From Octopus sinensis (Eukaryota): a stretch of 64,000 nucleotides of DNA. Numbering within the stretch: position 1 is the stretch's first letter; every line of letters begins with the position of its first letter. A program made the translations under genes and the position numbers. Positions 1 through 64,000 of the stretch are shown here, one piece after another. The stretch is taken from positions 6,014,001 through 6,078,000 of the forward strand of contig NC_043010.1 in assembly GCF_006345805.1 (NCBI RefSeq). The letters run 5' to 3'. The notes below the pieces were generated by a model, which ran no database searches, was not told the origin of the DNA, and worked only from the letters and a program-made list of their open reading frames with translations.

Positions 1-247
1 TTTATCAATACAATAAATGAGATTAAATAGGAACCAAATAATTGGGTTGATTTACTGTAAATTAAAATCTAAAAAACAGAATCTGAAAACTAACAGAAAC
101 TAATGAATGAAACATTATTGATGCGTGTTCTACTATGAAATGAAATATTGTTTTGTTATTAATATTTTCTTTTAATGTATTCCTTACTGAAATTGTATTG
201 CCTGTCTTGAGAAAATAATGCTTTGTTATGTTCTTGAAATTATGCTA

Positions 248-3200
248 TTAGACGTCTGTTGCAGACAGGGGAGGAAGTGGAGGTACCTGGGGTGATGAAG
301 GTACCTTCGGTAGTGTTGTTATTTTGGGTACAGCTGGCAGAGATGGTTTACAGTCTGAAGTAAACTGACTTTTCACTGGTACTGTAGAATGTTGTCCAGT
401 TATGTTAGATGTGATCCCAGTAATAGTCAAAGGTGTTTGGTCAATCGAACAGGAAGTGTTATTATCGACATTAGGTTGATGGTGATATCCATATTTGTTA
501 TCTCCCCTTGATCTGTTGAGTGTGTTTTGAAGTTGATTTCTCCTATTCCATGTCTGGTCACTTTGGTAACGGCACAGATCTAAAAAATAATGAGTTTGTA
601 TATGAATTTACTTTGCAATCAACAATTAACCTCATTAACATTTCTTTCGGGCATAAAATTATTCTCCATCTGTGCAGGTTTGCTTGCAAATTTTTAATTT
701 CTAAGAAACAACTTGATAATTTATTGATAACGAAGAAGATAATTAAATTCAGATAATTAACATTCTCATTTTTAATTAGGGATTAGTCTTGAAAACGAAT
801 TTTCCAAGAAAAATACATGTAAAGAAATTTTAATAGAACATTTTATACAATCAATATCTTAACCCCTATTTCTGAAAGTGTTACAAATGGACAATAATCA
901 TTAATTTGAAATTAAATCATAGTCCTTTTTATTTGGAGACTGGTGGAATGAAAGCTCCCTTGTTTGAAAAGCATTCAATGGATTAGTTACAGAAAGAGCC
1001 TCTAGGTGTAAAGCACTGCCTTAATATTCTACTCATCTGACTGATGCTAGCATAAGAAAAATGAACGTAAAAGGAATGAACAAACTAAATTAAATATATG
1101 TATTACGCTCTCATTAGGAAATATATTAAATTTAAAAGTTTCTTACAACTGAAGAAATGCTTGGTAATTTTATCTTACCTGGCAGTTCCTCATAATGTCC
1201 AGCACTACCGACACTCCAGCCTTGACCACTATCAGTGTGAGATGACAATGTTGACATCTCACTGAATTGGTCAGGATTGTTCAGTTCTCTGTAACCTGGA
1301 GACATACTTTCCTCTCTGGGAATAAAAATCTATAAATATAAACCCAATGGATCATCAAGATGTTCTGAACGTTCAAAAAAAGAAATATATCTCAAAGATT
1401 TAGACAATTCTAAGGAATTTTAATCATTGTATACTCTAAGTTCTAAACTTTCTGAAGTCTACAAGTAATTTCCTAGAAAGATGACCTCAAAACATCAGTC
1501 AGAATATATATAGGTAATTTTTAGTATATTGTATTTACTCTGTCTCCAGGATATCTTCATCATCGCCATCTCAGAGTGCTATGACTTTTGAGTTTATAAT
1601 ATTCAAAGAAGCTTCAATTAGTAAGAAATAATCATATATTAATTTAGTTGCTCCAGTAAGCTAAGGATATGAACAATAACAAGCAGAGGTAATAATTCAA
1701 TTTGAAAACAGCAGTCGAGTTTCAAACTAACTTTTCAAATTGTATCTGACAGTTTATTAGTATTACCCTAGTAACATAGGAAAACTATTCTACAGGTGAA
1801 AATAGCAGACCTGTTTTATTCATGTCTAATGATGACTGCAATTGTACAGATAAGATTAGCAATTGTCTAAAATACTGTGTATATAACATTCCTCCAACCA
1901 TAAAGATTGCACGTGTCAATAAATATTTGTTACTTCTCAATTTCCTTTGCAGCATTCACATGAAGTTTTTCTAGGAATACCCAAAATTGAAAAGAATGCA
2001 AAAATACATTTGGAAAAGATTGATGAACAATAAAGGGAATGATTTAAATGTAAAATAGTGAGAGTGGTCATCATCATCATTGAACATCAGTTCTCCATGC
2101 TGACATGGGATGGAGAGTAGGACAGGAGTTAGCTAGCTTGAGAGCTGTCCATGCTTCATCTCCCTATTTTTCTATAGTTTCTATGAAGGGATGCATTTCC
2201 TAACACCAACCACTTAACATGGTGGGTGCTTTTATATGGCCCCAACATGGGAACTGTTACGTAAAACCTCTATAGGCAATTTTACATGAAGCATGCAACA
2301 GCTATTTTTTCCTTGATATTTCAAATAAATATAAGCAATTTACCTGTTCAGGTCTGTTCAAAGTAAAATCGTTCCACTTATCACATGGCATGGTTCTGCA
2401 GTAAGTATCTTCCCTATAAACCTTTGATTCTTGAGATGGCTTCAGTTTTCTCGACATCGTGTACGAAATGCCAGGTGGAACACAGGTAGGATCAAATATA
2501 TATTTTGATTGTACGTTTAATGCAGGTGTAACCTTGTGGTACATATCAACACTGTTGTTATAGTTGCTGTCTGTCTGCTTCAGTCTATGAACTATACAGA
2601 TTGATATAGAGATCACTATGACAACTGATACGATCACAGCTGCTATAACAATAACAATCATCACATTCAATTGGAGACCATTACTTGATTCTGTTGTTGT
2701 CTTTGAAGGGGTCTTAAATATCTTTGATGTGGTGTTACTAACTGTGAGAGTCAAAGACAAAGTTGTTGTCGATGACAGAACTGGACTGCCACTGTCTTTC
2801 ACACCTAATTCCAGTTCATAGAATCCAGCATCATTTTGGTAAAGTGAGCGAGAGAAAGATAAGACACCAGAGTGATGGTTCATTTGAAATAAGTGTTTCT
2901 CATTACCTCTGAGTATTTCATATGTGAGGAAGGCATTGTGTTGGCTGTCTCTGTCAGAGGCCCTAACAACTGTGATATCCTGGTCAGAGTGGGGATGGTA
3001 GTGGACATTAAGAGTGAAAGGGTCAACATTAGGGAAACTGAAATAGGGAGCATTATCATTTAAATCCATAACCTCAACAACAACATTTGCTCTCTTCTCC
3101 AGTGATGGTGTTCCTTTATCTTTTACTAAAACCTTAAACTCATACAGGTTCTTTTCTTCTCTGTCTAGGGACTCAGTTGTGGAAATGAATCCCACATCAG

Positions 3201-4731
3201 ATATCTGAAATGGTAGAATATCTTTTCCATTAGATAATAGAGAATAGGTTAATTGTCCTCCATCTCCAATATCTGGGTCTGTGGCATTGACATAGCCAAC
3301 AGGGAAGTCTTTGTGTTCATTTTCATAGGTGAGAAACTTAAATATGTCCTGACTAAACTGAGGTTGTACATCATTTATGTCAGTGACCAGCACAGAAAAC
3401 TGTTTCTCTACTTTCAATGGAGGTAAACCATTATCTTGACATTTAATGGTGAAATTAAAGCTCTTCTCACTCTCTCTATCTATTTCACTCTTGACAACAA
3501 CTTTGTAATTCTTTTCAGACTCTGCGATAAGCTGAAGATATCTATTTTGTAAATGACACTTCACTTGTCCATTTTTTCCACTGTCATTGTCAATAGCATT
3601 GACAAAAGCAACAAAACTGTGAATTAAAGTTCCTTCTGAGATGACTGCTGTGTTTCCAGTCGACTTGAAGACAAATTTGACATCAATTTTGGGAGGATTG
3701 TTAAGATGACTGATTCCAGTTACAAGAACAGTTGCAGTTGAGGACATTGGTGGGTTACCATTATCCCTTGCTTCAACAAACAATTTATATATCCTTCCAA
3801 ATTGAAATTCTTTCTTCAGAAACAAATATCCAGTTACTTCATCTAATCTGAAAAACTGTTCAGTATATTTTGATGTTATGGCATTGAAAAAATAAGATAT
3901 TAATCCATTTTCTCCTTCATCTAAATCCGTAGCCAACAGCTTTGCAATCGGTTTGTTTAACTGGTGTGTGTCATTTACAGTGACATTATAAGTATTTTGA
4001 GAGAACACAGGGAAATTATCATTAATATCTTTAATAATTATTTTTATATGAAGTACACCTTCTTTCTGTGGTGACCCATTATCTCTGGCAATAAGCTGAA
4101 TATCGTAAATGCTTTTTGTCTCACGATCTAAGACATTTTCAAGGTTTAGTTGCAATAAATCAGATCCATCCAATTTTTTAGAAACAATCAATTTAAAAGG
4201 AGTATTTAAATTTTCAATCTCATATGTAATTTTGGAATTCTGAATACTGACATCATTATCAATGGCATTTGGAATTATATGCCTGGTTCCTATTAGAACG
4301 CTTTCATCAAATTTTAAATGAAATTCCTTTTTTGGAAACTTTGGAGAATTATCATTAACATCTTCTATTATAACTTTGAGTTTTAATATCTTAATAACAG
4401 AATAGCCATGTTGAACAGTTATTTCCAATATTCTGAAACATTCCACATTATATTGACACAGAATTTCTGCATCCAATATGGCAGCAGTGTACAAGTGTCC
4501 TCCCTGTGTAACATTAAATAACTGGTCTGTTTCATCAGAACTTCTCTGAAGTACATTAAACATCAGTTTGCTGTTATCGTCAAGAGATGGTACAGTATCC
4601 AATAAGTGTGTATCAGTGACAATATCTCCAATAAAGCTGTGTATATCATTGTTCTCTTTCACATGGTAGGTATGATCCACACACCAACAATTGTTAACCA
4701 TTAACAACACCAACCAAAGTATGTATAACAT
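248..4731 (-). CDS. Pcdh: Protocadherin gene 1 (6 EC + TM + cytoplasmic tail), about 956 aa; coding exons 4731-2344, 1329-1179, 579-248
   Basis: Signal peptide, EC1 C-X5-C motif (LCQYNVEC), DxNDN/DRE/DxD cadherin motifs and a hydrophobic TM helix. Donor CAG|GTAAAT at 2344/2343; 151-nt exon TAG|ATT...CCAG|GTAAGA; acceptor TTTAG|ATCTG at 579. Phases 0 and 1 keep the frame open to the stop at 248. Symbol is family-level only. Confidence 0.93.
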
Positions 4732-6720
4732 GGTTACAGTCTACAATTCTGTTACAAGGAAATATATGTATAATGTTATTGAAACCTATGAAATAATGAC
4801 TTCTGGAATATTTTCTTCTGTTATCACCTGTAAACATATGAAACATAAAAGCTAATTATGCATTAACAAAGATGAAGTAATCTAGAAAATTCACATCACT
4901 GAAAACTGGTAGCAATACAAAATTTTACCAACATATTACAAGGTACGCAAAAAAAATCTACATTATCGTTCCATTCTTTATCTTTATATGCATTTGATAG
5001 AATTTAAAGTTATTTTCCTCCTACACATTTAAGTTATGTTTTAGTGTGAAAAAATATTACATCAATTGTATAATCTCACCCTTGTAACAAACATTTCTTA
5101 AATTTTCATCATTTCAAGATCCTAATTTATACTTCAAATAAAAGAAGGAAGCATATTAACATATGTTTGACTGGTCTACATCTGTTAATTTATCTTCAAT
5201 TCTCATTTTGTGTACTAAGAAATGAAGCCTACACTGACAATTAATGAACCTTTTCCAAATATCAGTCAAATCTCCCTCAAATCACAAACTATCATAATAT
5301 TTAAGAAGGGGACATATTGGATAATGTATATCAAAGTCCAGCATGGCACAAGACAAGAAGATATGATTATTATGGTTAGAACTGCCTTTGATTATTGATC
5401 TATCCAATTAGAAACAACAGGAGATTTAAATTTTGATTGGCAGTCAAGTAATATATGATTAGCTTTTCCACTGAAATCATGTTTCTATACATTATCCACA
5501 ATCAGTCTGATTAATAAATGATAAAAGCATTTTTCAGCAATAAATTCATAATCACATTATGATAAGCAGTAAGTTTTGTAGTCTGAAGAATATCCAGTTC
5601 AGCTTTTCAGCAATTTGCTGTAGAAAGAAAAACTTAATTTTTGTTGTAACATTCTAAAAGCACAATATGCTATGGGGTTTACTTTTTCTGTGGCCGTGTG
5701 TTTACCGTTGGCTATTTTCTTTCTCCGTCTTCCCTTCCTTGGACCTTTCCTTTTTCTATGTTTCTGATGAAGAGCTCCGCTTGAAATGTTGAATACTCCA
5801 TCTTTCATTTCTTTCCTAAGTGTCGAAGAACTCTGTACTTGTTCCACGTCCTCGCGTTGATGTCTTTTCTCTTTATTCATTTTTGGAGTAACTATATATA
5901 TATATATATATACACAAATAGAAATTTCTATCGGTTTGTTTTGAGACGCATAAATTATAATGGTTATTGACAATTTTTGTCTTTTTTTCGGTATATTTGG
6001 CATTAGAATTTTTCTTTTGCCCTTATTTTTGTACATTATTTATAAATTTAACCTTTAAAGGTATTTTTTGATATGCTGGCCAGTGGTGTTGTTTAACTGA
6101 ATAGCATCTTTGTTCTCCATCATCCCATAACTAAACTCAATACTCAATATGCATCAGGAAGACAAGTTGAAATGAATGTTCCTGAGTCACAATCTGTAAT
6201 TCACTATTTGATGAAAAGGAAGTAAAAGATAAAACTAACAGAACACTAACTAAAGGAGTTGTTGCCCTTTGATTCTGACCTAAAAATAACAAAAAACAAA
6301 TAATGTCTGCCTAACAGTCTAAGCTGAACAAAATAATTTCCTTCATCACATCTCCCTTCTAATTACTAATATTTAGCATCATTCTCACATTAAACATTTG
6401 CCAATCTAATCACAATTAAACAATCAGTAATTTAGTGATTCCCTGGAACAGTAAAATTACAAATTTTAAAATTTAGTAAAATTATATCTTTCCTAAAATT
6501 TACCATTCTAGACGGTCTTTGAGAAATAATATTTATATTTTAGATTTGATGAATGGAAATCATGACAAGGTACAAATATCTGTGAAAAATTCTAACAATA
6601 AGTAAACTTACTCTATTTTTACATCCTGTCTGTAACAGTAGAATGAACTTTTGATTAAATAAAAGATTTGAAAAATATACAAAAGATTACACAACAGAAT
6701 AAGTTCTAATAAGTACTTAC

Positions 6721-6960
6721 CAACAGGTATCAGTTATTTATATAGTTGTTGCTGTGCTGTTTCAGGGTTTTGGTAACAAAGTTATATCAGTAGCAGAAGT
6801 TCTGAGTAGTTTGGTATGTGACAGTGTTATGTAGTTCTATGGAGTTGGTTGTGTAGTGTGTAATGTGTGTTGTAGCCAATGACAAGCTGTCTTTTATTCC
6901 AGTGCAAGGAAACGGAAATACAGCCTCCAACTTTTGCAGTTAATGATGGACTGACTCACA
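6721..6960 (-). promoter_or_regulatory. Conserved promoter cassette + non-coding leader exon of gene 1 (donor GTTG|GTAAGT at 6721/6720)
   Basis: Plus strand reads agCCAATgacaagctgtcttttattccagtgcaaGGAAacGGAAatacagcctccaacttttgcagt...TGACTCA (6952-6958). The same block recurs upstream of all six genes and ends in a consensus 5' splice site. TSS not determinable. Confidence 0.8.
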
Positions 6961-8025
6961 GACTGGTTTACTTAACCCACACCCACTTACATATATATGT
7001 GAATGTGTGTTAGTACATAAATGAATAAGGAAGAAATGTCTAATGACTAGAATGAAGTGGACAGGCAATAAATTCAGTATGGAAAATATTGATTCAAAAT
7101 AATGTTAATATAAATGTGTAAAAGTATAAGGAACCTAACTTTAGTAACTTTATGTTACAAACTGCACATAACTCTCAGAAAAGTTATCATGGAACCAAAA
7201 TAAAATTGATTCATATAAAAAATAAATATTTGGAAATATTATTATATTAATACAATAAAACAGCAGTTGAATCATAGAGAAAATTTTTTTAGAAAATACG
7301 AAACTAAGGCTATCAATAAACTTATTTCTGTTCAGCAGAAATGTGTGAAGTAAAACACTGAAGAACAGCAGAATAAGAGAATGAGCAGAAAGAATGATAT
7401 TTACCAAACCTTTTGCATTTGTTAGGTTAAAGGGGTTTACTTCATTTTGGATTTCATAGATTTCCTCAGAATTAATAATAATAATATTGAAGAATTTCAT
7501 AAAGAACAGAAGTGGAAGGCAACTACTAATAGATATAACTTCTACAAACTACCATAGTAAAATATTCTGTAAATCTCAGATTTTCTAACAAAACATTAAC
7601 ATCTTGGAGCCTTCGGAGTGAACACTGATAGCATTACACAATATAAATATAAGATTATTAAGATTTTGCTATTTCAGAAATGGATTTGCAGAGAAGTTAG
7701 AATGTTGAATAAAATGTTTGCCGTATTTAGTTACAAATTATTATGCACTGTGCTAAAATTGCTCTGAGATTAGATTTATTTTATCAATACAATAAATGAA
7801 ATTAAATACAAACCAAATAATTCGGTTGATTTACTGTAAATTAAAATCTAAAAACAGAATCTGAAAACTAACAGAAACTAATGAATGAAACATTATTGAT
7901 GCGTGTTCTACTATGAAATGAAATATTGTTTTGTTATTAATATTTTCTTTTAATGTATTCCTTACTGGAAATGTATTGCCTGTCTTGAGAAAATAATGCT
8001 TTGTTATGTTCTTGAAATGATGCTA

Positions 8026-11000
8026 TTAGACGTCTGTTGCAGACAGAGGAGGGAGTGGAGGTACCTGGGGTGATGAAGGTACCTTTGGTAGTGTTGTTAT
8101 TTTGGGTACAGCTGGCAGAGATGGTTTACAGTCTGAAGTAAACTGACTTTTCACTGGTACTGTAGAATGTTGTCCAGTTATGTTAGATGTGGTCCCAGTA
8201 ATAGTCAAAGGTGTTTGGTCAATCGAACAGGAAGTGTTATTATCGACATTAGGGTGATGGTGATATCCATATTTGTTATCTCCCCTTGATCTGTTGAGTG
8301 TGTTTTGAAGTTGATTTCTTCTATTCCATGTCTGGTCACTTTGGTAACGACACAGATCTAGAAAAAATATTAAGATTTTATATAAATTTATTTGCAATAA
8401 AAAAATTAAGCATTTGTTTCATGCATAAAATTATCCCAAATCTATGCAGGTTTACTCAAAACTTTGAATTTTTAATGAACAACTTGATAATTTATTGATA
8501 ATGAAGAATTTAATTAAATTCAGATGTTTTTCATTTTAACATTCTCATTTTTAATTAGGGATTAGTCTTCAGAAGGAGTTTTGGAAGAATAATATATGTG
8601 AATAAATTTCACGAGAACATTATATATATTGAATAGCTTGACCTATATCTTTTTAAAGATTTGCAAATGGACACTAATCATTAATTTATAATTAAATTTT
8701 AGTCGTGTATCTATGGAGATTGGTGGAATGAAAGCTTCCTAACTTGAAAATTAATGAATGGGTGAACAACAGAAAGAGCCACGAGGTGTAAAGCATTGCC
8801 TTAATATTTTACTCATCTGATTCATGCTAACATACGCAAAATGAATGTAAAACGAATGAACAAACTAGATATGTATTATTATATCATTAGGAAATATAAT
8901 ATTAAATTTAAAAGTTTCTTACATCTGAAGAAATTCTTGGTATTTTTATCTTACCTGGCAGTTCCTCATAATGTCCAGCACTACCAACACTCCAGCCATG
9001 ACCACTATCAGTGTGAGATGACAATGTTGACATCTCACTGAATTGGTCAGGATTGTTCAGTTCTCTGTAACCTGGAGACATACTTTCCTCTCTGGGAATA
9101 AAAATCTATAAATATAAACCCAATGGATCATCAAGATGTTCTGAACGTTCAAAAAAAGAAATATATCTCAAAGATTTAGACAATTCTAAGGAACCTTCAG
9201 TTGGGATGTTCATTTCTAATCATTGTATACTTTAAATTCTAAACTTTCTGAAGTCTTCAAGTAATTTCCTAGAAAGATGACCTCAAAACATCAGTCAGAA
9301 TATATATATAGGTAATCTTTAGTATATTTATTTACTCTGTCTCCAGGATATCTTAATCATCGCCATCTCAGAGTGCTATGACTTTTGAGTTTATAATATT
9401 CAAAGAAGCTTCAATTAGAAAGAAATAATCATATATTAATTTAGTTGCTCCAGTAAGCTAAGGATATGAACAATAACAAGCAGAGGTAATAATTCAATAT
9501 GAAATCAGCAGTCGAGTTTCAAACTAACTTTTCAAATTGTATCTGACAGTTTATTAGTATTACCCTAGTAACATAGGAAAACTATTCTACAGGTGAAAAT
9601 AGCAGACCTGTTTTATTCATGTCTAATGATGACTGCAATTGTACAGATAAGATTAGCAAGTGTCTAAAATACTGTGTATATAACATTCCTCCAACCATAA
9701 AGATTGTACATGTCAATAAATATTTGTTACTTCTTAATTCCCTATGCAGCATTCAGAAGATATTCTTCTAGGAATACCCAAAATTGAAAATAATGCAAAA
9801 ATACATTTGGAAAAGATTGATGAACAATAAAGGGAATGATTTAAAGGTAAAATAGTGAGAGTGGTCATCATCATCTTTTAACATCAGTTCTCCATGCTGA
9901 CATGGGATGGAGAGTAGGACAGGAGTTAGCTAGCCTTAGAGCTGTTCATGCTTCATCTCCCTATTTTTCTATAGTTTCTATGAAGAGACGACCATCGTAA
10001 CACCAACCACTTAACATGGTGGGTGCTTTTATACGGCCCCAACATGGGAACTGTTACGTAAAACCTCTATAGGCAATTTTACATGAAGCATGCAACAGCC
10101 ATTTTTTCCTTGATATTTCAAATAAATATAAGCAATTTACCTGTTCATGTCTGTTCAAAGTAAAATCGTTCCACTTATCACATGGCAAGGTTCTGCAGTA
10201 AGTATCTTCCCTATAAACCTTTGAGTCTTGAGATGGCTTCAGTTTTCTCGACATTGTGTACTGAACTCCAGGAGGAACACAGGTAGGATCAAATATATAT
10301 TTCGATTGCGTGTTTAATGCAGGTGTAACCTTGTGGTACATATCAACACTGTTGTTATAGTTGTTGTCTGTCTGATTCAGTCTATGAACTATACAGATCG
10401 ATATAGAGATCACTATGACAACTGATACGATCACAGCTGCTATAACAATAACAATCATCACATTCAATTGGAGACCATTACTTGATTCTGTTGTTGTCTT
10501 TGAAGGGGTCTTAAATATCTTTGATGTGTTCTTACTAACTGTGAGAGTCAAAGACAAAGTTGTTGTCGATGACAGAACTGGACTGCCACTGTCTTTCACA
10601 CCTAATTCCAGTTCATAGAATCCAGCATCATTTTGGTAAAGTGAGCGAGAGAAAGATAAGACACCAGAGTGATGGTTCATTTGAAATAAGTGTTTCTCAT
10701 TACCTCTGAGTATTTCATATGTGAGGAAGGCATTGTGTTGACTGTCTCTGTCAGAGGCCCTAACAACTGTGATATCATGGTCAGAGTGGGGATGGTAGTG
10801 GACATTAAGACTGAAAGGGTCAACATTAGGGAAACTGAAATAGGGAGCATTATCATTTAAATCCATAACCTCAACAACAACATTTGCTCTCTTCTCCAGT
10901 GATGGTGTTCCTTTATCTTTTACTAAAACCTTAAACTCATACAAGTTCTTTTCTTCTCTGTCTAGGGACTCAGTTGTGGAAATGAATCCCACATCAGATA

Positions 11001-12528
11001 TCTGAAATGGTAGAATATCTTTTCCATTAGATAATAGAGAATAGGTTAATTGTCCTCCATCTCCAATATCTGGGTCTGTGGCATTGACATATCCAACAGG
11101 GAAGTCTTTGTGTTCATTTTCATAGGTGAGAAACTTAAATATGTCCTGACTAAACTGAGGTTGTACATCATTTATGTCAGTAACCAGCATTGAAAACTGT
11201 TTCTCTACTTTCAATGGAGGTAAACCCTTATCTTGACATTTAATGGTGAAATTAAAGCTCTTTTCTCTTTCTCTGTCTATTTTACTCTTGACAACAACTT
11301 TGTATTTCTTTTCAGACTCTGAGATTAGCTGAAGATATCTATTTTGTAAATGACACTTCACTTGTCCATTTTCTCCATTGTCATTGTCAATAACATTGAC
11401 ATAAGCAACAAAACTCTGAATTTGTGTTCCTTCAGAGATGACAGCTTTTTTTCCAGTTGACTTAACAAAAAATTTGAAGTCAATGTTTGGTGGATTATTC
11501 AAATGAGTGACACCATTTATAAGGACAATGGCTGTTGAAAACATAGGTATTTTACCATTATCTCTAGCTTCAACAAGCAATTTATATATCCTTCCAAATT
11601 GAAATTCTTTCTTTAGAAACAAATATCCAGTTACTTCATCTAATCTGAAACACTTCATGGCATATGTTGATGTTTTGCTATTGAAGACGTAAGATATTAA
11701 TCCATTTTCTCCTTCATCTAAATCTGTAGCCAACAGCTTTGCAATAGGTTTGTTTAACTGGTGTGTGTCATTTACAGTGACATTATAAGTATTTTGGGAG
11801 AACACAGGGAAATTATCATTAATATCTTTAATAATTATTTTTATATGAAGTACACCTTTTTTCTGTGGTGATCCATTATCTCTGGCATTTAGCTGAATTT
11901 CATAAATGCTTTTTGTCTCACGATCTAAGATATTTTCTAGATTGAGTTGCAATAAATCAGATCCATCCAATTTTTTAGAAACAATCAATTTAAAAGGAGT
12001 ATTTAAATTTTCAATCTCATATGTGATTCTGGAATTCTGAATACTGACATCATTATCAATGGCATTTGGAATTATTTGCTTGGTTCCTATTAGATCATTT
12101 TCATCAAATTTTAAATGAAATTCCTTTTTTGGAAATTTGGGGGAATTATCATTAACATCTTCTATTATAACTTTGAGTTTTAATATCTTAATAACAGAAT
12201 AGCCATGTTGAACAGTTATTTCCAATATTCTGAAACATTCCACATTATATTGACACAGAATTTCTGCATCCAATATGGCAGCAGTGTACAGTTGTCCTCC
12301 CTGTGTAACATTAAATAACTGAGCTGTTTCATCACTACTTCCCTGAACAACATTAAACATCAGTTTGCTGTTATCGTCAAGAGATGGTACAGTATCCAAT
12401 AAGTGTGTATCAGTGACAATATCTCCAATAAAGCTGTGTATATCATTGTTCTCTTTCACATGGTAGGTATGATCCACACACCAACAATTGTTAACCATTA
12501 ACAACACCAACCAAAGTATGTATAACAT
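8026..12528 (-). CDS. Pcdh: Protocadherin gene 2, about 956 aa; coding exons 12528-10141, 9105-8955, 8357-8026
   Basis: Close paralog of gene 1 with the same exon sizes (2388/151/332 nt), canonical GT-AG sites and an open frame. Confidence 0.93.
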
Positions 12529-12919
12529 GGTTACAGTCTACAATTCTGTTACAAGGAAATATATGTATAATGTTATTGAAACCTATGAAATAATGACTTC
12601 TGGAATATTTTCTTCTGTTATCACCTGTAAACATATGAAACATAAAAGCTAATTATGCATTAACAAAGATGAAGTGATCTAGAAAATTCACATCACTGAA
12701 AACTGGTAGCAATACAAAATTTTACCAACATATTGCAAGGTGTGTCAAAAAATCTACATTATCATTCCATTCTGTCTATTTATATGCATTTGATAGAATT
12801 TTATGACATTTTCCTCCTACACAAATAATTTACGTTTTGGTGTGTAAAAATGTTACATCAATTGTATCATCTCTTTTCTTAAATTTTCAGCACTTCAAGA
12901 ACCTAATTTTGAATTCCTC

Positions 12920-14560
12920 TATGACTGCTTTGCTTGTGGTTTGGCTGAGGTGAGTCACAATCGGAAATTTGGAGAAGTAGTCACAAATGAGCAGGTAAGT
13001 TTTGCCGTTGATTTCAAATAGATCTGTTCCTAGATTTTTTTTATGGGTCACTGGGAACGTCATGAGGTATCAGTGGCTCTCTGTTGTTGGTATTTGCAAA
13101 TTCTTGGCGTATTTGACAGGATCTGCACATTTCTTCGATGTTTTTGTTGATGTTTGTCCAAATAGACACCTTCACGAGAGTGAAGTTTGGTCTTTTTCTA
13201 TCCCTTGATGAGAGGCATGGAGCTGTACTAGAATGTCATGTTGTAGAGGAGGAGGAGGTATCAACATTAGTGTCCCTTTGAAGATGATTCCATTTCCTAC
13301 AGCCAATTCGTCTCGAAAAGACCAGTGTGTCTTTATTTCATCAGGGTCTTGTTTGATGTTGTCTGGCCACCCACAGATGATTGCTTCCATCAGTGTAGCC
13401 AAAGCAAAATCTCTGCTGGGGAACTCACGCAGTTGGTAATGTTTGATGATGGAAAACTGACAAAGTCAATTTGATTCCATTCACTCTCAAATCAAGGTCA
13501 ATGTCTTTATTGCCTTCATGGCTTGGGAGGCAAGACAGAGTGTTGGTCAACGTCATGGTATGTCCTGGGTGGTATTTGATCTTGGAATCATATCCTTGTA
13601 TTTTCTGAAGCATCCTTTGTAGTCAGGGTGGTGCTCAAAGAAGGCATTTTTTTGCTATCACCTCCAGGGGTTTGTGGTCTGTGATGACTTCAAACAGATA
13701 TCTATAGAGTTGTGTGTGGAAATGGGTGATTCCAAATACTACAGTCAAACTACCCAAACATCGATCATGAAATGCTGGCTGAGTTTTGTCAAGGGCTTTC
13801 TATGCAAATGCCACAGGTTTGCTATCTTGTACAATAGCTGCCCCAAGTCCTTTCAAAGAGCTGTCTACCTCAAGTCATGTCTTTTTCTTTAGGTTAAAGA
13901 ACCAGATGTTTGATTTCTCTGAAATGGTTGATTTAATTTTTCCAAAGCAGTGTATGTGGTCTTCAGACAAATGGTATATTTTTCTTGAGGAGTTCCCTTA
14001 TTGGTTGTGATTCCATGCTGAAGTTTGGAATGAATGTTGCAAATTAATTCATCATTCACAAAAACTTTTGTAGCTCTTCCTTGTTTTCTGGAACACACAG
14101 GTTTCAAATGTCATAAATACTTGCTGGGTCTGGCCTGATGCCATCTTTGGAATAAATATTTCCAAAGAAAGAGATTTCAAGTTGATGAATGTGGCATTAG
14201 TCCTAGCTTGAATACCAATCCAGATTCCTTTGCTTTTTCCATGAGTCTTTGTAAATTTCTGTCATGCTCTTCTTCATCTTGCCATGGACAGCGATGTCAT
14301 CATTTATTGCAACAACCCCAGTTCGAAAGATATTGTGAGATGCTTTCAGACCAAATGACAATTTAGTCCAACAATATCTTCCAAATGGGGTCCTGAAGGT
14401 TGTGAGCAGCTGACACTCTTCATCCAAATGAACTGACCAGTATCCTGCTTTTACATCTAGTCTCCCGAAAAAACTAGAACCAGCAAACTGAAGGTCCTTT
14501 TATCTTTTACTGGTTTCAATTATTGGACGGCAGCCCTACTAGGCACTCTCTAAATACTTA
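12920..14560 (-). mobile_element. Degenerate Ty3/gypsy LTR-retrotransposon pol remnant in the first intron of gene 2
   Basis: Broken minus-strand ORFs carry an RT segment (LLTTFRTPFGRY...DDIAVHG), an RNase H C-terminus (QGYDSKIKYHPG) and an integrase Zn-binding region (GWP...RDEL...GIIFKG...LHASHQGIEK). Confidence 0.8.
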
Positions 14561-15225
14561 TAACACATTCACTCTTTTACAATATTAATACTCCCCAACC
14601 ATTTTATTCCTAAAGTTATTAAGTTGCAGACTTTTAAAATGGGTCTCTGATTCATTGATATGGTTCGTTTCTAAGAGTCACAGTTACTGAGCCACATTCT
14701 GTAATTAACTATTCAATGAAAAGAAAGAAAAAGATAAATAATAACAGAACTTTAACTAAATGAGTTGTTGCCCTTTGATCCTGATAAAAAAAAAAAAGAT
14801 GTCTAACAGTCAAAGCTGAAGAATTAAATTTCTTCATCACATATACCTTCTAATTACTAATATTTAACATTTTTGTTATATTTAACATCGTTTTTCCATT
14901 AAACATTAGACATTCTAATCACAAACATTCAGTAATTTAGTGATTCACTGGAACAGTAAAATAAGAAATTTTAAAATTTAGTAAAATTATATCTTTCCTA
15001 AAATTTACCATTCTAGACGGTCTTTGAGAAATAATATTTATATTTTAGATTTGATGAATGGAAATCATGACAAGGTACAAATATCTGTGAAAAATTCTAA
15101 CAATAAGTAAACTTACTCTATTTTTACATCCTGTCTGTAACAGTAGAATGAACTTTTGATTAAATAAAAGATTTGAAAAATATACAAAAGATTACACAAC
15201 AGAATAAGTTCTAATAAGTACTTAC

Positions 15226-15465
15226 CAACAGGTATCAGTTATTTATATAGTTGTTGCTGTGCTGTTTCAGGGTTTTGGTAACAAAGTTATATCAGTAGCA
15301 GAAGTTCTGAGTAGTTTGGTATGTGACAGTGTTATGTAGTTCTATGGAGTTGGTTGTGTAGTATGTAATGTGTGTTGTAGCCAATGACAAGCTGTCTTTT
15401 ATTCCAGTGCAAGGAAACGGAAATACAGCCTCCAACTTTTGCAGTTAATGATGGACTGACTCACA
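15226..15465 (-). promoter_or_regulatory. Conserved promoter cassette + leader exon of gene 2
   Basis: Same block: CCAAT at ~15381, TGACTCA at 15457-15463, donor at 15226/15225. Confidence 0.8.
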
Positions 15466-16530
15466 GACTGGTTTACTTAACCCACACCCACTTACATATA
15501 TATATGTGAATGTGTGTTGGTACATAAATGAATAAGGAAGAAATGTCTAATGACTAGAAGGAAGTGGACAGGCAATAAATTCAGTATGGAAAATATTGAT
15601 TCAAAATAATGTTAATATAAATGTGTAAAAGTATAAGGAACCTAACTTTAGTAACTTTATGTTACAAACTGCACATAACTCTCAAAAAAGTTATCATGGA
15701 ACCAAGATAAAATTAATTCACATAAAAAATAAATATTTGGAAATATTATTATATTAATACAATAAAACAGCAGTGGAGTCACAAAGATAACATTTTAGAA
15801 AATACGAAACTATGGCTATCAATAAACTTGTTTATGTTCAGTAGAAATGTGTGAAGTAGAATACTGAAGAATAGCAGAATAAGAGAATGAGCAGAAAGAA
15901 TGATATTTACCAAACCTTTTGCATTTGTTAGGTTAAAGGGGTTTACTTCATTTTGGATTTCATATATTTCCTCAGAATTAATAATAATAATATTGAAGAA
16001 TTTCACAAAGAACAGAAGTGGAAGGCAACTACTAATAGAAATAACTTCTACAAACTACCATAGTAAAATATTCTGTAAATCTCAGATTTTCTAACAAAAC
16101 ATTAACATCTTGGAGCCTTCAAAGTGAACACTGATAGCATTACAGAATATAAATATAAGATTCTTAAGATTTACTATTTCAGAAATGGATTTGCAGAGAA
16201 GTTAGGATGTTGTATAAAATGTTTGCCGTATTTAGGTACAAATTATTATGCACTGTGCTAAAATTGCTATGAGATTAGATTTATTTTATCAATACAATAA
16301 ATGAGATTAAATACAAACCAAATAATTGGGTTGATTTACTGTAAATTAAAATCTAAAAACAGAATCTGAAAACTAACAGAAACTAATGAATGAAACATTA
16401 TTGATGCGTGTTCTACTATGAAATGAAATATTGTTTTGTTATTAATATTTTCTTTTAATGTATTCCTTACTGGAAATGTATTGCCTGTCTTGAAAAAATA
16501 CTGCTTTGCTATGTTCTTGAAATTATGCTA

Positions 16531-19500
16531 TTAGATGTCTGTTGCAGATAGAGGAGGGAGTGGAGGTACCTGGGGTGATGAAGGTACCTTTGGTAGTGTT
16601 GTTATTTTGGGTACAGCTGGCAGAGATGGTTTACAGTCTGAAGTAAACTGACTTTTCACTGGTACTGTAGAATGTTGTCCAGTTATGTTAGATGTGGTCC
16701 CAGAAATAGTCAAAGGTGTTTGGTCAATCGAACAGGAAGTGTTATTATCGACATTAGGGTGATGGTGATATCCATATTTGTTATCTCCCCTTGATCTGTT
16801 GAGTGTGTTTTGAAGTTGATTTCTTCTATTCCATGTTTGGTCACTTTGGTAACGACACAGATCTAAAAAATAATGAGTTTGTAGATGAATTTACTTTGCA
16901 ATCAACAATTAACCTCATTAATATTTCATTCATGCATAAAATTATTCTCCCTCTGTGTAGGTTTGTTCAAAAGTTTGTATTTCTTATCAACAGTTTGATA
17001 ATTTATTGATAATGAAGAATTTAATTAGATTCAGATGTTACTAATATTTACATTGTATTTCTTGATTATGGTCAGTTCTGAGAAGGAAGTTTGGAAGAAA
17101 AACTGACATGAATAAATTTTAGTAGAACTTCTTAGAGAACCAACATCTTAACATGAATATTTTATAGTGTGAGAAAAGAACAATAATCAATAATTTGAAA
17201 TTATATTGTAGTCTTGTACTTTTTGGGATTGGTGGAATGAAAGCTCCCTTGTTTAAAAAGCAATGAAAGCTTATCAACAGAAAGATCTCTTGGAATAAAG
17301 CATTGCCTTAATATACTGCTCATGTTAGCATTAGAAAAATGAACATAAAATGACTTATGTTAGCAAAAGAATAATGAACATAAAATTAACAAATTAAATT
17401 AAGTTAAATATATGTATTACACTCTCATTAGGAAATATAATATTTAATTTAAAAGTTTCTTACATCTGTAGATATGCTATTTCTAACTTACCTGGCAGTT
17501 CCTCATAATGCCCGGCACTACCAACACTCCAGCCATGACCACTATCAGTTTGAGATGACAATGTTGACATCTCGTTAAATTGGTCAACACTGTTTAGTTC
17601 TCTGTAACCAGGAGACATACTTTCTTCTCTTGGAACAAATATCTGAAAATATAAATCCAATAGACCATCATAATGTTATTAAAATAGAATCCATAAATTT
17701 AAAAGCAATTTTTAAAAAACCTTCAGTTAGGACATTATTTTATATCTTAACTTTGCAACAGATTACTTGTACCAAATCTAGAAATTAGACACAAATCAGC
17801 AATCAGAATATTGAAGCAATTCATAGGGTATTTTACATTCTTTGTCTACAAGATATCTTCAACGTCACCATCTCTTAACAAAGATAACTGTGACTCAAGT
17901 TTGTAATATCTGAACAAGCTTACAATAGTTTGTTAGAATCGTACATTAAATAATTTAGTTAGCATAGTAAACTGAGGATATCAATAATATTGAACAGAGT
18001 AAGTAATTGAATACCAAAACAGCATTCAAATTTTTAAGTATCTTTTAAAATTGTATGTGAGTGATCACTAATAGAAGTTATTATCCAAGCAATATAGGAA
18101 TGCCTTTCTGCAGATGTTCAGTGACGGAAGACGCTAGTGAAGATGCCAACACTTTAATGACTGGAACAAGTCATTAATCCATTGGCTGGGAAATTTCCCT
18201 GGTGCAGTAACTAACAACAACACATGTGTGTCTGTGTGTGAACAGCTTCATATCCATGGTTTTATTCAAATGCATAACAAACGAATTCATACTGTGAGTA
18301 CACAATGCTCAATAAAGTTATTTGGGATTGAAGTAAAAGATTCTGAACATCTTGCCATGTTCCATGATGAGAGTGAGAAAATAGGAGGAACTCAATCTAC
18401 AAAAATTACTTTCAGACAGGCACTAGGCATAGAATACCATAGCAAGTTGCTGGTAGAAAAAACTATTGAATCCATGTGCCTGGCTCTCTCTCCAATGTTT
18501 GATCTAGTAAAGTCTTAGAGAAAAAAAAGAGAAATTCAATTGGAATTTGCTCTTAAGTTGGCGATATTGCTTCTAACACCTTCCTGCATGTGGTTTAGCA
18601 GTTATACCTCGTATGCTAGCAAAGAGGGAATTAACCAATGTTTGCTTGGAATGTTCTAGAACATTCGACAAGAAAGACAGCTGTAGTTGATTCCCAACGA
18701 ATATTTTGCAGGCTACGAACCTGTTTCAAATAGCGTTGCCTACAGATGAAAATAGCAAACATGTTTTATTCACATCTATAGTTTACTGTAATTGGGTATA
18801 TATGAGAACTCTAGTACAGCTAAGAAAATTATCAATTATTTAATATACTGTGAATATAATATTCCTCTGACATTAAAGATAATTTGTGGGAGTCGAAAAA
18901 TTTGTATCTTCTCAATTTCCTTTGCAGTATTCATATGGTGCTTCTCTTCAAAGAACTAACTGTAAAATGTATGAAAATATATAGCAGACACAGCTACGTT
19001 AGAGAGAACAAATTAAATGCTTAATAGAGTGAGTTGTATACAAGGAGAACAATTTCAAAATATTTACTTAAGATGATTGCTCTGAAATAAACATAAAACA
19101 GTTTTATTTCATGCAGGAACACATGGTCAGAATAAACATTTCCAAATAATCTAAGTAACTCACCTGTTGAGGTCTTTTTAAAGTCAGATCATTCCATCTA
19201 TCAGCTGACATATTTCTGCAGTAAATACCTTCCCTGTCTTCAATTGGTTGTTGAGATGACTTCAGATTCCTCTCCATTGTGCACTGAACCCCAGGAGGAA
19301 CACAAGTAGGATCAAATATATATTTCGATTGGATGTTTAATGCAGGTGTAACCTTGTGGTACATATCAACACTGTTGTTATAGTTGTTGTCTGTCTGCTT
19401 CAGTCTATGAACTATACAGATCGATATAGAGATCACTATGACAACTGATACGATCACAGCTGCTATAACAATAACAATCATCACATTCAATTGGAGACCA

Positions 19501-21554
19501 TTACTTGATTCTGTTGTTGTCTTTGAAGGGGTCTTAAATATCTTTGATGTGGTGTTACTAACTGTTAGAGTCAAAGACAAAGTTGTTGTCGATGACAGAA
19601 CTGGACTGCCACTGTCTTTCACACCTAATTCCAGTTCATAGAATCCAGCATCATTTTGGTAAAGTGAGCGAGAGAAAGATAAGACACCAGAGTGATGGTT
19701 CATTTGAAATAAGTGTTTCTCATTACCTCTGAGTATTTCATATGTGAGGAAGGCATTGTGTTGACTGTCTCTGTCAGAGGCCCTAACAACTGTGATATCA
19801 TGGTCAGAGTGGGGATGGTAGTGGACATTAAGAGTGAAAGGGTCAACATTAGGGAAACTGAAATAGGGAGCATTATCATTTAAATCCATAACCTCAACAA
19901 CAACATTTGCTCTCTTCTCCAGTGATGGTGTTCCTTTATCTTTTACTAAAACCTTAAACTCATACAAGTTCTTTTCTTCTCTGTCTAGGGACTCAGTTGT
20001 GGAAATGAATCCCACATCAGATATCTGAAATGGTAGAATATCTTTTCCATTAGATAATAGAGAATAGGTTAATTGTCCTCCATCTCCAATATCTGGGTCT
20101 GTGGCATTGACATATCCAACAGGGAAGTCTTTGTGTTCATTTTCATAGGTGAGAAACTTAAATATGTCCTGACTAAACTGAGGTTGTACATCATTTATGT
20201 CAGTAACCAGCATAGAAAACTGTTTCTCTACTTTCAATGGAGGTAAACCATTATCTTGACATTTAATGGTGAAATTAAATCTCTTCTCACTCTCTCTATC
20301 TATTTCACTCTTGACAACAACTTTGTATGTCTTTCCAGACATTGAAATAAGCTGAAGATATCTATTTTGTAAATGGCACTTCACTTGTCCATTTACTCCA
20401 TTGTCATTGTCAATAACTTTGACAAAAGCAACAAAACTGCCAATTTTAGATGCTTCTGAGATGACAGCTGTGTTTCCAGTTGACTTAATGACAAATTTGA
20501 AGTCAATGTTTGGTGGATTGTTAAGATGACTGACACCATTTACCAGAACAGTAGCTCTTGAAATTCTGCGAGGAATACCATTATCTTTGGCTTCAATAAA
20601 TAATTTATATAATTTTCCAAACTTATATTCTTTTGTCATAAATAATTCTCCAGTTACTTTATCTAATCTGAACAGAGTTTTAATCTTTTCTGGTGTTTTA
20701 GAACTGATTATGTATGAAATTCTCCCATTCTCTCCCTCATCCATGTCTGTAGCAGAAAAATTTAATATAGGTTTGTTTATTTGGTATGTATCATTTACAT
20801 TTATATTGTAGGTACTCTGAGAGAATACAGGTGAGTTATCATTTTTATCTTTCACTAAGATATTTATATCCATTACACCTTCCTTTGGTGGTGTTCCACC
20901 ATCTGTAGCAACTAGTTGGATATGATAATTAGATTTTGTCTCTCGGTCTAGATTCTTTTCCAGAACTAGCTCAAGTAAATTAGTTTCACTTAAATCTTGT
21001 GATAAGACCAATTTAAAAGGAATATCTTCATCCTCTTTCAATTTATAATTGATCTTTGTGTTCTGAATACTGACATCTTTGTCAATGGCATTTGGAAGTG
21101 TTTCTTTTCTTCCTTTTGCTGCACTTTCATCAAACTGTATATTAAATTCTTTGTTTGGGAAAATGGGAGAATTATCATTGGCATCTTCTATCATAACTTT
21201 GATTTCCAATATTTTGAGAAAAGAATGGCCATGCTGAACTGCGATTTCCAATACCCTGAAGCATACCACATTATATTGACAAAGAATTTCTGCATCCAAT
21301 ATGGCAGCTGTGTGCAGTTGTCCTCCAGGTGTAACATTAAACAACTGAACACTTCCATCTGTATTACCCTGAAGTACTTTAAATTTCAGTTTGTTGCTAT
21401 TATCCTGAGACTGTATATTATCCAGTAAGTGTGTATCAGTGACAATATCTCCAATATAACTGTTTAAATCATTGTTCTCTTTCACATGATAAATATGATC
21501 CACACACCAGGAGCTCTCAGCCATCAACAGCACCAACAATACCATTGACAACAT
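16531..21554 (-). CDS. Pcdh: Protocadherin gene 3, about 957 aa; coding exons 21554-19164, 17642-17492, 16862-16531
   Basis: Acceptor TTTCAG|ATT at 21588 places the likely start at ATG 21554 (MLSMVLLVLL signal peptide), not 21656. Donor CAG|GTGAGT at 19164; 151-nt exon; terminal exon nearly identical to those of genes 1 and 2. Confidence 0.92.
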
Positions 21555-21777
21555 GACTACAATCTTCAATTGTCTTTGATATATTAATCTGAAATGGAAA
21601 TAGATATATAGAGGATAACATCCAATATACAGAATATATCTAGATATTGCTTCCATACCAATACATCATAATTTATGTCAAAATATCAATTACCATCATT
21701 AAGTAGCATAAATTCTTGCAAAATTTTTTCTTATTGATCAGTGACAATGAGAATTGTGAAAATTTGATTACCAACTG

Positions 21778-21778
<1 letters not shown>

Positions 21779-21823
<45 letters not shown>

Positions 21824-21832
21824 TATATATAT
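21779..21832. repeat. (TA)n microsatellite
   Basis: Directly visible. Confidence 0.9.
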
Positions 21833-22633
21833 AAATGAAGTTCAATCTTGCTTGCTTGCTTGCTTGCTTACAATGTTACACAGCCAAACTGGTGCATAAA
21901 GGGAAAATACTCTGAAAATAATTTAACCCAGACAGGGAAGAAACTCTAACCTTTCCTTTAAACACATTATGATGGGCAAAATATTTTAACGTGAAAATGA
22001 CTTTTAAAATACGGTATTTTGTAAAAGATTCATTCGTAACCTTGGTGTGAAATAGTTTTTTTTCCATAGGTTTCTTTGAGTGTATTCAACATATCTCACC
22101 TCCAAAGATTTGGCTGCTATTCCTAGCACGCTTTACAACATAACAGCTATTTGCAATAAAGGACATAAAAAACCTGTTACATGGTAGCAGGGCATGCAAG
22201 AAATAGCAGCCAAATCTTTCCTTTTTCTGGGAAAAGGAGCTGTTTACGCCTGATTTCGATATCACATTCATTGAAAGCATGTGAAATAACATGGAAAAGA
22301 AAAAAATAACTCACAAAACAAAACTCCATTGCTGGGAAACTTGGAACTTCCCAGGTGACAGAACGGGTCACGGGTAGTCTAGTATATATATAATGCTTAT
22401 GTGTGCATTATGATGCAGGCATGGTGTTGTGGTTGAGAAGTTGATTTCCCAAACACACAGATCCCAATAAATGGTATCTTGGCCCATTGTCTTTTACAAT
22501 ATTCCTGAGCTCACCAAAGTCTTTTGATGGATTTAGGGAATGGAAACTGAAGGAAACCCATCATACGTGTGAGAGAGGGGGAGTGTGTGAGTGTGATTGC
22601 ATTTAAGTGGTGACATTTGTTATTTAAATATAC

Positions 22634-22945
22634 ATCATCATTTAACGTCCGCTTTCCATGCTAGCATGGGTTGGACGGTTCAACTGGGGTCTGGGAAGCC
22701 AGGAGGCTGCACCAGGCCCAGTCTGATCTGGCAGTGTTTCTACAGCTGGATGCACTTCCTAAGACCAACCACTCTGTGAGTGTAGTGGGTGCTTTTTTCG
22801 TGCCAGACGAGGCTGGCAACGGCCATGATTGGATGGTGCTTTTTATGTGCCACCGGCACAGAGGCCAGTCGGGGCGGCGCTGGCAATGGTCACGTTCGGA
22901 TGGTTCTCTTACAAGCCACCAGCACAGGTATCACAACTAAACAAA
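22634..22945 (+). repeat. Interspersed repeat family D (catcatcat-ttaacgtccgctttccatgctagcatggg...); other copies ~2068-2250, ~9865-10045, ~53078-53230, and on the minus strand ~26990-27075, ~40575-40705, ~61340-61490
   Basis: Recurrent similar sequence starting from a (CAT)n end; probably a retroposon 3' end. Confidence 0.6.
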
Positions 22946-24654
22946 TTTTTTTTTTTACTCTGCAAAGAGATAGACTTTTCATAACTTAGCACTAGACATG
23001 TAAACTTCAAGAGAAGAGTGGAAAATCATGTCTAAAAAGTTATTTTCTTTAAGTTGAATTAGCCCTTGAAAGAAGAAAATCAGGTATTTCAGTTGTGGGT
23101 TTGTACCATAGAAGCTGAAAGTGTTTGACTGTCAGTGTCTCCAAGTTTGAAAGAAGGAAGGAAGAATATTACATCCAAGCCAGAGACCTGAATTAAAAGC
23201 CCCTAACAGAGAATATATCACTGAAGACACATAAGCATCCGATAGCGATGTTATATAGACAGAAAAATATTTTGTAACTTTACTCTGTTACAGCTCATCT
23301 CTGGCAATAAAACAATGATTATGTATTGCCAGTGATCTTCTCTTGACAGGGCAACCAACAACATTGCTTTTACAAAAGGGACACTCCAACATTTGCCATG
23401 GGATTATGGATTTGCCAGAACTCTCCATGAGATACATTACTATTACAGAGATAATGAAAGTTGATATTTATGAGAATCCTCGATATTTTATATGGTTCTG
23501 TGATCCTATCGAGGATGTGCTAGCAACAGAACACAGCAATGAGTTCTACAAGTTTTAATCAGTACATGTCTTGCAAACAACTTGCATATGCAAGTGCTAC
23601 CAGTCATAAAACTCCACATACAGGAAGCCAGCTAGTGTATGGGGTCATCAGGAGAGAATGTACGCCGTTTCGGGGCCTACCTCTTGACATTATCATGAAG
23701 ACAGTCTTGTATTAAAATCAACCCATACATACTCTACATCCAAAGTAGCTGTTCAAACTGCTAGAAATAAGGGATAAATCAACCTCAAATTACATCCTAT
23801 CCTTTTGGAAATGGATTCATTGAGTAAGGTAGAACTGACTTTTCATAGCATAGGAATCAGGCAAAATGATCATAGCCAGAAGGCTTACTTGATGAGTAGT
23901 GACCTGGGTCTAAACAACAGTAACAAGACTAACACCTGAATTTCTTCCACAAATGAGTGAGTCCCAGGAGTCAATTTATCTGTTATGAATAGTTGACAAA
24001 TTTTCTTCAAATATCAGCTTGCCATTAAAAAAAAGGAACACATTACACAAAGTAGCCTTTGATATTACTAAAAAGATAAGATGACTATGGCTGCAATGAC
24101 TTTGATCATTGGATCTTTTCAGACAAGTTGACCAAGGGTTAAACTACAAGTTCAATAATTATTGCAAGATACTGATGAGAAATCAGAATAGCCTCCCTTG
24201 ATTATTAAAAGTCTACTTTTTCTACTCTGACCTCAGTTCCTGTATAGATGGAGTATTTTGAAGATAATATCCTACTTAACTTATACATAAAGGAAAAAAA
24301 TTAATCAAGATATTCTATTGTATACCATTTTCTTTGATTACAATAATATCCGATTATTAACCAGTTTGTTGACTCAGATAACAATATATATAAAAAAGAA
24401 TGATAGTAAAAAATATTGATGGTTTAAAGATGTTAAATATTTGAAAAAATAACAGAACTTATTTAAAAAGTTTTTTGTAGTGCTGGTATTTATATATACT
24501 ATAGTATGTGACAATTTAATTGTCTATTAAAGTGAGAGAATAGTATACAAGTTAACACATTGTCTGTTATTCAGAAAGTTATTTTATCAACATAAATAAC
24601 AGAGAGATTACCAAATGACTAAAATATAGATAAAAAGTTTTAATATATACTTAC

Positions 24655-24897
24655 CAACAGTTGTTATATATTCTTAAAGTTGTTACTGTACTGTTTAAAA
24701 GTTCTGGCATCAAAAAGTTGTAGTAGTAGCAGGAATTCTGAGCAGTTTGGTATGTAATAGTGCTATGTAGTTCTATGAAGTGGACTGTGTAGTATGTAAT
24801 GTGTGCTGTAGCCAATGACAAGCTGTCTTTTATTCCAGTGCAAGGAAACGGAAGTACAGCTTCCAGTTCTTGCAGTTAATAATGGGCTGACTCACAG
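24655..24897 (-). promoter_or_regulatory. Conserved promoter cassette + leader exon of gene 3
   Basis: Same block: agCCAATg at 24810, acGGAAGT, TGACTCA at 24888-24894, donor at 24655/24654. Confidence 0.8.
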
Positions 24898-25826
24898 ACT
24901 AGTTTACTTAAGCCCACACACATACATATACATATGTATGTGTTACAGAATGAATAAGGTAGAATATTTAATGTCTAGAAAACTGAGGCAAAGCAATAAA
25001 CTTATGAAAATATGATTAAATATTTAGTTTTCCAAGATTTAAAAAAAAATCTTTATATTATAAATTTGGTAAAAGTTAGAAAAGTTTCCAACATCAAAAG
25101 TTTAAAATTTTCAATAACCTTTATATACCAGCCATTATTTAGTAAAATTTTGGCAAAATTTATTAAAAAATCCCCTTAAATGCTTTTCAATATATTTAAC
25201 TCTTAATACTAATTTGAAAATACGAAATTATGGCTTTGAATTAGAGGCTCAACAATAATCAACATATGAAATGACTTTCTACACCTAAATGAATTTAGAT
25301 TTAGAAGCTTAAAATACTAATTTCAAAACAATAAGACTATATACATATTTGCATTATTTGTATGTTGTCTGTTACTATATATATATGTGTGTGTGTGTAT
25401 CACACAAGCTAACTGGACTAATAAAGAATATTTTATGATTATTGGAGGGGTTTTTTTTTTTAACAATTATCAAATAATCAACAACTGATTTAATTATTTG
25501 TTACATTTCGATAATTACTTTTTTCCTTACACTATATTAAAATATAGAAGCAAAGGTTTGTAGAAGTTTGAGGATCTTAGTGGACTTCAAAAACATTTTC
25601 TTATTTAGAATGACAGTCTTAAATATTTTCCTTCTTACAAAGAATTAAATTTATCATAGCTATTGCATATGACTGAAGAGAATGTAGCTATACAAAAACA
25701 ATATATATATTTATAACATTAATTACTATTTTACTTGTAAGATTTAATGAAATTTTATATTAATAGTTTTATGTATGAATTTGTGCATTGTTAGTAGTTA
25801 ATATTTGTTGGAGGCGCCTGATGTAT

Positions 25827-28199
25827 TCAAGGTACTTTTGGTAGTGTTGTCACCTTAGGTACAGATGGTAGAGGTGGTATACAGATTGCCATTGCTACTG
25901 AAGGTGGTTGTTCAATTATGTTAGATGTGGTACCTGTTATAGTCAAAGGTATTTGGTCAGGGCAACAGGAAGTGTTCATGTCAACATTAGGTTCAGAGTT
26001 ACATCCATTGTTATCTCCCCTTGATCTGTTCAGTGTGTGTGGTAATTGGTTTCTCGTATTCCATGTGCAATCACCTTGGTAGCGACACAGATCTGTAGAA
26101 ATAGGGATTGAAGATTGACATCTCACTCAGAATTTTAACAAAAGTGTCAGTAAGTTCTGTAGTCACTTTGGTTACAACAAATATATATGGAAACATTTAT
26201 TTTGAGTGATTTAAGATATCTTTGGTACAAAATTTATTGAAAGAAATTCCTAAATTAAATTCATTTTTTTACAGTATTCTTTTATTTGATGATATATATA
26301 TGTTTAAGTTCCATGATTAAAAAATATCAATATAATATCTAACCAGTGTAAAATAGAAGCATGTTTGAGAAGTTTGCTTCGTATCCATTTATTTCCTACT
26401 CATAGAAATTGTTCAGCTAAATTTGATGATCTTTTATGTCATCTTTTTTTCAAGGAGCAGTTTGATGCATTGGGGAACAGCCGATGGCATTAGAGAGCAT
26501 TGAAGGCGGCGAGCAGGCAGAAACATTAGCGCGCCATGCAAAATGCTTAACGGTATTTCGTCTGTCGTTACGTTGTGAAGCTGCTGGAGACTTTGGTCAA
26601 GCTTTGGCTGGTGTTGCTGCTTGGAGGCCACATATGTGTGAAAGCAGGACTCAGTACCTTGCCATATCTCCAGGAAGAATCAGAAGTGGTTGTAGAAGAA
26701 ATTCTGTGATTTCATCAGCTCCGATTTCTGTCTCCCACCCAATTACACATATTGTAATCTTATTGGCACTATGAGTGGGGCAAGGCCAAAAATGGTATCA
26801 ACTACTTTTCTTGCAACACCAAGGCCAATCTGGTGACCAAGATCAAGGAGGTGTTTCAAGATCTACTCGGTGACACAGTGAAGAACACATTTGCCAGGTT
26901 CTTGAGTTGTCTTGAAGCCATGGTGGAAGCCGAGGAAATAGTTGGCATTGCAACGAGTATCCAACCATAGAAACCAAGCCAAAAAGGAAACTCATGAGCG
27001 AACACACCAAACTGACTGAGGTAACCTCTCCAACCCATGCCAGCATGGAAAGTGGATGTAAAAAACCATGATGGTGAGGATTTACATAAATTATGATCTG
27101 AAACTGCAGAAATATTAGGCATATTTAACTGACCTGATAGATCTTCATAGTGTCCAGCATTGCTGACACTCCATCCATGACCACAGTCCGTGGTAGATGA
27201 CAATGTTGACATCCCACTGAAGGGGTTAGTGCTGTTTAGTTCTTTATAATTTGGTGACATACTTTCTTCTCTTGGAACAAATATCTATAAAAAAACAAAA
27301 AAAACAAATGAGAAATAGAAAAATATTCTGAAGAATTGCAATAAATAAATAGAAATAGGCAATTCAAGGAATAAACCAAAGCCTATAACTTCCACATTAA
27401 GTTCCCTTAAAGAATAATTAGATTTTGCCACAACAGCAAAGGTTGAAATATTAATTAACGGGTTAGTAAGTATGTCATAGAATTCAAAGAATAAAAATGA
27501 AGTTATTCAATATTAAAAGAATTTTGAAAGAATATAGCTATTTATGCTTTTATTGATTCTAAATGTCTGATGCAATATTTGAAATAAAATATATCAAAGA
27601 ATTTTACTTTTTACAAGCTCTGGTAAATTTTTAGTCTTTATGAAATAATTTCAATGTAGAATAAACATTTTGTTCACCCCATCTCAAATTTTGAAAAAAA
27701 AACCAGGCAAATAGGACAGTTGAATTAGAAAAACAACTCTGAATAGATTATTAAAAATCCCACCTGTTGATGATTTCTTAGGCTCAGATCTACCCATTGG
27801 TCAGATACACTTCTGCAGTGAATATCTTCTCTGTCTACCATTGGTTGTTAAGATTTCTGAAGATTTTTTTTTCCACTGTGTACTGAACACCAGGAGGAAC
27901 ACAAGTAGGATCAAATATATATTTTGATTGCGTGTTTAATGCAGGTGTAACCTTGTGGTACATATCAACACTGTTGTTATAGTTGTTGTCCGTCTGCTTC
28001 AGTCTATGAACTATACAGATCGATATAGAGATCACTATAACAACTGATACAATCACAGCTGCTATAACAATAACAATCATCACATTCAATTGGAGACCAT
28101 TACTTGATTCTGTTGTTGTCTTTGAAGGGGTCTTAAATATCTTTGATGTGTTCTTACTAACTGTTAGAGTCAAAGACTAAATTATTGTTGATGACAGAA
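25827..28199 (-). pseudogene. 5'-truncated protocadherin remnant: end of EC6 + TM + juxtamembrane region (28199-27764), intact 151-nt exon (27284-27134), intact terminal exon (26092-25827)
   Basis: Homology to paralogs stops abruptly at ~28199. No EC1-EC5, start codon or promoter cassette lies between it and gene 4. In the exon-1 remnant, an extra A in an A9 run (~27864-27872) shifts the frame, and the paralogous frame has CAA>TAA. Both downstream exons are open and have AG/GT sites. Confidence 0.88.
26580..26945 (+). mobile_element. Tc1/mariner transposase C-terminal remnant
   Basis: QKWL*KKFCDF... followed by a degenerate WPPxSPDxNP region, then NTKANLVTKIKEVFQDL...FARFLSCLEAMVEA, matching the typical mariner C-terminal helix pattern. 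Confidence 0.55.
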
Positions 28200-28664
28200 A
28201 ATTAATTCATATATTTTAATTCTTTATTTGCTTCACATTCTAAAGATTAGGAATTATTTCATTTATAACAAAGTAAGAAGAATTCTTTATGCTTCGATGC
28301 TTTAATGAAAACTAATCTAATATAAATCCTTAAATATTACTATCAAGATAATGTCTATCATCACATTTCTACAAATAGACTCAAATTTTCTTCTTCAGGC
28401 TATTTGATGAGCCAGCATATTTTCTGTCTGAAAATCTCTGTGTATCTTTAATGGCTAATTAAAAAATAGTCAGTGTATTCATTAAAGTCCATTTCTTATA
28501 TTTTTGTGTGAATTTCTGCCCAGAGTAATGTCAATATATTTGATGTTATAGTGATTGCAATTTGCTCATTGCAGCCCCTGGCCTTCTTCAGGAACCTAGC
28601 ATATTCAATGTCATCTCCAGAATTTCAAACTCAAGCCTTTAGTAAATTCATGCAATTTTTTTTT

Positions 28665-28980
28665 ATTTATTTATGTGCCCTTTTCAAGCCTAGCCAGGCT
28701 CGTGGGCCCGGTTTCCCGGTTTCTGTGGTGTATTTGTTCCCCCCCCCAGCTGGACGGGACACCAGTCCATCGCAGCGTTACTCAAGAAACAGGAAGAGAG
28801 AGTGAGAGAAAGTTCGGGCAAAAGAGTACAACAGGGGTCGCCACCACACCCTGCCGGAGCCTTGGGGAGCTTTTAGGTGTTTTCGCTCAATAAACATACA
28901 ACGCCCGGCCTAGGAATCGAAATCGCAATCCTCCAACCGCGAGTCCGCTGCCCTAACCACTGGGCCATGGCGCCTCCACA
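28665..28980 (-). mobile_element. tRNA-derived SINE family B
   Basis: Minus strand begins GGAGGCGCCATGGCCCAGTGGTTAGG...TTCGATTCC. Its 3' body is shared with 46993-47260. Confidence 0.65.
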
Positions 28981-29094
28981 AATCCATAGAATACATCAAA
29001 TACAAAATATTCCTGGAGTGGACAACAAAATAAAAAAAAAGAATCTAAGCCTATATACCTTCCTGAATATGACAGACATGTGATGAATACTGGA

Positions 29095-29505
29095 TGATAT
29101 GATAGCTGAAACATTCAACCATCTTACAAACAATAACTCTGAGCACCTTTTCAAACTCCACCTGTCTAACACCAGTGGACATATTTACAAAGTCAGAAAA
29201 CAGCACAGCTCCCATGACTTCAGGAAACATTTTTTCACGCTGAGAGTTGCTGAAGCGTGGAACAAACTGCCGGCATCAGTTGTTAGTTGTCGGAGCACTG
29301 CATCCTTCAAAACTTCCATGCTTTCTGAGATTCGCCAACACTACACTTGATTTTCTCCCCTCCATACACACGCAAGCATGTATCTGACTCATACACTATT
29401 CACTTTCCAGACATTTGTACATTACTACATGTGCTTTATATGCACTTTTGACAAGTTGTGGTGCACCTGAGCACTGTATACAATAATTTAATTATTATTA
29501 TATTA
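29095..29505 (+). mobile_element. CR1/L2-clade LINE 3' fragment
   Basis: FRKHFFTLRVAEAWNKLPASVV...FK motif; near-identical to 31930-32323; ATT tail. Confidence 0.78.
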
Positions 29506-29509
29506 TATA

Positions 29510-29906
29510 CTAGCAGTATCGCCCGGCGTTGCTCGGGTTTGTAAGGGACATAACTATATAAGCATTTTTAGAGAGTTATAGCCAAAAAATAGCAAAAAAA
29601 ATGCATTAAAAATGGAAAAAAATGGTAAATTTTTTTTAAATCGTTGACTCATCGTAGACATTTTTAGAGAGTTACTTCCCTTATATAATAGCGAAAAAAT
29701 GCATTAAAATGGAAAAAAATGATGGTAAATTATTTTTAAAATCGTAGACTCATTGTAGACGCCCACTAATACCCAGAAGGGCTCGATATGAATCACGACT
29801 ATAAGATACCCGGCTTTGGTTAAACTGCACCGCAAAATGTGGGAGTAGTTAGGAATCTAAATCGTAGGAGACAGACAGCACACAACCTCACTTTTATATA
29901 TAAAGA
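29510..29906 (-). mobile_element. Non-autonomous Helitron
   Basis: On the minus strand: A|TCTTTATATATAAAAG...CCCGAGCAACGCCGGGCGATACTG CTAG|T. This gives a 5' TC, a 3' hairpin plus CTAG, and insertion between A and T with no TSD. Confidence 0.75.
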
Positions 29907-30138
29907 TAACAACCAAAAGTATACTAGGTGAAATATATCAGTGTATTTCAAGAGTATGGGAAGGAGATTACCAAAATAAGTGAATTATGTAGTTGTATGT
30001 GATATATATTGACCACTAACATGTCAATCCAAATAAAAAGAATCCTTGTATTATAAAATATGTTTAGAGGAATATTCTATTGATTTTTGTATTATTTTCA
30101 TTATGTAAGTTGTGAAGACAACTTATAAGATGCTTATA

Positions 30139-33100
30139 TTAATACAGTGTTTCCGTAGAGTTACTGTGCATATTTTTTACTATGGAAACTGAAGGTACCT
30201 GAGGTATTGAAGGTACTTTTGGTAGTGCTGTTGCTTTAGGTACAGCTGGTAGTGCTGGTTTACTGTTCGAAGTAAAGTGACTTGTCATTGGTACAGTAGA
30301 TGGTTGTTCAGTGATCTTAGATGTATTATCAAATATAGTCAAAGGTATTTGGTTATCAGTGATATTGTCACCATTAGGTTGATATCCATTATTATCTCTC
30401 TTTGAACCACTGGGCGTGCATGGAAGTGGATTTCTCCTGTTCCACGTATGGTCACTTTGATAACAGTACAGACCTGGAAGTAGATCGATTTTTAAAAAGT
30501 TATTAAAAACGAATTTGATAAAAATTACACTGAAGCTATTTTTTCTAAATTAGTTTTCCATTTATTAAAAAATTTACTTAATTCCTGTTAAAACTATGGC
30601 TGCATATTCTATGATACTTAGAACACTGACAGTCTTCCGTATGCACAGAAATTAAATATCTAAAGACAAATGATGATTTCATAAATAAAATATCATATGG
30701 AAAATAAATTACTAGAATTAATACTATTTATATATTTAGTAGACTGATTGTGTAAACCTCTTGACTTTTTAGTGTCTAACTATTTCAAAATTTATCAGTC
30801 GTGGTCAAAATGCTTCTCATAAGATACATGTAAAAATTAACACTTCCTTTCTCCAAGCTTAGATTCGAAACCAAATCTGAGGAATCTCACTTGTCTGAAC
30901 CACCACTGACCAAACAAGCATGAAAGAAATTTTCTTCGTCCTGTCAAAAAAAAAAGATTGATCATCTCCCTTCGACCTCAGCCATGTCAGGTGAAGATCA
31001 AATGGACAGGAGCTGACCTATTTAAGCACAATGTATATCTGTCCTTCTAGCTGCCACGATATGTTATAAATACCTTGGTCAGTAAAAGGACAGATAGAAA
31101 AGATCTGGGACTCAGAGTGCATAAGATAGCTGACCAGTATTTTCTCTGATGAACAACACACACACAGACAGTATTCACTTTTTACCCTAGCATATCCACA
31201 GATGTACATTGTCGAATTCCTCGCTGGCTCATTGCAGTTGGCAACAAACTGATGTAGTGAAAACTTATGCATTACACCAGCAAATGCAAGTCCCACAAAT
31301 AAATCATTTAAACTATAAAAAGATGTTGTTCCTTTGTTCACTTTGAAGGCATCCACATGCCTATCACATCTGTTTACCTCAACACATTCTGATACACACC
31401 TTAACCACTTCAGACATGCTGCCCAAAAAGTAATTATGAGTGACTCAAGAATGCTTTAAACATTCTACCTGCTGGGTTTTGAGAACTACAAAAATGATGA
31501 CAAAATAAATGCATTTAATGAGATGAAATCAATCAGTATTCAGTGAGTTCACCTGTGGCTGTATATATGTATTCTTACTTAATATATCTTTTAAAATGTA
31601 TGTATATTGTGGGTCTTGAACTTAAGAAAATATCTTTTGGCTCTTATGAAGAGCAGCAAAAAGAACTTAGCCATCACTAGTATTACGTAACATAGAATCG
31701 AACTGCGGCTTTATATAGCTATGGTACGACCTCACCTGGAATTTGCATCGCCGGTCTGGAACCCCTATCTTGCACAGGATATTAATCATCTGGAAGCCAT
31801 TCAGTGACGTGCAGCCAAGAGAATACCCTCCATCAGGCATCTGCCATATTCTGAACGCCTTACTATCCTGGGCATGGACACATTGAGACTCCAATGTCTG
31901 GCAGCTGACTTGGCAGACACCCATAAAATTATTAACCATCTTACAAACAATAACTCTGAGCACCTTTTCAAACATCACCTGTCTAACACCCGTGGACATG
32001 TTTACAAAGTCAGAAAATAGCTCAGCTACCATGACTTTAGGAAACATTTTTTCACGCTAAGAGTTGCTGAAGCATGGAACAAACTGTCGGCATCAGTTGT
32101 TAGTTGTCGGAGCACTGCATCCTTCAAAACTTCCATGCTTTCTGAGATTCGCCAACACTACACCTGATTTTCTCCCCTCCATACACACGCAAGTATGTAT
32201 CTGACTCATACATTGTTCACTTTCCAGACATTTGTACATTACTGCATATACTTTATACACACTATCTGACAAGTTGTGGTGCACCTGAGCACTGTATACA
32301 ATAATTTCATTATTATTATTATTGAAGAGAGAGTCAGTATTTTTAACTAACCTGGCAGTTCCTCATAGTGATCAGCACTACCAACAACCCAGTCATGCCC
32401 ACTATCAGTATGAGTGGACATTGCTGATATCTCATTGAATTCGTTAGGTCTGTTTAGCTCTTGGTAACCAGGAGATGAACTTTCTTCTCTTGGGAGAAAT
32501 ACCTAAAGTTTGAGACGTTATAATGAAGAGAAAATTTGAAGAAAGAAAAAAAAAACAAATACACAGTTCAAGAGTAAAGCCAAAACCTGCAGCTGACATA
32601 TATTACTAAGTTCCATTAAAGTATTTTCAGCCAACAAACATTAAATTAAACAAAATAATACATCACTGTATGTGATGCTTATAAAGTACAGATAGAAATA
32701 AGAAGAAAAAAACTACAGATGATGGTATTTAATAATTTAAAAATTTTGTAAGACTATATTGATTTATACAAGATATATACATCAATGAAACAGTGAACAA
32801 TAAAGTATAAAAAATTTAAAACCAGTCATTTCAATCTATACACAAATCAATGACTAATGCAATAGAATGATCAGGGCTTGTCAAATATCTCATCTTCAAG
32901 GAAGAGTTTATCTACAAGTCATTTATACTGACTCACATTTTGGAAAAATTCTGATATAGGACATCTTTTTTTTTTTAAAGTAATTCTAAAAATATAACTG
33001 AAAAATCTCACCTGATGATGTTTTACTGAAGCTGGTTCAACCCGTCTATCATTTGTCATAGTCCAGCAGTGAATATTTTCTCTGTCTACCATTGGTTGTT

Positions 33101-35408
33101 GAGATTTCTTCACATTTCTCTCCAATGTGTACTGAACTCCAGGAGGAACACAAGCAGGATAAAACATATATCTTGATTGCATATTTAATGCTGGTATAAC
33201 ACCATGGTACATATCAACACTACTATTATAGTTTCTATTTGTCTGCTTCAACCTATGAACTATACAGATTGATATAGAGATCACTATGACAACTGATACG
33301 ATCACAGCTGCTACAACAATAACAATCATCACATTCAATTGGAGACCATTACTTGATTCTGTTGTTGTCTTTGAAGGGGTCTTAAATATCTTTGATGTGT
33401 TCTTACTAACTGTGAGAGTCAAAGACAAAGTTGTTGTCGATGACAGAACTGGACTGCCACTGTCTTTCACACCTAATTCCAGTTCATAGAATCCAGCATC
33501 ATTTTGGTAAAGTGAGCGAGAGAAAGATAAGACACCAGAGTGATGGTTCATTTGAAATAAGTGTTTCTCATTACCTCTGAGTATTTCATATGTGAGGAAG
33601 GCATTGTGTTGGCTGTCTCTGTCAGAGGCCCTAACAACTGTGATATCCTGGTCAGAGTGGGGATGGTAGTGGACATTAAGACTGAAAGGGTCAACATTAG
33701 GGAAACTGAAATAGGGAGCATTATCATTTAAATCCATAACCTCAACAACAACATTTGCTCTCTTCTCCAGTGATGGTGTTCCTTTATCTTTTACTAAAAC
33801 CTTAAACTCATACAGGTTCTTTTCTTCTCTGTCTAGGGACTCAGTTGTGGAAATGAATCCCACATCAGATATCTGAAATGGTAGAATATCTTTTCCATTA
33901 GATAATAGAGAATAGGTTAATTGTCCTCCATCTCCAATATCTGGGTCTGTGGCATTGACATATCCAACAGGGAAGTCTTTGTGTTCATTTTCATAGGTGA
34001 GAAACTTAAATATGTCCTGACTAAACTGAGGTTGTACATCATTTATGTCAGTGACCAGCATAGAAAACTGTTTCTCTACTTTCAATGGAGGTAAACCATT
34101 ATCTTGACATTTAATGGTGAAATTAAAGCTCTTCTCACTCTCTCTATCTATTTCACTCTTGACAATAATTTTGTATTTCTTTTCAGACTCTGAGATTAGC
34201 TGAAGATATCTATTTTGTAAATGACATTTCACTTGTCCATTTTCTCCACTGTCATTGTCGGTAACTTTGACATAAGCAACAAAACTTTGATTTTGAGTTC
34301 CTTCTGAGATGACAGCTGTGTTTCCAGTTGACTTTATAACAAATTTAACATCAATTTTGGGAGGATTGTTAAGATGACTGACACCATTTATAAAAACTGT
34401 GACTGTTGATGACATAGGTGGTTTACCATTATCTCTGGCATCAATAAATATCTCGTAAATCTCACCAAAATTAAATTCTTTCTTCAAAAATAGCTCCCCT
34501 GTTGCCTCCTCTAATTTAAAGCTTTCTTTTATCCTTTTAGGTGTTTTAACATTATTAAAGACATAAGAAATTCTTCCATTTTCCCCTTTATCTAAGTCTG
34601 ATGCAGAGACCTTAACAAGAGGCTTGCTTCTCTGGTATGTATCATTTATAGTGACATTGTAAATATTCTGGGAGAAAACAGGAAAATTATCATTTTTATC
34701 TCCCACTAATATTTTTATATCCAATACACCTTCCTTTGGTGGTGTTCCTTGATCTTTGGCAATTAACTGAATATTGTACATATCTTTTGTCTCACGGTCT
34801 AAGGAACCTTCTAAAATTAGTTGCAATAAATCAGTTCCACGTGACTTAGAAACAACCAATTGAAAAGGAACATTTTCATTTTCCTTCAGTTGATAATTGA
34901 GTTTAGAATTCCGAGAGCTAATATCGTTATCAATCGCATTTGGAATGATTTCTTTGATTCCTTTGGTCACACTTTCATCAAATGACACTTGAAATTCCTT
35001 ATTTGGAAATATAGGAGAATTATCATTGACATCTTCTATTATAACTTTGACTTCTAATATCTTGATAACAGAATGGCCATGTTGAACTGCTACTTCCAAA
35101 ATCCTGAAGCATTCCACATTGTATTGGCACAATGTTTCTGCATCCAATATGGCAGCTGTGTACAGTTGTCCTCCAGGTGTAACATTAAACAACTGAACAC
35201 TTCCATCAGTACTACCCTGGAGTATTTTAAATGTCAGTTTGCTTCTATCATCTTGAGTCTGTATATCATCCAGTAAGTGCATATCAGTGACAATATCTCC
35301 AATATAATTGTTTATATCATTGTTCTCTTTCATGCGGTAGATATGATACGCACACCAGCAGCTTTCAGTCATTAACAACACCAACAGTATCACTGATAAC
35401 ATCTTCAT
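30139..35408 (-). CDS. Pcdh: Protocadherin gene 4, about 960 aa; coding exons 35408-33012, 32502-32352, 30473-30139
   Basis: Acceptor TTTCAG|ATT at 35427. The ORF-track start at 35426 is TTG; the first ATG is at 35408 (MKMLSVILLVLL). Donors CAG|GTGAGA and CAG|GTTAGT; acceptor TTCCAG|GT at 30473; frame open. Confidence 0.92.
31660..32323 (+). mobile_element. CR1/L2-clade LINE 3' fragment with (ATT)n tail
   Basis: Translates RPHLEFASPVWNPYLAQDINHLEAIQ...YSERL...FRKHFFTLRVAEAWNKL, with stops, and ends in attattatt. Confidence 0.8.
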
Positions 35409-35684
35409 TAGTATAGGATTTGCCAATCTGAAATAAAATGCTAAATTGTATATAAATCATTCCCTGATATCTAGTGATTAACAATTCGAGTAGCTAACTC
35501 ATAATCATCTCAAAACATTATGTAAGTAATATCAAATAGCAATCAGTGATTTGGATATTAACTACTTTATTTGACCAATAATGTGTCTCAAATTCTAGCT
35601 TAAACAAATAAAGAACTTGACAGCTGTATTATACATTAGATGTTCATAAGTGTATTATTGCAACATTCACTCTCCTCTAGTATA

Positions 35685-36078
35685 TTTTTATATATAAAAG
35701 AGAGGTTGTGTGCTGTCTGTCTCCTACGATTTAGATTCCTAACTACTCCCACGTTTTGCGGTGCAGTTTAACCAAAACCGGGTATCTTATAGTCGTGATT
35801 CATATTGAGCCCTTCTGGGTATTAGCGCGCGTCTACGATAAGTCTACGATTTAAAAAAAATTTACCATCATATTTTCCCATTTTTAATGCATTTTTGGCA
35901 TATATAAGGGAAGTAACTCTCTAAAAATTTATTATTAAATCTCAGAACGTAAAAAGCTACAGTAACACCCACCTTTGTAGTTAGCCATATTGAGATGGCT
36001 ATTATACTTTACATCTCTAAAAATGCTTATGTAGTTATTTCCCTTACAAACCCGAGCAACGCCGGGCGATACTGCTAG
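35685..36078 (+). mobile_element. Non-autonomous Helitron, same family as 29510-29906, opposite orientation
   Basis: Same 5' body (tatataaaag..aggttgtgtgctgtctgtctcctacg) and 3' cccgagcaacgccgggcgatactgCTAGt. Confidence 0.75.
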
Positions 36079-36574
36079 TCATTTATAATTCAGGAAAGAA
36101 ACTATAAACACAGAATAACCAATTCTAATTTCAATGTCAGTAATTTTGAGGGGAGAAGTCAAGTCAGTTATATCACTCACACTCCTTGACTGGTACTTAT
36201 TTTATTGACCCTGAAAGGATTAAAGGCAAGGTCGATCTTGACAGAATTTGAACTCAGAACAAAATGAGTCGGAAGAAATACTGTGAAGCATTTTTTCTGT
36301 TGCTCTAACAATTCTCGCATTTTACTACTTTTGATATGGCAAAAGAATAAGTTGCAAATTTAAGTGACTTAGGCATTCTTTTTTAATAGCTAAGATTATT
36401 AAAATGACTGATAGGCATAGCAGGGATTAGTGAAATAGTTTCACTGGCACTGCACCAAGAGAATCTCTCTCTTGGAAATGGTATTATCATGGAACAAAAT
36501 CAGGGAGTGTTAGCAAGATCAGCCAAGTCTGATTCCACTAGCTGAACTACTTCCTCTGAAGTATATACATATAT

Positions 36575-36746
36575 ATATACTTTATTTAAAAGCAGCAGAA
36601 ATATAACAAAAGCTGTTACTTAGAGTTTCGCGTTCCCGTTCGTCAGACAGTTTTGTTAAAATTTTAACAAAGCTGCCTGATGAACGGGAACGTGAAACTG
36701 AGTAACAGCATTTGTTATATTCCTGCTGCTTTTAAATAAAGCATAT
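36575..36746. repeat. ~170-bp imperfect palindrome centred at 36661/36662
   Basis: The left arm ctttatttaaaagcagcag...ttttgttaaaa is the reverse complement of the right arm ttttaacaaa...ctgctgcttttaaataaag, apart from scattered mismatches and one 2-nt indel. Confidence 0.9.
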
Positions 36747-36818
36747 TACTCTACCTCTGGTATTTAAGTACTCTTTTTTGCCACCTTCCACCTTGTTTCA
36801 CATTTATGAGCTTACTCC

Positions 36819-36853
<35 letters not shown>

Positions 36854-39031
36854 GAGCACTGTCTGTTACGACAACGATGGTTCCAGCTGATGCGATCAAC
36901 GGAACAGCTTGCTCGTGAAATTAACGTGCAAGTGACTGAGCAATCCACAGACACGTGTACCCCTAACGTAGTTCTCAGGGAGATTCAGCGTGACACAGAG
37001 TGTGACAAGGCTGGCCCTTTGAAATACAAGTCCAACTCAGTTTTGCCAACTGAGCGGACTGGAGCAACATGAAATAAAGCATCTTGCTCAAGGACACGTG
37101 TCACCGGGAATCGAACTCACAACCTTATAGTCATGAGCTGAATGCCTTAACCACTAAGCCATGTGCCTTCACACAAACACACACACACACACATATATAA
37201 GGAACAATTTCATTCCCGGGCAATGTCAAGTGCCTCTGCTAGTATCTATCTATCTATATATATATATATATAGCACTTAAGTATAGCTACATTAAAACTA
37301 GCTGTTTGGCCTCAATTTACATACACTTGAAAATAAAATGTCAGTCGAATACTAGATTGGAATATGCATTAAGGAACTGGACTCTCCTAGTCATTTTCAC
37401 TGGATTACAGCTGTTTTTGCAACAGGAAGCAATACACTCAGAGCTGAGTGTTAATGGGAAATCCTGTTGCTTCTTGGGAGCACTAAAAATTGAAAAGTAT
37501 ATAATTACCATCTCTGTATAGAGATGGTAATTATACACTTTTCAGAATCGTAGTTTTTGCTCGCATCTCAACTACAAACTGTTGACCCGACATCAGGATA
37601 TTTTCTTTTGTTCAAGTGAACCTCTAGGATTCATCTTCACTTTGAGCTCGTACCTAACAGAATATGCATTCTTCCTTCAAATAATCTCCTTTGAAGCAAT
37701 TCCCTCTCACCAAGTCAACTGTCAACGTTTTGCCAATAATTTCACATCGGAGCATTTCCGACATGGTGTCCGTCTTCATCTTCCTCACTGGTTCTTCCCA
37801 TGCAATCACCACTCTGAGCATGTGCAGTGGATGTGCACGCCAGATCTCAACAGTTTTCTATTGCATTCACCTGTCTCGAATTTTCCATGTGGCTGGACTT
37901 TGACAGCCATGCAGAACAGCATTCTCATCAACACCACCAATACCACCGCCACCGTCTCAGCCTTTGTACCTGACTACAACGCAAACACCACCACCACCAC
38001 CTCACCACTAATCTCGACTCGTTCCTGCTCCATCTTGTGTACAGCAGCCGGATTTGTGGCCTTATACAGCAAATTCCAGTCACTCTGAGCACCTCACAGC
38101 TGGACAGCACTTCAAAAAGCTTCGTAATCAGAAATGTGACATTTTGTTCACCAACCAGGCATTTAACAGCATTCATTGGAACAATTTCAACAAACTGAAC
38201 ATTCTGCATGTATCTCATCATGAGCTTTTCTCTTCCAATTTCTTCTCTACTCAGCACCTCACCTTGTACACTCAGTCTTAGATGCTCAACTCTTGCTGAA
38301 AGTTACTGTATCAGACTTTGCAATTGATGTTGCTTCACAATGCTTTCAGAAGTTACACTTGCACATTACTTTACTGCTCAGTGTTCATGCATACATACAC
38401 ACATACATGCAGTCTGCCTCATGCTATCCAATCTCACATTTCTAGGTTTATTCCAGCTGAATGCTTTTCTCAAACCTTTCTCATCCGGTAAACAAGCTCC
38501 TTACGTGTTTTTGCCATATGTCGCTTCTCTGGTTTGTAGGACGCACAAACCACCTCTTATAAACGCATATATTTTTTCTCTTTGCATCACGTAGCATTCC
38601 ATGCACTTTCTTCCTCTGGCACCTGATCAACACCAAGTCTCTTGCATGTCAGAACTTCTCCCTTTTGCCACCATCCTTATGGCTTGACTCGCTTCGCTAG
38701 TCACTGTCACTTTTCTGGCACCTACAGCCTTGCCTCTGCAAACAACTCAATGTTTTGCAGGCAAAATCTTGGCACTGCTTATGTCTCAGCAGCCAACATT
38801 GCACGCTCTTACACCTTGACTTTTGCATCCTGTGATTTCCAGTTCCCTGGACATTAGCTATCACGGTTGCACATCAAGTTTCACTGGCTCTGTCTCACAG
38901 AAACCACCTTCCCGGGCAGCAAACTAAGAAGAACTTCCTTCAGCTTCCTTTTTGTAGTATATGCTGCATTCACCTTACTCTGGACCTTCTTGTGTACTAT
39001 CACACTCACACAAAAATTATCTAGAACTATG

Positions 39032-39433
39032 TACTCTCTTTACTCTTTTACTTGTTTCAATCATTTGACTGTGGACATGCTGGAGCACCGCCTTTAGTCG
39101 AGCAAATCAACCTCAGGACTTATTCTTTGTAAGCCTAGTACTTATTCTATCGATCTCTTTTGCTGCACCACTAAGTTACGGGGACATGAGCACACCAGCA
39201 TCGGTTGTCAAGCGATGTTGGGGTGACAAACACAGACACACAAACACATAAACACATATATATATATATACGACAGGCTTCTTTCAGTTTCCATCTACCA
39301 AATCCATTCACAAGGCTTTGGTCGGCTCGAGGCTATAGTAGAGAACACTTGCCCAAGGTGCCATGCAGTGGGACTGAACCCAGAACCATGTCGTTGGTAA
39401 GCAAGCTACTTACCACACAGCCACTCTTGCGTC
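39032..39433 (-). mobile_element. SINE family A, full copy
   Basis: Reverse-complement match to family A. Confidence 0.8.
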
Positions 39434-39763
39434 TACATTTAACTTTGTATTACAACACAAACTGTTTGTTATTTCTTTTTCAAAGAAAGTTATTCACAAA
39501 CATTGTTCCTCTGCTTTTTTCCACATTGTATTTTTCATTTTCCATGTTTTGCATTTAGTTTGATGTGCATAGCTGTGTAGCTAAAGGCTTACTGCACCAA
39601 ACTCTGCAATTATGTTCAGTATCTATCATGATGCAATAACATGCTTTTTCTATTTTACTACCTGTTTTCAAGAACATGTTTCTGCTACTTCATTTTGCTT
39701 CGTATCTGCCCTGGATCGCTACAATGGTTCTGCTTATCAACTGTCTGTCTAAGAGGGGAGTGA

Positions 39764-40228
39764 TGTAGTGACCCCTGGTGGCTATGACAGCAAACAAAAC
39801 TAAAAAAGGGATGTTACGAGAGTAATCTCCCTCAAGCTTCTAGAATTTTTGAGATTCTTCTAGAACTCCTGGTTTTATGTGAAAGTCGGGGACTTCCTGT
39901 CCATCCCTATATAAAGGAAAGAAATTCTAATTTGCACCATTCAGTGCATGTTGATTCTTCAATGTGTACTGGATCAAGCCACCACACTCAAGCCCACTGA
40001 TTCACCATTCTTACTTGGAGACATGTGACTGCAGACAGAATACATTCATGTTATATTATAAGATTCTTTCAACTAACCTTGTATGTGAACCTATTATCTG
40101 CAATAAAAATTATGACTTATTACAAGCGCCTTGTGTATTCTATCCTCTTGTTGTAATGAGTAGATACAGTCATTTCCTTCCTTCTCATACTGACTAAATT
40201 ATAGTGTGTCATTAAGTGAATGCTACCA
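39764..40228 (+). mobile_element. Probable LTR fragment in the first intron of gene 4
   Basis: Polypurine tract AAGAGGGGAGTGA lies immediately before TGTAG, with internal TATATAAA and AATAAA and a possible ..CA end at 40228. No partner LTR in the window. Confidence 0.4.
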
Positions 40229-40878
40229 CCATGGTGTTAAGTCCCCATGGAGGGGTCTTTGTAACTTGCAAGAAGATGAAATTTTAGAAATATTACTTCA
40301 TTTTTTTCTAATATCTATGGTTAAAATTTCATCAACAGCAAAAATATATGAATTGTCATGGGGGTTATGGCCCTTATGCATAGAATATAATTTCCAAATT
40401 TCATGAAGATCCATTCAGTACTTTTGACCTATTTTTGGATCATAAAAGAAATGACTAAACTTTGGGAGTTAAGGCCCACATTAGGGTGTTTTATATATAT
40501 GTATACACGTGCACACACACAAAGATAAATTGATAAATACAACTGAGTGGGCAAACAAAAATATGAGACACGGAGTTGTTAGCATTAGGAAATGCATCCA
40601 GATCAGATTGGAGCCTGGTGCAGCCTCCTGGCTTGCCAATCCTTAGTCAAACTGTCCAACACATCCCAGCATGGAAAGCAGATGTTAATCAATGATGATG
40701 ATGATTTATACACACACGCACACACACACACACCATCTCAAGCTTAGGTATCCAAGACCAAATACACAATGACATTCTCATACTGTATTATTAATTAATA
40801 TTAATTAATATGTAACTTGGGTTATTAATGATATGTATAAATTAGCAGAAGTAAAAACTGTTAAGTAATTGATAACAA

Positions 40879-41074
40879 TGTCCCCCTAGCATTGCTTGAC
40901 AACCGATGCTGGTGTGTTTATGTTCCCGTTACTTAGCAGTTCGGCAAAAGAGACCAATAGAATAAGTACTGGGCTTACAAAAAGAATAAGTCCTGGAGTC
41001 GAGTTGCTCGATTAAAGGCGGTGCTCCAGCATGGCTGCAGTCAAATGACTGAAACAAGTAAAAGAGTAAAGAGT
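40879..41074 (+). mobile_element. SINE family A, 3' half
   Basis: Matches the 3' half of 41176-41608. Confidence 0.75.
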
Positions 41075-41175
41075 ATATCACAGTAATTAGTAAGGCACAT
41101 GATACAAATGCATTTATATAATGAGAATATAACTAAGATGAATTTAATTAGTTTGAAATTATAATATTGAAATGT

Positions 41176-41340
41176 GGCGCAGCAGTGGCTGTGTCGTAAG
41201 TAGCTTGCTAACCAACCACATGGTTCTGGGTTCAGTCCCACTGCGTGGCATCTTGGGCAAGTGTCTTCTGCTATAGCCCCGGGCCGACCAATGCCTTGTG
41301 AGTGGATTTGGTAGACGGAAACTGAAAAAAGCCTGTCGTA

Positions 41341-41407
<67 letters not shown>

Positions 41408-41608
41408 TTGTCCCCCTAGCATTGCTTGACAACCGATGCTGGTGTGTTTACATCCCCGTCACTTAGCGGTTCTGCAAAAGAGACCGATAGAATAAGCACT
41501 GGGCTTACATAAAGAATAAGTCCTGGAGTCGATTTGCTCGACTAAAGGCGGTGCTCTAGCATGGCCACAGTCAAACGACTGAAACAAGTAAAAGAGTAAA
41601 AAGAGAGT
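41176..41608 (+). mobile_element. tRNA-derived SINE family A, full copy
   Basis: tRNA-like head (A box gtggctgtgtcgta, B box ggttcagtccc), central (TA)n(TG)n, and a (GAGTAAAA)n tail. At least six near-complete or large copies occur in the window. Confidence 0.8.
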
Positions 41609-41713
41609 TACTTTTTTACTAATATTCTTTTTCTCCAAATGATAAACTGAGAAATATTACTAAATGTTTAAATCACAAATATACACAAGAAATAGCTTGT
41701 AACGAATACTTAC

Positions 41714-41905
41714 CAACAGTTGTCTGTTGTTTAAGCAGTTGTTACTGTTGCAGCTGGAGTTCCGAGCAGTTTGATGTGTGAAAGTATTAAGTAGTTCTAC
41801 CAAGTTCGTTGTGTAGTATGTAATATGTGTCGTAGCCAATGACAAGCTGTCTATTATTCCAATGCAAGGAAACAGAAATACAACCTCCAGTTCTTGCAGT
41901 AAATG
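41714..41905 (-). promoter_or_regulatory. Conserved promoter cassette + leader exon of gene 4 (about 35 nt shorter, TGACTCA lost)
   Basis: agCCAATgacaagctgtc...ttCCAATgcaaggaaac from 41834; donor at 41714/41713. Confidence 0.78.
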
Positions 41906-42046
41906 ATAGGCTGTCCACATACACTTACGTATCCGTGTTGTAGGTGTATATAAAATGTACGTAAATGAACAGTGAAGAACGATGGTTAGCTAGAATTTCA
42001 AGGATAGGCAATAAATTCTGTTTCGTTAATAGTATTGAATATATAT

Positions 42047-42442
42047 TACTCTTTACTCTTTTACTTGTTTCAGTCATTTGACTGCGGCCATGCTGGAGCA
42101 CCGCCTTTAGTTGAGCAAATCGACCCCGTACTTATTCTACCGGTCTCTTTTGCCGAACCGCTAAGTGACGGGGATGTAAACACACCAGCATCGGTTGTCA
42201 AGCAATGCTAGGGGGACAAACACACACACACAAACACACACACATACACATATATATATATATATATATACATATATACGACAGGCTTCTTTCAGTTTCC
42301 GTCTACCAAATCCACTCACAAGGCATTGGTCGGCCCGGGGCTATAGCAGAAGACACTTGCCCAAGATGCCACGCAGTGGGACTGAACCCAGAACCATGTG
42401 GTTGGTAGGCAAGCTACTTACCACACAGCCATTCCTGCGCCT
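42047..42442 (-). mobile_element. SINE family A, full copy, inverted
   Basis: Reverse complement of 41176-41608. Confidence 0.8.
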
Positions 42443-42789
42443 ATATATATATACATATTTTAAGAATAAAATATTTTATGACTTAATTAAAAGTGTTCAG
42501 GATCAAATATTTTGAATTTCTCATTAACACTACTTAGTGTCTGTAATAAAATGGTGATAACATTTCTAGGAAGTATTATTGATGTATTTCGTTTTTGGAT
42601 TTGGTTTGCAAGATTCTTTATATGAGTTTGTGTGTTGAAGCATATTCTGTTGTGTCTGGGGAGGGTCATTCTCTTTTAGTGCCTTATTATTTAACACACT
42701 CACCGGTAAAATTTCCACCTTTTTTCTTATTTTTATTTTCCTAAAATTTTCGTTGTGTCTTGCAACCTTTTCAATAGTCTTCACTCTGT

Positions 42790-43300
42790 CCCTTATTTAC
42801 ACTGCGTTCCTTTTTGTTTGTTTGTGCGCATGTGTGTGGGCCAGTGTGTGTGTGTCTATACATGCATACATGTACGTATGTATGTATGTATGTGTGTGTT
42901 TGCATGTGTATGTATATATGTGTGTGTATATGCATATGTACATATGTATGTCTGTGTGTGTGTGCATCTGTATGTACGTATCCTGCATATTTATGTGCTT
43001 GCATGTTCGTGTTCGTGTATTTTCTATGTATGTGTGTGCGAGAGCATGTGTTTGTATATGTATGCACCTCTGTCCCCTTGTGTGTGCATGTCTGTGTGTG
43101 TGTGTGTGTTATGTAACTATGTACCATGTTTGTATGTATGGATGTGCATCTTTATATGTGTGGACCCATGTCTCCATATGTGTCTGTTCTTGTAGCCTAT
43201 GTACCTATCCATCTGTATGTTGATCTGTTTATTTTCATATCTATATGCTTACATACAGAAAAAAAAAAAGGGGGTGCATATACACACACATACATACATT
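42790..43300. repeat. Complex (TG)n/(TA)n/(TATG)n microsatellite tract
   Basis: Directly visible low-complexity tract. Confidence 0.9.
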
Positions 43301-43369
43301 TATCTACCTAACAGTCCACTAACTATTCTACTCTACCTGTGTAAACTGTGGGTATGGAGGTATGGTATT

Positions 43370-44480
43370 TACTATGTATATTTCTTATTTAGTATTGGGG
43401 AGGTTTCATTTATAAGGACGTACTCCCGTATTTGTCTGAGTGTTGGGTCTTTTGGGTGCTTGGATAAGATGCAGATGTCAAGTTGACCCAAGTTACCTCC
43501 ATGGTGGTCTTTGGCATGTTGGTAGAGTATGGAGGACTGTTTTTTGTTGTCATATTGTCTCAGATGTTCATTTAGTCTTTCAGCTATGCTCCTAGATGTC
43601 TCTCCTATGTACGTCATGTTCATGTCTTTACAAGCACATTCTATGCATCTTATGCAGTAGACTACATTTCTAGCTTTACAGTTAATGCTAGGGCTAATTC
43701 TACATACCATGCAGTTATCATTGGTGCATATTGTATTCTTAAAGGGGCACATCCTACATAGTTGTTATCTGACGGAGTTCCCTGGCTTTTCAACAATTTA
43801 AATGTTGAGTTTGGTCTCCTTCAGAGCTTTTCTAAATCTACAGGCTAGTTCTCCATGGGCTGTGGCCTCTACAAACATCACTCCTTGATATTTGTCAGAT
43901 TTATACCACGTGTTCACCCTGTTTGCTTTGTCACAAGTTCTTTGTATTCTATTCCATTCTTTGTTTCTATATCTAGGGCAGGTACCACTGGTATCATTAC
44001 GTATAATGTTATCTAACTTCTTTCTAGCCCCCCTGAATACTCGAACCCTATCTTTCTGATCATATCCAGAGAACTTCATGCGGTGCATGAAGTTCTGTAT
44101 ATGTTTTTTTCATTTCATAGGGTTCGCATAGTGGGGACACATTGTTCATTATTCTAACTAGGTCTGCTATCAGTATGTTAATTTTCATGTTGTGTGACAA
44201 AGCTGAGTTCTTGTGAACAACATATTTTGAATTTACGGGTTTCATGTAATAAGAGTGTCGGAGCTGCACTCTATGGTTCACAGTCTCTAACCAAAGTTCA
44301 GTATCAAGTACAGGGAGTCTATTGTTAGGGTGCTTAGTGGGGTAATCTATAGTTTTCTTGATACTTTGGTGAATGGAGTTAGCTATTTGCTGGATGCTCT
44401 CCATTACGTTCTTCTCAGTCTCTACATTACCGTCACTAGAGTTGGTCCTAACTATGATATTAATGTCATCTACATATCTA
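43370..44480 (-). mobile_element. 5'-truncated Penelope-like retroelement (RT C-terminal half + GIY-YIG endonuclease)
   Basis: RYVDDI at 44479-44462 is in frame with LPVLD...YYMKP...HKNSA. Downstream lie a Cys-rich linker and NVVYCIRC...YIGETSRSIAERLNEH...HAKDHH...RQIRE (GIY-YIG). Frameshifted. Confidence 0.85.
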
Positions 44481-44516
44481 CTGTAGAGTAGAAGAGTTGT
44501 GGACTGTTTTGCTAAT

Positions 44517-44592
44517 TATACACGCAGGTTCAAGGTGCGGCCATTGGTGTAGGTATAGCTGGAGATGGCTGCACCTTGAACCTGCGTGTATA
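44517..44592. repeat. 76-nt hairpin: 28-bp stem (one mismatch) and 20-nt loop
   Basis: tatacacgcaggttcaaggtgcggccat (44517-44544) versus atggctgcaccttgaacctgcgtgtata (44565-44592). Confidence 0.9.
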
Positions 44593-45863
44593 GTTTTTTT
44601 ATTAAACTTTACTATGTGGTTTTTCAAGGTGGTTTTTACGCTGGCCCCTATTGCACATGCAATCATTTCCTTCACCTGATTGTTGTTCTCAGGGTTTTGG
44701 GTGGGTGCGGTCCAGCCACCCCAGCACTCTGTGGTGCTTTTCTTCACTGCTGAAGTGATGGTGGGTGGTCTTCCCCTCTGTGACCTGGTGGGGCAGAATT
44801 TACTAAGGTCATGGTCATCTAAATAGTTATTGTCATAGCATAGTCTGAGGATTCAACATATCTTAGCATATTTTTCACAATAAACATAGTGCGTTCCAAA
44901 CAGTTTTTATTCCAACAAATTGCTGCCTGTGGTTGTATGGGAACACGCTATTATTGCTGCCACTTAGACAATGCAGTCTCAAGTCTACATCGTGTCATTG
45001 TGCTGGATGTAAGGGAGACAATCGATTTCTGAAAGTTACTTTGCAAAGAATTACCTCCTTCACCACAGTAGTCATAAATACCATAAGAAAGGGGGTTTTC
45101 TGTTCCCAAGAGGTCCCATTACATCTTATGTGAAAAATGTTAAGGGTCTAAAACAATCTCTTGAACATAAGTAATGTATGTTCCCAGTTTGGAGAAAATC
45201 AGTTGCGAACTTCAGAAGTTATGTAGTTTTGCACTCACACACACTTAGTAAGTTTTATATATATATATATACATAGACACACGCACGTGACAGATTTCTT
45301 TCAGTTTCTATCTACCAAATCCACTCACAAGGCTTTGGTTGACCCTAGATTATAGAAGACACTTGCTTAAGGTGGGAAACAGTGGGACTGAACCAGGAAC
45401 CTCGTGGTTGGGAAGCAAGCTTCTTACCACACAGCCATGTCTGAAAAAGGTTTTCAAAAGGAAAATATGTTTTAACCTAACATTTACACACTATCATTTA
45501 TAGCTTTGTCATCTGCTTCAAGATCCACTGTTCCAAAAATAAACAAAAAAGAATTATTTCACTTTCTCTTATGACGTCAACAATTTACTATTGAATACTT
45601 TTGACAAACATTTTAAGAGGATTATCTTTTCTGAAGAAGTATTTCTCTTTAAATCTCTAAATTAAAGTAGTCTTTGTCGTGAGGTTGAGTATTTAATACC
45701 AGTAATTAATATCGAATGAAATTCTATTCATGCTATTTAATATCATATGTCTTTTATACTTTAGTTTATTTTGACTACAGATAAATAGGAAAAAGTAATT
45801 AAAACTGATAATATTCCTATATTATAATTACATGCAATAAATATTGATTATTCAATCTACAGA

Positions 45864-46033
45864 AGGCGCAGGAGTGGCTGTGTGGTAAGTAGCTTGCTAA
45901 CCAACCACATGGTTCCGGGTTCAGTCCCACTGCGTGGTATCTTGGGCAAGTGTCTTCTGCCATAGCCCCGGGCCGACCAATGCCTTGTGAGTGGATTTGG
46001 ATTTGGTAGACGGAAACTGAAAGAAGCCTGTCG

Positions 46034-46076
<43 letters not shown>

Positions 46077-46308
46077 ATGTGTTTGTGTGTCTGTGTTTGT
46101 TCCCCTAGCATTGCTTGACAACCGATGCTGGTGTGTTTACATCCCCGTCACTTAGCGGTTCGGCAAAAAGAGACCGATAGAATAAGTACTGGGCTTACAA
46201 AAGAATAAGTCCCGGGGTCGATTTGCTCGACTAAAAGCGGTGCTCCAGCATGGCCGCAGTCAAATGACTGAAACTAGTAAAAGAGAGTAAAAAGAGAGTA
46301 AAGAGTAA
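45864..46308 (+). mobile_element. SINE family A, full copy
   Basis: Same head, body and tail. Confidence 0.8.
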
Positions 46309-46992
46309 GATAAAATATGCTAGAGGATACGGGTATGGAAGGGGCACAGGAGCTGAGGACCATTATGGAAGATGGAGATGAATGGGGGAAACATGTGGAA
46401 ACAGTTATGGAGCATCCCATGGGACGACCTAGACGAGATGATTGACGTGTATATTATTATTATTTCATTGTTCTCTTAAAGCTGATAACTAAGCGTTTTG
46501 TAATAGCTATAAATTGGTGATACCTAAGGTATTGAAGATACTGTCTGGCAGTGTTGTTACTTTAGGTACATCTGGTGGAGGTGGATTACTGTTTGAAGTA
46601 AACGGACTTGTCATTGGTACTGAAACTGGTTGTTCAGTTAAATTCCATGTGGTACCAGGTATTTGGTCAGGATAACAGGTCGTGTTTATGTCAGCGTTAT
46701 GTTGATAATATCTGTTATTGTTATCTCCCTGTGATCTGTTCAGTGTAGGTGAAAGTTGATTTCTCCTGTTCCATGTAAGTTCACCTTGGTAACGGCACAG
46801 GTCTGGAAAGAAACAAATAATTTATCAATCAAAGAGTTCACTATCTAGAATGTATTTCAGACAAACCAAAATGATGCTGTTTTACTAAATTGGTTCTTTG
46901 TAGCTAAAATTTTAATATTTTTATAATTTAGTGGGAAAATGTCTGTATATTTATATACATTGCTCATAATAGTGCTGAATATATTGAAATAT

Positions 46993-47260
46993 GTGGAGAC
47001 GCATGGCTTAGTGGTTAGTGTGTCAGTTCCATGATCGGATGATTGTGGTTTCGATTCCTGGACTGGGAAACGCGTTGTGTTCTTGAGCAAAACACTTCAT
47101 TTCACGTTGCTCCAGTCCACTCAGCTGGCAAAAATGAGTAACGCTGCGATGGACTGACATCCCATCCAGCTGGGGAACACATACACCATAGAAACCGGGA
47201 AAACGGGCCCATGAGGCTGGCTAGGCTTTATAGGGGTGCATTTATTTATTTATTTATATT
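46993..47260 (+). mobile_element. tRNA-derived SINE family B (related copies ~36850-37170 and ~52770-52900 on the minus strand)
   Basis: ggagacgcatggcttagtggttag...ttcgattcc...cttgagcaaaacactt...ctccagtccactcagc; (TTTA)n tail. Confidence 0.65.
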
Positions 47261-47816
47261 GAAATATAGAAAATGAACTCACTTTTAAACTAAAAAGATG
47301 GACAATCAGTTGATCGAATTAATGTTTACATCTTTGGTGTTATAATTATATCAATCTCTTATTTAATATTCATTTCTACTTTTGACCTCCTAGTATTGTT
47401 GGAGATATATAACATACATCTTAACAATATAGAAATATTCAACATTTCTAACTTACCTGGCAGTTCCTCATAGTGTCCAGCATTACTGGCACTCCAGTCA
47501 TGACCACTATCAGTGTGAGATGACAATGTTGACATCTCACTGAATTGGTCAACACTGTTTAGGTCTCTGTAACCTGGGGACATGCTTTCTTCTCTTGGAA
47601 CAAACATCTAAAATTATAAATTTAGTGGATCTTCATAATGTTCTGGACATTCAAAAATGAAAATATAAAATATAAACCAGAAATTAAAATAGCAACAAAC
47701 CATCAATTGGAATATTAATTTCTAAACTATGGTACAAGTCATAGGCTAAAAAGTTGAGCTCTAACATAGACACAAAACAGTAATCAGAATATTTGAACCA
47801 ATCATAGCATATTTAA

Positions 47817-48037
47817 CCCTTTAGCATTTAAACCGGCCATATCCGGTCAAAAGTATTCTGCCTATTTTATGTTCAAACTGGCCAGATCTGGTCTCTCACA
47901 CCAAACCTACAATATCGTTTTAAAAATTAACAGCGACCTCATCAAAATCTCATAGCTCCAAGATAATGCATGATTAGTTCAAAACAATGTGGGTAAAAAA
48001 GCATTAATTTTGGCAGAATAATGCGAACACTAAAGGG
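47817..48037. mobile_element. piggyBac-type MITE
   Basis: TTAA|CCCTTTAG ... CTAAAGGG|TTAA: terminal inverted repeats with a TTAA target-site duplication. Confidence 0.75.
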
Positions 48038-51000
48038 TTAATGTTCATTGTCTCCAGTATATATCTACAAAATTACTATCTCTTGACACAGACTACTATA
48101 ACTGTTGAATTGGCAATGATTAAAAAAACTTAGATAAAGAAGAAAATAAGACTCATATCAAATAATTTAGCTTGCCAAGTTCAATGAGGATATGAATAAC
48201 ACTGTGTAACAAAATTTTAAATTTTTTCTGTCTTTGGTCATTAATTATTATATCCTAATTGCTTCTATCTAGAAATCAAATGAAATGACTATTCCCTTCA
48301 AACTTTGCTTTTGACATCAATGTTTTCAAACGCACTGATTTTCCATTACATTTCAGACACATTCTTCACTGAGTGGCTGAAACAGAAATATCTTTACAGC
48401 AAATGTTCTGCTCAATACCACAGGTTTGCTTCTCAGTTGTTTGGCCTTGACCGCTTGAGCATATCTCTTAGTGGCATATCTCGTATTCAATATATATTTG
48501 TAGGTTCTGAATTTCTATTGCAGCTCTTACATGGTGTGATTTAATAGTAATACAAGTGAATATCGGTAAAGATTGTAGTCAGAGAAATGGTGGATGATGT
48601 CTAAGAAGATATACTACTATAGGGGATCACTTGATTGAGTGGTGACTTACTGAAATCGAAGAGGTTGATCTATTTATAACATCATTTACTACAGCTTCAA
48701 AATTTTTAGTAATCTTTAAACGCTACATAGAGATTACTGTCTTTGGTTGGAACAAAACTAAGATCTGCAAAAGCAACTGTGTTTAAGGAAGATTATCTAG
48801 AAACCATTTCTGCAATTGAATCTCAGATTTTGAGGTTCAAACTTCATCAAGGTAAAAGTATATGTTACTTTGAATATATCTTTACATTTTAAAGGCAAAA
48901 TTCTGTTTTTAATCTGTACAGAAGAAGCTGCATTTGAAATGATTAAAAATTAATATGCAAAATGACAAACATTTCATCTTACCTGATTGTTTTCTCTTGA
49001 AGCCTGATCATTCCATCTATAAGACATAGTTCTGCAGTGAATATTGTCTCTGTCTACCATTGGTTGTTGAAATTTTTCACATTTCTCTCCATTGTGTACT
49101 GAACTCCAGGAGGAACACAGGTAGGGTCAAATGTATACTTTGGTTGGATGTTTAATGTAGGTGTAACCTTGTGGTACATATCAACACTGTTGTTATAGTT
49201 GCTGTCTGTCTGCTTCAGTCTATGAACTATACAGATTGATATAGAGATCACTATAACAACTGATACGATCACAGCTGCTATAACAATAACAATCATCACA
49301 TTCAATTGGAGACCATTACTTGATTCTGTTGTTGTCTTTGAAGGGGCCTTAAATATCTTTGATGTGGTGTTACTAACTGTTAGAGTCAAAGACAAAGTTG
49401 TTGTCGATGACAGAACTGGACTGCCACTGTCTTTCACACCTAATTCCAGTTCATAGAATCCAGCATCATTTTGGTAAGTGAGCGAGAGAAAGATAAGACA
49501 CCAGAGTGATGGTTCATTTGAAATAAGTGTTTCTCATTACCTCTGAGTATTTCATATGTGAGGAAGGCATTGTGTTGGCTGTCTCTGTCAGAGGCCCTAA
49601 CAACTGTGATATCCTGGTCAGAGTGGGGATGGTAGTGGACATTAAGACTGAAAGGGTCAACATTAGGGAAACTGAAATAGGGAGCATTATCATTTAAATC
49701 CATAACCTCAACAACAACATTTGCTCTCTTCTCCAGTGATGGTGTTCCTTTATCTTTTACTAAAACCTTAAACTCATACACGTTCTTTTCTTCTCTGTCT
49801 AGGGACTCAGTTGTGGAAATGAATCCCACATCAGATATCTGAAATGGTAGAATATCTTTTCCATTAGATAATAGAGAATAGGTTAATTGTCCTCCGTCTC
49901 CAATATCTGGGTCTGTGGCATTGACATATCCAACAGGGAAGTCTTTGTGTTCATTTTCATAGGTGAGAAACTTAAATATGTCCTGACTAAACTGAGGTTG
50001 TACATCATTTATGTCAGTAACCAACACAGAAAACTGTTTCTCTACTTTCAATGGAGGTAAACCATTATCTTGACATTTAATGGTGAAATTAAAGCTCTTC
50101 TCACTCTCTCTATCTATTTCACTCTTGACAACAACTTTGTATTTCTCTGCAGATACTAAGATTAGCTGAAGGTATCTGTTTTGTAAATGACACTTCACTT
50201 GTCCATTTACTCCACTGTCATTGTCAGTAACTTTGACATAAGCAACAAAACTGCCAATTTTAGATGCTTCTGAGATTACTGTTTTGTTTCCTGCTGACTT
50301 TAAGATAAATTTTACATGGATTTTTGGTGGATTATTAAGGTAACTGATCCCTTTAATAAGGATGGTGGCTGTTGAAGACATAGGTATTTTTCCATTATCT
50401 GTGGCTTCAACTAACAATTTATGGATTTTTCCAAATTCAAATTCTTTCTTCACAAATAATTCTCCAGATGTCTGATTTAAAATAAAGAATTTCTTATCTT
50501 TATCTAAGGTGTCAGGACTGAATGTATATAGAATTTGTCCATTCGTACCCTGATCTACATCTGTAGCAGTTAAATTCAAAATAGGTTTATGCAAATTCTG
50601 TGTATCTTTTACTGTGACATTATAAATACTTTGGGAGAATACAGGTGCATTGTCATTCTTATCTCTTACTAAAATATGGATGGCCATATCTGCTTGTTTT
50701 GGAGGAGATCCCCCATCTGTAGCCATTAGAAGAAGATCATAATTTTTCTTCATTTCTCTGTCTAGTTTTCCATTCAGAATTAATTCTATTTTACTTTTCC
50801 GGTCAGAAATTTTTATTACCATTAATTGGAAAGTTTTATTAATATTATTCCTCAGTTCATAAGAAAGCTTTGAGTTCTGAATACTGACATCTTTGTCAAT
50901 GGCATTTAGAATTATTTCTTTTGTTCCTTTCAAATCATTTTCATCAAACTGTATATTAAAGTCTTTGTTGGGAAAAATGGGATAATTATCATTAACATCT

Positions 51001-51851
51001 TCTATCATAATTTTGATTTCTAATATCTTGAGAAAAGAATGATCATGGTGAACTGCTATTTCCAATATCCTGAAACATTCCACATTATATTGACACAGGG
51101 TTTCTGCATCCAATATAGCAGCTGTGTGCAGTTGTCCTCCAGGTGTAACATTATACAACTGAACACTTCCGTCGGTACCACCCTGGAGTATATTAAATGT
51201 CAGTTTGTTGTTATCATCTTGAGACTGTATATCATCCAATAAGTGTGTATCAGTGATAATATCTCCAATAAAGCTGTGTATATCATTGTTCTCTTTCACA
51301 TGGTAGGTATGATCCACACACCGGCAACAATCAGCCATCAACAACATCAACAATATTAAGGTAAACATCTCTTTAATTTTCTTCAATATATTCCACTGGT
51401 CTGAAATGGATATGTACATAGGAAATAGATATGGTTATACTCTTCTGATATAATTATATAAAAATAAATTATGCATACTGTAGTAAGGTCAAAGTAATCT
51501 TAACATTAAAAACAATTACAGAATATATTAACACTTTGAATATAATTATGATAATATAGAAGCTACAGTATAGAATACTGTTAATTACAGTTAATGTTAT
51601 GCAGTGGGAAAGAAATTGAAGTCCCATGGTCAAGAATTGAACTTGTTAACTATACAGTTATGCCTGCACCTACATTAAGCTTGCATACTCATTGCACAAT
51701 CTATAAATATTCTGTATTTTCCATTATTCATTAGTTAGTGTAGGGATGTCTAAAAACATGCATGCACACACAGTTTAAAATATAAGCATATAATCTTGCT
51801 TTGAAATGGAACTTAAGGAATCTAACAGAATTTCTCTGCAGTATGGTATAA

Positions 51852-52240
51852 TCTCTCTCTATATAAAGCTGAAGTTGTCTGTGTATGGCAGGTTTGGTAG
51901 CCTTCAACTAACACTATCTCCTCCGAGACCCTGCGGCGCAAGTTGGCCAAAATTGAGAGTATGATAGAAGTCTTGCTCTTCCTGCCATAGAAGAAAAAAT
52001 TTTAATCGGACCATGTTAGCACCAAAAATTATTTACATAAAAAAAGTCCTTTTTTTCTATGAAAATCCCTATTTTTTACGATTTTTTGACTGCTGTGTCG
52101 CCATTTTTCGGTGTATTTCAACCTGAAAAATGTTCACTTAAAGAGAATAACAAGCTACATAATGCAAAATTTTTACTTTTTAAAAATTCCAATTCTAAAG
52201 GGTCGAAACAAACCTGAGAAACCCCGGGCGATACAGGTAG
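51852..52240 (+). mobile_element. Non-autonomous Helitron, related subfamily
   Basis: Starts a|TCTCTCTCTATATAAAGCTGAAGTTGTCTG and ends cctgagaaaccccgggcgatacagGTAG|t. Confidence 0.6.
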
Positions 52241-52535
52241 TTAACAACACTGAACACCTTTTTAATCTCCATGTGTCTAACACACGTGGACATGCCTACA
52301 AAGTCAGAAAACAACACAGCTCCCATGACTTTCGGAAACATTTTTTCACGCTCAGAGTTGCTGAAGCATGGAATAAACTGCCTGCGTCAGTTGTTGACTG
52401 CCATGACACTGCATCCTTTAAGGCCCTCATGCTTTCCGAAATCCGCCGAAACTACACCTGATTATATATACACTTTAGATGAGTTGTAGTGCACCTGAGC
52501 ACTGTACACAATTATTATTATTATTATTATTATAT
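52241..52535 (+). mobile_element. CR1/L2-clade LINE 3' fragment
   Basis: Same C-terminal motif and (ATT)n tail. Confidence 0.75.
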
Positions 52536-52897
52536 AACGATTAGCTGTCACATGCACACAAGGGCAGGAAAGTATGACTGAGTAGGTTATACCATTTGTG
52601 TCATTCACCAGCAAGAATGGCTTCAATGCTTTCACTGACTGTTTTAGGTGTCTATAAGCAAAAACAAACTACTTTTGGCTCTCTCATCCTTCACCCAGTG
52701 AAACATCAAAGATGTGACGGTTAGCAGAAGAAAGAACTGCACCAGTACTGAGTTGGTAATCCTCCACAGCTGAGCAGACTGGGGCAATAAGAAGTGACAT
52801 GATTTACTCAAGGAAAAAACTCACTGCTCAGTCCAGGATTTGAAACCCCGAGATCATGTGATAGTTTGCCCAACAGCCTAACCACTGGACCATGCAT

Positions 52898-52936
<39 letters not shown>

Positions 52937-54223
52937 CAGGTAAGGGTGAGTAGTTAAGAAGTTGGCTTCCCACCCACACGGTTTCAGGGTTAGTCTTACA
53001 ATATGACACGTAGGGAAAGTATCTTTTAATAAAGTCTAAGGCCAACCAAAACCTTGTGAGTGAATTTAGTAGACATCACCATCATCATCATCGTTTAACG
53101 TCCGCTTTCCATGCTAGCATGGGTGGGACGATTTTGACTGAGGGCTGGCAAACCAGATGGCTGCACCAGACTCGAATCTTGATCTGGCAGAGTTTCTACA
53201 GCTGGATGCCCTTCCTAATGCCAACCACTCCGAGAGTGTAGTGGGTGCTAAGAAAGAAACCTGTCCTATGTTTGTGAGTGTGTGTGTGTGAGTGTCTCCT
53301 GGTGTTGCCAACACTTGATTCTTGCAGATGAAGGTTATTTAGTTACCATATTCTGCAAAAACATGTCTGGCCTTGGGAAAATATCGCCTTGCCTAGAAAC
53401 GGATAATGGTTAGCAACAGGAAGGGTGCCCAGTCGGAGGAAAATCTGCTTAATTGCAATCTATCTGAACCATGCAAGCATAATAAAAAAGATCTTAATGA
53501 TGGTAATGACAATAAAGATGATGATTGTGGGTGGGGAAGGGGGGGTGTTTAGAAAAAATAAAAATTAAGAAATTCACAGTCTCGTCCTAAACCATAATCT
53601 TGACCCTTGAATAAAATTTTCTTGGTGGTTCAAGATTGTAAGACTTGTCCCAAAAAAGTTTACGAAATAATTTACTTTGCATCGTGAAATTTTTCTATTT
53701 ATTTTTTTCGAAAGCACTAATTTGTACCGAATTTACTATTTCACTAAGAATAGCCTCCCTTGTTCCCAGCTTATTTACACTCTGTTCTAATAATAGAATA
53801 TGATGAAAATAAGACATATCAAATTTACAATGCAGCATGGAAATTCGATTATCAAGTATATATATATATATATATCTTATGATATCCTATTATTTTACGT
53901 TAACATCCTGACTAAATATGGTGCACAATATTATAAAGATATTTTGAAAATTATAATTATTAAATACATCTGTAAGTGATAAAGTTCTACATCAGAATAT
54001 TTCTTAACACCAACGTTATATATTTGTAATAGGTAAAGCAGGTGACAAGGAAAATTAAGTCTTTACTTAAATAACATGAGGATGTGGAAGTCACTAAACT
54101 TATTTTTATTGTTGTTTCTTGGAGAGAGAGAGACAGATAGACAGAGAGAGAGAAAGAAAGAGAGTGTTATAAATGTCTAAATAAATTATTTAAGGATAAC
54201 AGAAGCTTTTAAGAAATACTTAC

Positions 54224-54470
54224 CAAGTTGCTTATACTTCTGCCAGTTGCTTCTACAGTTGTAACTGTATTGTTCCAGTGTTCTGGTAACGAAGTTGTAA
54301 TAATAGTAGGAGCTTGGTATGTGACACACACTGTTACATAGTTCTATGAAGTTGGTTGTGTAGTATGTAATGTGTGTTGTGGCCAATGACAAGCTGTCTT
54401 TTATTCCAATGCAAGGAAACGGAAATATAGCCTCCAACTTTTGCAGTTAATGATGGGCTGACTCACAGAC
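54224..54470 (-). promoter_or_regulatory. Conserved promoter cassette + leader exon of gene 5
   Basis: ggCCAATgacaagctg from 54381, TGACTCA at 54459-54465, donor at 54224/54223. Confidence 0.78.
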
Positions 54471-55626
54471 AAGTTTACTTCCCCCCCCCCCCACACACAC
54501 ATACATATACATAAGTGTGTGTGTGAACATATGGAGTATATAATTTATAAGTATGATTTATGAAAACGTTAGTGTGCTGAACATTGTGGTCAAATACTAA
54601 ATAAATGCTGAAAAATATTATTATGAAATACTTGAAAGTATTTTAATTATCAATGAAAATAATTGCTATTTCACGATTTAAGTAAAAGTTATAAAGCTTT
54701 TTATAAATCAAGTTTTTAATTTTCTATTGGCTTGACAACTTTTTACTCACCAAATCTACAATATCAATTTTTAAATATTTTTAGAGTAGTTTATCTCATT
54801 ATTAAATTACTGAAATACTTATAAAATTGTAGATTATATTAAAAGTGGCATGCTTATAGTGAGAATATGAATAAATGGAATATCTCAAAAACAGATTTTG
54901 CAAAAGAATTATATCCTTAGAAGTTTGCATCTTTCTGTACAATTAAATTTTTTGGTCCAAATTCTATGTCTATGACGATTTTAACATATTTTGCTGTTTT
55001 AAATTCGTTAAACAAATGCATGTAAAAAAATATATATTTAGCTCTGTCTATTAATTGATTTATCATGTGTGATTTTGTTAGGACAAGATTAACGAAGAAA
55101 GATAAAAATTTGCTTTTTTTTCTAATGAAATATTACATCACTTCTTAAAATATTTGTAATGGAAATTAATAAAGATGTGCTTTGTGTTATCTCATAATCA
55201 GAAACTATTTCATTATAAAACTTGAGTTCGGGGAACACATCTATCTCATCTCTGAAATGTTTCCATAAATTGTTGCTTAAATTGCTCTAATATCAATTAT
55301 TTAAATTACAATTATAACAATTGAAAACTAGACAGTTGAAGATTCATTCTCTTTAGTAAATATCCAACTCAAAATAGTAACTTAGAAAAAATTCTATTTG
55401 TATTAAAATTATGTCTTACGAGAAATTTCCTTTCTAGACAAAAATTGTAATTGTAAGCCATTACAGAATAAATAGTTCGCTATCACGACCCGAAAGATAA
55501 ATATGGATATATACCATGTGTTTGCTTCAGTTATGTAAATATTGTGATAGATTTAGTGCCTTAAAGATGCATGCAGTTAATCTCAAACTTGCATCTACCA
55601 CATCAGCTAAAACTATAAAAAAAATT

Positions 55627-55870
55627 ATGAAACTGAAAGAAGCCTGTCGTATATATGTATGTGTATGTATGTGTATCTGTGTTTGTCCCCCTAGCATAGC
55701 TTGACAACCGATGCTGGTGTGTTTACGTCCCCGTCACCTAGCGGTTCGGCAAAAGAGACCGATAGAATAAGTACTGGGCTTACAAAGAAATAAGTCCCGA
55801 GGTTGATTTGCTCGACTAAAGGCGGTGCTCCAGCATGGCCGCAGTCAAATGACTGAAACAATTAAAAAAG
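55627..55870 (+). mobile_element. SINE family A, 5'-truncated
   Basis: Begins at gaaactgaaagaagcctgtcg and follows the family 3' body. Confidence 0.75.
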
Positions 55871-55997
55871 AAAAAAGAAAAAGAAAGAAAAAAGATTCTT
55901 AATAACATTTTCATATTTAAACAAATTGCCTATTAGTATTTTTCAAGCACTTTAGGTATTGTTTTGTTTGTTTTCATTGTTTTTGTTAAGTATGGTG

Positions 55998-58900
55998 TTA
56001 GTTGTTTAGTGTTGTCACAGGAGGTACTGGAGGTACCCTTGGCAATGTTTTTACCTTTGGTACAGCTGATAGAGGTACTTTACTACTTGAAGTAAAGTCG
56101 TTTGTCCTTGCTACCGTAGATGGATGTTTAGCTATATTCGATGTGGTCCCAATTATAGTCAAGGGTATTTGATTATAGGAAGAGTCCATATCGGCGTCTG
56201 GTTGAAAGGGATAGCCATTGTTATCTCCCTTTGATCTGTTCAGTGTGTGTGGAAGTCGATTTCTCCTAATCCATGTGAGATCACTTTGGTAACGGCACAG
56301 ATCTAAAAACAGTTACATTTAAAGATTATAATGCAATTTGAGTATTGTACCAAAAAATGAAGGATAAATTCTAAGAGTACATTCTTTATCTTGACATAAG
56401 AACTAAAGGGCGTTTGTGTGTGTATGCACGTATACATTGAGATGTACATAACTAAATATTTTTCTGCCTTACAACTGATATCACAGAAAGGAAAATGTGC
56501 TTTAGACAAAAAGCTTTGATTTAAAAAGAACTTCAAAAATGTTATCATTAAAATAAAGCAACAGTCACGGAAATGGAAACAAGAATTTATCACTTACCTG
56601 GTAGTTCTTCATAATGTCCAGCACTACCGACACTCCATCCATGACCACTATCATTATGAGATGATAATGTTGACATTTCACTAAATTGGTCAGCACTGTT
56701 TAGTTCTCTATAACCTGGATACATGCTCTCTTCTCTTGGAACAAATACCTAAATTTTGAGATGCCATAATGAATAGGAAATTTGGAAGAAGACAACAAAA
56801 ATTTATTAAAAACACAACTCATGGAAAAACAGGAACCAGCTGATATAAAGTTCCTTAAAGTAACTTTAGTCAAATTTCACTTAATCAATCATTATTCAAC
56901 CTGTCATTATATGCTTTCTGTTAAGGCAGTGAGCTGGCAGAATCATTGGCACATCGGACAAAATACTTAGTGTCCTTTTATCTGTCTTTATATTCTGAGT
57001 TCAAATTCTGCCTTTCATCCTTTCAGGGTCGATAAATTAAGTACCAGTCACGCACTGGAGTCAATGTAATTGACTTAATCCCTTTGTCTGTCCATGTTTG
57101 TCCCCTCTATGTTTAGCCCCTTGTGGGCAATAAAGAAATAAGAAACTTTGGAAGCCTGTCATATGTGTGCGTACCTTTGTCTCTTACTGCAACTTGTATC
57201 GGTTTATTTACATCCCCCAGCAAAAAATTACCTGACTTAAAATTAGTACTAGGGTTGATTACATCTTTCAAGGCTGTACCTCAGCAGTATGGAGTATCCG
57301 GAACTATTATTATTATTATTTCATTTTTCATGAGCGCATAACAGATTAGACTGTTGGAAAAAAATTCCTAACATTGGTCTACAACAAGTAACGTCAGATG
57401 CCACAAACCTTCCTAAGGATCCTAGCTATCCTCAGTAATACTGTTTTCTGAAGTTGTACTAAAGTAGGTTTTATGTGTTCCATTCTTTTGGAGTCGATAA
57501 AATAATTGTTGAACACTGAGATCGCTGTAGACATCTTATCCTCTGACCCAAAATTACTAATTTTCAGCCAAAATTTGTAATCATTATTGAAGGATATATT
57601 TTTTATTTTGATTCTGCATAAAATAGAAATCATCACAATAATATAAAATGTTTTGTTTATAAAGAATGAGTTTAAGTTACCAAAGAAATCATTCAACAAT
57701 AAATATCCTGTGGTACAAAAGTGACATTTTTGTTGTTATATAATTACCATTATAGGAGTGGCTGTATGGTAAGTAGCTTACTTACCAACCACATGGTTCT
57801 GGGTTCAGTCCCACTGCGTGGGACCTTGGGTAAGTGTCTTCTACTATAGCCTTGGGCCGACCATAGCCTTGTGAGTGGATTTGGTAGACGGAAACTGAAA
57901 GAAGTCCGTTGTATGTATGTATATATATATGTGTGTGTGTTTGTGTGTCTGTGTTAGTCCCCCCAACATCGCTTGACAACCGATGCTGGTGTGTTTACAT
58001 CCCCGTAACTTAGCGGTTCGGCAAAAATAGACCAATAGAATAAGTACCAGGCTTACAAAGAATAAGTCCTGGAGGTCGATTTCCTCGACTAAAGGCGGTG
58101 CTCCAGCATGACCGCAGTCAAATGACTGAAACAAGTAAAAGAGTTAAGAGTATTATCTTCCATTCAGATTGTTGTTAATCGAAATATTGAGAACATTTAA
58201 TAAAATATAGTACACACACACACATGGGATTTCTTTCATGCAGTTTCTATTGGCCAAATTCACTCACAATGCATTGGTCAAACTAGGCTTCAGTAATTAA
58301 TACACATATTTCAACATTATTAAATAGCTGACAAATATTTTACCTGTTGATGTGTTTCAATGAAAGCTGGTTTACCCCATCCATCACTGCAGTGAACACC
58401 TTCCATATCCATCATGGGTTGTTGAGATTTGCTCATGTTTCTCTCCAATGTGTACTGAATACCAGGAGGAACAAATATATATTTCGATTGGGTGTTTAAT
58501 GCAGGTGTAACCTTGTGGTACATATCAACACTGTTGTTATAGTTGTTGTCTGTCTGCTTCAGTCTATGAACTATACAGATCGATATAGAGATCACTATGA
58601 CAACTGATATGATCACAGCTGCTATAACAATAACAATCATCACATTCAATTGGAGACCATTACTTGATTCTGTTGTTGTCTTTGAAGAGGTCTTAAATAT
58701 CTTTGATGTGGTGTTACTCACTGTTAGAGTCAAAGACAAAGTTGTTGTCGATGACAGAACTGGACTGCCACTGTCTTTCACACCTAATTCCAGTTCATAG
58801 AATCCAGCATCATTTTGGTAAAGTGAGCGAGAGAAAGATAAGACACCAGAGTGATGGTTCATTTGAAATAAGTGTTTCTCATTACCTCTGAGTATTTCAT

Positions 58901-60719
58901 ATGTGAGGAAGGCATTGTGTTGGCTGTCTCTGTCAGAGGCCCTAACAACTGTGATATCCTGGTCAGAGTGGGGATGGTAGTGGACATTAAGACTGAAAGG
59001 GTCAACATTAGGGAAACTGAAATAGGGAGCATTATCATTTAAATCCATAACCTCAACAACAACATTTGCTCTCTTCTCCAGTGATGGTGTTCCTTTATCT
59101 TTTACTAAAACCTTAAACTCATACAGGTTCTTTTCTTCTCTGTCTAGGGACTCAGTTGTGGAAATGAATCCCACATCAGATATCTGAAATGGTAGAATAT
59201 CTTTTCCATTAGATAATAGAGAATAGGTTAATTGTCCTCCGTCTCCAATATCTGGGTCTGTGGCATTGACATATCCAACAGGGAAGTCTTTGTGTTCATT
59301 TTCATAGGTGAGAAACTTAAATATGTCCTGACTAAACTGAGGTTGTACATCATTTATGTCAGTAACCAGCACAGAAAACTGTTTCTCTACTTTCAATGGA
59401 GGTAAACCATTATCTTGACATTTAATGGTGAAATTAAAGCTCTTTTCTCTTTCTCTATCTATTTCACTCTTGACAACAACTTTGTATTTCTTTTCAGACA
59501 CTGAGATTAGCTGAAGATATCTGTTTTGTAAATGACACTTCACTTGTCCATTTTTTCCACCGTCATTGTCGGTAACTTTGACATAAGCAACAAAACTGCC
59601 AATTTTAGATGCTTCTGAGATGAAAGCTGTGTTTCCAGTTGACTTTATAACAAATTTGATATCAATGTTTGGTGGATTGTTAATGTGACTGATTCCATTT
59701 ATTAGAATGGGAACTGTTGAAGACATTGAAGGAATACCATTATCTCTGGCTTCAACAAATAATTTATAAATTCTTCCAAACTGAAATTTTTGCTTCAGAA
59801 ACAACTCTCCTGTTGCTTCATCCAACTTAAAGCATTCTTTTATTTTATTTGGTGTTTTGGCATTACTAAAGATATAAGAAATTCTTCCACTTTCTCCTTC
59901 ATCTAAATCTGTTGCAGACAACCTCAGAATAGGTTTGTTTATTCTGTGCGTACCATTTACAGTAACATTGTAGATATTTTGCGAGAAAACAGGGGAGTTA
60001 TCATTTTTATCTTCTACCAATATTTGTATATGAAATATACTTTCCTTTGGTGGTGATCCTCCATCTCTGGCAATTAATAGTATATTATATACATCTTTTT
60101 TCTCACGATCCAAGTTACTTTCCAAAATTAGTTGTAATAAATCAATTCCATCTGATTTCTTAGAAACAAACAATTTGAAAGGAATATCTTCATCTGCTTT
60201 CAGTTGATAAGAGAGTTTAGAATTCTGAACACTGAAATCTTTGTCAATAGCATTGGGAAGTGTTTCTGTCGTTCCTATCAAATCATTTTCATCAAATTGT
60301 ATTTTAAGTTCCTTTTTTGGAAATATAGGATAATTATCATTGACATCTTCTATCATAACTTTGATTTCTAATATCTTCATAAAAGAATGGCCTTCTTGAA
60401 CTGCTATTTCCAATATCCTGAAACATTCCACATTATACTGACAAAGAATTTCTGCATCCAATATGGAAGCTGTGTACAGTTGTCCTCCAGGTGTAACATT
60501 AAACAACTGAACACTTCCGTCAGTAACACCCTGGATAACATTAAATGTCAGTTTGTCGCTGTTATCCTGGGACTGTATATTATCCATTAAGTGTGTATCA
60601 GTGACAATATCTCCAATATAACTGTGTACATCATTGTTCTCTTTCACATGGTAGGTATGGTCCACACAAAGGCAGCTCTCAGCCAACAACAACAGCATCA
60701 ACATTAATACTGGAAACAT
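55998..60719 (-). CDS. Pcdh: Protocadherin gene 6, about 943 aa; coding exons 60719-58344, 56748-56598, 56302-55998
   Basis: Acceptor TTTCAG|ATT at 60726, ATG at 60719, donor CAG|GTAAAA at 58344, a 151-nt exon and a terminal exon starting DLCRYQ; frame open. Confidence 0.92.
56925..57140 (+). mobile_element. SINE-like family C (related: head at ~26503-26575, minus-strand copy at ~36130-36310)
   Basis: Shared gagctggcagaa head and gcctttcatcctttc.gggtcgataaattaagtacc core across the copies. Confidence 0.55.
57753..58151 (+). mobile_element. SINE family A, full copy
   Basis: Same head, body and tail. Confidence 0.8.
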
Positions 60720-62383
60720 TTTGAATCTGAAATATAATTACATGCTGATATTCACAAAGAAGAATTTAATAAATGTAGATAAAATACATCTTAACATTTA
60801 GTCCCGTAAATCAATCACAAGTCAAATATAATTCTCAAACTATTAAAATCAACCATCAACATTAAACATAAAAGTGAAGACAGAATTATGATTCTTTAAT
60901 AAAATTTGATTAAATTCTTTGGAAATGAAAGTATATCTGAATAAAATTATATTTATGTTCTTGCCCTCTTCTTTTTAATAGCAGTATGTCAATGATTGTT
61001 TACTTGGTTAACATACCAGATTTACATAATTGTAAGTAAAATCACAGTTTGACACTGGGAAATATTATTTGACCACACTCGTCAACTTTCCAACTCATTC
61101 ACCCTGTGTCACTGTCTAGCCCACTTCTTTTATGTTCAACTTCTAAGGGTACATCTTCACACCTCATCACCATCTTTCCCTTTCTAATTGGAGTAATCAT
61201 GTATCTCCTCTACAAGACACCTATTTTTATCTCTTTATCATATTTTAATTTCTTATCACCTGGCATGTAACCACTTCCCTCAACACATCCCAGTCAGCTC
61301 CACGGTCCTGTATTGCCAGTTTACACTGACCTAACTAGTGATAGTGCCACATAAATGCACCCACTACACACTGAAATGGCTAGAGTATCCAGCTGTAGAA
61401 ACCATACTACAGCAGAGACTGGAGCTTGACGCAGTACAACTCGCTGGCTCTTGTGAAACTGACCATTCAATTCTGGCATGGAAAATGAGATTATAATGTT
61501 AATAATAATATCTGTAACAGCGAAAAATACCTCAGGAATGAGAACCCAGGTTCGAAATTTCCCCAAGATACCTGAAGAAGGCTTGAAGGTATATCAGCCG
61601 AAAAGTTGTGTTAACAACAAACAAGATGAGGACAAATATCCATCAAATGTAAATAATGTACGTATAATGGAGTCATTAAGAGTTACTGTTGCTGTTTAGC
61701 CCCAGGTCAGCAAGAACGAACAGATCTATGATCCAAAACATTCAAGCTTTTAGAAAATTTGAAAAATACACTATGTTACGTGACATTCTGTTTCTCAAGA
61801 CTGGGGGATATGATTCGAGGGAGGTTTGACTGTCATCTCTAACAGGTCAATCAACAGCCTAAACAACTTCCTCATTAGTACGTTAAGAGTAACCTCCCTT
61901 GCTAATAAACCCTACGCAATCGCTCATTCATAAAATGAATCAGTCTAAAGAAAATAGAATAGTGAGCATTTCACAATATTGAGCAAAAAGTTCGTTAAGA
62001 ATTCAACTAATATAATCTACATCTTGCCATTATCATAATTATATCCTGTCGTTATTAACTTAAACTATTACTATATAGATGACAAAACTGAGAATACTGA
62101 AGAAAGAAATATGTATTCAAAGAATGTAATTGTTATATAGCTGTTAAAATAACAATAAACAGTTTTTTTATTTTTTAGAAACGTCCAAGCTTCAATATTT
62201 GTAGAAAATGTATTGGAAATAATTAAGTAAAAGACGTTTGAAAATAACATTGTAATACAGGAAGTACTAATCTGACTTATACATTGATGTAGTATTTCCT
62301 GGATTGTAGGTTACTGGTAGAGAGATGAACAAATATCTGAAGAACCAATTTACACAACAAAATAACTTTTAATAAATACTTAC

Positions 62384-62625
62384 CAACAGTTGTCAGTTGT
62401 TTATATTGTTCTTAATGAACTTTTTCAATGTTCTGGCAACACAAAGTTTTAATAGTGGCAGAAGTTCTGAGTAGTTTGGTATGTAATAGTTTTATATAGT
62501 TCTATCAAGTTGGTTGTGTAGTGTGTAATGTGTGTTGTAGCCAATGACAAGCTGTCTTTTATTCCAATGCAGGGAAACGGAAATACAGCCTCCAACTTTT
62601 GCAGTAAATGATGGGCAGACTCACA
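62384..62625 (-). promoter_or_regulatory. Conserved promoter cassette + leader exon of gene 6
   Basis: agCCAATgacaagctg from 62539; donor at 62384/62383. Confidence 0.8.
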
Positions 62626-64000
62626 AAATATTTCACTTAGACACACTCATGTATAGATACATACATATACATGTGTGTGGTGAGAAGAAACCCAACTAAA
62701 TGGATGGAAATATTAATAAAGTTTAAAGCAATGAAATATAAAATTAAAGTCTATTAAAAATAAATTACATTTTAATTTTAATGCATAAAAGTTATTTTCT
62801 AACTTCAGTCAAAGTTATAAAACTTTTCATCTCAGATTTCTCTTTGACTTTTCAAAATTATCTGCTTGAGATAAACTTAATAAATGTTATTGAATAATAT
62901 TTTTAGAAGTTAATTTCATTATAAAATTGTTGAGCTCATTTGAAAATACGAAATTATGGCTCCAAATAATTGTATTCAATAATGATTAGAAAATGGCCAC
63001 TTATTTCTAATGTTCCCTGTAGAAAATAAAAAGTATGAAATGGAAAATGTGTCTATGGAGTTTTCACATTTGAGACTTAACATAAATATCAATTAAAATT
63101 GATCTCAATTCATTTCTGTTACATTCTTATATCATATAGCTAATTATGTAAAAAAAAATTTTGTTCTTTTCTTTTCTTCTTTGGAAACTCCTAGTTTCCT
63201 TAACAACTAATCAATAATGCATATTCTTTATATTGTTTAGAAATGGTAAACTATGGCTGAATATTAAGAAACACATATGTATTTTGTATATTTTGATAAC
63301 AAGGGGAAATGCATTGCTTTTTCTGTACTTAAATGAAAGTTAATCTATTTATGATAGGGTAATTTCAATACTTGGCCTATCAGCAATGCGTTTTATAAAA
63401 TTCCCAGAAAGTATAATGGATAGATGTGTTATGTATTTTTGTATGGCTTCACGATGTATATCCAGATAGTGTAAGTATATATACTCTGATAGCTTCCAAA
63501 ACACGAATGGTTATAAGTTCCCCCCAAGCACACCTTGGTAGATATCAACTGGTCGTTTGGGAGGATATTTCACTCTTAAATGTACCAGTCACTCCAGATA
63601 TTTTGATAATTCCATTATATTTCCTTTTTCTTATTTCTTGGAGTCAATTAAAGATCAAATTTGAAAATATATGGATCATATATTTAAGGTTTATAACATT
63701 GGTATTATATAATTCTGGTCAGACATACTCTGAAGTATTTCTTGAGCAAGCATTATTGAAATACATTATGATTATTTTTTTTATATACTTTCATTCAAAA
63801 TATTCATTGTAATATACAAACTGTTATATAAATAAAAATTATTTTTGATATAGTTAATAATAAGATAAGCTTAAATCATGCAAACAAGTATAGAAGACCC
63901 TGGCAAATGATTGGCAAGGTCGTCTCCGGTGGGATATAATTTGAACTTAGTACACGAACAAGCATAGAATACGACCAAGTATTTAGTCACTCGGTATACT

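Follow-up and report, generated by a model that had tools for sequence, protein, structure and literature searches.

The window analysed in this study, i.e. the whole stretch of 64 kb of Octopus sinensis DNA, contains six large open reading frames (ORFs), all located in tandem on the minus strand. Each of them encodes six EC repeats followed by a transmembrane (TM) helix, as determined with Pfam and, for EC5-EC6, by structure matches. In the gene product, Pfam detected Cadherin in five stretches together with an N-terminal Cadherin_2 and a CELSR2-like cadherin domain, and the paralogue alignment shows Ca2+-binding linker motifs (DxNDN and similar). EC5 and EC6 are in register with EC5-EC6 of the Pcdh10, Pcdh-gammaB4, -gammaB7 and -gammaA4 structures, and the hydrophobic stretch VMIVIVIAAVIVSVVIVISISICIV after EC6 forms the single-pass TM segment. 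The six genes are protocadherins of the six-EC type within the cadherin superfamily. Ectodomain and TM segment are encoded by one large exon; in gene 1, the ORF is unbroken from the ATG to a CAG/GT donor at 2344/2343. The following features were located, all on the minus strand:

2344..4731, minus strand: gene 1 exon 1 with signal peptide, EC1-EC6, TM segment and proximal cytoplasmic part
2343-2342, minus strand: GT donor of gene 1; the ORF continues to a stop at 2302
2560..3438, minus strand: gene 1 homogenised core with late EC4, EC5, EC6, linker, TM segment and ~10 cytoplasmic codons
3439-3690 and 2450-2559, minus strand: gene 1 shoulders with decaying identity
3694..4347, minus strand: gene 1 variable EC2-EC3 cassette
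1329-1168 and 580-251, minus strand: gene 1 tail exons
10357..11235, minus strand: gene 2 homogenised block (ORF 10054-12528)
9105-8944 and 8358-8029, minus strand: gene 2 tail exons
19380..20258, minus strand: gene 3 homogenised block (ORF 19104-21656)
17642-17493 and 16863-16534, minus strand: gene 3 tail exons
27753..28199, minus strand: 5'-truncated protocadherin relic with the end of EC6, linker, TM segment and proximal cytoplasmic part to a GT donor
27275-27138 and 26093-25809, minus strand: the relic's own tail exons
33228..34106, minus strand: gene 4 homogenised block (ORF 32919-35426)
32502-32353 and 30486-30193, minus strand: gene 4 tail exons
49195..50072, minus strand: gene 5 homogenised block (ORF 49440-51419, cut short)
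47607-47458 and 46809-46546, minus strand: gene 5 tail exons
58539..59417, minus strand: gene 6 homogenised block (ORF 58320-60719)
56748-56599 and 56303-56052, minus strand: gene 6 tail exons

Like vertebrate clusters, the paralogues are arranged in tandem and all point the same way. A private pair of tail exons lies downstream of every gene (6/6) and also of the relic, and no shared constant exons were found, so that the variable-to-constant exon organisation of the vertebrate alpha and gamma clusters is not present among the six genes and the relic. The relic, which is presumably non-functional, still has block sequence, and this was counted in favour of conversion; its linker/TM stretch is ~96% like the functional copies (by eye from the alignment). 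Gene 5 carries a 1-bp deletion at ~49478, inside the block, and a second one at ~49078. Self-BLAST identified genes 1 and 2 as a recent 7.8-kb tandem duplication with 92.8% identity across 5.1 kb, while homology among genes 4-6 is restricted to exon 1. The window is free of any N, and the gene copies are embedded in unique flanks.

Pairwise nucleotide identity, averaged over all six genes, was calculated in 100-nt windows in gene 1 coordinates. Identity amounted to 0.93 at 3572-3473, 0.96 at 3472-3373, 0.99-1.00 at 3372-2773, 0.97 at 2772-2573 and 0.89 at 2572-2473, compared with 0.68-0.76 in EC2-EC3 and ~0.45 in flanking non-coding DNA, which is the level of a forced alignment. From mid-EC4 through EC5, EC6 and the TM segment to ~10 cytoplasmic codons, the paralogues are 98-100% identical, and only 28 of 876 sites are polymorphic in the block versus 562 of 1353 elsewhere in the exon (Fisher p = 2e-108). 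The block ends within the exon, ~70 codons short of the splice donor, with identity falling off gradually over ~250 nt on each side. For genes 4-6 it is flanked on both sides by diverged sequence; genes 1-3 also share 3' flanks. At 0.29-0.39, GC3 of the block modestly exceeds that of EC2-EC3 (0.22-0.25).

Synonymous divergence of the window paralogues (NG86) follows the same domain pattern, with dS values of 0.36 in EC1, ~0.9 in EC2, 1.09 in EC3, 0.32 and 0.14 in the first and second part of EC4, 0.019 in EC5, 0.023 in EC6, 0.043 in linker plus TM segment and 0.30 in the proximal cytoplasmic part. Block dS is thereby ~50-fold below the dS of ~1 in EC2-EC3 of the same exons, where synonymous divergence has reached saturation. 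The original prediction of a block near-identical in all six genes, synonymous sites included, was confirmed at a dS of ~0.02, and equal dS in the block and elsewhere, named there as a refutation, was not observed (0.02 in EC5-EC6 vs ~1 in EC2-EC3). A recount of gene 1 (2761-3420) against gene 6 (58740-59399) reproduced exactly the predicted ~4 mismatches in 660 nt, located at 3014, 3262, 3295 and 3385. Of the proposed extent of 2500-3570, the core at ~2560-3440 holds at near-identity and the rest constitutes the two shoulders. Strong conservation of the second half of EC1 applies to the protein (dN 0.05-0.08), but not to the nucleotides, which are not near-identical (dS 0.30-0.51). EC2-EC3, introns and tails of genes 1 and 6 are diverged as proposed; genes 1-3, however, share a last tail exon with 98-100% identity. 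EC2-EC3 of gene 1 differ by 25-36% of nucleotides from genes 3-6 (dS ~1); the difference from gene 2 is 9%. In genes 3-6, neither the introns nor the intergenic DNA can be aligned.

The same pattern was found in other species. In an independent assembly of O. vulgaris, at least ten paralogues in the same orientation extend across ~190 kb, and differences among the ten copies compared are 0.6-2.7% in the block versus 18-36% in EC2-EC3; the family undergoing conversion extends beyond the six genes of the window. The signal is weaker in the Illumina-based assembly of O. bimaculoides, where three paralogues are 5.5-6.7% apart in the block and form no species clade, which was counted against conversion; the block divergence of ~6% compares with ~30% in EC2-EC3. 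In four tandem genes of Argonauta hians, EC5 and EC6 differ at 0-3 positions per 315 nt, and the dS of EC2-EC3 is 0.5-2.1; here, EC1 and the whole of EC4 are also homogenised and only EC2-EC3 remain variable. Other octopod subfamilies have the same identity profile at the protein level.

Gene order and EC2-EC3 orthology are preserved between the compared species. Neighbour-joining trees were calculated by domain for O. sinensis (Osi), O. vulgaris (Ovu) and O. bimaculoides (Obi), as the original prediction had suggested for a check, and EC2-EC3 and the block proved incongruent at 100% bootstrap. The EC2-EC3 tree contains the groups {Osi_g3, Ovu_g3o, Obi_g3o} and {Osi_g4, Ovu_g4o, Obi_g4o} with 100% bootstrap each. 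In the tree of the core block, all 16 Osi and Ovu copies are on one side of a 100% bipartition, and orthology is erased. Within the block, paralogues of one genome are closer than orthologues of different genomes (O. sinensis/O. vulgaris vs O. bimaculoides, and vs Argonauta), whereas EC2-EC3 keep orthology. O. bimaculoides split from O. vulgaris/O. sinensis ~34 My ago (PMC10700109); the EC2-EC3 lineages predate this split, and the block of all O. sinensis and O. vulgaris copies coalesces after it. Species-fixed differences between O. bimaculoides and O. sinensis plus O. vulgaris are a weak signal, with only 2 in the core, none elsewhere, and paraphyletic O. bimaculoides copies.

Between orthologues of O. 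sinensis/O. vulgaris and O. bimaculoides, dS is 0.06-0.12 in the block and 0.14-0.20 in EC2-EC3. This ~2-3 times lower value in the block is not predicted by unbiased conversion alone and was counted against it. The orthologue dN/dS of EC2-EC3 ranged from 0.18 to 0.60; averaged in this pairwise way, EC2-EC3 show no indication of diversifying selection.

Mosaic patterns among the copies would fit exchange between the genes. In the block, 27 of 55 informative site pairs were incompatible in a four-gamete test, a pattern which polishing cross-talk could also produce. Between the gene 6 orthologues of O. sinensis and O. vulgaris, 2 differences fall within the first ~1380 nt, compared with 13 within the 873-nt block (p = 2e-4); at 11 of these 13 positions, both states occur among other paralogues, which polishing cross-talk could mimic as well. 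In EC4, individual genes carry lineage-specific patches matching other paralogues, and the gene 4 orthologues of O. sinensis and O. vulgaris differ by 8% in EC4 and by 1.1% in EC2-EC3. A GENECONV-style run-length permutation on polymorphic sites lacked any power within the block itself, where homogenisation of every copy leaves few such sites; it found only tracts specific to particular pairs at ~2620-2514 in the 3' shoulder, plus the relationship between genes 1 and 2. Therefore, the site-density test and the domain trees were used in its place.

Taken as sequence patterns and not as directly observed events, these data make it very probable that the block reflects domain-restricted concerted evolution through interlocus gene conversion among old paralogues. 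The low dS, the incongruent trees and the greater closeness of paralogues than of orthologues support the earlier proposal that concerted evolution keeps the block, and they also support the view that neither recent duplication nor plain protein constraint would maintain it. Repeated non-reciprocal copying between loci would keep ~0.9 kb of the first exon near-identical. Conversion tracts may originate within the block, where similarity is high, and terminate where divergence climbs; divergence itself would hinder heteroduplex formation, and selection would purge conversions that wipe out differences in EC2-EC3. Uniformity of EC5, EC6 and the TM segment would be tolerated or favoured because these parts probably do the same work in every isoform. 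If vertebrates are a guide, they could act in cis-association, surface delivery or processing, and EC2-EC3 would hold isoform-specific trans recognition.

Among the alternatives, unequal crossing-over within the block as the main homogeniser fares best, although we consider it unlikely. Traces of it are present: genes 1 and 2 are tandem duplicates, the 3' flanks of genes 2 and 3 are 85% identical despite an EC2-EC3 identity of only 70%, the last tail exon is nearly the same in genes 1-3, and the 5'-truncated relic begins inside the block. A crossover would, however, homogenise everything 3' of its breakpoint, and genes 4, 5 and 6 are diverged downstream of the block in the proximal cytoplasmic coding part, in intron 1 and in the tail exons (57-63% amino-acid identity). 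In addition, EC2-EC3 order and orthology are kept between species, and in most gene pairs the identity of the block has internal boundaries. Unequal crossing-over played a part locally, in the duplication of genes 1 and 2 and at the 3' flank of gene 3, yet it cannot account for an internally bounded block.

Very unlikely is an assembly artefact, with near-identity caused by collapse or by polishing with reads mis-mapped between paralogues. The O. vulgaris long-read assembly was polished with short reads (PMC10700109), and the O. sinensis assembly is also based on long reads; mis-mapped reads could inflate the near-identity and create part of the four-gamete and gene 6 signals. Both 1-bp deletions of gene 5 affect homopolymers and are absent from the O. 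vulgaris orthologue, which hints at residual base errors. The larger distances between the O. bimaculoides block copies, and gaps precisely at the block in the older O. bimaculoides gene models P0015 and P0017, fit an artefact as well. Against this, the same domain pattern recurs in four species whose assemblies were made by different groups with different technologies, and even O. bimaculoides retains the contrast between block and EC2-EC3. The gradual decay of identity and the N-free sequence with unique flanks around the copies also speak against an artefact. Copy-specific variants such as KN and VVAAV of gene 4 are common to orthologues in two independent assemblies, Osi_g4 pairs with Ovu_g4o at 0.9%, and mis-mapping itself presupposes copies that are already highly similar.

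Recent common ancestry, i.e. young duplicates in which EC2-EC3 either changed very rapidly or came in as cassettes from distant paralogues, is highly improbable. Genes 1 and 2 are truly recent, and a protocadherin burst was dated to 8-14 Ma from whole-gene distances (PMC9795677). With a dS of ~1 in EC2-EC3, however, the synonymous sites are old too, the unalignable introns and intergenic DNA of genes 3-6 argue in the same direction, and EC2-EC3 have one-to-one orthologues across the O. bimaculoides split. Moreover, the block is also bounded on its 3' side, and the flanking non-coding DNA of genes 4-6 is as diverged as EC2-EC3.

Equally improbable is purifying selection at the nucleotide level, whether through an RNA structure needed for A-to-I editing, a regulatory element in the exon or an antisense transcript: cephalopod editing constrains synonymous sites and the lower orthologue dS of the block fits such constraint, but within-genome copies are 99-100% alike while the Argonauta and Octopus blocks are ~12% different (dS 0.22-0.29, dN 0.09-0.10), so that at 12% difference and a dS of ~0.25 sequence constraint is not the cause of the identity, and it cannot erase orthology in a tree. 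As mRNA, the block is not predicted to fold more stably than shuffled sequences (z = +0.76; EC2-EC4 control segment z = -1.70), giving no support to constraint by RNA structure. Rfam gave no match in the whole 64-kb window, no tandem repeats were found in the gene 1 region, and no long antisense ORF was found in the block.

Gene conversion restricted to a part of the ectodomain has a near-exact counterpart in the clustered protocadherins of fugu and zebrafish, the closest one known. Regional gene conversion was described for the fugu Pcdh2-alpha and Pcdh2-gamma subclusters and for zebrafish Pcdh2 (Yu et al. 2007, PMC1852091), which cites Noonan et al. (2004) on conversion in teleost Pcdh genes. 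As in octopus, tandem teleost paralogues share the 3' part of the large ectodomain exon (>99% nucleotide identity, synonymous sites included), the boundary lies in EC4 or EC5 with a divergent 5' part beyond, homogenisation is subcluster- and lineage-specific, and trees need the N-terminal domains (PMC1852091). GC3 is also higher in the converted part of the fugu genes (PMC1852091), the octopus shift being small (0.24 to about 0.33). Several features differ. Expansion of the octopod arrays was independent of that in vertebrates (PMC9068888), as had been proposed, and each octopus gene is complete with its own tail exons, whereas in vertebrates a variable exon is spliced to shared constant exons. 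The octopus block stops inside the exon shortly past the TM segment, while the fugu block extends to residue 777 (PMC1852091), and Argonauta, unlike fugu and zebrafish, homogenises EC1 as well and varies only in EC2-EC3.

For mammalian and Xenopus clustered protocadherins, identity and dS were profiled by domain (Etlioglu et al. 2016, PMC4978886). In mouse and Xenopus, dS is highest in EC2/EC3 and lowest in EC5/EC6, as in octopus, and EC1 and EC5 of the mouse alpha isoforms are more conserved than EC2-EC4 (EC1 96%, EC2 69%, EC3 59%, EC5 98%). Conversion in these species is low-level (PMC4978886), while the octopod block is as extreme as the teleost one. Variable EC2-EC3 with homogenised EC4/5-EC6 thus parallels the vertebrate clusters (cf. 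PMC1852091, PMC4978886), in agreement with the original prediction. For vertebrates, the roles of EC2-EC3 in trans specificity and of EC5-EC6 in cis are experimentally established, while those in octopus are assigned by analogy: EC5-EC6 may dimerise in cis, EC2-EC3 may confer homophilic specificity, with which their variability would agree, and the array may serve as a combinatorial identity code. Arthropod Dscam1 is a functional analogy only, with variable recognition modules on a constant scaffold in neuronal identity. Its protein fold is unrelated to the cadherins described here, and its diversity arises from alternative splicing of Ig exons in one gene, whereas octopus has a gene array with conversion. 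On cephalopod protocadherins, Albertin et al. (2015, as quoted in Styfhals et al. 2019, PMC6339937) and Albertin et al. (2022, PMC9068888) offer only general suggestions of conversion, and no domain-resolved analysis, boundary, dS profile or cross-species test was found in the searchable literature text.

A wider reading is put forward tentatively and is, in our judgement, somewhat less probable than its opposite. Octopods may have independently evolved a quasi-constant protocadherin region, a subfamily-wide stalk kept uniform by continual conversion across at least ten complete genes, with EC2-EC3 as the sole isoform cassette and the stalk as a shared module for cis-association and surface delivery that would define compatibility groups. 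If true, conversion would stand in for the conserved EC6 plus spliced constant exons of vertebrates by a different genetic mechanism, and the stalk would cover EC4/5-EC6, the TM segment and the juxtamembrane part per genomic subfamily, and in Argonauta also EC1.

A near-identical block of 0.9 kb confounds short-read assembly, polishing, RNA-seq, single-cell quantification and probe design. Also, mosaic genes distort whole-gene trees and the distance-based dating of the cephalopod protocadherin expansion, e.g. the 'recent 8-14 Ma burst' (PMC9795677); EC2-EC3 are better suited for trees and dating of cephalopod protocadherins, in line with the practice in fish. Variable EC2-EC3 on a homogenised membrane-proximal stalk arose twice, in the vertebrate clusters and in the independent octopod expansion. 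This convergence makes a vertebrate-like working of octopus protocadherins testable by domain swaps and shows which domains to swap.

The window carries six protocadherin genes (genes 1-6), whose large open reading frames (ORFs) encode, according to Pfam, a signal peptide, six cadherin repeats (EC1-EC6), a transmembrane (TM) helix and the beginning of a cytoplasmic tail. Genes 3 and 4 flank a protocadherin relic.

2302-4731, minus strand: large ORF of gene 1
10054-12528, minus strand: large ORF of gene 2
19104-21656, minus strand: large ORF of gene 3
27753-28199, minus strand: 5'-truncated protocadherin relic (tail exons 27138-27275 and 25809-26093)
32919-35426, minus strand: large ORF of gene 4
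49440-51419, minus strand: large ORF of gene 5
58320-60719, minus strand: large ORF of gene 6

The EC5-EC6 stretch matches solved protocadherin ectodomains in register. Exon 1 ends in a CAG/GT donor (2344/2343 in gene 1) and two private tail exons follow downstream in each gene; therefore, no constant exons are shared. The nearest database proteins were 'protocadherin beta-like' models of Octopus vulgaris, O. sinensis, O. bimaculoides and Argonauta hians, and gene 2 matches the O. sinensis protein P0008 without differences over EC1-EC3 and EC5-EC6 (the ectodomain domains compared) and the last tail exon.

The original prediction was that a block from late EC4 through EC5 and EC6 to the TM helix is near-identical in all six genes, including synonymous sites, while EC2-EC3 vary. 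This was confirmed. Mean pairwise identity was 0.99-1.00 at gene 1 coordinates 3372-2773, 0.96-0.97 on either side, and 0.93 and 0.89 a further 100 nt out; EC2-EC3 had 0.68-0.76, and introns aligned only at the level of forced alignments. The predicted 4 mismatches per 660 nt between gene 1 (2761-3420) and gene 6 (58740-59399) proved exact. Far from being equal in the block and elsewhere, dS calculated by domain (NG86) was 0.36 in EC1, ~0.9 in EC2, 1.09 in EC3, 0.32 and 0.14 in the first and second part of EC4, 0.019 in EC5, 0.023 in EC6, 0.043 in linker and TM, and 0.30 in the proximal cytoplasmic part. Sliding windows of 30 codons for dS and dN placed the core at ~3420-2580, with shoulders on both sides. 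Polymorphic sites numbered 28 of 876 in the block versus 562 of 1353 outside (p = 2e-108). The second half of EC1, also proposed to be strongly conserved, is so at the protein level (dN 0.05-0.08), but not in its nucleotides (dS 0.3-0.5), and lies outside the nucleotide-identical block in O. sinensis.

For comparison, orthologous loci were used: three genes of O. bimaculoides (L001), ten of O. vulgaris spread over ~190 kb of OX597827.1 (L002-L005), and four of Argonauta hians (L006 and L007 on BAAFZT010000037.1). In EC2-EC3, paralogues differ by 18-36%, while gene 3 is 5.5% and 7.5% and gene 4 is 1.1% and 9.3% distant from the O. vulgaris and O. bimaculoides copies, respectively, and gene 6 is 0.0% distant from its O. 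vulgaris copy. Orthologue divergence in EC2-EC3 is thus very uneven across the locus (0-9%). Trees calculated per domain gave different results: the EC2-EC3 neighbor-joining tree recovers the orthologue groups of gene 3 (Osi_g3, Ovu_g3o, Obi_g3o) and gene 4 (Osi_g4, Ovu_g4o, Obi_g4o) with 100% bootstrap, whereas in the EC5-EC6-TM tree all 16 sinensis and vulgaris copies form one group (100%) with orthology erased. The O. bimaculoides lineage separated from the vulgaris/sinensis lineage ~34 Mya, and vulgaris from sinensis ~2.5 Mya (PMC10700109). Because of the EC2-EC3 orthologue groups and the ~34 Mya split, the paralogues are >34 My old, yet their block coalesced much later.

Unequal crossing-over did contribute locally, in the duplication of genes 1 and 2, in the 3' flank of gene 3, which shares 85% identity with the gene 2 flank, and in the relic (28199-27753), whose start falls within the block. 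Genes 1 and 2 form a tandem segmental duplication of 7.8 kb, in which 5.1 kb (1-5128 vs 7780-12909) align at 92.8% identity. For genes 2 and 3, the similar 3' flanks (6178-9595 vs 14683-18116), although EC2-EC3 are only 70% identical, point to an older duplication or to an unequal crossover with its breakpoint within exon 1. The relic sets in abruptly within the final codons of EC6; linker, TM, proximal tail and GT donor are retained, as are two tail exons of its own. Its linker/TM stretch is still close to the functional copies (~96%, by eye), and O. vulgaris has the relic too (L002, 3360-3806). In genes 4, 5 and 6, however, homology in self-BLAST is restricted to exon 1, and the sequence 3' of the block has diverged (proximal cytoplasmic coding part, intron 1, and tail exons with 57-63% amino-acid identity), so that the block is internally bounded, which speaks for conversion and against crossing-over there.

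Within the block, 27 of 55 informative-site pairs failed the four-gamete test, a fine-scale mosaic that mis-mapped reads could mimic. The gene 6 orthologues of O. sinensis and O. vulgaris show 2 differences in the first ~1380 nt versus 13 within the 873 nt of the block (p = 2e-4), and for 11 of these 13 both states are present among other paralogues, which mis-mapping could likewise imitate. EC4 carries sporadic patches that are specific to lineages: the first part differs by 17.5% between genes 1 and 2 despite their tandem duplication, the second part of gene 2 is nearest to gene 6, and EC4 of gene 4 is 8% apart between O. sinensis and O. vulgaris, against 1.1% in EC2-EC3. Over the EC4 stretch (3367-3693 in gene 1 and equivalents), gene 3 and gene 4 orthologues of these species (L002, L003) are 8-10% apart.

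Reads mis-mapped between paralogues could also have exaggerated the identity itself; the O. vulgaris assembly was built from ONT reads with Illumina polishing (PMC10700109). Nevertheless, the coarse pattern is upheld in the assemblies of all four species. In the Illumina-based O. bimaculoides assembly, the block is weaker (5.5-6.7% difference among three paralogues vs ~30% in EC2-EC3) and its copies form no clade, but the contrast is present; the exact degree of identity is provisional. Two older O. bimaculoides gene models, P0015 and P0017, lack EC6 or EC5-EC6 exactly at the block, probably due to gaps or collapses of short-read assembly at this repeat. Gene 5 differs from its O. vulgaris orthologue, which is intact, by 1-bp homopolymer deletions at ~49478 (TTT to TT, within the block) and ~49078 (A6 to A5, close to the exon end) and an in-frame 3-bp indel at ~50279; the gene may have become a pseudogene recently, or else these are indel errors of long-read assembly.

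In the four tandem Argonauta genes, EC2-EC3 show dS of 0.5-2.1 and dN of 0.2-0.4, while the second part of EC4, EC5, EC6, TM and proximal tail have 0-3 differences per domain and EC1 has 4-12 per 333 nt. Here, EC1 and the whole EC4 are also homogenised and the variable part is exactly EC2-EC3. Between Argonauta and Octopus, the block differs (dS 0.22-0.29, dN 0.09-0.10). It can thus change between lineages while staying uniform within each genome, which is the hallmark of concerted evolution; purifying selection acting solely on the sequence cannot yield this combination. The predicted structure of the block mRNA was not unusual (z = +0.76), and no Rfam match, long antisense ORF or tandem repeat was found. 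The proposed maintenance of the block by concerted evolution is, on these sequence comparisons, well supported by the dS contrast, the domain trees and Argonauta versus Octopus.

At the protein level, the profile of this subfamily holds in Octopus and Argonauta, and two further Argonauta subfamilies match it, all with a variable part that starts at the end of EC1 and stops at the end of EC3, and with 97-100% identity from EC4/EC5 past the TM. A high core with low EC2-EC3 identity was also found in two more protein pairs (O. vulgaris/O. vulgaris and O. vulgaris/O. sinensis). Orthologue dS against O. bimaculoides (L001) is ~2-3 times lower in the block (0.06-0.12) than in EC2-EC3 (0.14-0.20), and GC3 is modestly higher (0.29-0.39 vs 0.22-0.25). 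Speculatively, this GC3 is compatible with GC-biased conversion against AT-ward mutation, a possible cause of the lower dS.

The octopus pattern matches almost point for point the regional gene conversion known from protocadherin subclusters of fugu and zebrafish, where 3' parts of variable exons are >99% identical with a boundary in EC4 or EC5, and conversion is subcluster-specific with raised GC3 (PMC1852091); the dS profile agrees with that of mouse and Xenopus (PMC4978886). For cephalopods, PMC6339937 (quoting Albertin 2015) and PMC9068888 remark in general that protocadherin similarity may come from recent duplication or gene conversion; a domain-resolved description was not found in the literature searched. 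The octopus block is a new, independently evolved case of an already known process. That the stalk would multimerise in cis, that EC2-EC3 would set specificity and that a combinatorial code would result are proposals by reasonable analogy; the ~19-21 protocadherin genes expressed per O. vulgaris brain cell (PMC9712504) are compatible with such a code, but do not demonstrate it. The finding is of value because it shows convergence with vertebrates, can guide domain-swap experiments, and corrects the inference of cephalopod protocadherin history: a recent burst was dated by whole-gene distances with conversion left unconsidered (PMC9795677), and the mosaic gene structure would bias such dates.

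What the first reader, a model, noticed from the sequence alone, without database searches (positions are those of the whole stretch)
3690..4010. EC3-EC4 linker has lost its calcium-binding motifs in all six paralogs
Seen: EC3 lacks the xE motif (VTVNDTH/INVNDTY/VNGTH), lacks DRE (KEFQF, KEYKF, KEFNF, KEFEF, QKFQF), and the DxNDN linker reads (H/Y)(L/I)NNPP. The DxD and xD ligands on EC4 remain, and the other linkers are largely canonical. Established: Ca2+-free cadherin linkers, as in Drosophila N-cadherin EC2-3 and PCDH15 EC9-10, produce bent or flexible ectodomains. Inference: these proteins have a hinge exactly between the variable and homogenised halves, implying a trans-binding geometry different from the extended antiparallel EC1-EC4 interface of vertebrate clustered Pcdhs.
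Basis: partly seen in the sequence, partly recalled or inferred. Interest (0 to 1): 0.72.

Follow-up and report, generated by a model that had tools for sequence, protein, structure and literature searches.

The report
Calcium-poor EC3-EC4 joint in octopus protocadherins
Six tandem octopus protocadherin genes lack most of the usual calcium-binding residues at the joint between their third and fourth cadherin repeats, and all 241 octopus, argonaut and cuttlefish-type protocadherins examined share this, so the trait is old and family-wide and probably makes a softer, one-calcium joint where vertebrate protocadherins have a stiff three-calcium one.

Summary
The window is Octopus sinensis CM016872.1. 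It holds six minus-strand protocadherin genes, each with six EC repeats and a TM segment in one large exon. The finding's coordinates are EC3 of the first gene.

HMMER alignment to solved vertebrate protocadherins fixes the register:
- xEx Glu becomes Asp (5/6) or Gly.
- DRE becomes E-x-Q/K/N/E or K-x-Q.

The EC4-side ligands (DxD, Asn, xDx) are intact, and the other four linkers are canonical.

The trait is not special to these six genes. All 241 cephalopod protocadherins surveyed have a non-canonical EC3-EC4 linker. The D103-equivalent is Asn in 241/241, and the usual motif is V-I-N-Q-Q-N-N-A-P. The EC4-side aspartates are essentially invariant, and the other linkers are about 100% canonical.

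The closest precedent is PCDH15 EC5-6, a "partial Ca2+-free" linker with one Ca2+ at site 3 and variable orientation.

AlphaFold models were inconclusive on geometry. The inferred "different trans geometry" is untested. Synonymous divergence does fall most steeply at this joint, but gradually.

The parts
2302..4731 (-). Paralog W1: large first exon ORF encoding signal peptide, EC1-EC6, TM and start of the cytoplasmic tail
   Evidence: ORF list and translation. Pfam Cadherin x5 plus Cadherin_2. Best PDB matches are protocadherin ectodomains.
3691..4011 (-). W1 EC3 (residues 241-347), the stretch named in the finding
   Evidence: Coordinates computed. Register from HMMER alignments to 6vg1, 6e6b, 6vg4 and 6pgw.
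3967..3975 (-). W1 N253-D254-T255. D254 sits where the xEx glutamate (Glu-11) should be. N-D-T is also an N-glycosylation sequon.
   Evidence: Alignment to vertebrate M-E-D and P-E-N. The sequon is in 15/25 subfamily members against 1/216 elsewhere.
3802..3810 (-). W1 E308-F309-Q310 in place of D-R-E
   Evidence: Aligned to D-F-E, D-Y-E and D-H-E of vertebrate Pcdhs. These columns are hypervariable family-wide, with entropy of 3.0 and 3.5 bits.
3691..3711 (-). W1 linker S341-H342-L343-N344-N345-P346-P347 in place of D-x-N-D-N-A-P
   Evidence: HMMER register. N344 and P347 are invariant in 241/241.
3583..3591 (-). W1 EC4 D381-N382-D383 (DxD motif, retained)
   Evidence: D381 241/241 and D383 234/241.
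3433..3435 (-). W1 EC4 D433 (xDx motif, retained), next to invariant C431
   Evidence: D433 241/241 and C431 241/241.
11488..11508 (-). W2 EC3-EC4 linker T-H-L-N-N-P-P
   Evidence: W2 is 99.9% identical to O. sinensis P0153.
20511..20531 (-). W3 EC3-EC4 linker S-H-L-N-N-P-P
34359..34379 (-). W4 EC3-EC4 linker S-H-L-N-N-P-P
50325..50345 (-). W5 EC3-EC4 linker S-Y-L-N-N-P-P. This paralog keeps D, E-x-E on the EC3 side.
59670..59690 (-). W6 EC3-EC4 linker S-H-I-N-N-P-P. This paralog has Gly at the xEx position and K-F-Q at DRE, the most depleted of the six.

Best explanation
The EC3-EC4 junction of these six Octopus sinensis protocadherins is a 'partial Ca2+-free' cadherin linker. The same holds for coleoid cephalopod protocadherins in general.

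The ligands from the base of EC3 and from the linker peptide normally build Ca2+ sites 1 and 2. They have been replaced by neutral or variable residues. The ligands at the top of EC4 build site 3, and they are strictly conserved.

The most likely consequence is that only one Ca2+ is bound, at site 3. It anchors the linker to EC4. EC3 is no longer clamped to EC4, so this is the most compliant joint in an otherwise stiff six-repeat rod.

Shown: the sequence pattern, its register, its family-wide conservation, purifying selection on EC3, and the position of the gene-conversion gradient.

Inferred by analogy with PCDH15 EC5-6: the ion count and the flexibility. Both remain untested here.
For: Register and motif loss: HMMER alignments to four solved vertebrate Pcdhs.

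Family-wide pattern, 126 plus 115 sequences:
- The Glu-11 position is E in only 3 of 241.
- The DRE positions have entropy of 3.0 and 3.5 bits.
- The D100 position is N or S in 231/241.
- The D103 position is N in 241/241.
- On the EC4 side, D381 is 241/241, D383 is 234/241, N387 is 236/238 and D433 is 241/241.
- The other four linkers are about 100% canonical.

Among the five EC3 and linker positions that are normally acidic, 174 of 216 non-subfamily proteins have none.

Precedent with the same pattern: PCDH15 EC5-6 has a modified XEX, no DRE, DXNDN changed to PPNNQ, and DXD/XDX of the next repeat kept. Crystals show one Ca2+ at site 3 and three different orientations (PMC7547225).

EC3 is under purifying selection, dN/dS 0.22, so this is not decay.

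AlphaFold:
- Repeat folds are confident (pLDDT 91 for EC3-4), but interdomain confidence is low (pTM 0.59).
- The EC3-4 model fits every solved vertebrate Pcdh EC3-4 pair only at TMq 0.50-0.64, rmsd 5.2-7.4 A.
- In the full ectodomain model pLDDT dips to 69 at this linker, against 85-89 at EC1-2, EC4-5 and EC5-6.
Against: - No ion occupancy or flexibility was measured. AlphaFold does not model ions, I had no coordinates to measure an angle, and I could not run a control on a canonical repeat pair.
- In the full-length model the canonical EC2-3 linker also dips to pLDDT 69, so the dip is not specific.
- The full-length model fits vertebrate EC3-6 structures fairly well (TMt 0.73-0.77, rmsd 5.7-7.3 A). 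The EC3-4 junction in that model may therefore be close to canonical.
- In the window's own subfamily Asp and Glu sit at the Glu-11 and Asp-67 positions (21/25 and 18/25). With N344 and D383 they could keep a second site.
- The linker peptide itself is strongly conserved (N-V-I-N-Q-Q-N-N-A-P). That fits a defined structure better than a floppy tether.
Confidence: 0.6

Rival explanations
1. The linker still binds two or three Ca2+ through substitute ligands and stays essentially straight. Candidate ligands are Asp at the Glu-11 position, Glu at the Asp-67 position, the Asn/Gln amide oxygens of N341, Q343, N344 and N345, and the conserved D350. From my own knowledge, cephalopod blood Ca2+ is close to sea water at about 10 mM. 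That would help fill weakened sites.
For: - The window's subfamily has a length-swapped D/E pair at the Glu-11 and Asp-67 positions. W5 has D plus E-x-E.
- N344 is invariant and N345 and N341 are strongly conserved. D350 is conserved in 189/241.
- PCDH15 EC2-3 and EC3-4 bind two ions with altered motifs.
- The full-length AlphaFold model matches vertebrate EC3-6 at TMt 0.73-0.77.
Against: - Most family members have no acidic residue at any of the five EC3 and linker positions. They often have Lys at the Asp-67 position (101/216).
- The EC3-side positions are hypervariable, which is not expected for working ligands.
- The same pattern in PCDH15 EC5-6 gives one ion only.
Confidence: 0.2
2. The linker is fully Ca2+-free and forms a fixed, sharply bent EC3-EC4 interface, as in Drosophila N-cadherin EC2-3 or PCDH15 EC9-10.
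For: - Sites 1 and 2 are clearly degraded.
- The conserved Asn/Gln-rich linker could form a hydrogen-bonded kink.
- The full-length AlphaFold model is not extended: rmsd is about 50 A to vertebrate EC1-4 and EC1-6 structures.
Against: - Fully Ca2+-free linkers have also lost DXD and XDX on the following repeat (PCDH15 EC9-10: AIN and DSL; PMC5120219). Here these are invariant.
- The residues at the base of EC3 that would form a fixed interface are hypervariable.
- The two-repeat model differs from canonical pairs by rmsd 5-7 A. By my rough estimate that is about 25-30 degrees, not a right angle.
- The place of the large bend in the full-length model could not be determined, and it may lie at EC2-3.
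Confidence: 0.15
3. Artefact: the domain register is wrong, or these are decaying pseudogenes, so the 'loss' has no meaning.
For: W5 carries a one-base deletion that shifts the frame late in EC6.
Against: - Independent HMMER alignments to several solved Pcdhs agree on the register, with no indel at the linker.
- dN/dS is 0.22 in EC3.
- W2 equals an annotated O. sinensis protein.
- The same pattern occurs in 241 proteins from at least five named species.
Confidence: 0.03

Closest known systems
PCDH15 EC5-6 'partial Ca2+-free' linker (Choudhary et al. 2020, PMC7547225)
   Same: - The base of the first repeat has a modified XEX and no DRE.
- The linker peptide has Asn/Gln instead of Asp (PPNNQ, against N-Q-Q-N-N or S-H-L-N-N here).
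- DXD and XDX at the top of the next repeat are kept.
   Different: - PCDH15 is an 11-repeat tip-link cadherin under tension, with several atypical linkers. Here it is the single atypical linker of a 6-repeat protocadherin.
- Ion count and flexibility are measured for PCDH15 and only inferred here.
- The cephalopod linker peptide is itself highly conserved.
Ca2+-free bent linkers: Drosophila N-cadherin EC2-3 and PCDH15 EC9-10 (PMC5120219)
   Same: Loss of the ligands contributed by the first repeat and by the linker peptide.
   Different: - Those linkers have also lost DXD and XDX on the second repeat.
- They have a dedicated conserved interface, with bends of about 80-90 degrees.
- Here the EC4 ligands are invariant and the EC3 base is hypervariable.
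Vertebrate clustered and delta protocadherin EC3-EC4 linker (e.g. 6vg1, 6e6b, 6vg4, 6pgw; PCDH1, PMC6769022)
   Same: Homologous position in a homologous six- or seven-repeat ectodomain, with the same linker length and about 30% sequence identity.
   Different: Vertebrate proteins have canonical xEx, D(R/Y/F)E and DxNDN here, with three Ca2+ ions in each of EC1-2, EC2-3 and EC3-4. The cephalopod proteins do not.
Cephalopod protocadherin expansion (Albertin et al. 2022, PMC9068888; Styfhals et al. 2019, PMC6339937)
   Same: The window is part of the tandem array on the protocadherin-rich chromosome. These are whole-gene duplicates with their own 3' exons, homogenised by gene conversion.
   Different: The papers I could read do not discuss Ca2+-binding motifs or linkers. 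'Calcium' and 'linker' have zero occurrences in PMC6339937 and PMC9795677. I did not search PMC9068888 for these terms.

Membership tests
Protocadherin (cadherin superfamily, clustered/delta-like) | Tandem EC repeats of the cadherin fold followed by one TM helix | tested here: met
   Pfam Cadherin x5 (E 4.6e-70) plus Cadherin_2 for EC1. Best PDB sequence matches are Pcdh8.1, gammaB4 and Pcdh10 ectodomains. AlphaFold models are all-beta repeats that match Pcdh structures.
Protocadherin (cadherin superfamily, clustered/delta-like) | Whole ectodomain and TM encoded by one large exon, genes in a head-to-tail array | tested here: met
   Six uninterrupted ORFs of 659-850 aa on the minus strand. Short 3' exons follow each gene.
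Vertebrate-type clustered protocadherin locus | Variable first exons spliced to shared constant exons | tested here: not met
   Each paralog is followed by its own copies of the two 3' exons. This agrees with PMC9068888.
Canonical three-Ca2+ cadherin linker | xEx, DRE and DxNDN on repeat n, with DxD and xDx on repeat n+1 | tested here: not met
   EC3-4: xEx Glu, DRE and both Asp of DxNDN are absent in all six paralogs and in 241/241 relatives. The other four linkers meet the definition.
Partial Ca2+-free linker (PCDH15 EC5-6 type) | Ligands of repeat n and of the linker peptide degraded; DxD and xDx of repeat n+1 retained | tested here: met
   compared with the description in PMC7547225.
Partial Ca2+-free linker (PCDH15 EC5-6 type) | One Ca2+ bound at site 3 | not testable with these tools
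   Needs a structure or a titration. AlphaFold2 does not place ions.
Partial Ca2+-free linker (PCDH15 EC5-6 type) | Variable inter-repeat orientation | tested here: inconclusive
   - EC3-4 model: pLDDT 91 but pTM 0.59, TMq 0.50-0.64 to all vertebrate EC3-4 pairs.
- No control pair could be run.
- No coordinates were available.
Fully Ca2+-free bent linker (DN-cadherin EC2-3, PCDH15 EC9-10 type) | Ligands lost on both repeats | tested here: not met
   D381, D383, N387 and D433 of EC4 are invariant or nearly so. PCDH15 EC10 has AIN and DSL instead.
Fully Ca2+-free bent linker (DN-cadherin EC2-3, PCDH15 EC9-10 type) | Fixed bend of about 80-90 degrees with a conserved inter-repeat interface | tested here: inconclusive
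   - The two-repeat model deviates only moderately from canonical pairs (rmsd 5-7 A).
- The full-length model is not extended, but the bend could not be located.
- EC3 base residues are hypervariable.

The most novel reading that the evidence does not exclude
All coleoid cephalopod protocadherins, hundreds of genes per genome, share a conserved Ca2+-depleted EC3-EC4 joint (N-V-I-N-Q-Q-N-N-A-P plus an intact site 3). It splits the ectodomain into an EC1-EC3 recognition module and an EC4-EC6 constant module. The cephalopod expansion would then use a recognition-unit architecture that differs from the rigid antiparallel EC1-EC4 dimer of vertebrates. That would be a second, structurally distinct solution to neuronal surface coding by protocadherins.
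Probability: 0.2. Interest if true: 0.8.

Novelty: new variant of a known kind. Interest (0 to 1): 0.55.

Why it matters
Vertebrate protocadherin recognition depends on a stiff, Ca2+-rigidified EC1-EC4 rod that pairs antiparallel. Cephalopods expanded the same family independently to hundreds of genes, and nothing is known about how their proteins bind.

A family-wide atypical joint in the middle of the recognition region is a concrete, testable structural difference. It says which fragment to crystallise (EC2-EC5). It gives a stoichiometry to test (one Ca2+ against three). It also bears on whether the convergent expansions share a binding mechanism.

I found no mention of it in the literature I could search. 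The key cephalopod cadherin papers (Albertin 2015; Wang and Ragsdale 2017) were not available to me.

Tried and rejected
- A homologue search with the EC3-EC4 fragment alone returned only two proteins. The profile of the six whole proteins worked.
- The exhaustive representative search was swamped by giant Fat-like cadherins, whose many repeats sum to high scores. Only one protocadherin was among the 150 listed, so it gave no survey and no outgroup.
- I could therefore not retrieve Nautilus, gastropod, bivalve or annelid protocadherins. The age of the trait beyond coleoids is unknown.
- The papers Albertin 2015 and Jin 2012 were not held.
- AlphaFold gave no coordinates, so no inter-repeat angle could be measured.
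- Misregistration was rejected.
- Pseudogene decay was rejected.
- I considered that Glu at position 255, one residue after the xEx position and present in 88/216 non-subfamily proteins, might be a shifted xEx glutamate. This cannot be decided from sequence. It does not apply to the six window genes, which have Thr there.

Full report
**What is in the window.** Six long ORFs lie head to tail on the minus strand: 2302-4731, 10054-12528, 19104-21656, 32919-35426, 49440-51419 and 58320-60719. I call them W1-W6. Positions below use W1 numbering.

- Each ORF encodes a signal peptide, six cadherin repeats and a TM helix. Pfam finds Cadherin five times plus Cadherin_2 for EC1.
- The best sequence matches among solved structures are protocadherin ectodomains: Xenopus Pcdh8.1 6vg1, gammaB4 6e6b and Pcdh10 6vg4.
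- W2 is 99.9% identical over residues 1-797 to the Octopus sinensis protein P0153.
- The genomic locus of P0153 is GCA_006345805.1, CM016872.1. It matches window 5026-15528 without a mismatch. The window is therefore O. sinensis.
- Each gene has its own two short 3' exons. These are whole-gene duplicates without shared constant exons, as reported for cephalopods (PMC9068888).

**The observation.** Window 3690-4010 on the minus strand is W1 residues 241-347, that is EC3 with the linker.

HMMER alignments to four solved vertebrate protocadherins give the register without any indel at the linker:

| Canonical motif | Vertebrate sequence aligned | Residues in W1-W6 |
|---|---|---|
| xEx glutamate | M-E-D, P-E-N | D254 in five paralogs, Gly in W6 |
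| D-x-E of DRE | D-F-E, D-Y-E, D-H-E | E-F-Q, E-Y-K, E-F-N, E-F-E, K-F-Q |
| D-x-N-D-N-A-P | V-I-D-V-N-D-N-A-P and similar | S/T-H/Y-L/I-N-N-P-P |

That changes nothing, because both aspartates are missing either way.

'Lost' is somewhat too strong for the EC3 side. Asp sits at the Glu position and Glu sits at the Asp position in five of six paralogs, and W5 has E-x-E.

On EC4 the ligands D381-x-D383, N387 and D433 are intact. The four other linkers are canonical.

**How widespread it is.** A profile of the six proteins retrieved 120 cephalopod protocadherins: O. sinensis, O. vulgaris, O. bimaculoides, Argonauta hians, one Acanthosepion pharaonis and some unnamed assemblies. A second search seeded with the cuttlefish protein added 115 more. 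These were mostly further A. pharaonis proteins and proteins of unnamed assemblies that are 56-77% identical to the cuttlefish protein, including ENA assembly ERZ21867824. Two long Octopus cadherin-like proteins, P0272 and P0276, were also among them.

In the joint alignment of 241 sequences:

- The ligand columns of EC1-2, EC2-3, EC4-5 and EC5-6 are about 100% canonical.
- EC3-4 is non-canonical in every sequence.
- The Glu-11 column is N, D, S, Y or H, and is E in only 3 sequences.
- The two DRE columns have entropy of 3.0 and 3.5 bits.
- The first Asp of DxNDN is N (185) or S (46).
- The fourth position (Asp-103) is Asn in 241/241.
- On the EC4 side, D381 is 241/241, D383 is 234/241, N387 is 236/238 and D433 is 241/241.

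The common motif is N-V-I-N-Q-Q-N-N-A/P-P-x-I-D. The H-L-N-N-P-P form belongs to a subfamily of about 23 octopod proteins, found in the three Octopus species and in Argonauta.

That subfamily is the least depleted of all. It has Asp at the Glu-11 position in 21/25 and Glu at the Asp-67 position in 18/25. Of the other 216 proteins, 174 have no acidic residue at any of the five EC3 and linker positions, and 101 have Lys at the Asp-67 position.

The trait is therefore old and family-wide in coleoids, not a feature of this array. I could not obtain non-cephalopod outgroups.

**What it most likely is.** Vertebrate clustered and delta protocadherins have three Ca2+ ions and canonical motifs at EC1-2, EC2-3 and EC3-4 (PMC6769022; alignments).

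The pattern here is first-repeat and linker ligands gone, second-repeat ligands kept. That is the pattern described for PCDH15 EC5-6:

- XEX is modified.
- DRE is absent.
- DXNDN is PPNNQ.
- DXD and XDX of EC6 are kept.
- Crystals show one Ca2+ at site 3 in three different orientations. The authors call this a partial Ca2+-free linker that flexes even at high Ca2+ (PMC7547225).

PCDH15 EC9-10 has also lost DXD and XDX (AIN, DSL) and has a dedicated interface with a bend of about 90 degrees. DN-cadherin EC2-3 is bent by about 80 degrees (PMC5120219).

My best explanation is a one-ion, compliant joint. I give it a confidence of about 0.6. The ion count and the flexibility are inferences by analogy.

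**Structure prediction.**

*Full ectodomain model.* This covered W1 residues 19-668 with 126 aligned sequences.
- Mean pLDDT is 82.9 and pTM is 0.48.
- pLDDT falls to 69 at the EC3-4 linker, but also at the canonical EC2-3 linker. It is 85-89 at the other three.
- Foldseek matches vertebrate EC3-6 structures at TMt 0.73-0.77, rmsd 5.7-7.3 A.
- It matches EC1-4 and EC1-6 structures only at TMt 0.42-0.55, rmsd about 50 A.
- The model is therefore not an extended rod. I could not tell where it bends.
- A fold-back at EC2-3 would bring EC1 next to EC4 and EC2 next to EC3. That would mimic an antiparallel dimer within one chain. This is my speculation.

*EC3-EC4 model.* This used 150 aligned sequences.
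- pLDDT is 91 but pTM is only 0.59.
- It fits every solved vertebrate EC3-4 pair at only TMq 0.50-0.64, rmsd 5.2-7.4 A.
- By a rough estimate of mine that corresponds to a difference in orientation of about 25-30 degrees.

No control pair could be run and no coordinates were returned. These results are compatible with an atypical, uncertain junction, but they do not prove it.

**The 'boundary' claim.** Mean pairwise nucleotide identity among the six genes changes along the protein as follows:

| Residues | Identity |
|---|---|
| 146-350 | 0.64-0.77 |
| 354-384 | 0.85 |
| 384-414 | 0.91 |
| 414-714 | at least 0.97 |

Synonymous divergence by region:

| Region | dS |
|---|---|
| EC1 | 0.34 |
| EC2 | 0.73 |
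| EC3 | 1.04 |
| EC4 N-half | 0.27 |
| EC4 C-half | 0.15 |
| EC5-EC6 | 0.016 |

- The steepest drop does coincide with the EC3-EC4 linker. The transition is graded, and complete homogenisation begins inside EC4.
- dN/dS is 0.22-0.60 throughout, so the variable repeats are functional.
- The linker trait is far older than this conversion tract. The coincidence may reflect a modular division into EC1-3 and EC4-6, but no causal link is shown.
- Variable EC2-EC3 with more conserved EC1 and EC4 is what I recall of closely related vertebrate isoforms that use the antiparallel EC1-EC4 dimer. The data therefore do not require a different trans geometry.

**Literature.** Full-text searches combined octopus or cephalopod, protocadherin, and calcium-binding, linker, Ca2+-free linker, crystal structure or AlphaFold. 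They found no paper that describes this feature. The octopus protocadherin papers I could read do not mention calcium or linkers. Albertin 2015, Wang and Ragsdale 2017 and Jin 2012 were not available, so prior mention cannot be excluded.

**Verdict.**
It is an atypical, Ca2+-depleted joint, best classed as a partial Ca2+-free linker.
- The hinge behaviour and any altered trans geometry remain to be tested.
- It is a new variant of a known kind, of moderate to good interest to cadherin structural biology and to cephalopod neurobiology.

Noticed in passing
window 49440-51419, deletion near 49477: Paralog W5 has a single-base deletion in a T run relative to W6 (CTCACTTTACC becomes CTCAC-TTACC). 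It shifts the frame late in EC6. The rest of the exon continues in another frame to about 49075. The O. vulgaris orthologue P0155 is intact here, so this is either a very young pseudogene or a homopolymer error in the assembly.
   Followed up: partly
window 27755-28197, 27138-27275, 25809-26093 (minus strand): A 5'-truncated seventh protocadherin copy. Only the TM and juxtamembrane end of the large exon is present, followed by its own two 3' exons. The long O. vulgaris isoform P0154 (1091 aa) matches both this set and the W4 set of 3' exons.
   Followed up: partly
window 251-580, 1168-1329, 8029-8358, 8944-9105, 16534-16863, 17493-17669, 30193-30480, 32353-32502, 46546-46809, 47458-47607, 56052-56303, 56599-56748: Each of the six genes has its own pair of short 3' exons for the cytoplasmic tail. 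There are no shared constant exons.
   Followed up: yes
all six genes, residues about 387-714 (W1: window about 2590-3570): There is a gene-conversion tract from mid-EC4 through EC5, EC6 and the TM helix. Nucleotide identity is 0.97-1.00 and dS is 0.016 in EC5-6, against 1.04 in EC3. EC1 also has a lowered dS of 0.34.
   Followed up: yes
W1 residues 253-255 (window 3967-3975) and the same position in W2, W3, W4 and W6: An N-x-T glycosylation sequon (N-D-T or N-G-T) overlaps the former xEx position at the base of EC3. It is in 15/25 members of this subfamily and 1/216 other cephalopod protocadherins. A glycan may sit at the Ca2+-depleted joint.
   Followed up: partly
W1 C392 and C431 (window about 3556-3558 and 3439-3441): A cysteine pair in EC4 is invariant in the cephalopod proteins. 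C431 lies two residues before the xDx aspartate. Xenopus Pcdh8.1 has only the first cysteine. This may be a cephalopod-specific disulfide next to site 3.
   Followed up: no
W1 D350 (window 3682-3684): An acidic residue three positions after the linker proline (P-x-I-D) is conserved in 189/241 cephalopod proteins. The vertebrate sequences aligned do not have it. It could be a substitute ligand.
   Followed up: no
window 43372-43752 (minus strand): An ORF with a GIY-YIG nuclease domain (Pfam E 2.5e-08) lies between W4 and W5. It is probably a remnant of a Penelope-like retroelement. The surrounding 36-46 kb is richer in G+C and has a strong skew.
   Followed up: partly
AlphaFold model of W1 residues 19-668: The full ectodomain model is not an extended rod (rmsd about 50 A to vertebrate EC1-4 and EC1-6 structures), although its EC3-6 part fits vertebrate EC3-6. 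The place of the bend could not be determined.
   Followed up: partly

Follow-up and report, generated by a model that had tools for sequence, protein, structure and literature searches.

The window analysed in this work, a stretch of 64,000 nucleotides of Octopus sinensis chromosome CM016872.1 (positions 6,014,001–6,078,000), carries six genes of the protocadherin (Pcdh) family of neuronal adhesion proteins, all encoded by the minus strand, and one truncated copy. The genes were recognized as six minus-strand ORFs of 659 to 850 amino acids with cadherin repeats, whose top protein matches are Octopus protocadherins. Their ATG codons (genes 1 to 6, minus strand) are found at positions 4731, 12528, 21554, 35402, 51368 and 60719. 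Mapping of the gene 2 protein (XP_036365089.1, 956 aa; coding part 8026..12528, minus strand) onto the window defined an organization of three coding exons per gene of ~2.4 kb, 150 nt and 330 nt. In gene 2 the large exon runs on the minus strand from 12528 to ~10138 (aa 1–797) and is followed by the exons 9105–8956 (aa 797–846) and 8358–8026 (aa 847–956 and the stop codon). The two 3′ coding exons are private to each gene and shared constant exons are absent, which agrees with Albertin et al. 2022 (PMC9068888), where the PCDH arrays of cephalopods are described as same-orientation duplications of complete multi-exon genes, accompanied by gene conversion.

Several public gene models, including those of genes 1 and 3, look wrong. 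Gene 1 is represented by a 746-aa protein (XP_036365088.1), yet its intact ORF begins at 4731, and gene 3 is part of a fused protein of 6653 residues. A further gene model (P0019, locus L005) stretches over 94 kb and reaches the next gene. The large exon of gene 5 (49075–51368, minus strand) is broken into two overlapping frame pieces around 49476–49533. The ORF of this gene has only 659 aa because of this frameshift, which is either the mark of a pseudogene or an assembly error. The truncated seventh copy (25809–28197, minus strand) retains both small 3′ exons and the final ~340 nt of the large one.

The 3′ half of the large exon is 98–100% identical among all six paralogs, and 99–100% identical among paralogs of Argonauta, but the same segment is only 82–92% identical between Octopus and Argonauta. 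The near-identical segments of the window lie at 2835–3134, 10632–10931, 19655–19954, 33503–33802, 49469–49768 and 58814–59113, and include ~800 nt more around each of them. The region coding the outer cadherin domains is 63–78% identical. This distribution of identity is the signature of concerted evolution by gene conversion, with the recognition domains diversifying alongside, as in vertebrate Pcdh clusters.

A non-coding block of ~250 bp, named here the cassette, is found once per intact gene, on the gene strand and 1.7–6.3 kb upstream of the ATG (6/6 genes). An earlier note on this DNA had described it as present once per gene at 2–6 kb from the ATG, which agrees well with these distances. 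An HMM built from the six aligned blocks of the window gave exactly six matches in the 64 kb, one for each gene, all in the minus strand and with E values between 1e-66 and 1e-97. The 12-mer GTCATTGGCYAC occurs six times in the window while 0.44 occurrences are expected. When dispersed repeats are set aside, a self-BLAST of the window leaves nothing common to at least four units other than the three coding exons and the cassette. The DNA around them has therefore diverged, as the earlier note had held. No cassette was detected by the HMM scan at the 5′-truncated copy 25809–28197, nor an N-terminal part by protein mapping; this copy is probably a pseudogene left by unequal crossover or deletion.

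The six cassettes, all in minus-strand orientation, are positioned at 6714..6963 (gene 1; conserved core 6867–6963), 15219..15468 (gene 2; core 15372–15468), 24648..24899 (gene 3; core 24803–24899), 41707..41916 (gene 4; core 41827–41916), 54217..54470 (gene 5; core 54374–54470) and 62377..62628 (gene 6; core ~62532–62628). The positions 6721, 15226, 24655, 41714, 54224 and 62384, by which the blocks had originally been designated, are in every case exactly the last putative exon base preceding the GT of a minus-strand TTG|GTAAGTA sequence. In gene 1 the donor GTAAGTA occupies 6714–6720. The cassette of gene 3 is orthologous to a copy from O. bimaculoides (L003:6586–6867).

The cassette is not particular to the window. 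All genes of the subfamily inspected in O. vulgaris (two genes), O. bimaculoides (three) and the paper nautilus Argonauta hians (four) also have it upstream, without exception on the strand of the gene. Another O. sinensis locus, ~80–100 kb outside the window, served as an out-of-sample test: of its two subfamily genes, one has a cassette 2.2 kb and the other 8.4 kb upstream of the ATG, and no further cassette is present. The total amounts to 17 cassettes for 17 gene 5′ regions in four species (six in the window and 11 more).

Read on the gene strand, the block is composed of three parts: a 97-bp core, an A+C-rich stretch and a splice donor. The core spans from GTCTGTGAGTCAGCCC to GTCATTGGCTACAACAC and contains TGAGTCA, TAACTG, the paired ETS core TTCCGTTTCC (complement GGAAACGGAA, or ACGGAAGT in several copies), the inverted repeat GACAGCTTGTC and ATTGG (complement AGCCAATGA). 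The latter belongs to an NF-Y-type CCAAT box with RRCCAATSR flanks whose sequence GTCATTGGC (= GCCAATGAC) is exact in 17/17 copies of the four species. In gene 1 these motifs are found at 6952–6958 (TGAGTCA), 6908–6917 (TTCCGTTTCC) and 6876–6880 (CCAAT, plus strand). TGACTCA is perfect in four of the six window copies, the count given previously, and GGAAACGGAA is present in five. In gene 6 the sequence TGAGTCT replaces TGAGTCA, while in gene 4 the 5′ end of the core including this site is deleted and the putative leader stretch is shortened to 113 nt. In genes 1 to 6 the CCAAT is separated from the exon end by 155, 155, 157, 122, 159 and 157 nt, respectively. The pattern of a nearly constant spacing with a shorter gene 4 thus stands, with its values of 153–157 and 120 nt revised to 155–159 and 122 nt.

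The A+C-rich stretch is 113–181 nt long and maintains its G-poor composition (7–14% G) in spite of its lower conservation. Three Argonauta copies have insertions of (TAC)n microsatellites, differing in length, in their putative leader (L004, positions 7050–7150, 14990–15080 and 23260–23350). The leader part therefore tolerates length change; the core and the donor do not. The donor 10-mer TTGGTAAGTA (TTG|GTAAGTA) is invariant in all 17 copies from the four species. Identity drops to alignment noise directly upstream of the core and directly downstream of the donor. A TATA-like sequence, TATATAAA or TATAAAC, was noted 17–24 nt upstream of the donor in ~9 of 15 copies, including all four from Argonauta (6737–6744 in the window). 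A TATA-driven start through TATATAAA was not accepted: the sequence sits too near the donor to serve the leader exon as a promoter TATA, is missing from some copies and agrees poorly with the promoter and leader model given below.

Two other identities for the block were examined and discarded. No conserved reading frame is present, as stop codons were found in all six frames when the core consensus was translated by hand, ruling out a coding exon. The putative leaders have 0–2 ATGs each. The block matches no Rfam family at gathering score, and on either strand it folds less stably than shuffled controls (z-scores +2.6 and +2.8), so a structured non-coding RNA was rejected.

The core is 92% identical among old Octopus paralogs, i.e., those whose introns no longer align, and 87% identical between Octopus and Argonauta; the leader identity in the same two comparisons is 72% and 53%. 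The flanks reach 38–50%, which is alignment noise. Conservation no higher than that of the neighbouring sequence, on which the earlier note had let its proposal depend, is thus not what was observed. The core conservation equals that of the best half of the coding exon (82–92% for Octopus versus Argonauta). As judged from this alignment, the cassette is under constraint, being alike in Octopus and Argonauta while its flanks are not. The comparison between O. sinensis and O. bimaculoides does not bear on this point because the introns of their orthologs are still ~90–94% identical, a pair too close to test constraint. Gene conversion, acting at the adjacent coding exon, may account for part of the similarity between paralogs instead of selection. 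Two observations speak against homogenization: orthologous cassettes keep their own lineage-specific substitutions, as seen for gene 3 and its O. bimaculoides counterpart, and the comparison with Argonauta independently supports constraint.

The distribution of the cassette among protocadherins is narrow. It is restricted to a single subfamily with amino-acid identities of at least 70%, of which O. sinensis has at least eight genes and the truncated copy. The cassette was absent from a 114-kb O. sinensis locus whose two Pcdh genes are ~53% identical, from a further O. sinensis Pcdh locus, from an O. vulgaris locus, from an Argonauta locus of another subfamily and from a cuttlefish locus; two of these cassette-free loci sit on the same O. 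sinensis chromosome as the window. Because of this restriction, the statement that the cassette precedes every protocadherin is too broad: it holds for the genes of this sub-array, the truncated seventh copy excepted, but not for the other Pcdh subfamilies sampled. No analogous conserved block proper to the other Pcdh loci was found in a thin sampling. The upstream block shared at L008, a candidate for such an element, turned out to be a SINE and is the sole block shared there, the paralogs at L009 are too recent to be informative, and the upstream region of the L010 gene has only dispersed repeats in common with other loci.

Repeats are indeed frequent in the region. One SINE-like family is found in the window at 40880–41066, 46098–46285, 55684–55870 and 57957–58143; a second one at 22633–22805 and 53074–53249 has many further occurrences in the other octopus Pcdh loci L005, L008 and L010. 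Retroelement ORF fragments (43372–44404, minus strand) are located between the gene 4 cassette and the 3′ end of gene 5, within a stretch of unusual base skew; a GIY-YIG endonuclease domain of the type seen in Penelope-like elements was recognized in one of them (E 2.5e-8). The abundance of SINE-like sequences could suggest that the block is itself a dispersed repeat or transposon fragment lying near genes by chance, an outcome that the earlier note had considered damaging if copies were found away from Pcdh genes. However, the HMM gave no match, even at E ≤ 10, in ~250 kb of other cephalopod Pcdh loci (L005, L007–L010), where genuine SINEs recur tens of times. Moreover, each of the 17 copies lies at the 5′ end of a gene, with orientation and placement alike in all of them, and the block is conserved between Octopus and Argonauta. 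A chance repeat is, on this evidence, scarcely credible.

The donor at the end of the cassette has a counterpart in front of each coding region. A polypyrimidine-CAG acceptor (YTTTCAG) is found 7–34 nt before the ATG in the six window genes, and a similar one in most orthologous genes of the three other species (up to ~60 nt from the ATG in one O. vulgaris gene). In gene 1 (4731..4773, minus strand) the predicted acceptor reads ccttgtaacag|AATTGTAGACTGTAACC followed by the ATG at 4731; exon 2 would start at 4748 (predicted intron 6720–4749, minus strand), or at 4740 if the second AG is used. For the other minus-strand genes, exon 2 is predicted to start at 12545 in gene 2 (acceptor region 12528..12570, ATG 12528, predicted intron 15225–12546), at 21588 in gene 3 (21554..21613, ccatttcag|ATTAAT, ATG 21554), at 35427 in gene 4 (35402..35452, ttttatttcag|ATTGGC, ATG 35402, predicted intron of 6.3 kb at 41713–35428), at 51400 in gene 5 (51368..51425, ccatttcag|ACCAGT, ATG 51368) and at 60726 in gene 6 (60719..60751, atatttcag|ATTCAAA, ATG 60719). 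The acceptor position led to correction of the gene 3 start codon to 21554 from the ATG of the ORF list (21656), the same arrangement as in O. bimaculoides. Annotated proteins of the subfamily begin with a signal peptide at the exon 2 ATG. An acceptor before the ATG requires an upstream exon, and the invariant donor of the cassette is its obvious partner. Since an acceptor shortly before the ATG is also found in other cephalopod Pcdh subfamilies, a spliced non-coding leader is probably general among cephalopod Pcdh genes.

Transcript collections added little to this picture. A protein search with the N-terminal 132 aa returned no transcript contigs of the subfamily, the protein clusters of the subfamily hold genome-derived entries only and no Logan transcript assemblies, and the one Logan transcript recovered (L006), from a decapodiform Pcdh, is without the cassette.

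We consider it likely that the block is the proximal promoter and non-coding first exon of the protocadherin gene that follows it on the minus strand. The motif-rich core, the variable stretch, the consensus donor and the matching acceptor before the ATG are the anatomy expected for such a unit and support this part of the earlier proposal. Recurrence, position, strand, conservation pattern, motif and splice-site matches, lack of an ORF or RNA structure and subfamily restriction are direct observations on the block, from which we infer promoter activity, the bound factors, the start site and the splice. The 97-bp core would act as promoter, with candidate binders proposed from consensus sequences only: a bZIP/AP-1-type factor (TGAGTCA), an ETS factor (GGAAACGGAA or ACGGAAGT) and NF-Y (AGCCAATGA), whose putative sites adjoin the inverted repeat GACAGCTTGTC. 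A CCAAT box is usually found ~60–100 nt upstream of the transcription start. Based on this usual spacing, RNA polymerase II would probably start some tens of bases downstream of the CCAAT, within the A+C-rich, G-poor stretch; as the CCAAT is 122–195 nt upstream of the donor, such a start would fit inside the block. The resulting leader of roughly 60–110 nt would end at TTG|GTAAGTA and be spliced over an intron of 1.7–8.4 kb to the YTTTCAG acceptor 7–34 nt before the ATG. The cassette would be common to the paralogs because tandem duplication copied whole transcription units, cassette included, after which purifying selection would have preserved the core and the splice site and left intron and intergenic DNA to decay.

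The donor and acceptor fit equally well a different arrangement in which the whole ~250-nt block is a 5′ UTR exon, the promoter lies further upstream and the core is kept for translation control or mRNA localization. This is unlikely. Conservation ends sharply at the 5′ edge of the core, with nothing conserved upstream, and no acceptor-like polypyrimidine tract is found at this edge. The invariant positions form DNA-binding consensus sequences that are palindromic or independent of orientation (TGAGTCA, CCAAT with NF-Y flanks, CGGAAGT), and the RNA is less structured than its shuffled versions. A role as enhancer, silencer or insulator-type element, with the GTAAGT kept, for example, for U1 snRNP recruitment, is still less probable, and so is a reading of the block as the point where an independent non-coding transcript begins. 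Enhancers, too, can contain clusters of AP-1, ETS and CCAAT motifs, but the block is strictly one per gene, invariably upstream and on the gene strand, its perfect donor provides a partner for the acceptor before each ATG, which would otherwise be an orphan, and the truncated gene is without it.

A proximal promoter with a leader exon places the octopus element close to two familiar gene organizations. Reverse-orientation CCAAT boxes are common in NF-Y promoters, and the cassette resembles TATA-less promoters of this class by its NF-Y-favoured flanks (AGCCAATGA), its reverse CCAAT and the nearby ETS and AP-1-like consensus sites; its factors are candidates named from consensus matches. It also resembles tandem families that keep a homologous promoter and 5′ UTR exon, where the unit comprises promoter, leader exon, intron and coding exons and, as in tandem families generally, selection keeps only the functional pieces. 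Unlike the promoters usual in such families, the core is as deeply conserved as the coding sequence across the Octopus–Argonauta split.

The third comparison is with the vertebrate clustered Pcdh genes, whose variable-exon promoters carry a conserved sequence element (CSE) bound by CTCF. Both systems have a short conserved non-coding element before every member of a tandem array of genes in the same orientation, and in both, gene conversion homogenizes parts of the coding exons, with the outer cadherin domains becoming diverse. The octopus sequence is not homologous to the CSE and has neither a CTCF-like motif nor a CGCT core: the 97-bp core consensus has a single CG and no CGCT, and the CTCF-type sequence CCASYAGRKGGCR, allowing up to two mismatches, has nine matches in the window versus 7.1 expected, none of them in a cassette. 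The description of the cassettes as free of CTCF motifs was therefore correct for all of them. The octopus element is 1.7–8.4 kb and an intron away from the ATG, whereas the vertebrate promoter directly abuts its variable exon, and the octopus genes own their 3′ exons whereas vertebrate variable exons are spliced to shared constant exons (PMC9068888 for cephalopods). The resemblance to the vertebrate CSE is positional; the defining features that were compared differ.

The earlier note had gone further and proposed that the block is a shared module by which paralogs would compete for common factors or an enhancer. The outcome would be stochastic or mutually exclusive expression, in a CTCF-independent analogue of the CSE. 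Near-identical cores before at least eight paralogs in the same orientation in one array, the absence of a CTCF-like motif and an exon diversified in its extracellular-domain half and homogenized in the rest, as in vertebrate clusters, are in line with this idea. We nevertheless regard it as doubtful. The 64 kb showed no distal conserved element, shared descent alone accounts for the sharing of the block, and the cassette was not found at the other Pcdh subfamilies sampled. Octopus single-cell data describe broadly expressed as well as cell-type-enriched PCDHs, about 19 per cell, and give no evidence of stochastic choice (PMC9712504). The cassette, being subfamily-specific and explained by whole-gene duplication, is thus by itself no proof of a vertebrate-like choice. 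An equally speculative version, to which we would give little credit at present, is that the core might be a dedicated AP-1/ETS/NF-Y switch, nearly unchanged since the ancestor of Octopus and Argonauta, that chooses paralogs individually, either stochastically or by activity. If true, such a switch, operating by competition for factors or for a distal enhancer, would be a convergent and CTCF-independent counterpart of vertebrate Pcdh promoter choice.

In the searchable literature we found no account of a promoter or leader element of protocadherins in cephalopods; the cephalopod Pcdh papers searched cover gene numbers, clustering, gene conversion and expression, with no promoter element. The cassette appears to be newly described, although as a kind of gene feature it is fairly ordinary, if useful. 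Its HMM marks the 5′ ends of the genes of the sub-array, several of which have truncated or fused models, and together with the acceptor it could help to correct the 5′ ends of those misannotated models. It also predicts start sites and splice junctions to be looked for in RNA-seq data and provides a sequence for ATAC footprinting and reporter assays. Cephalopods have roughly 170 independently expanded protocadherin genes, and the precisely bounded and deeply conserved 97-bp core, with its defined putative leader exon, offers a concrete handle on the regulation of this family.
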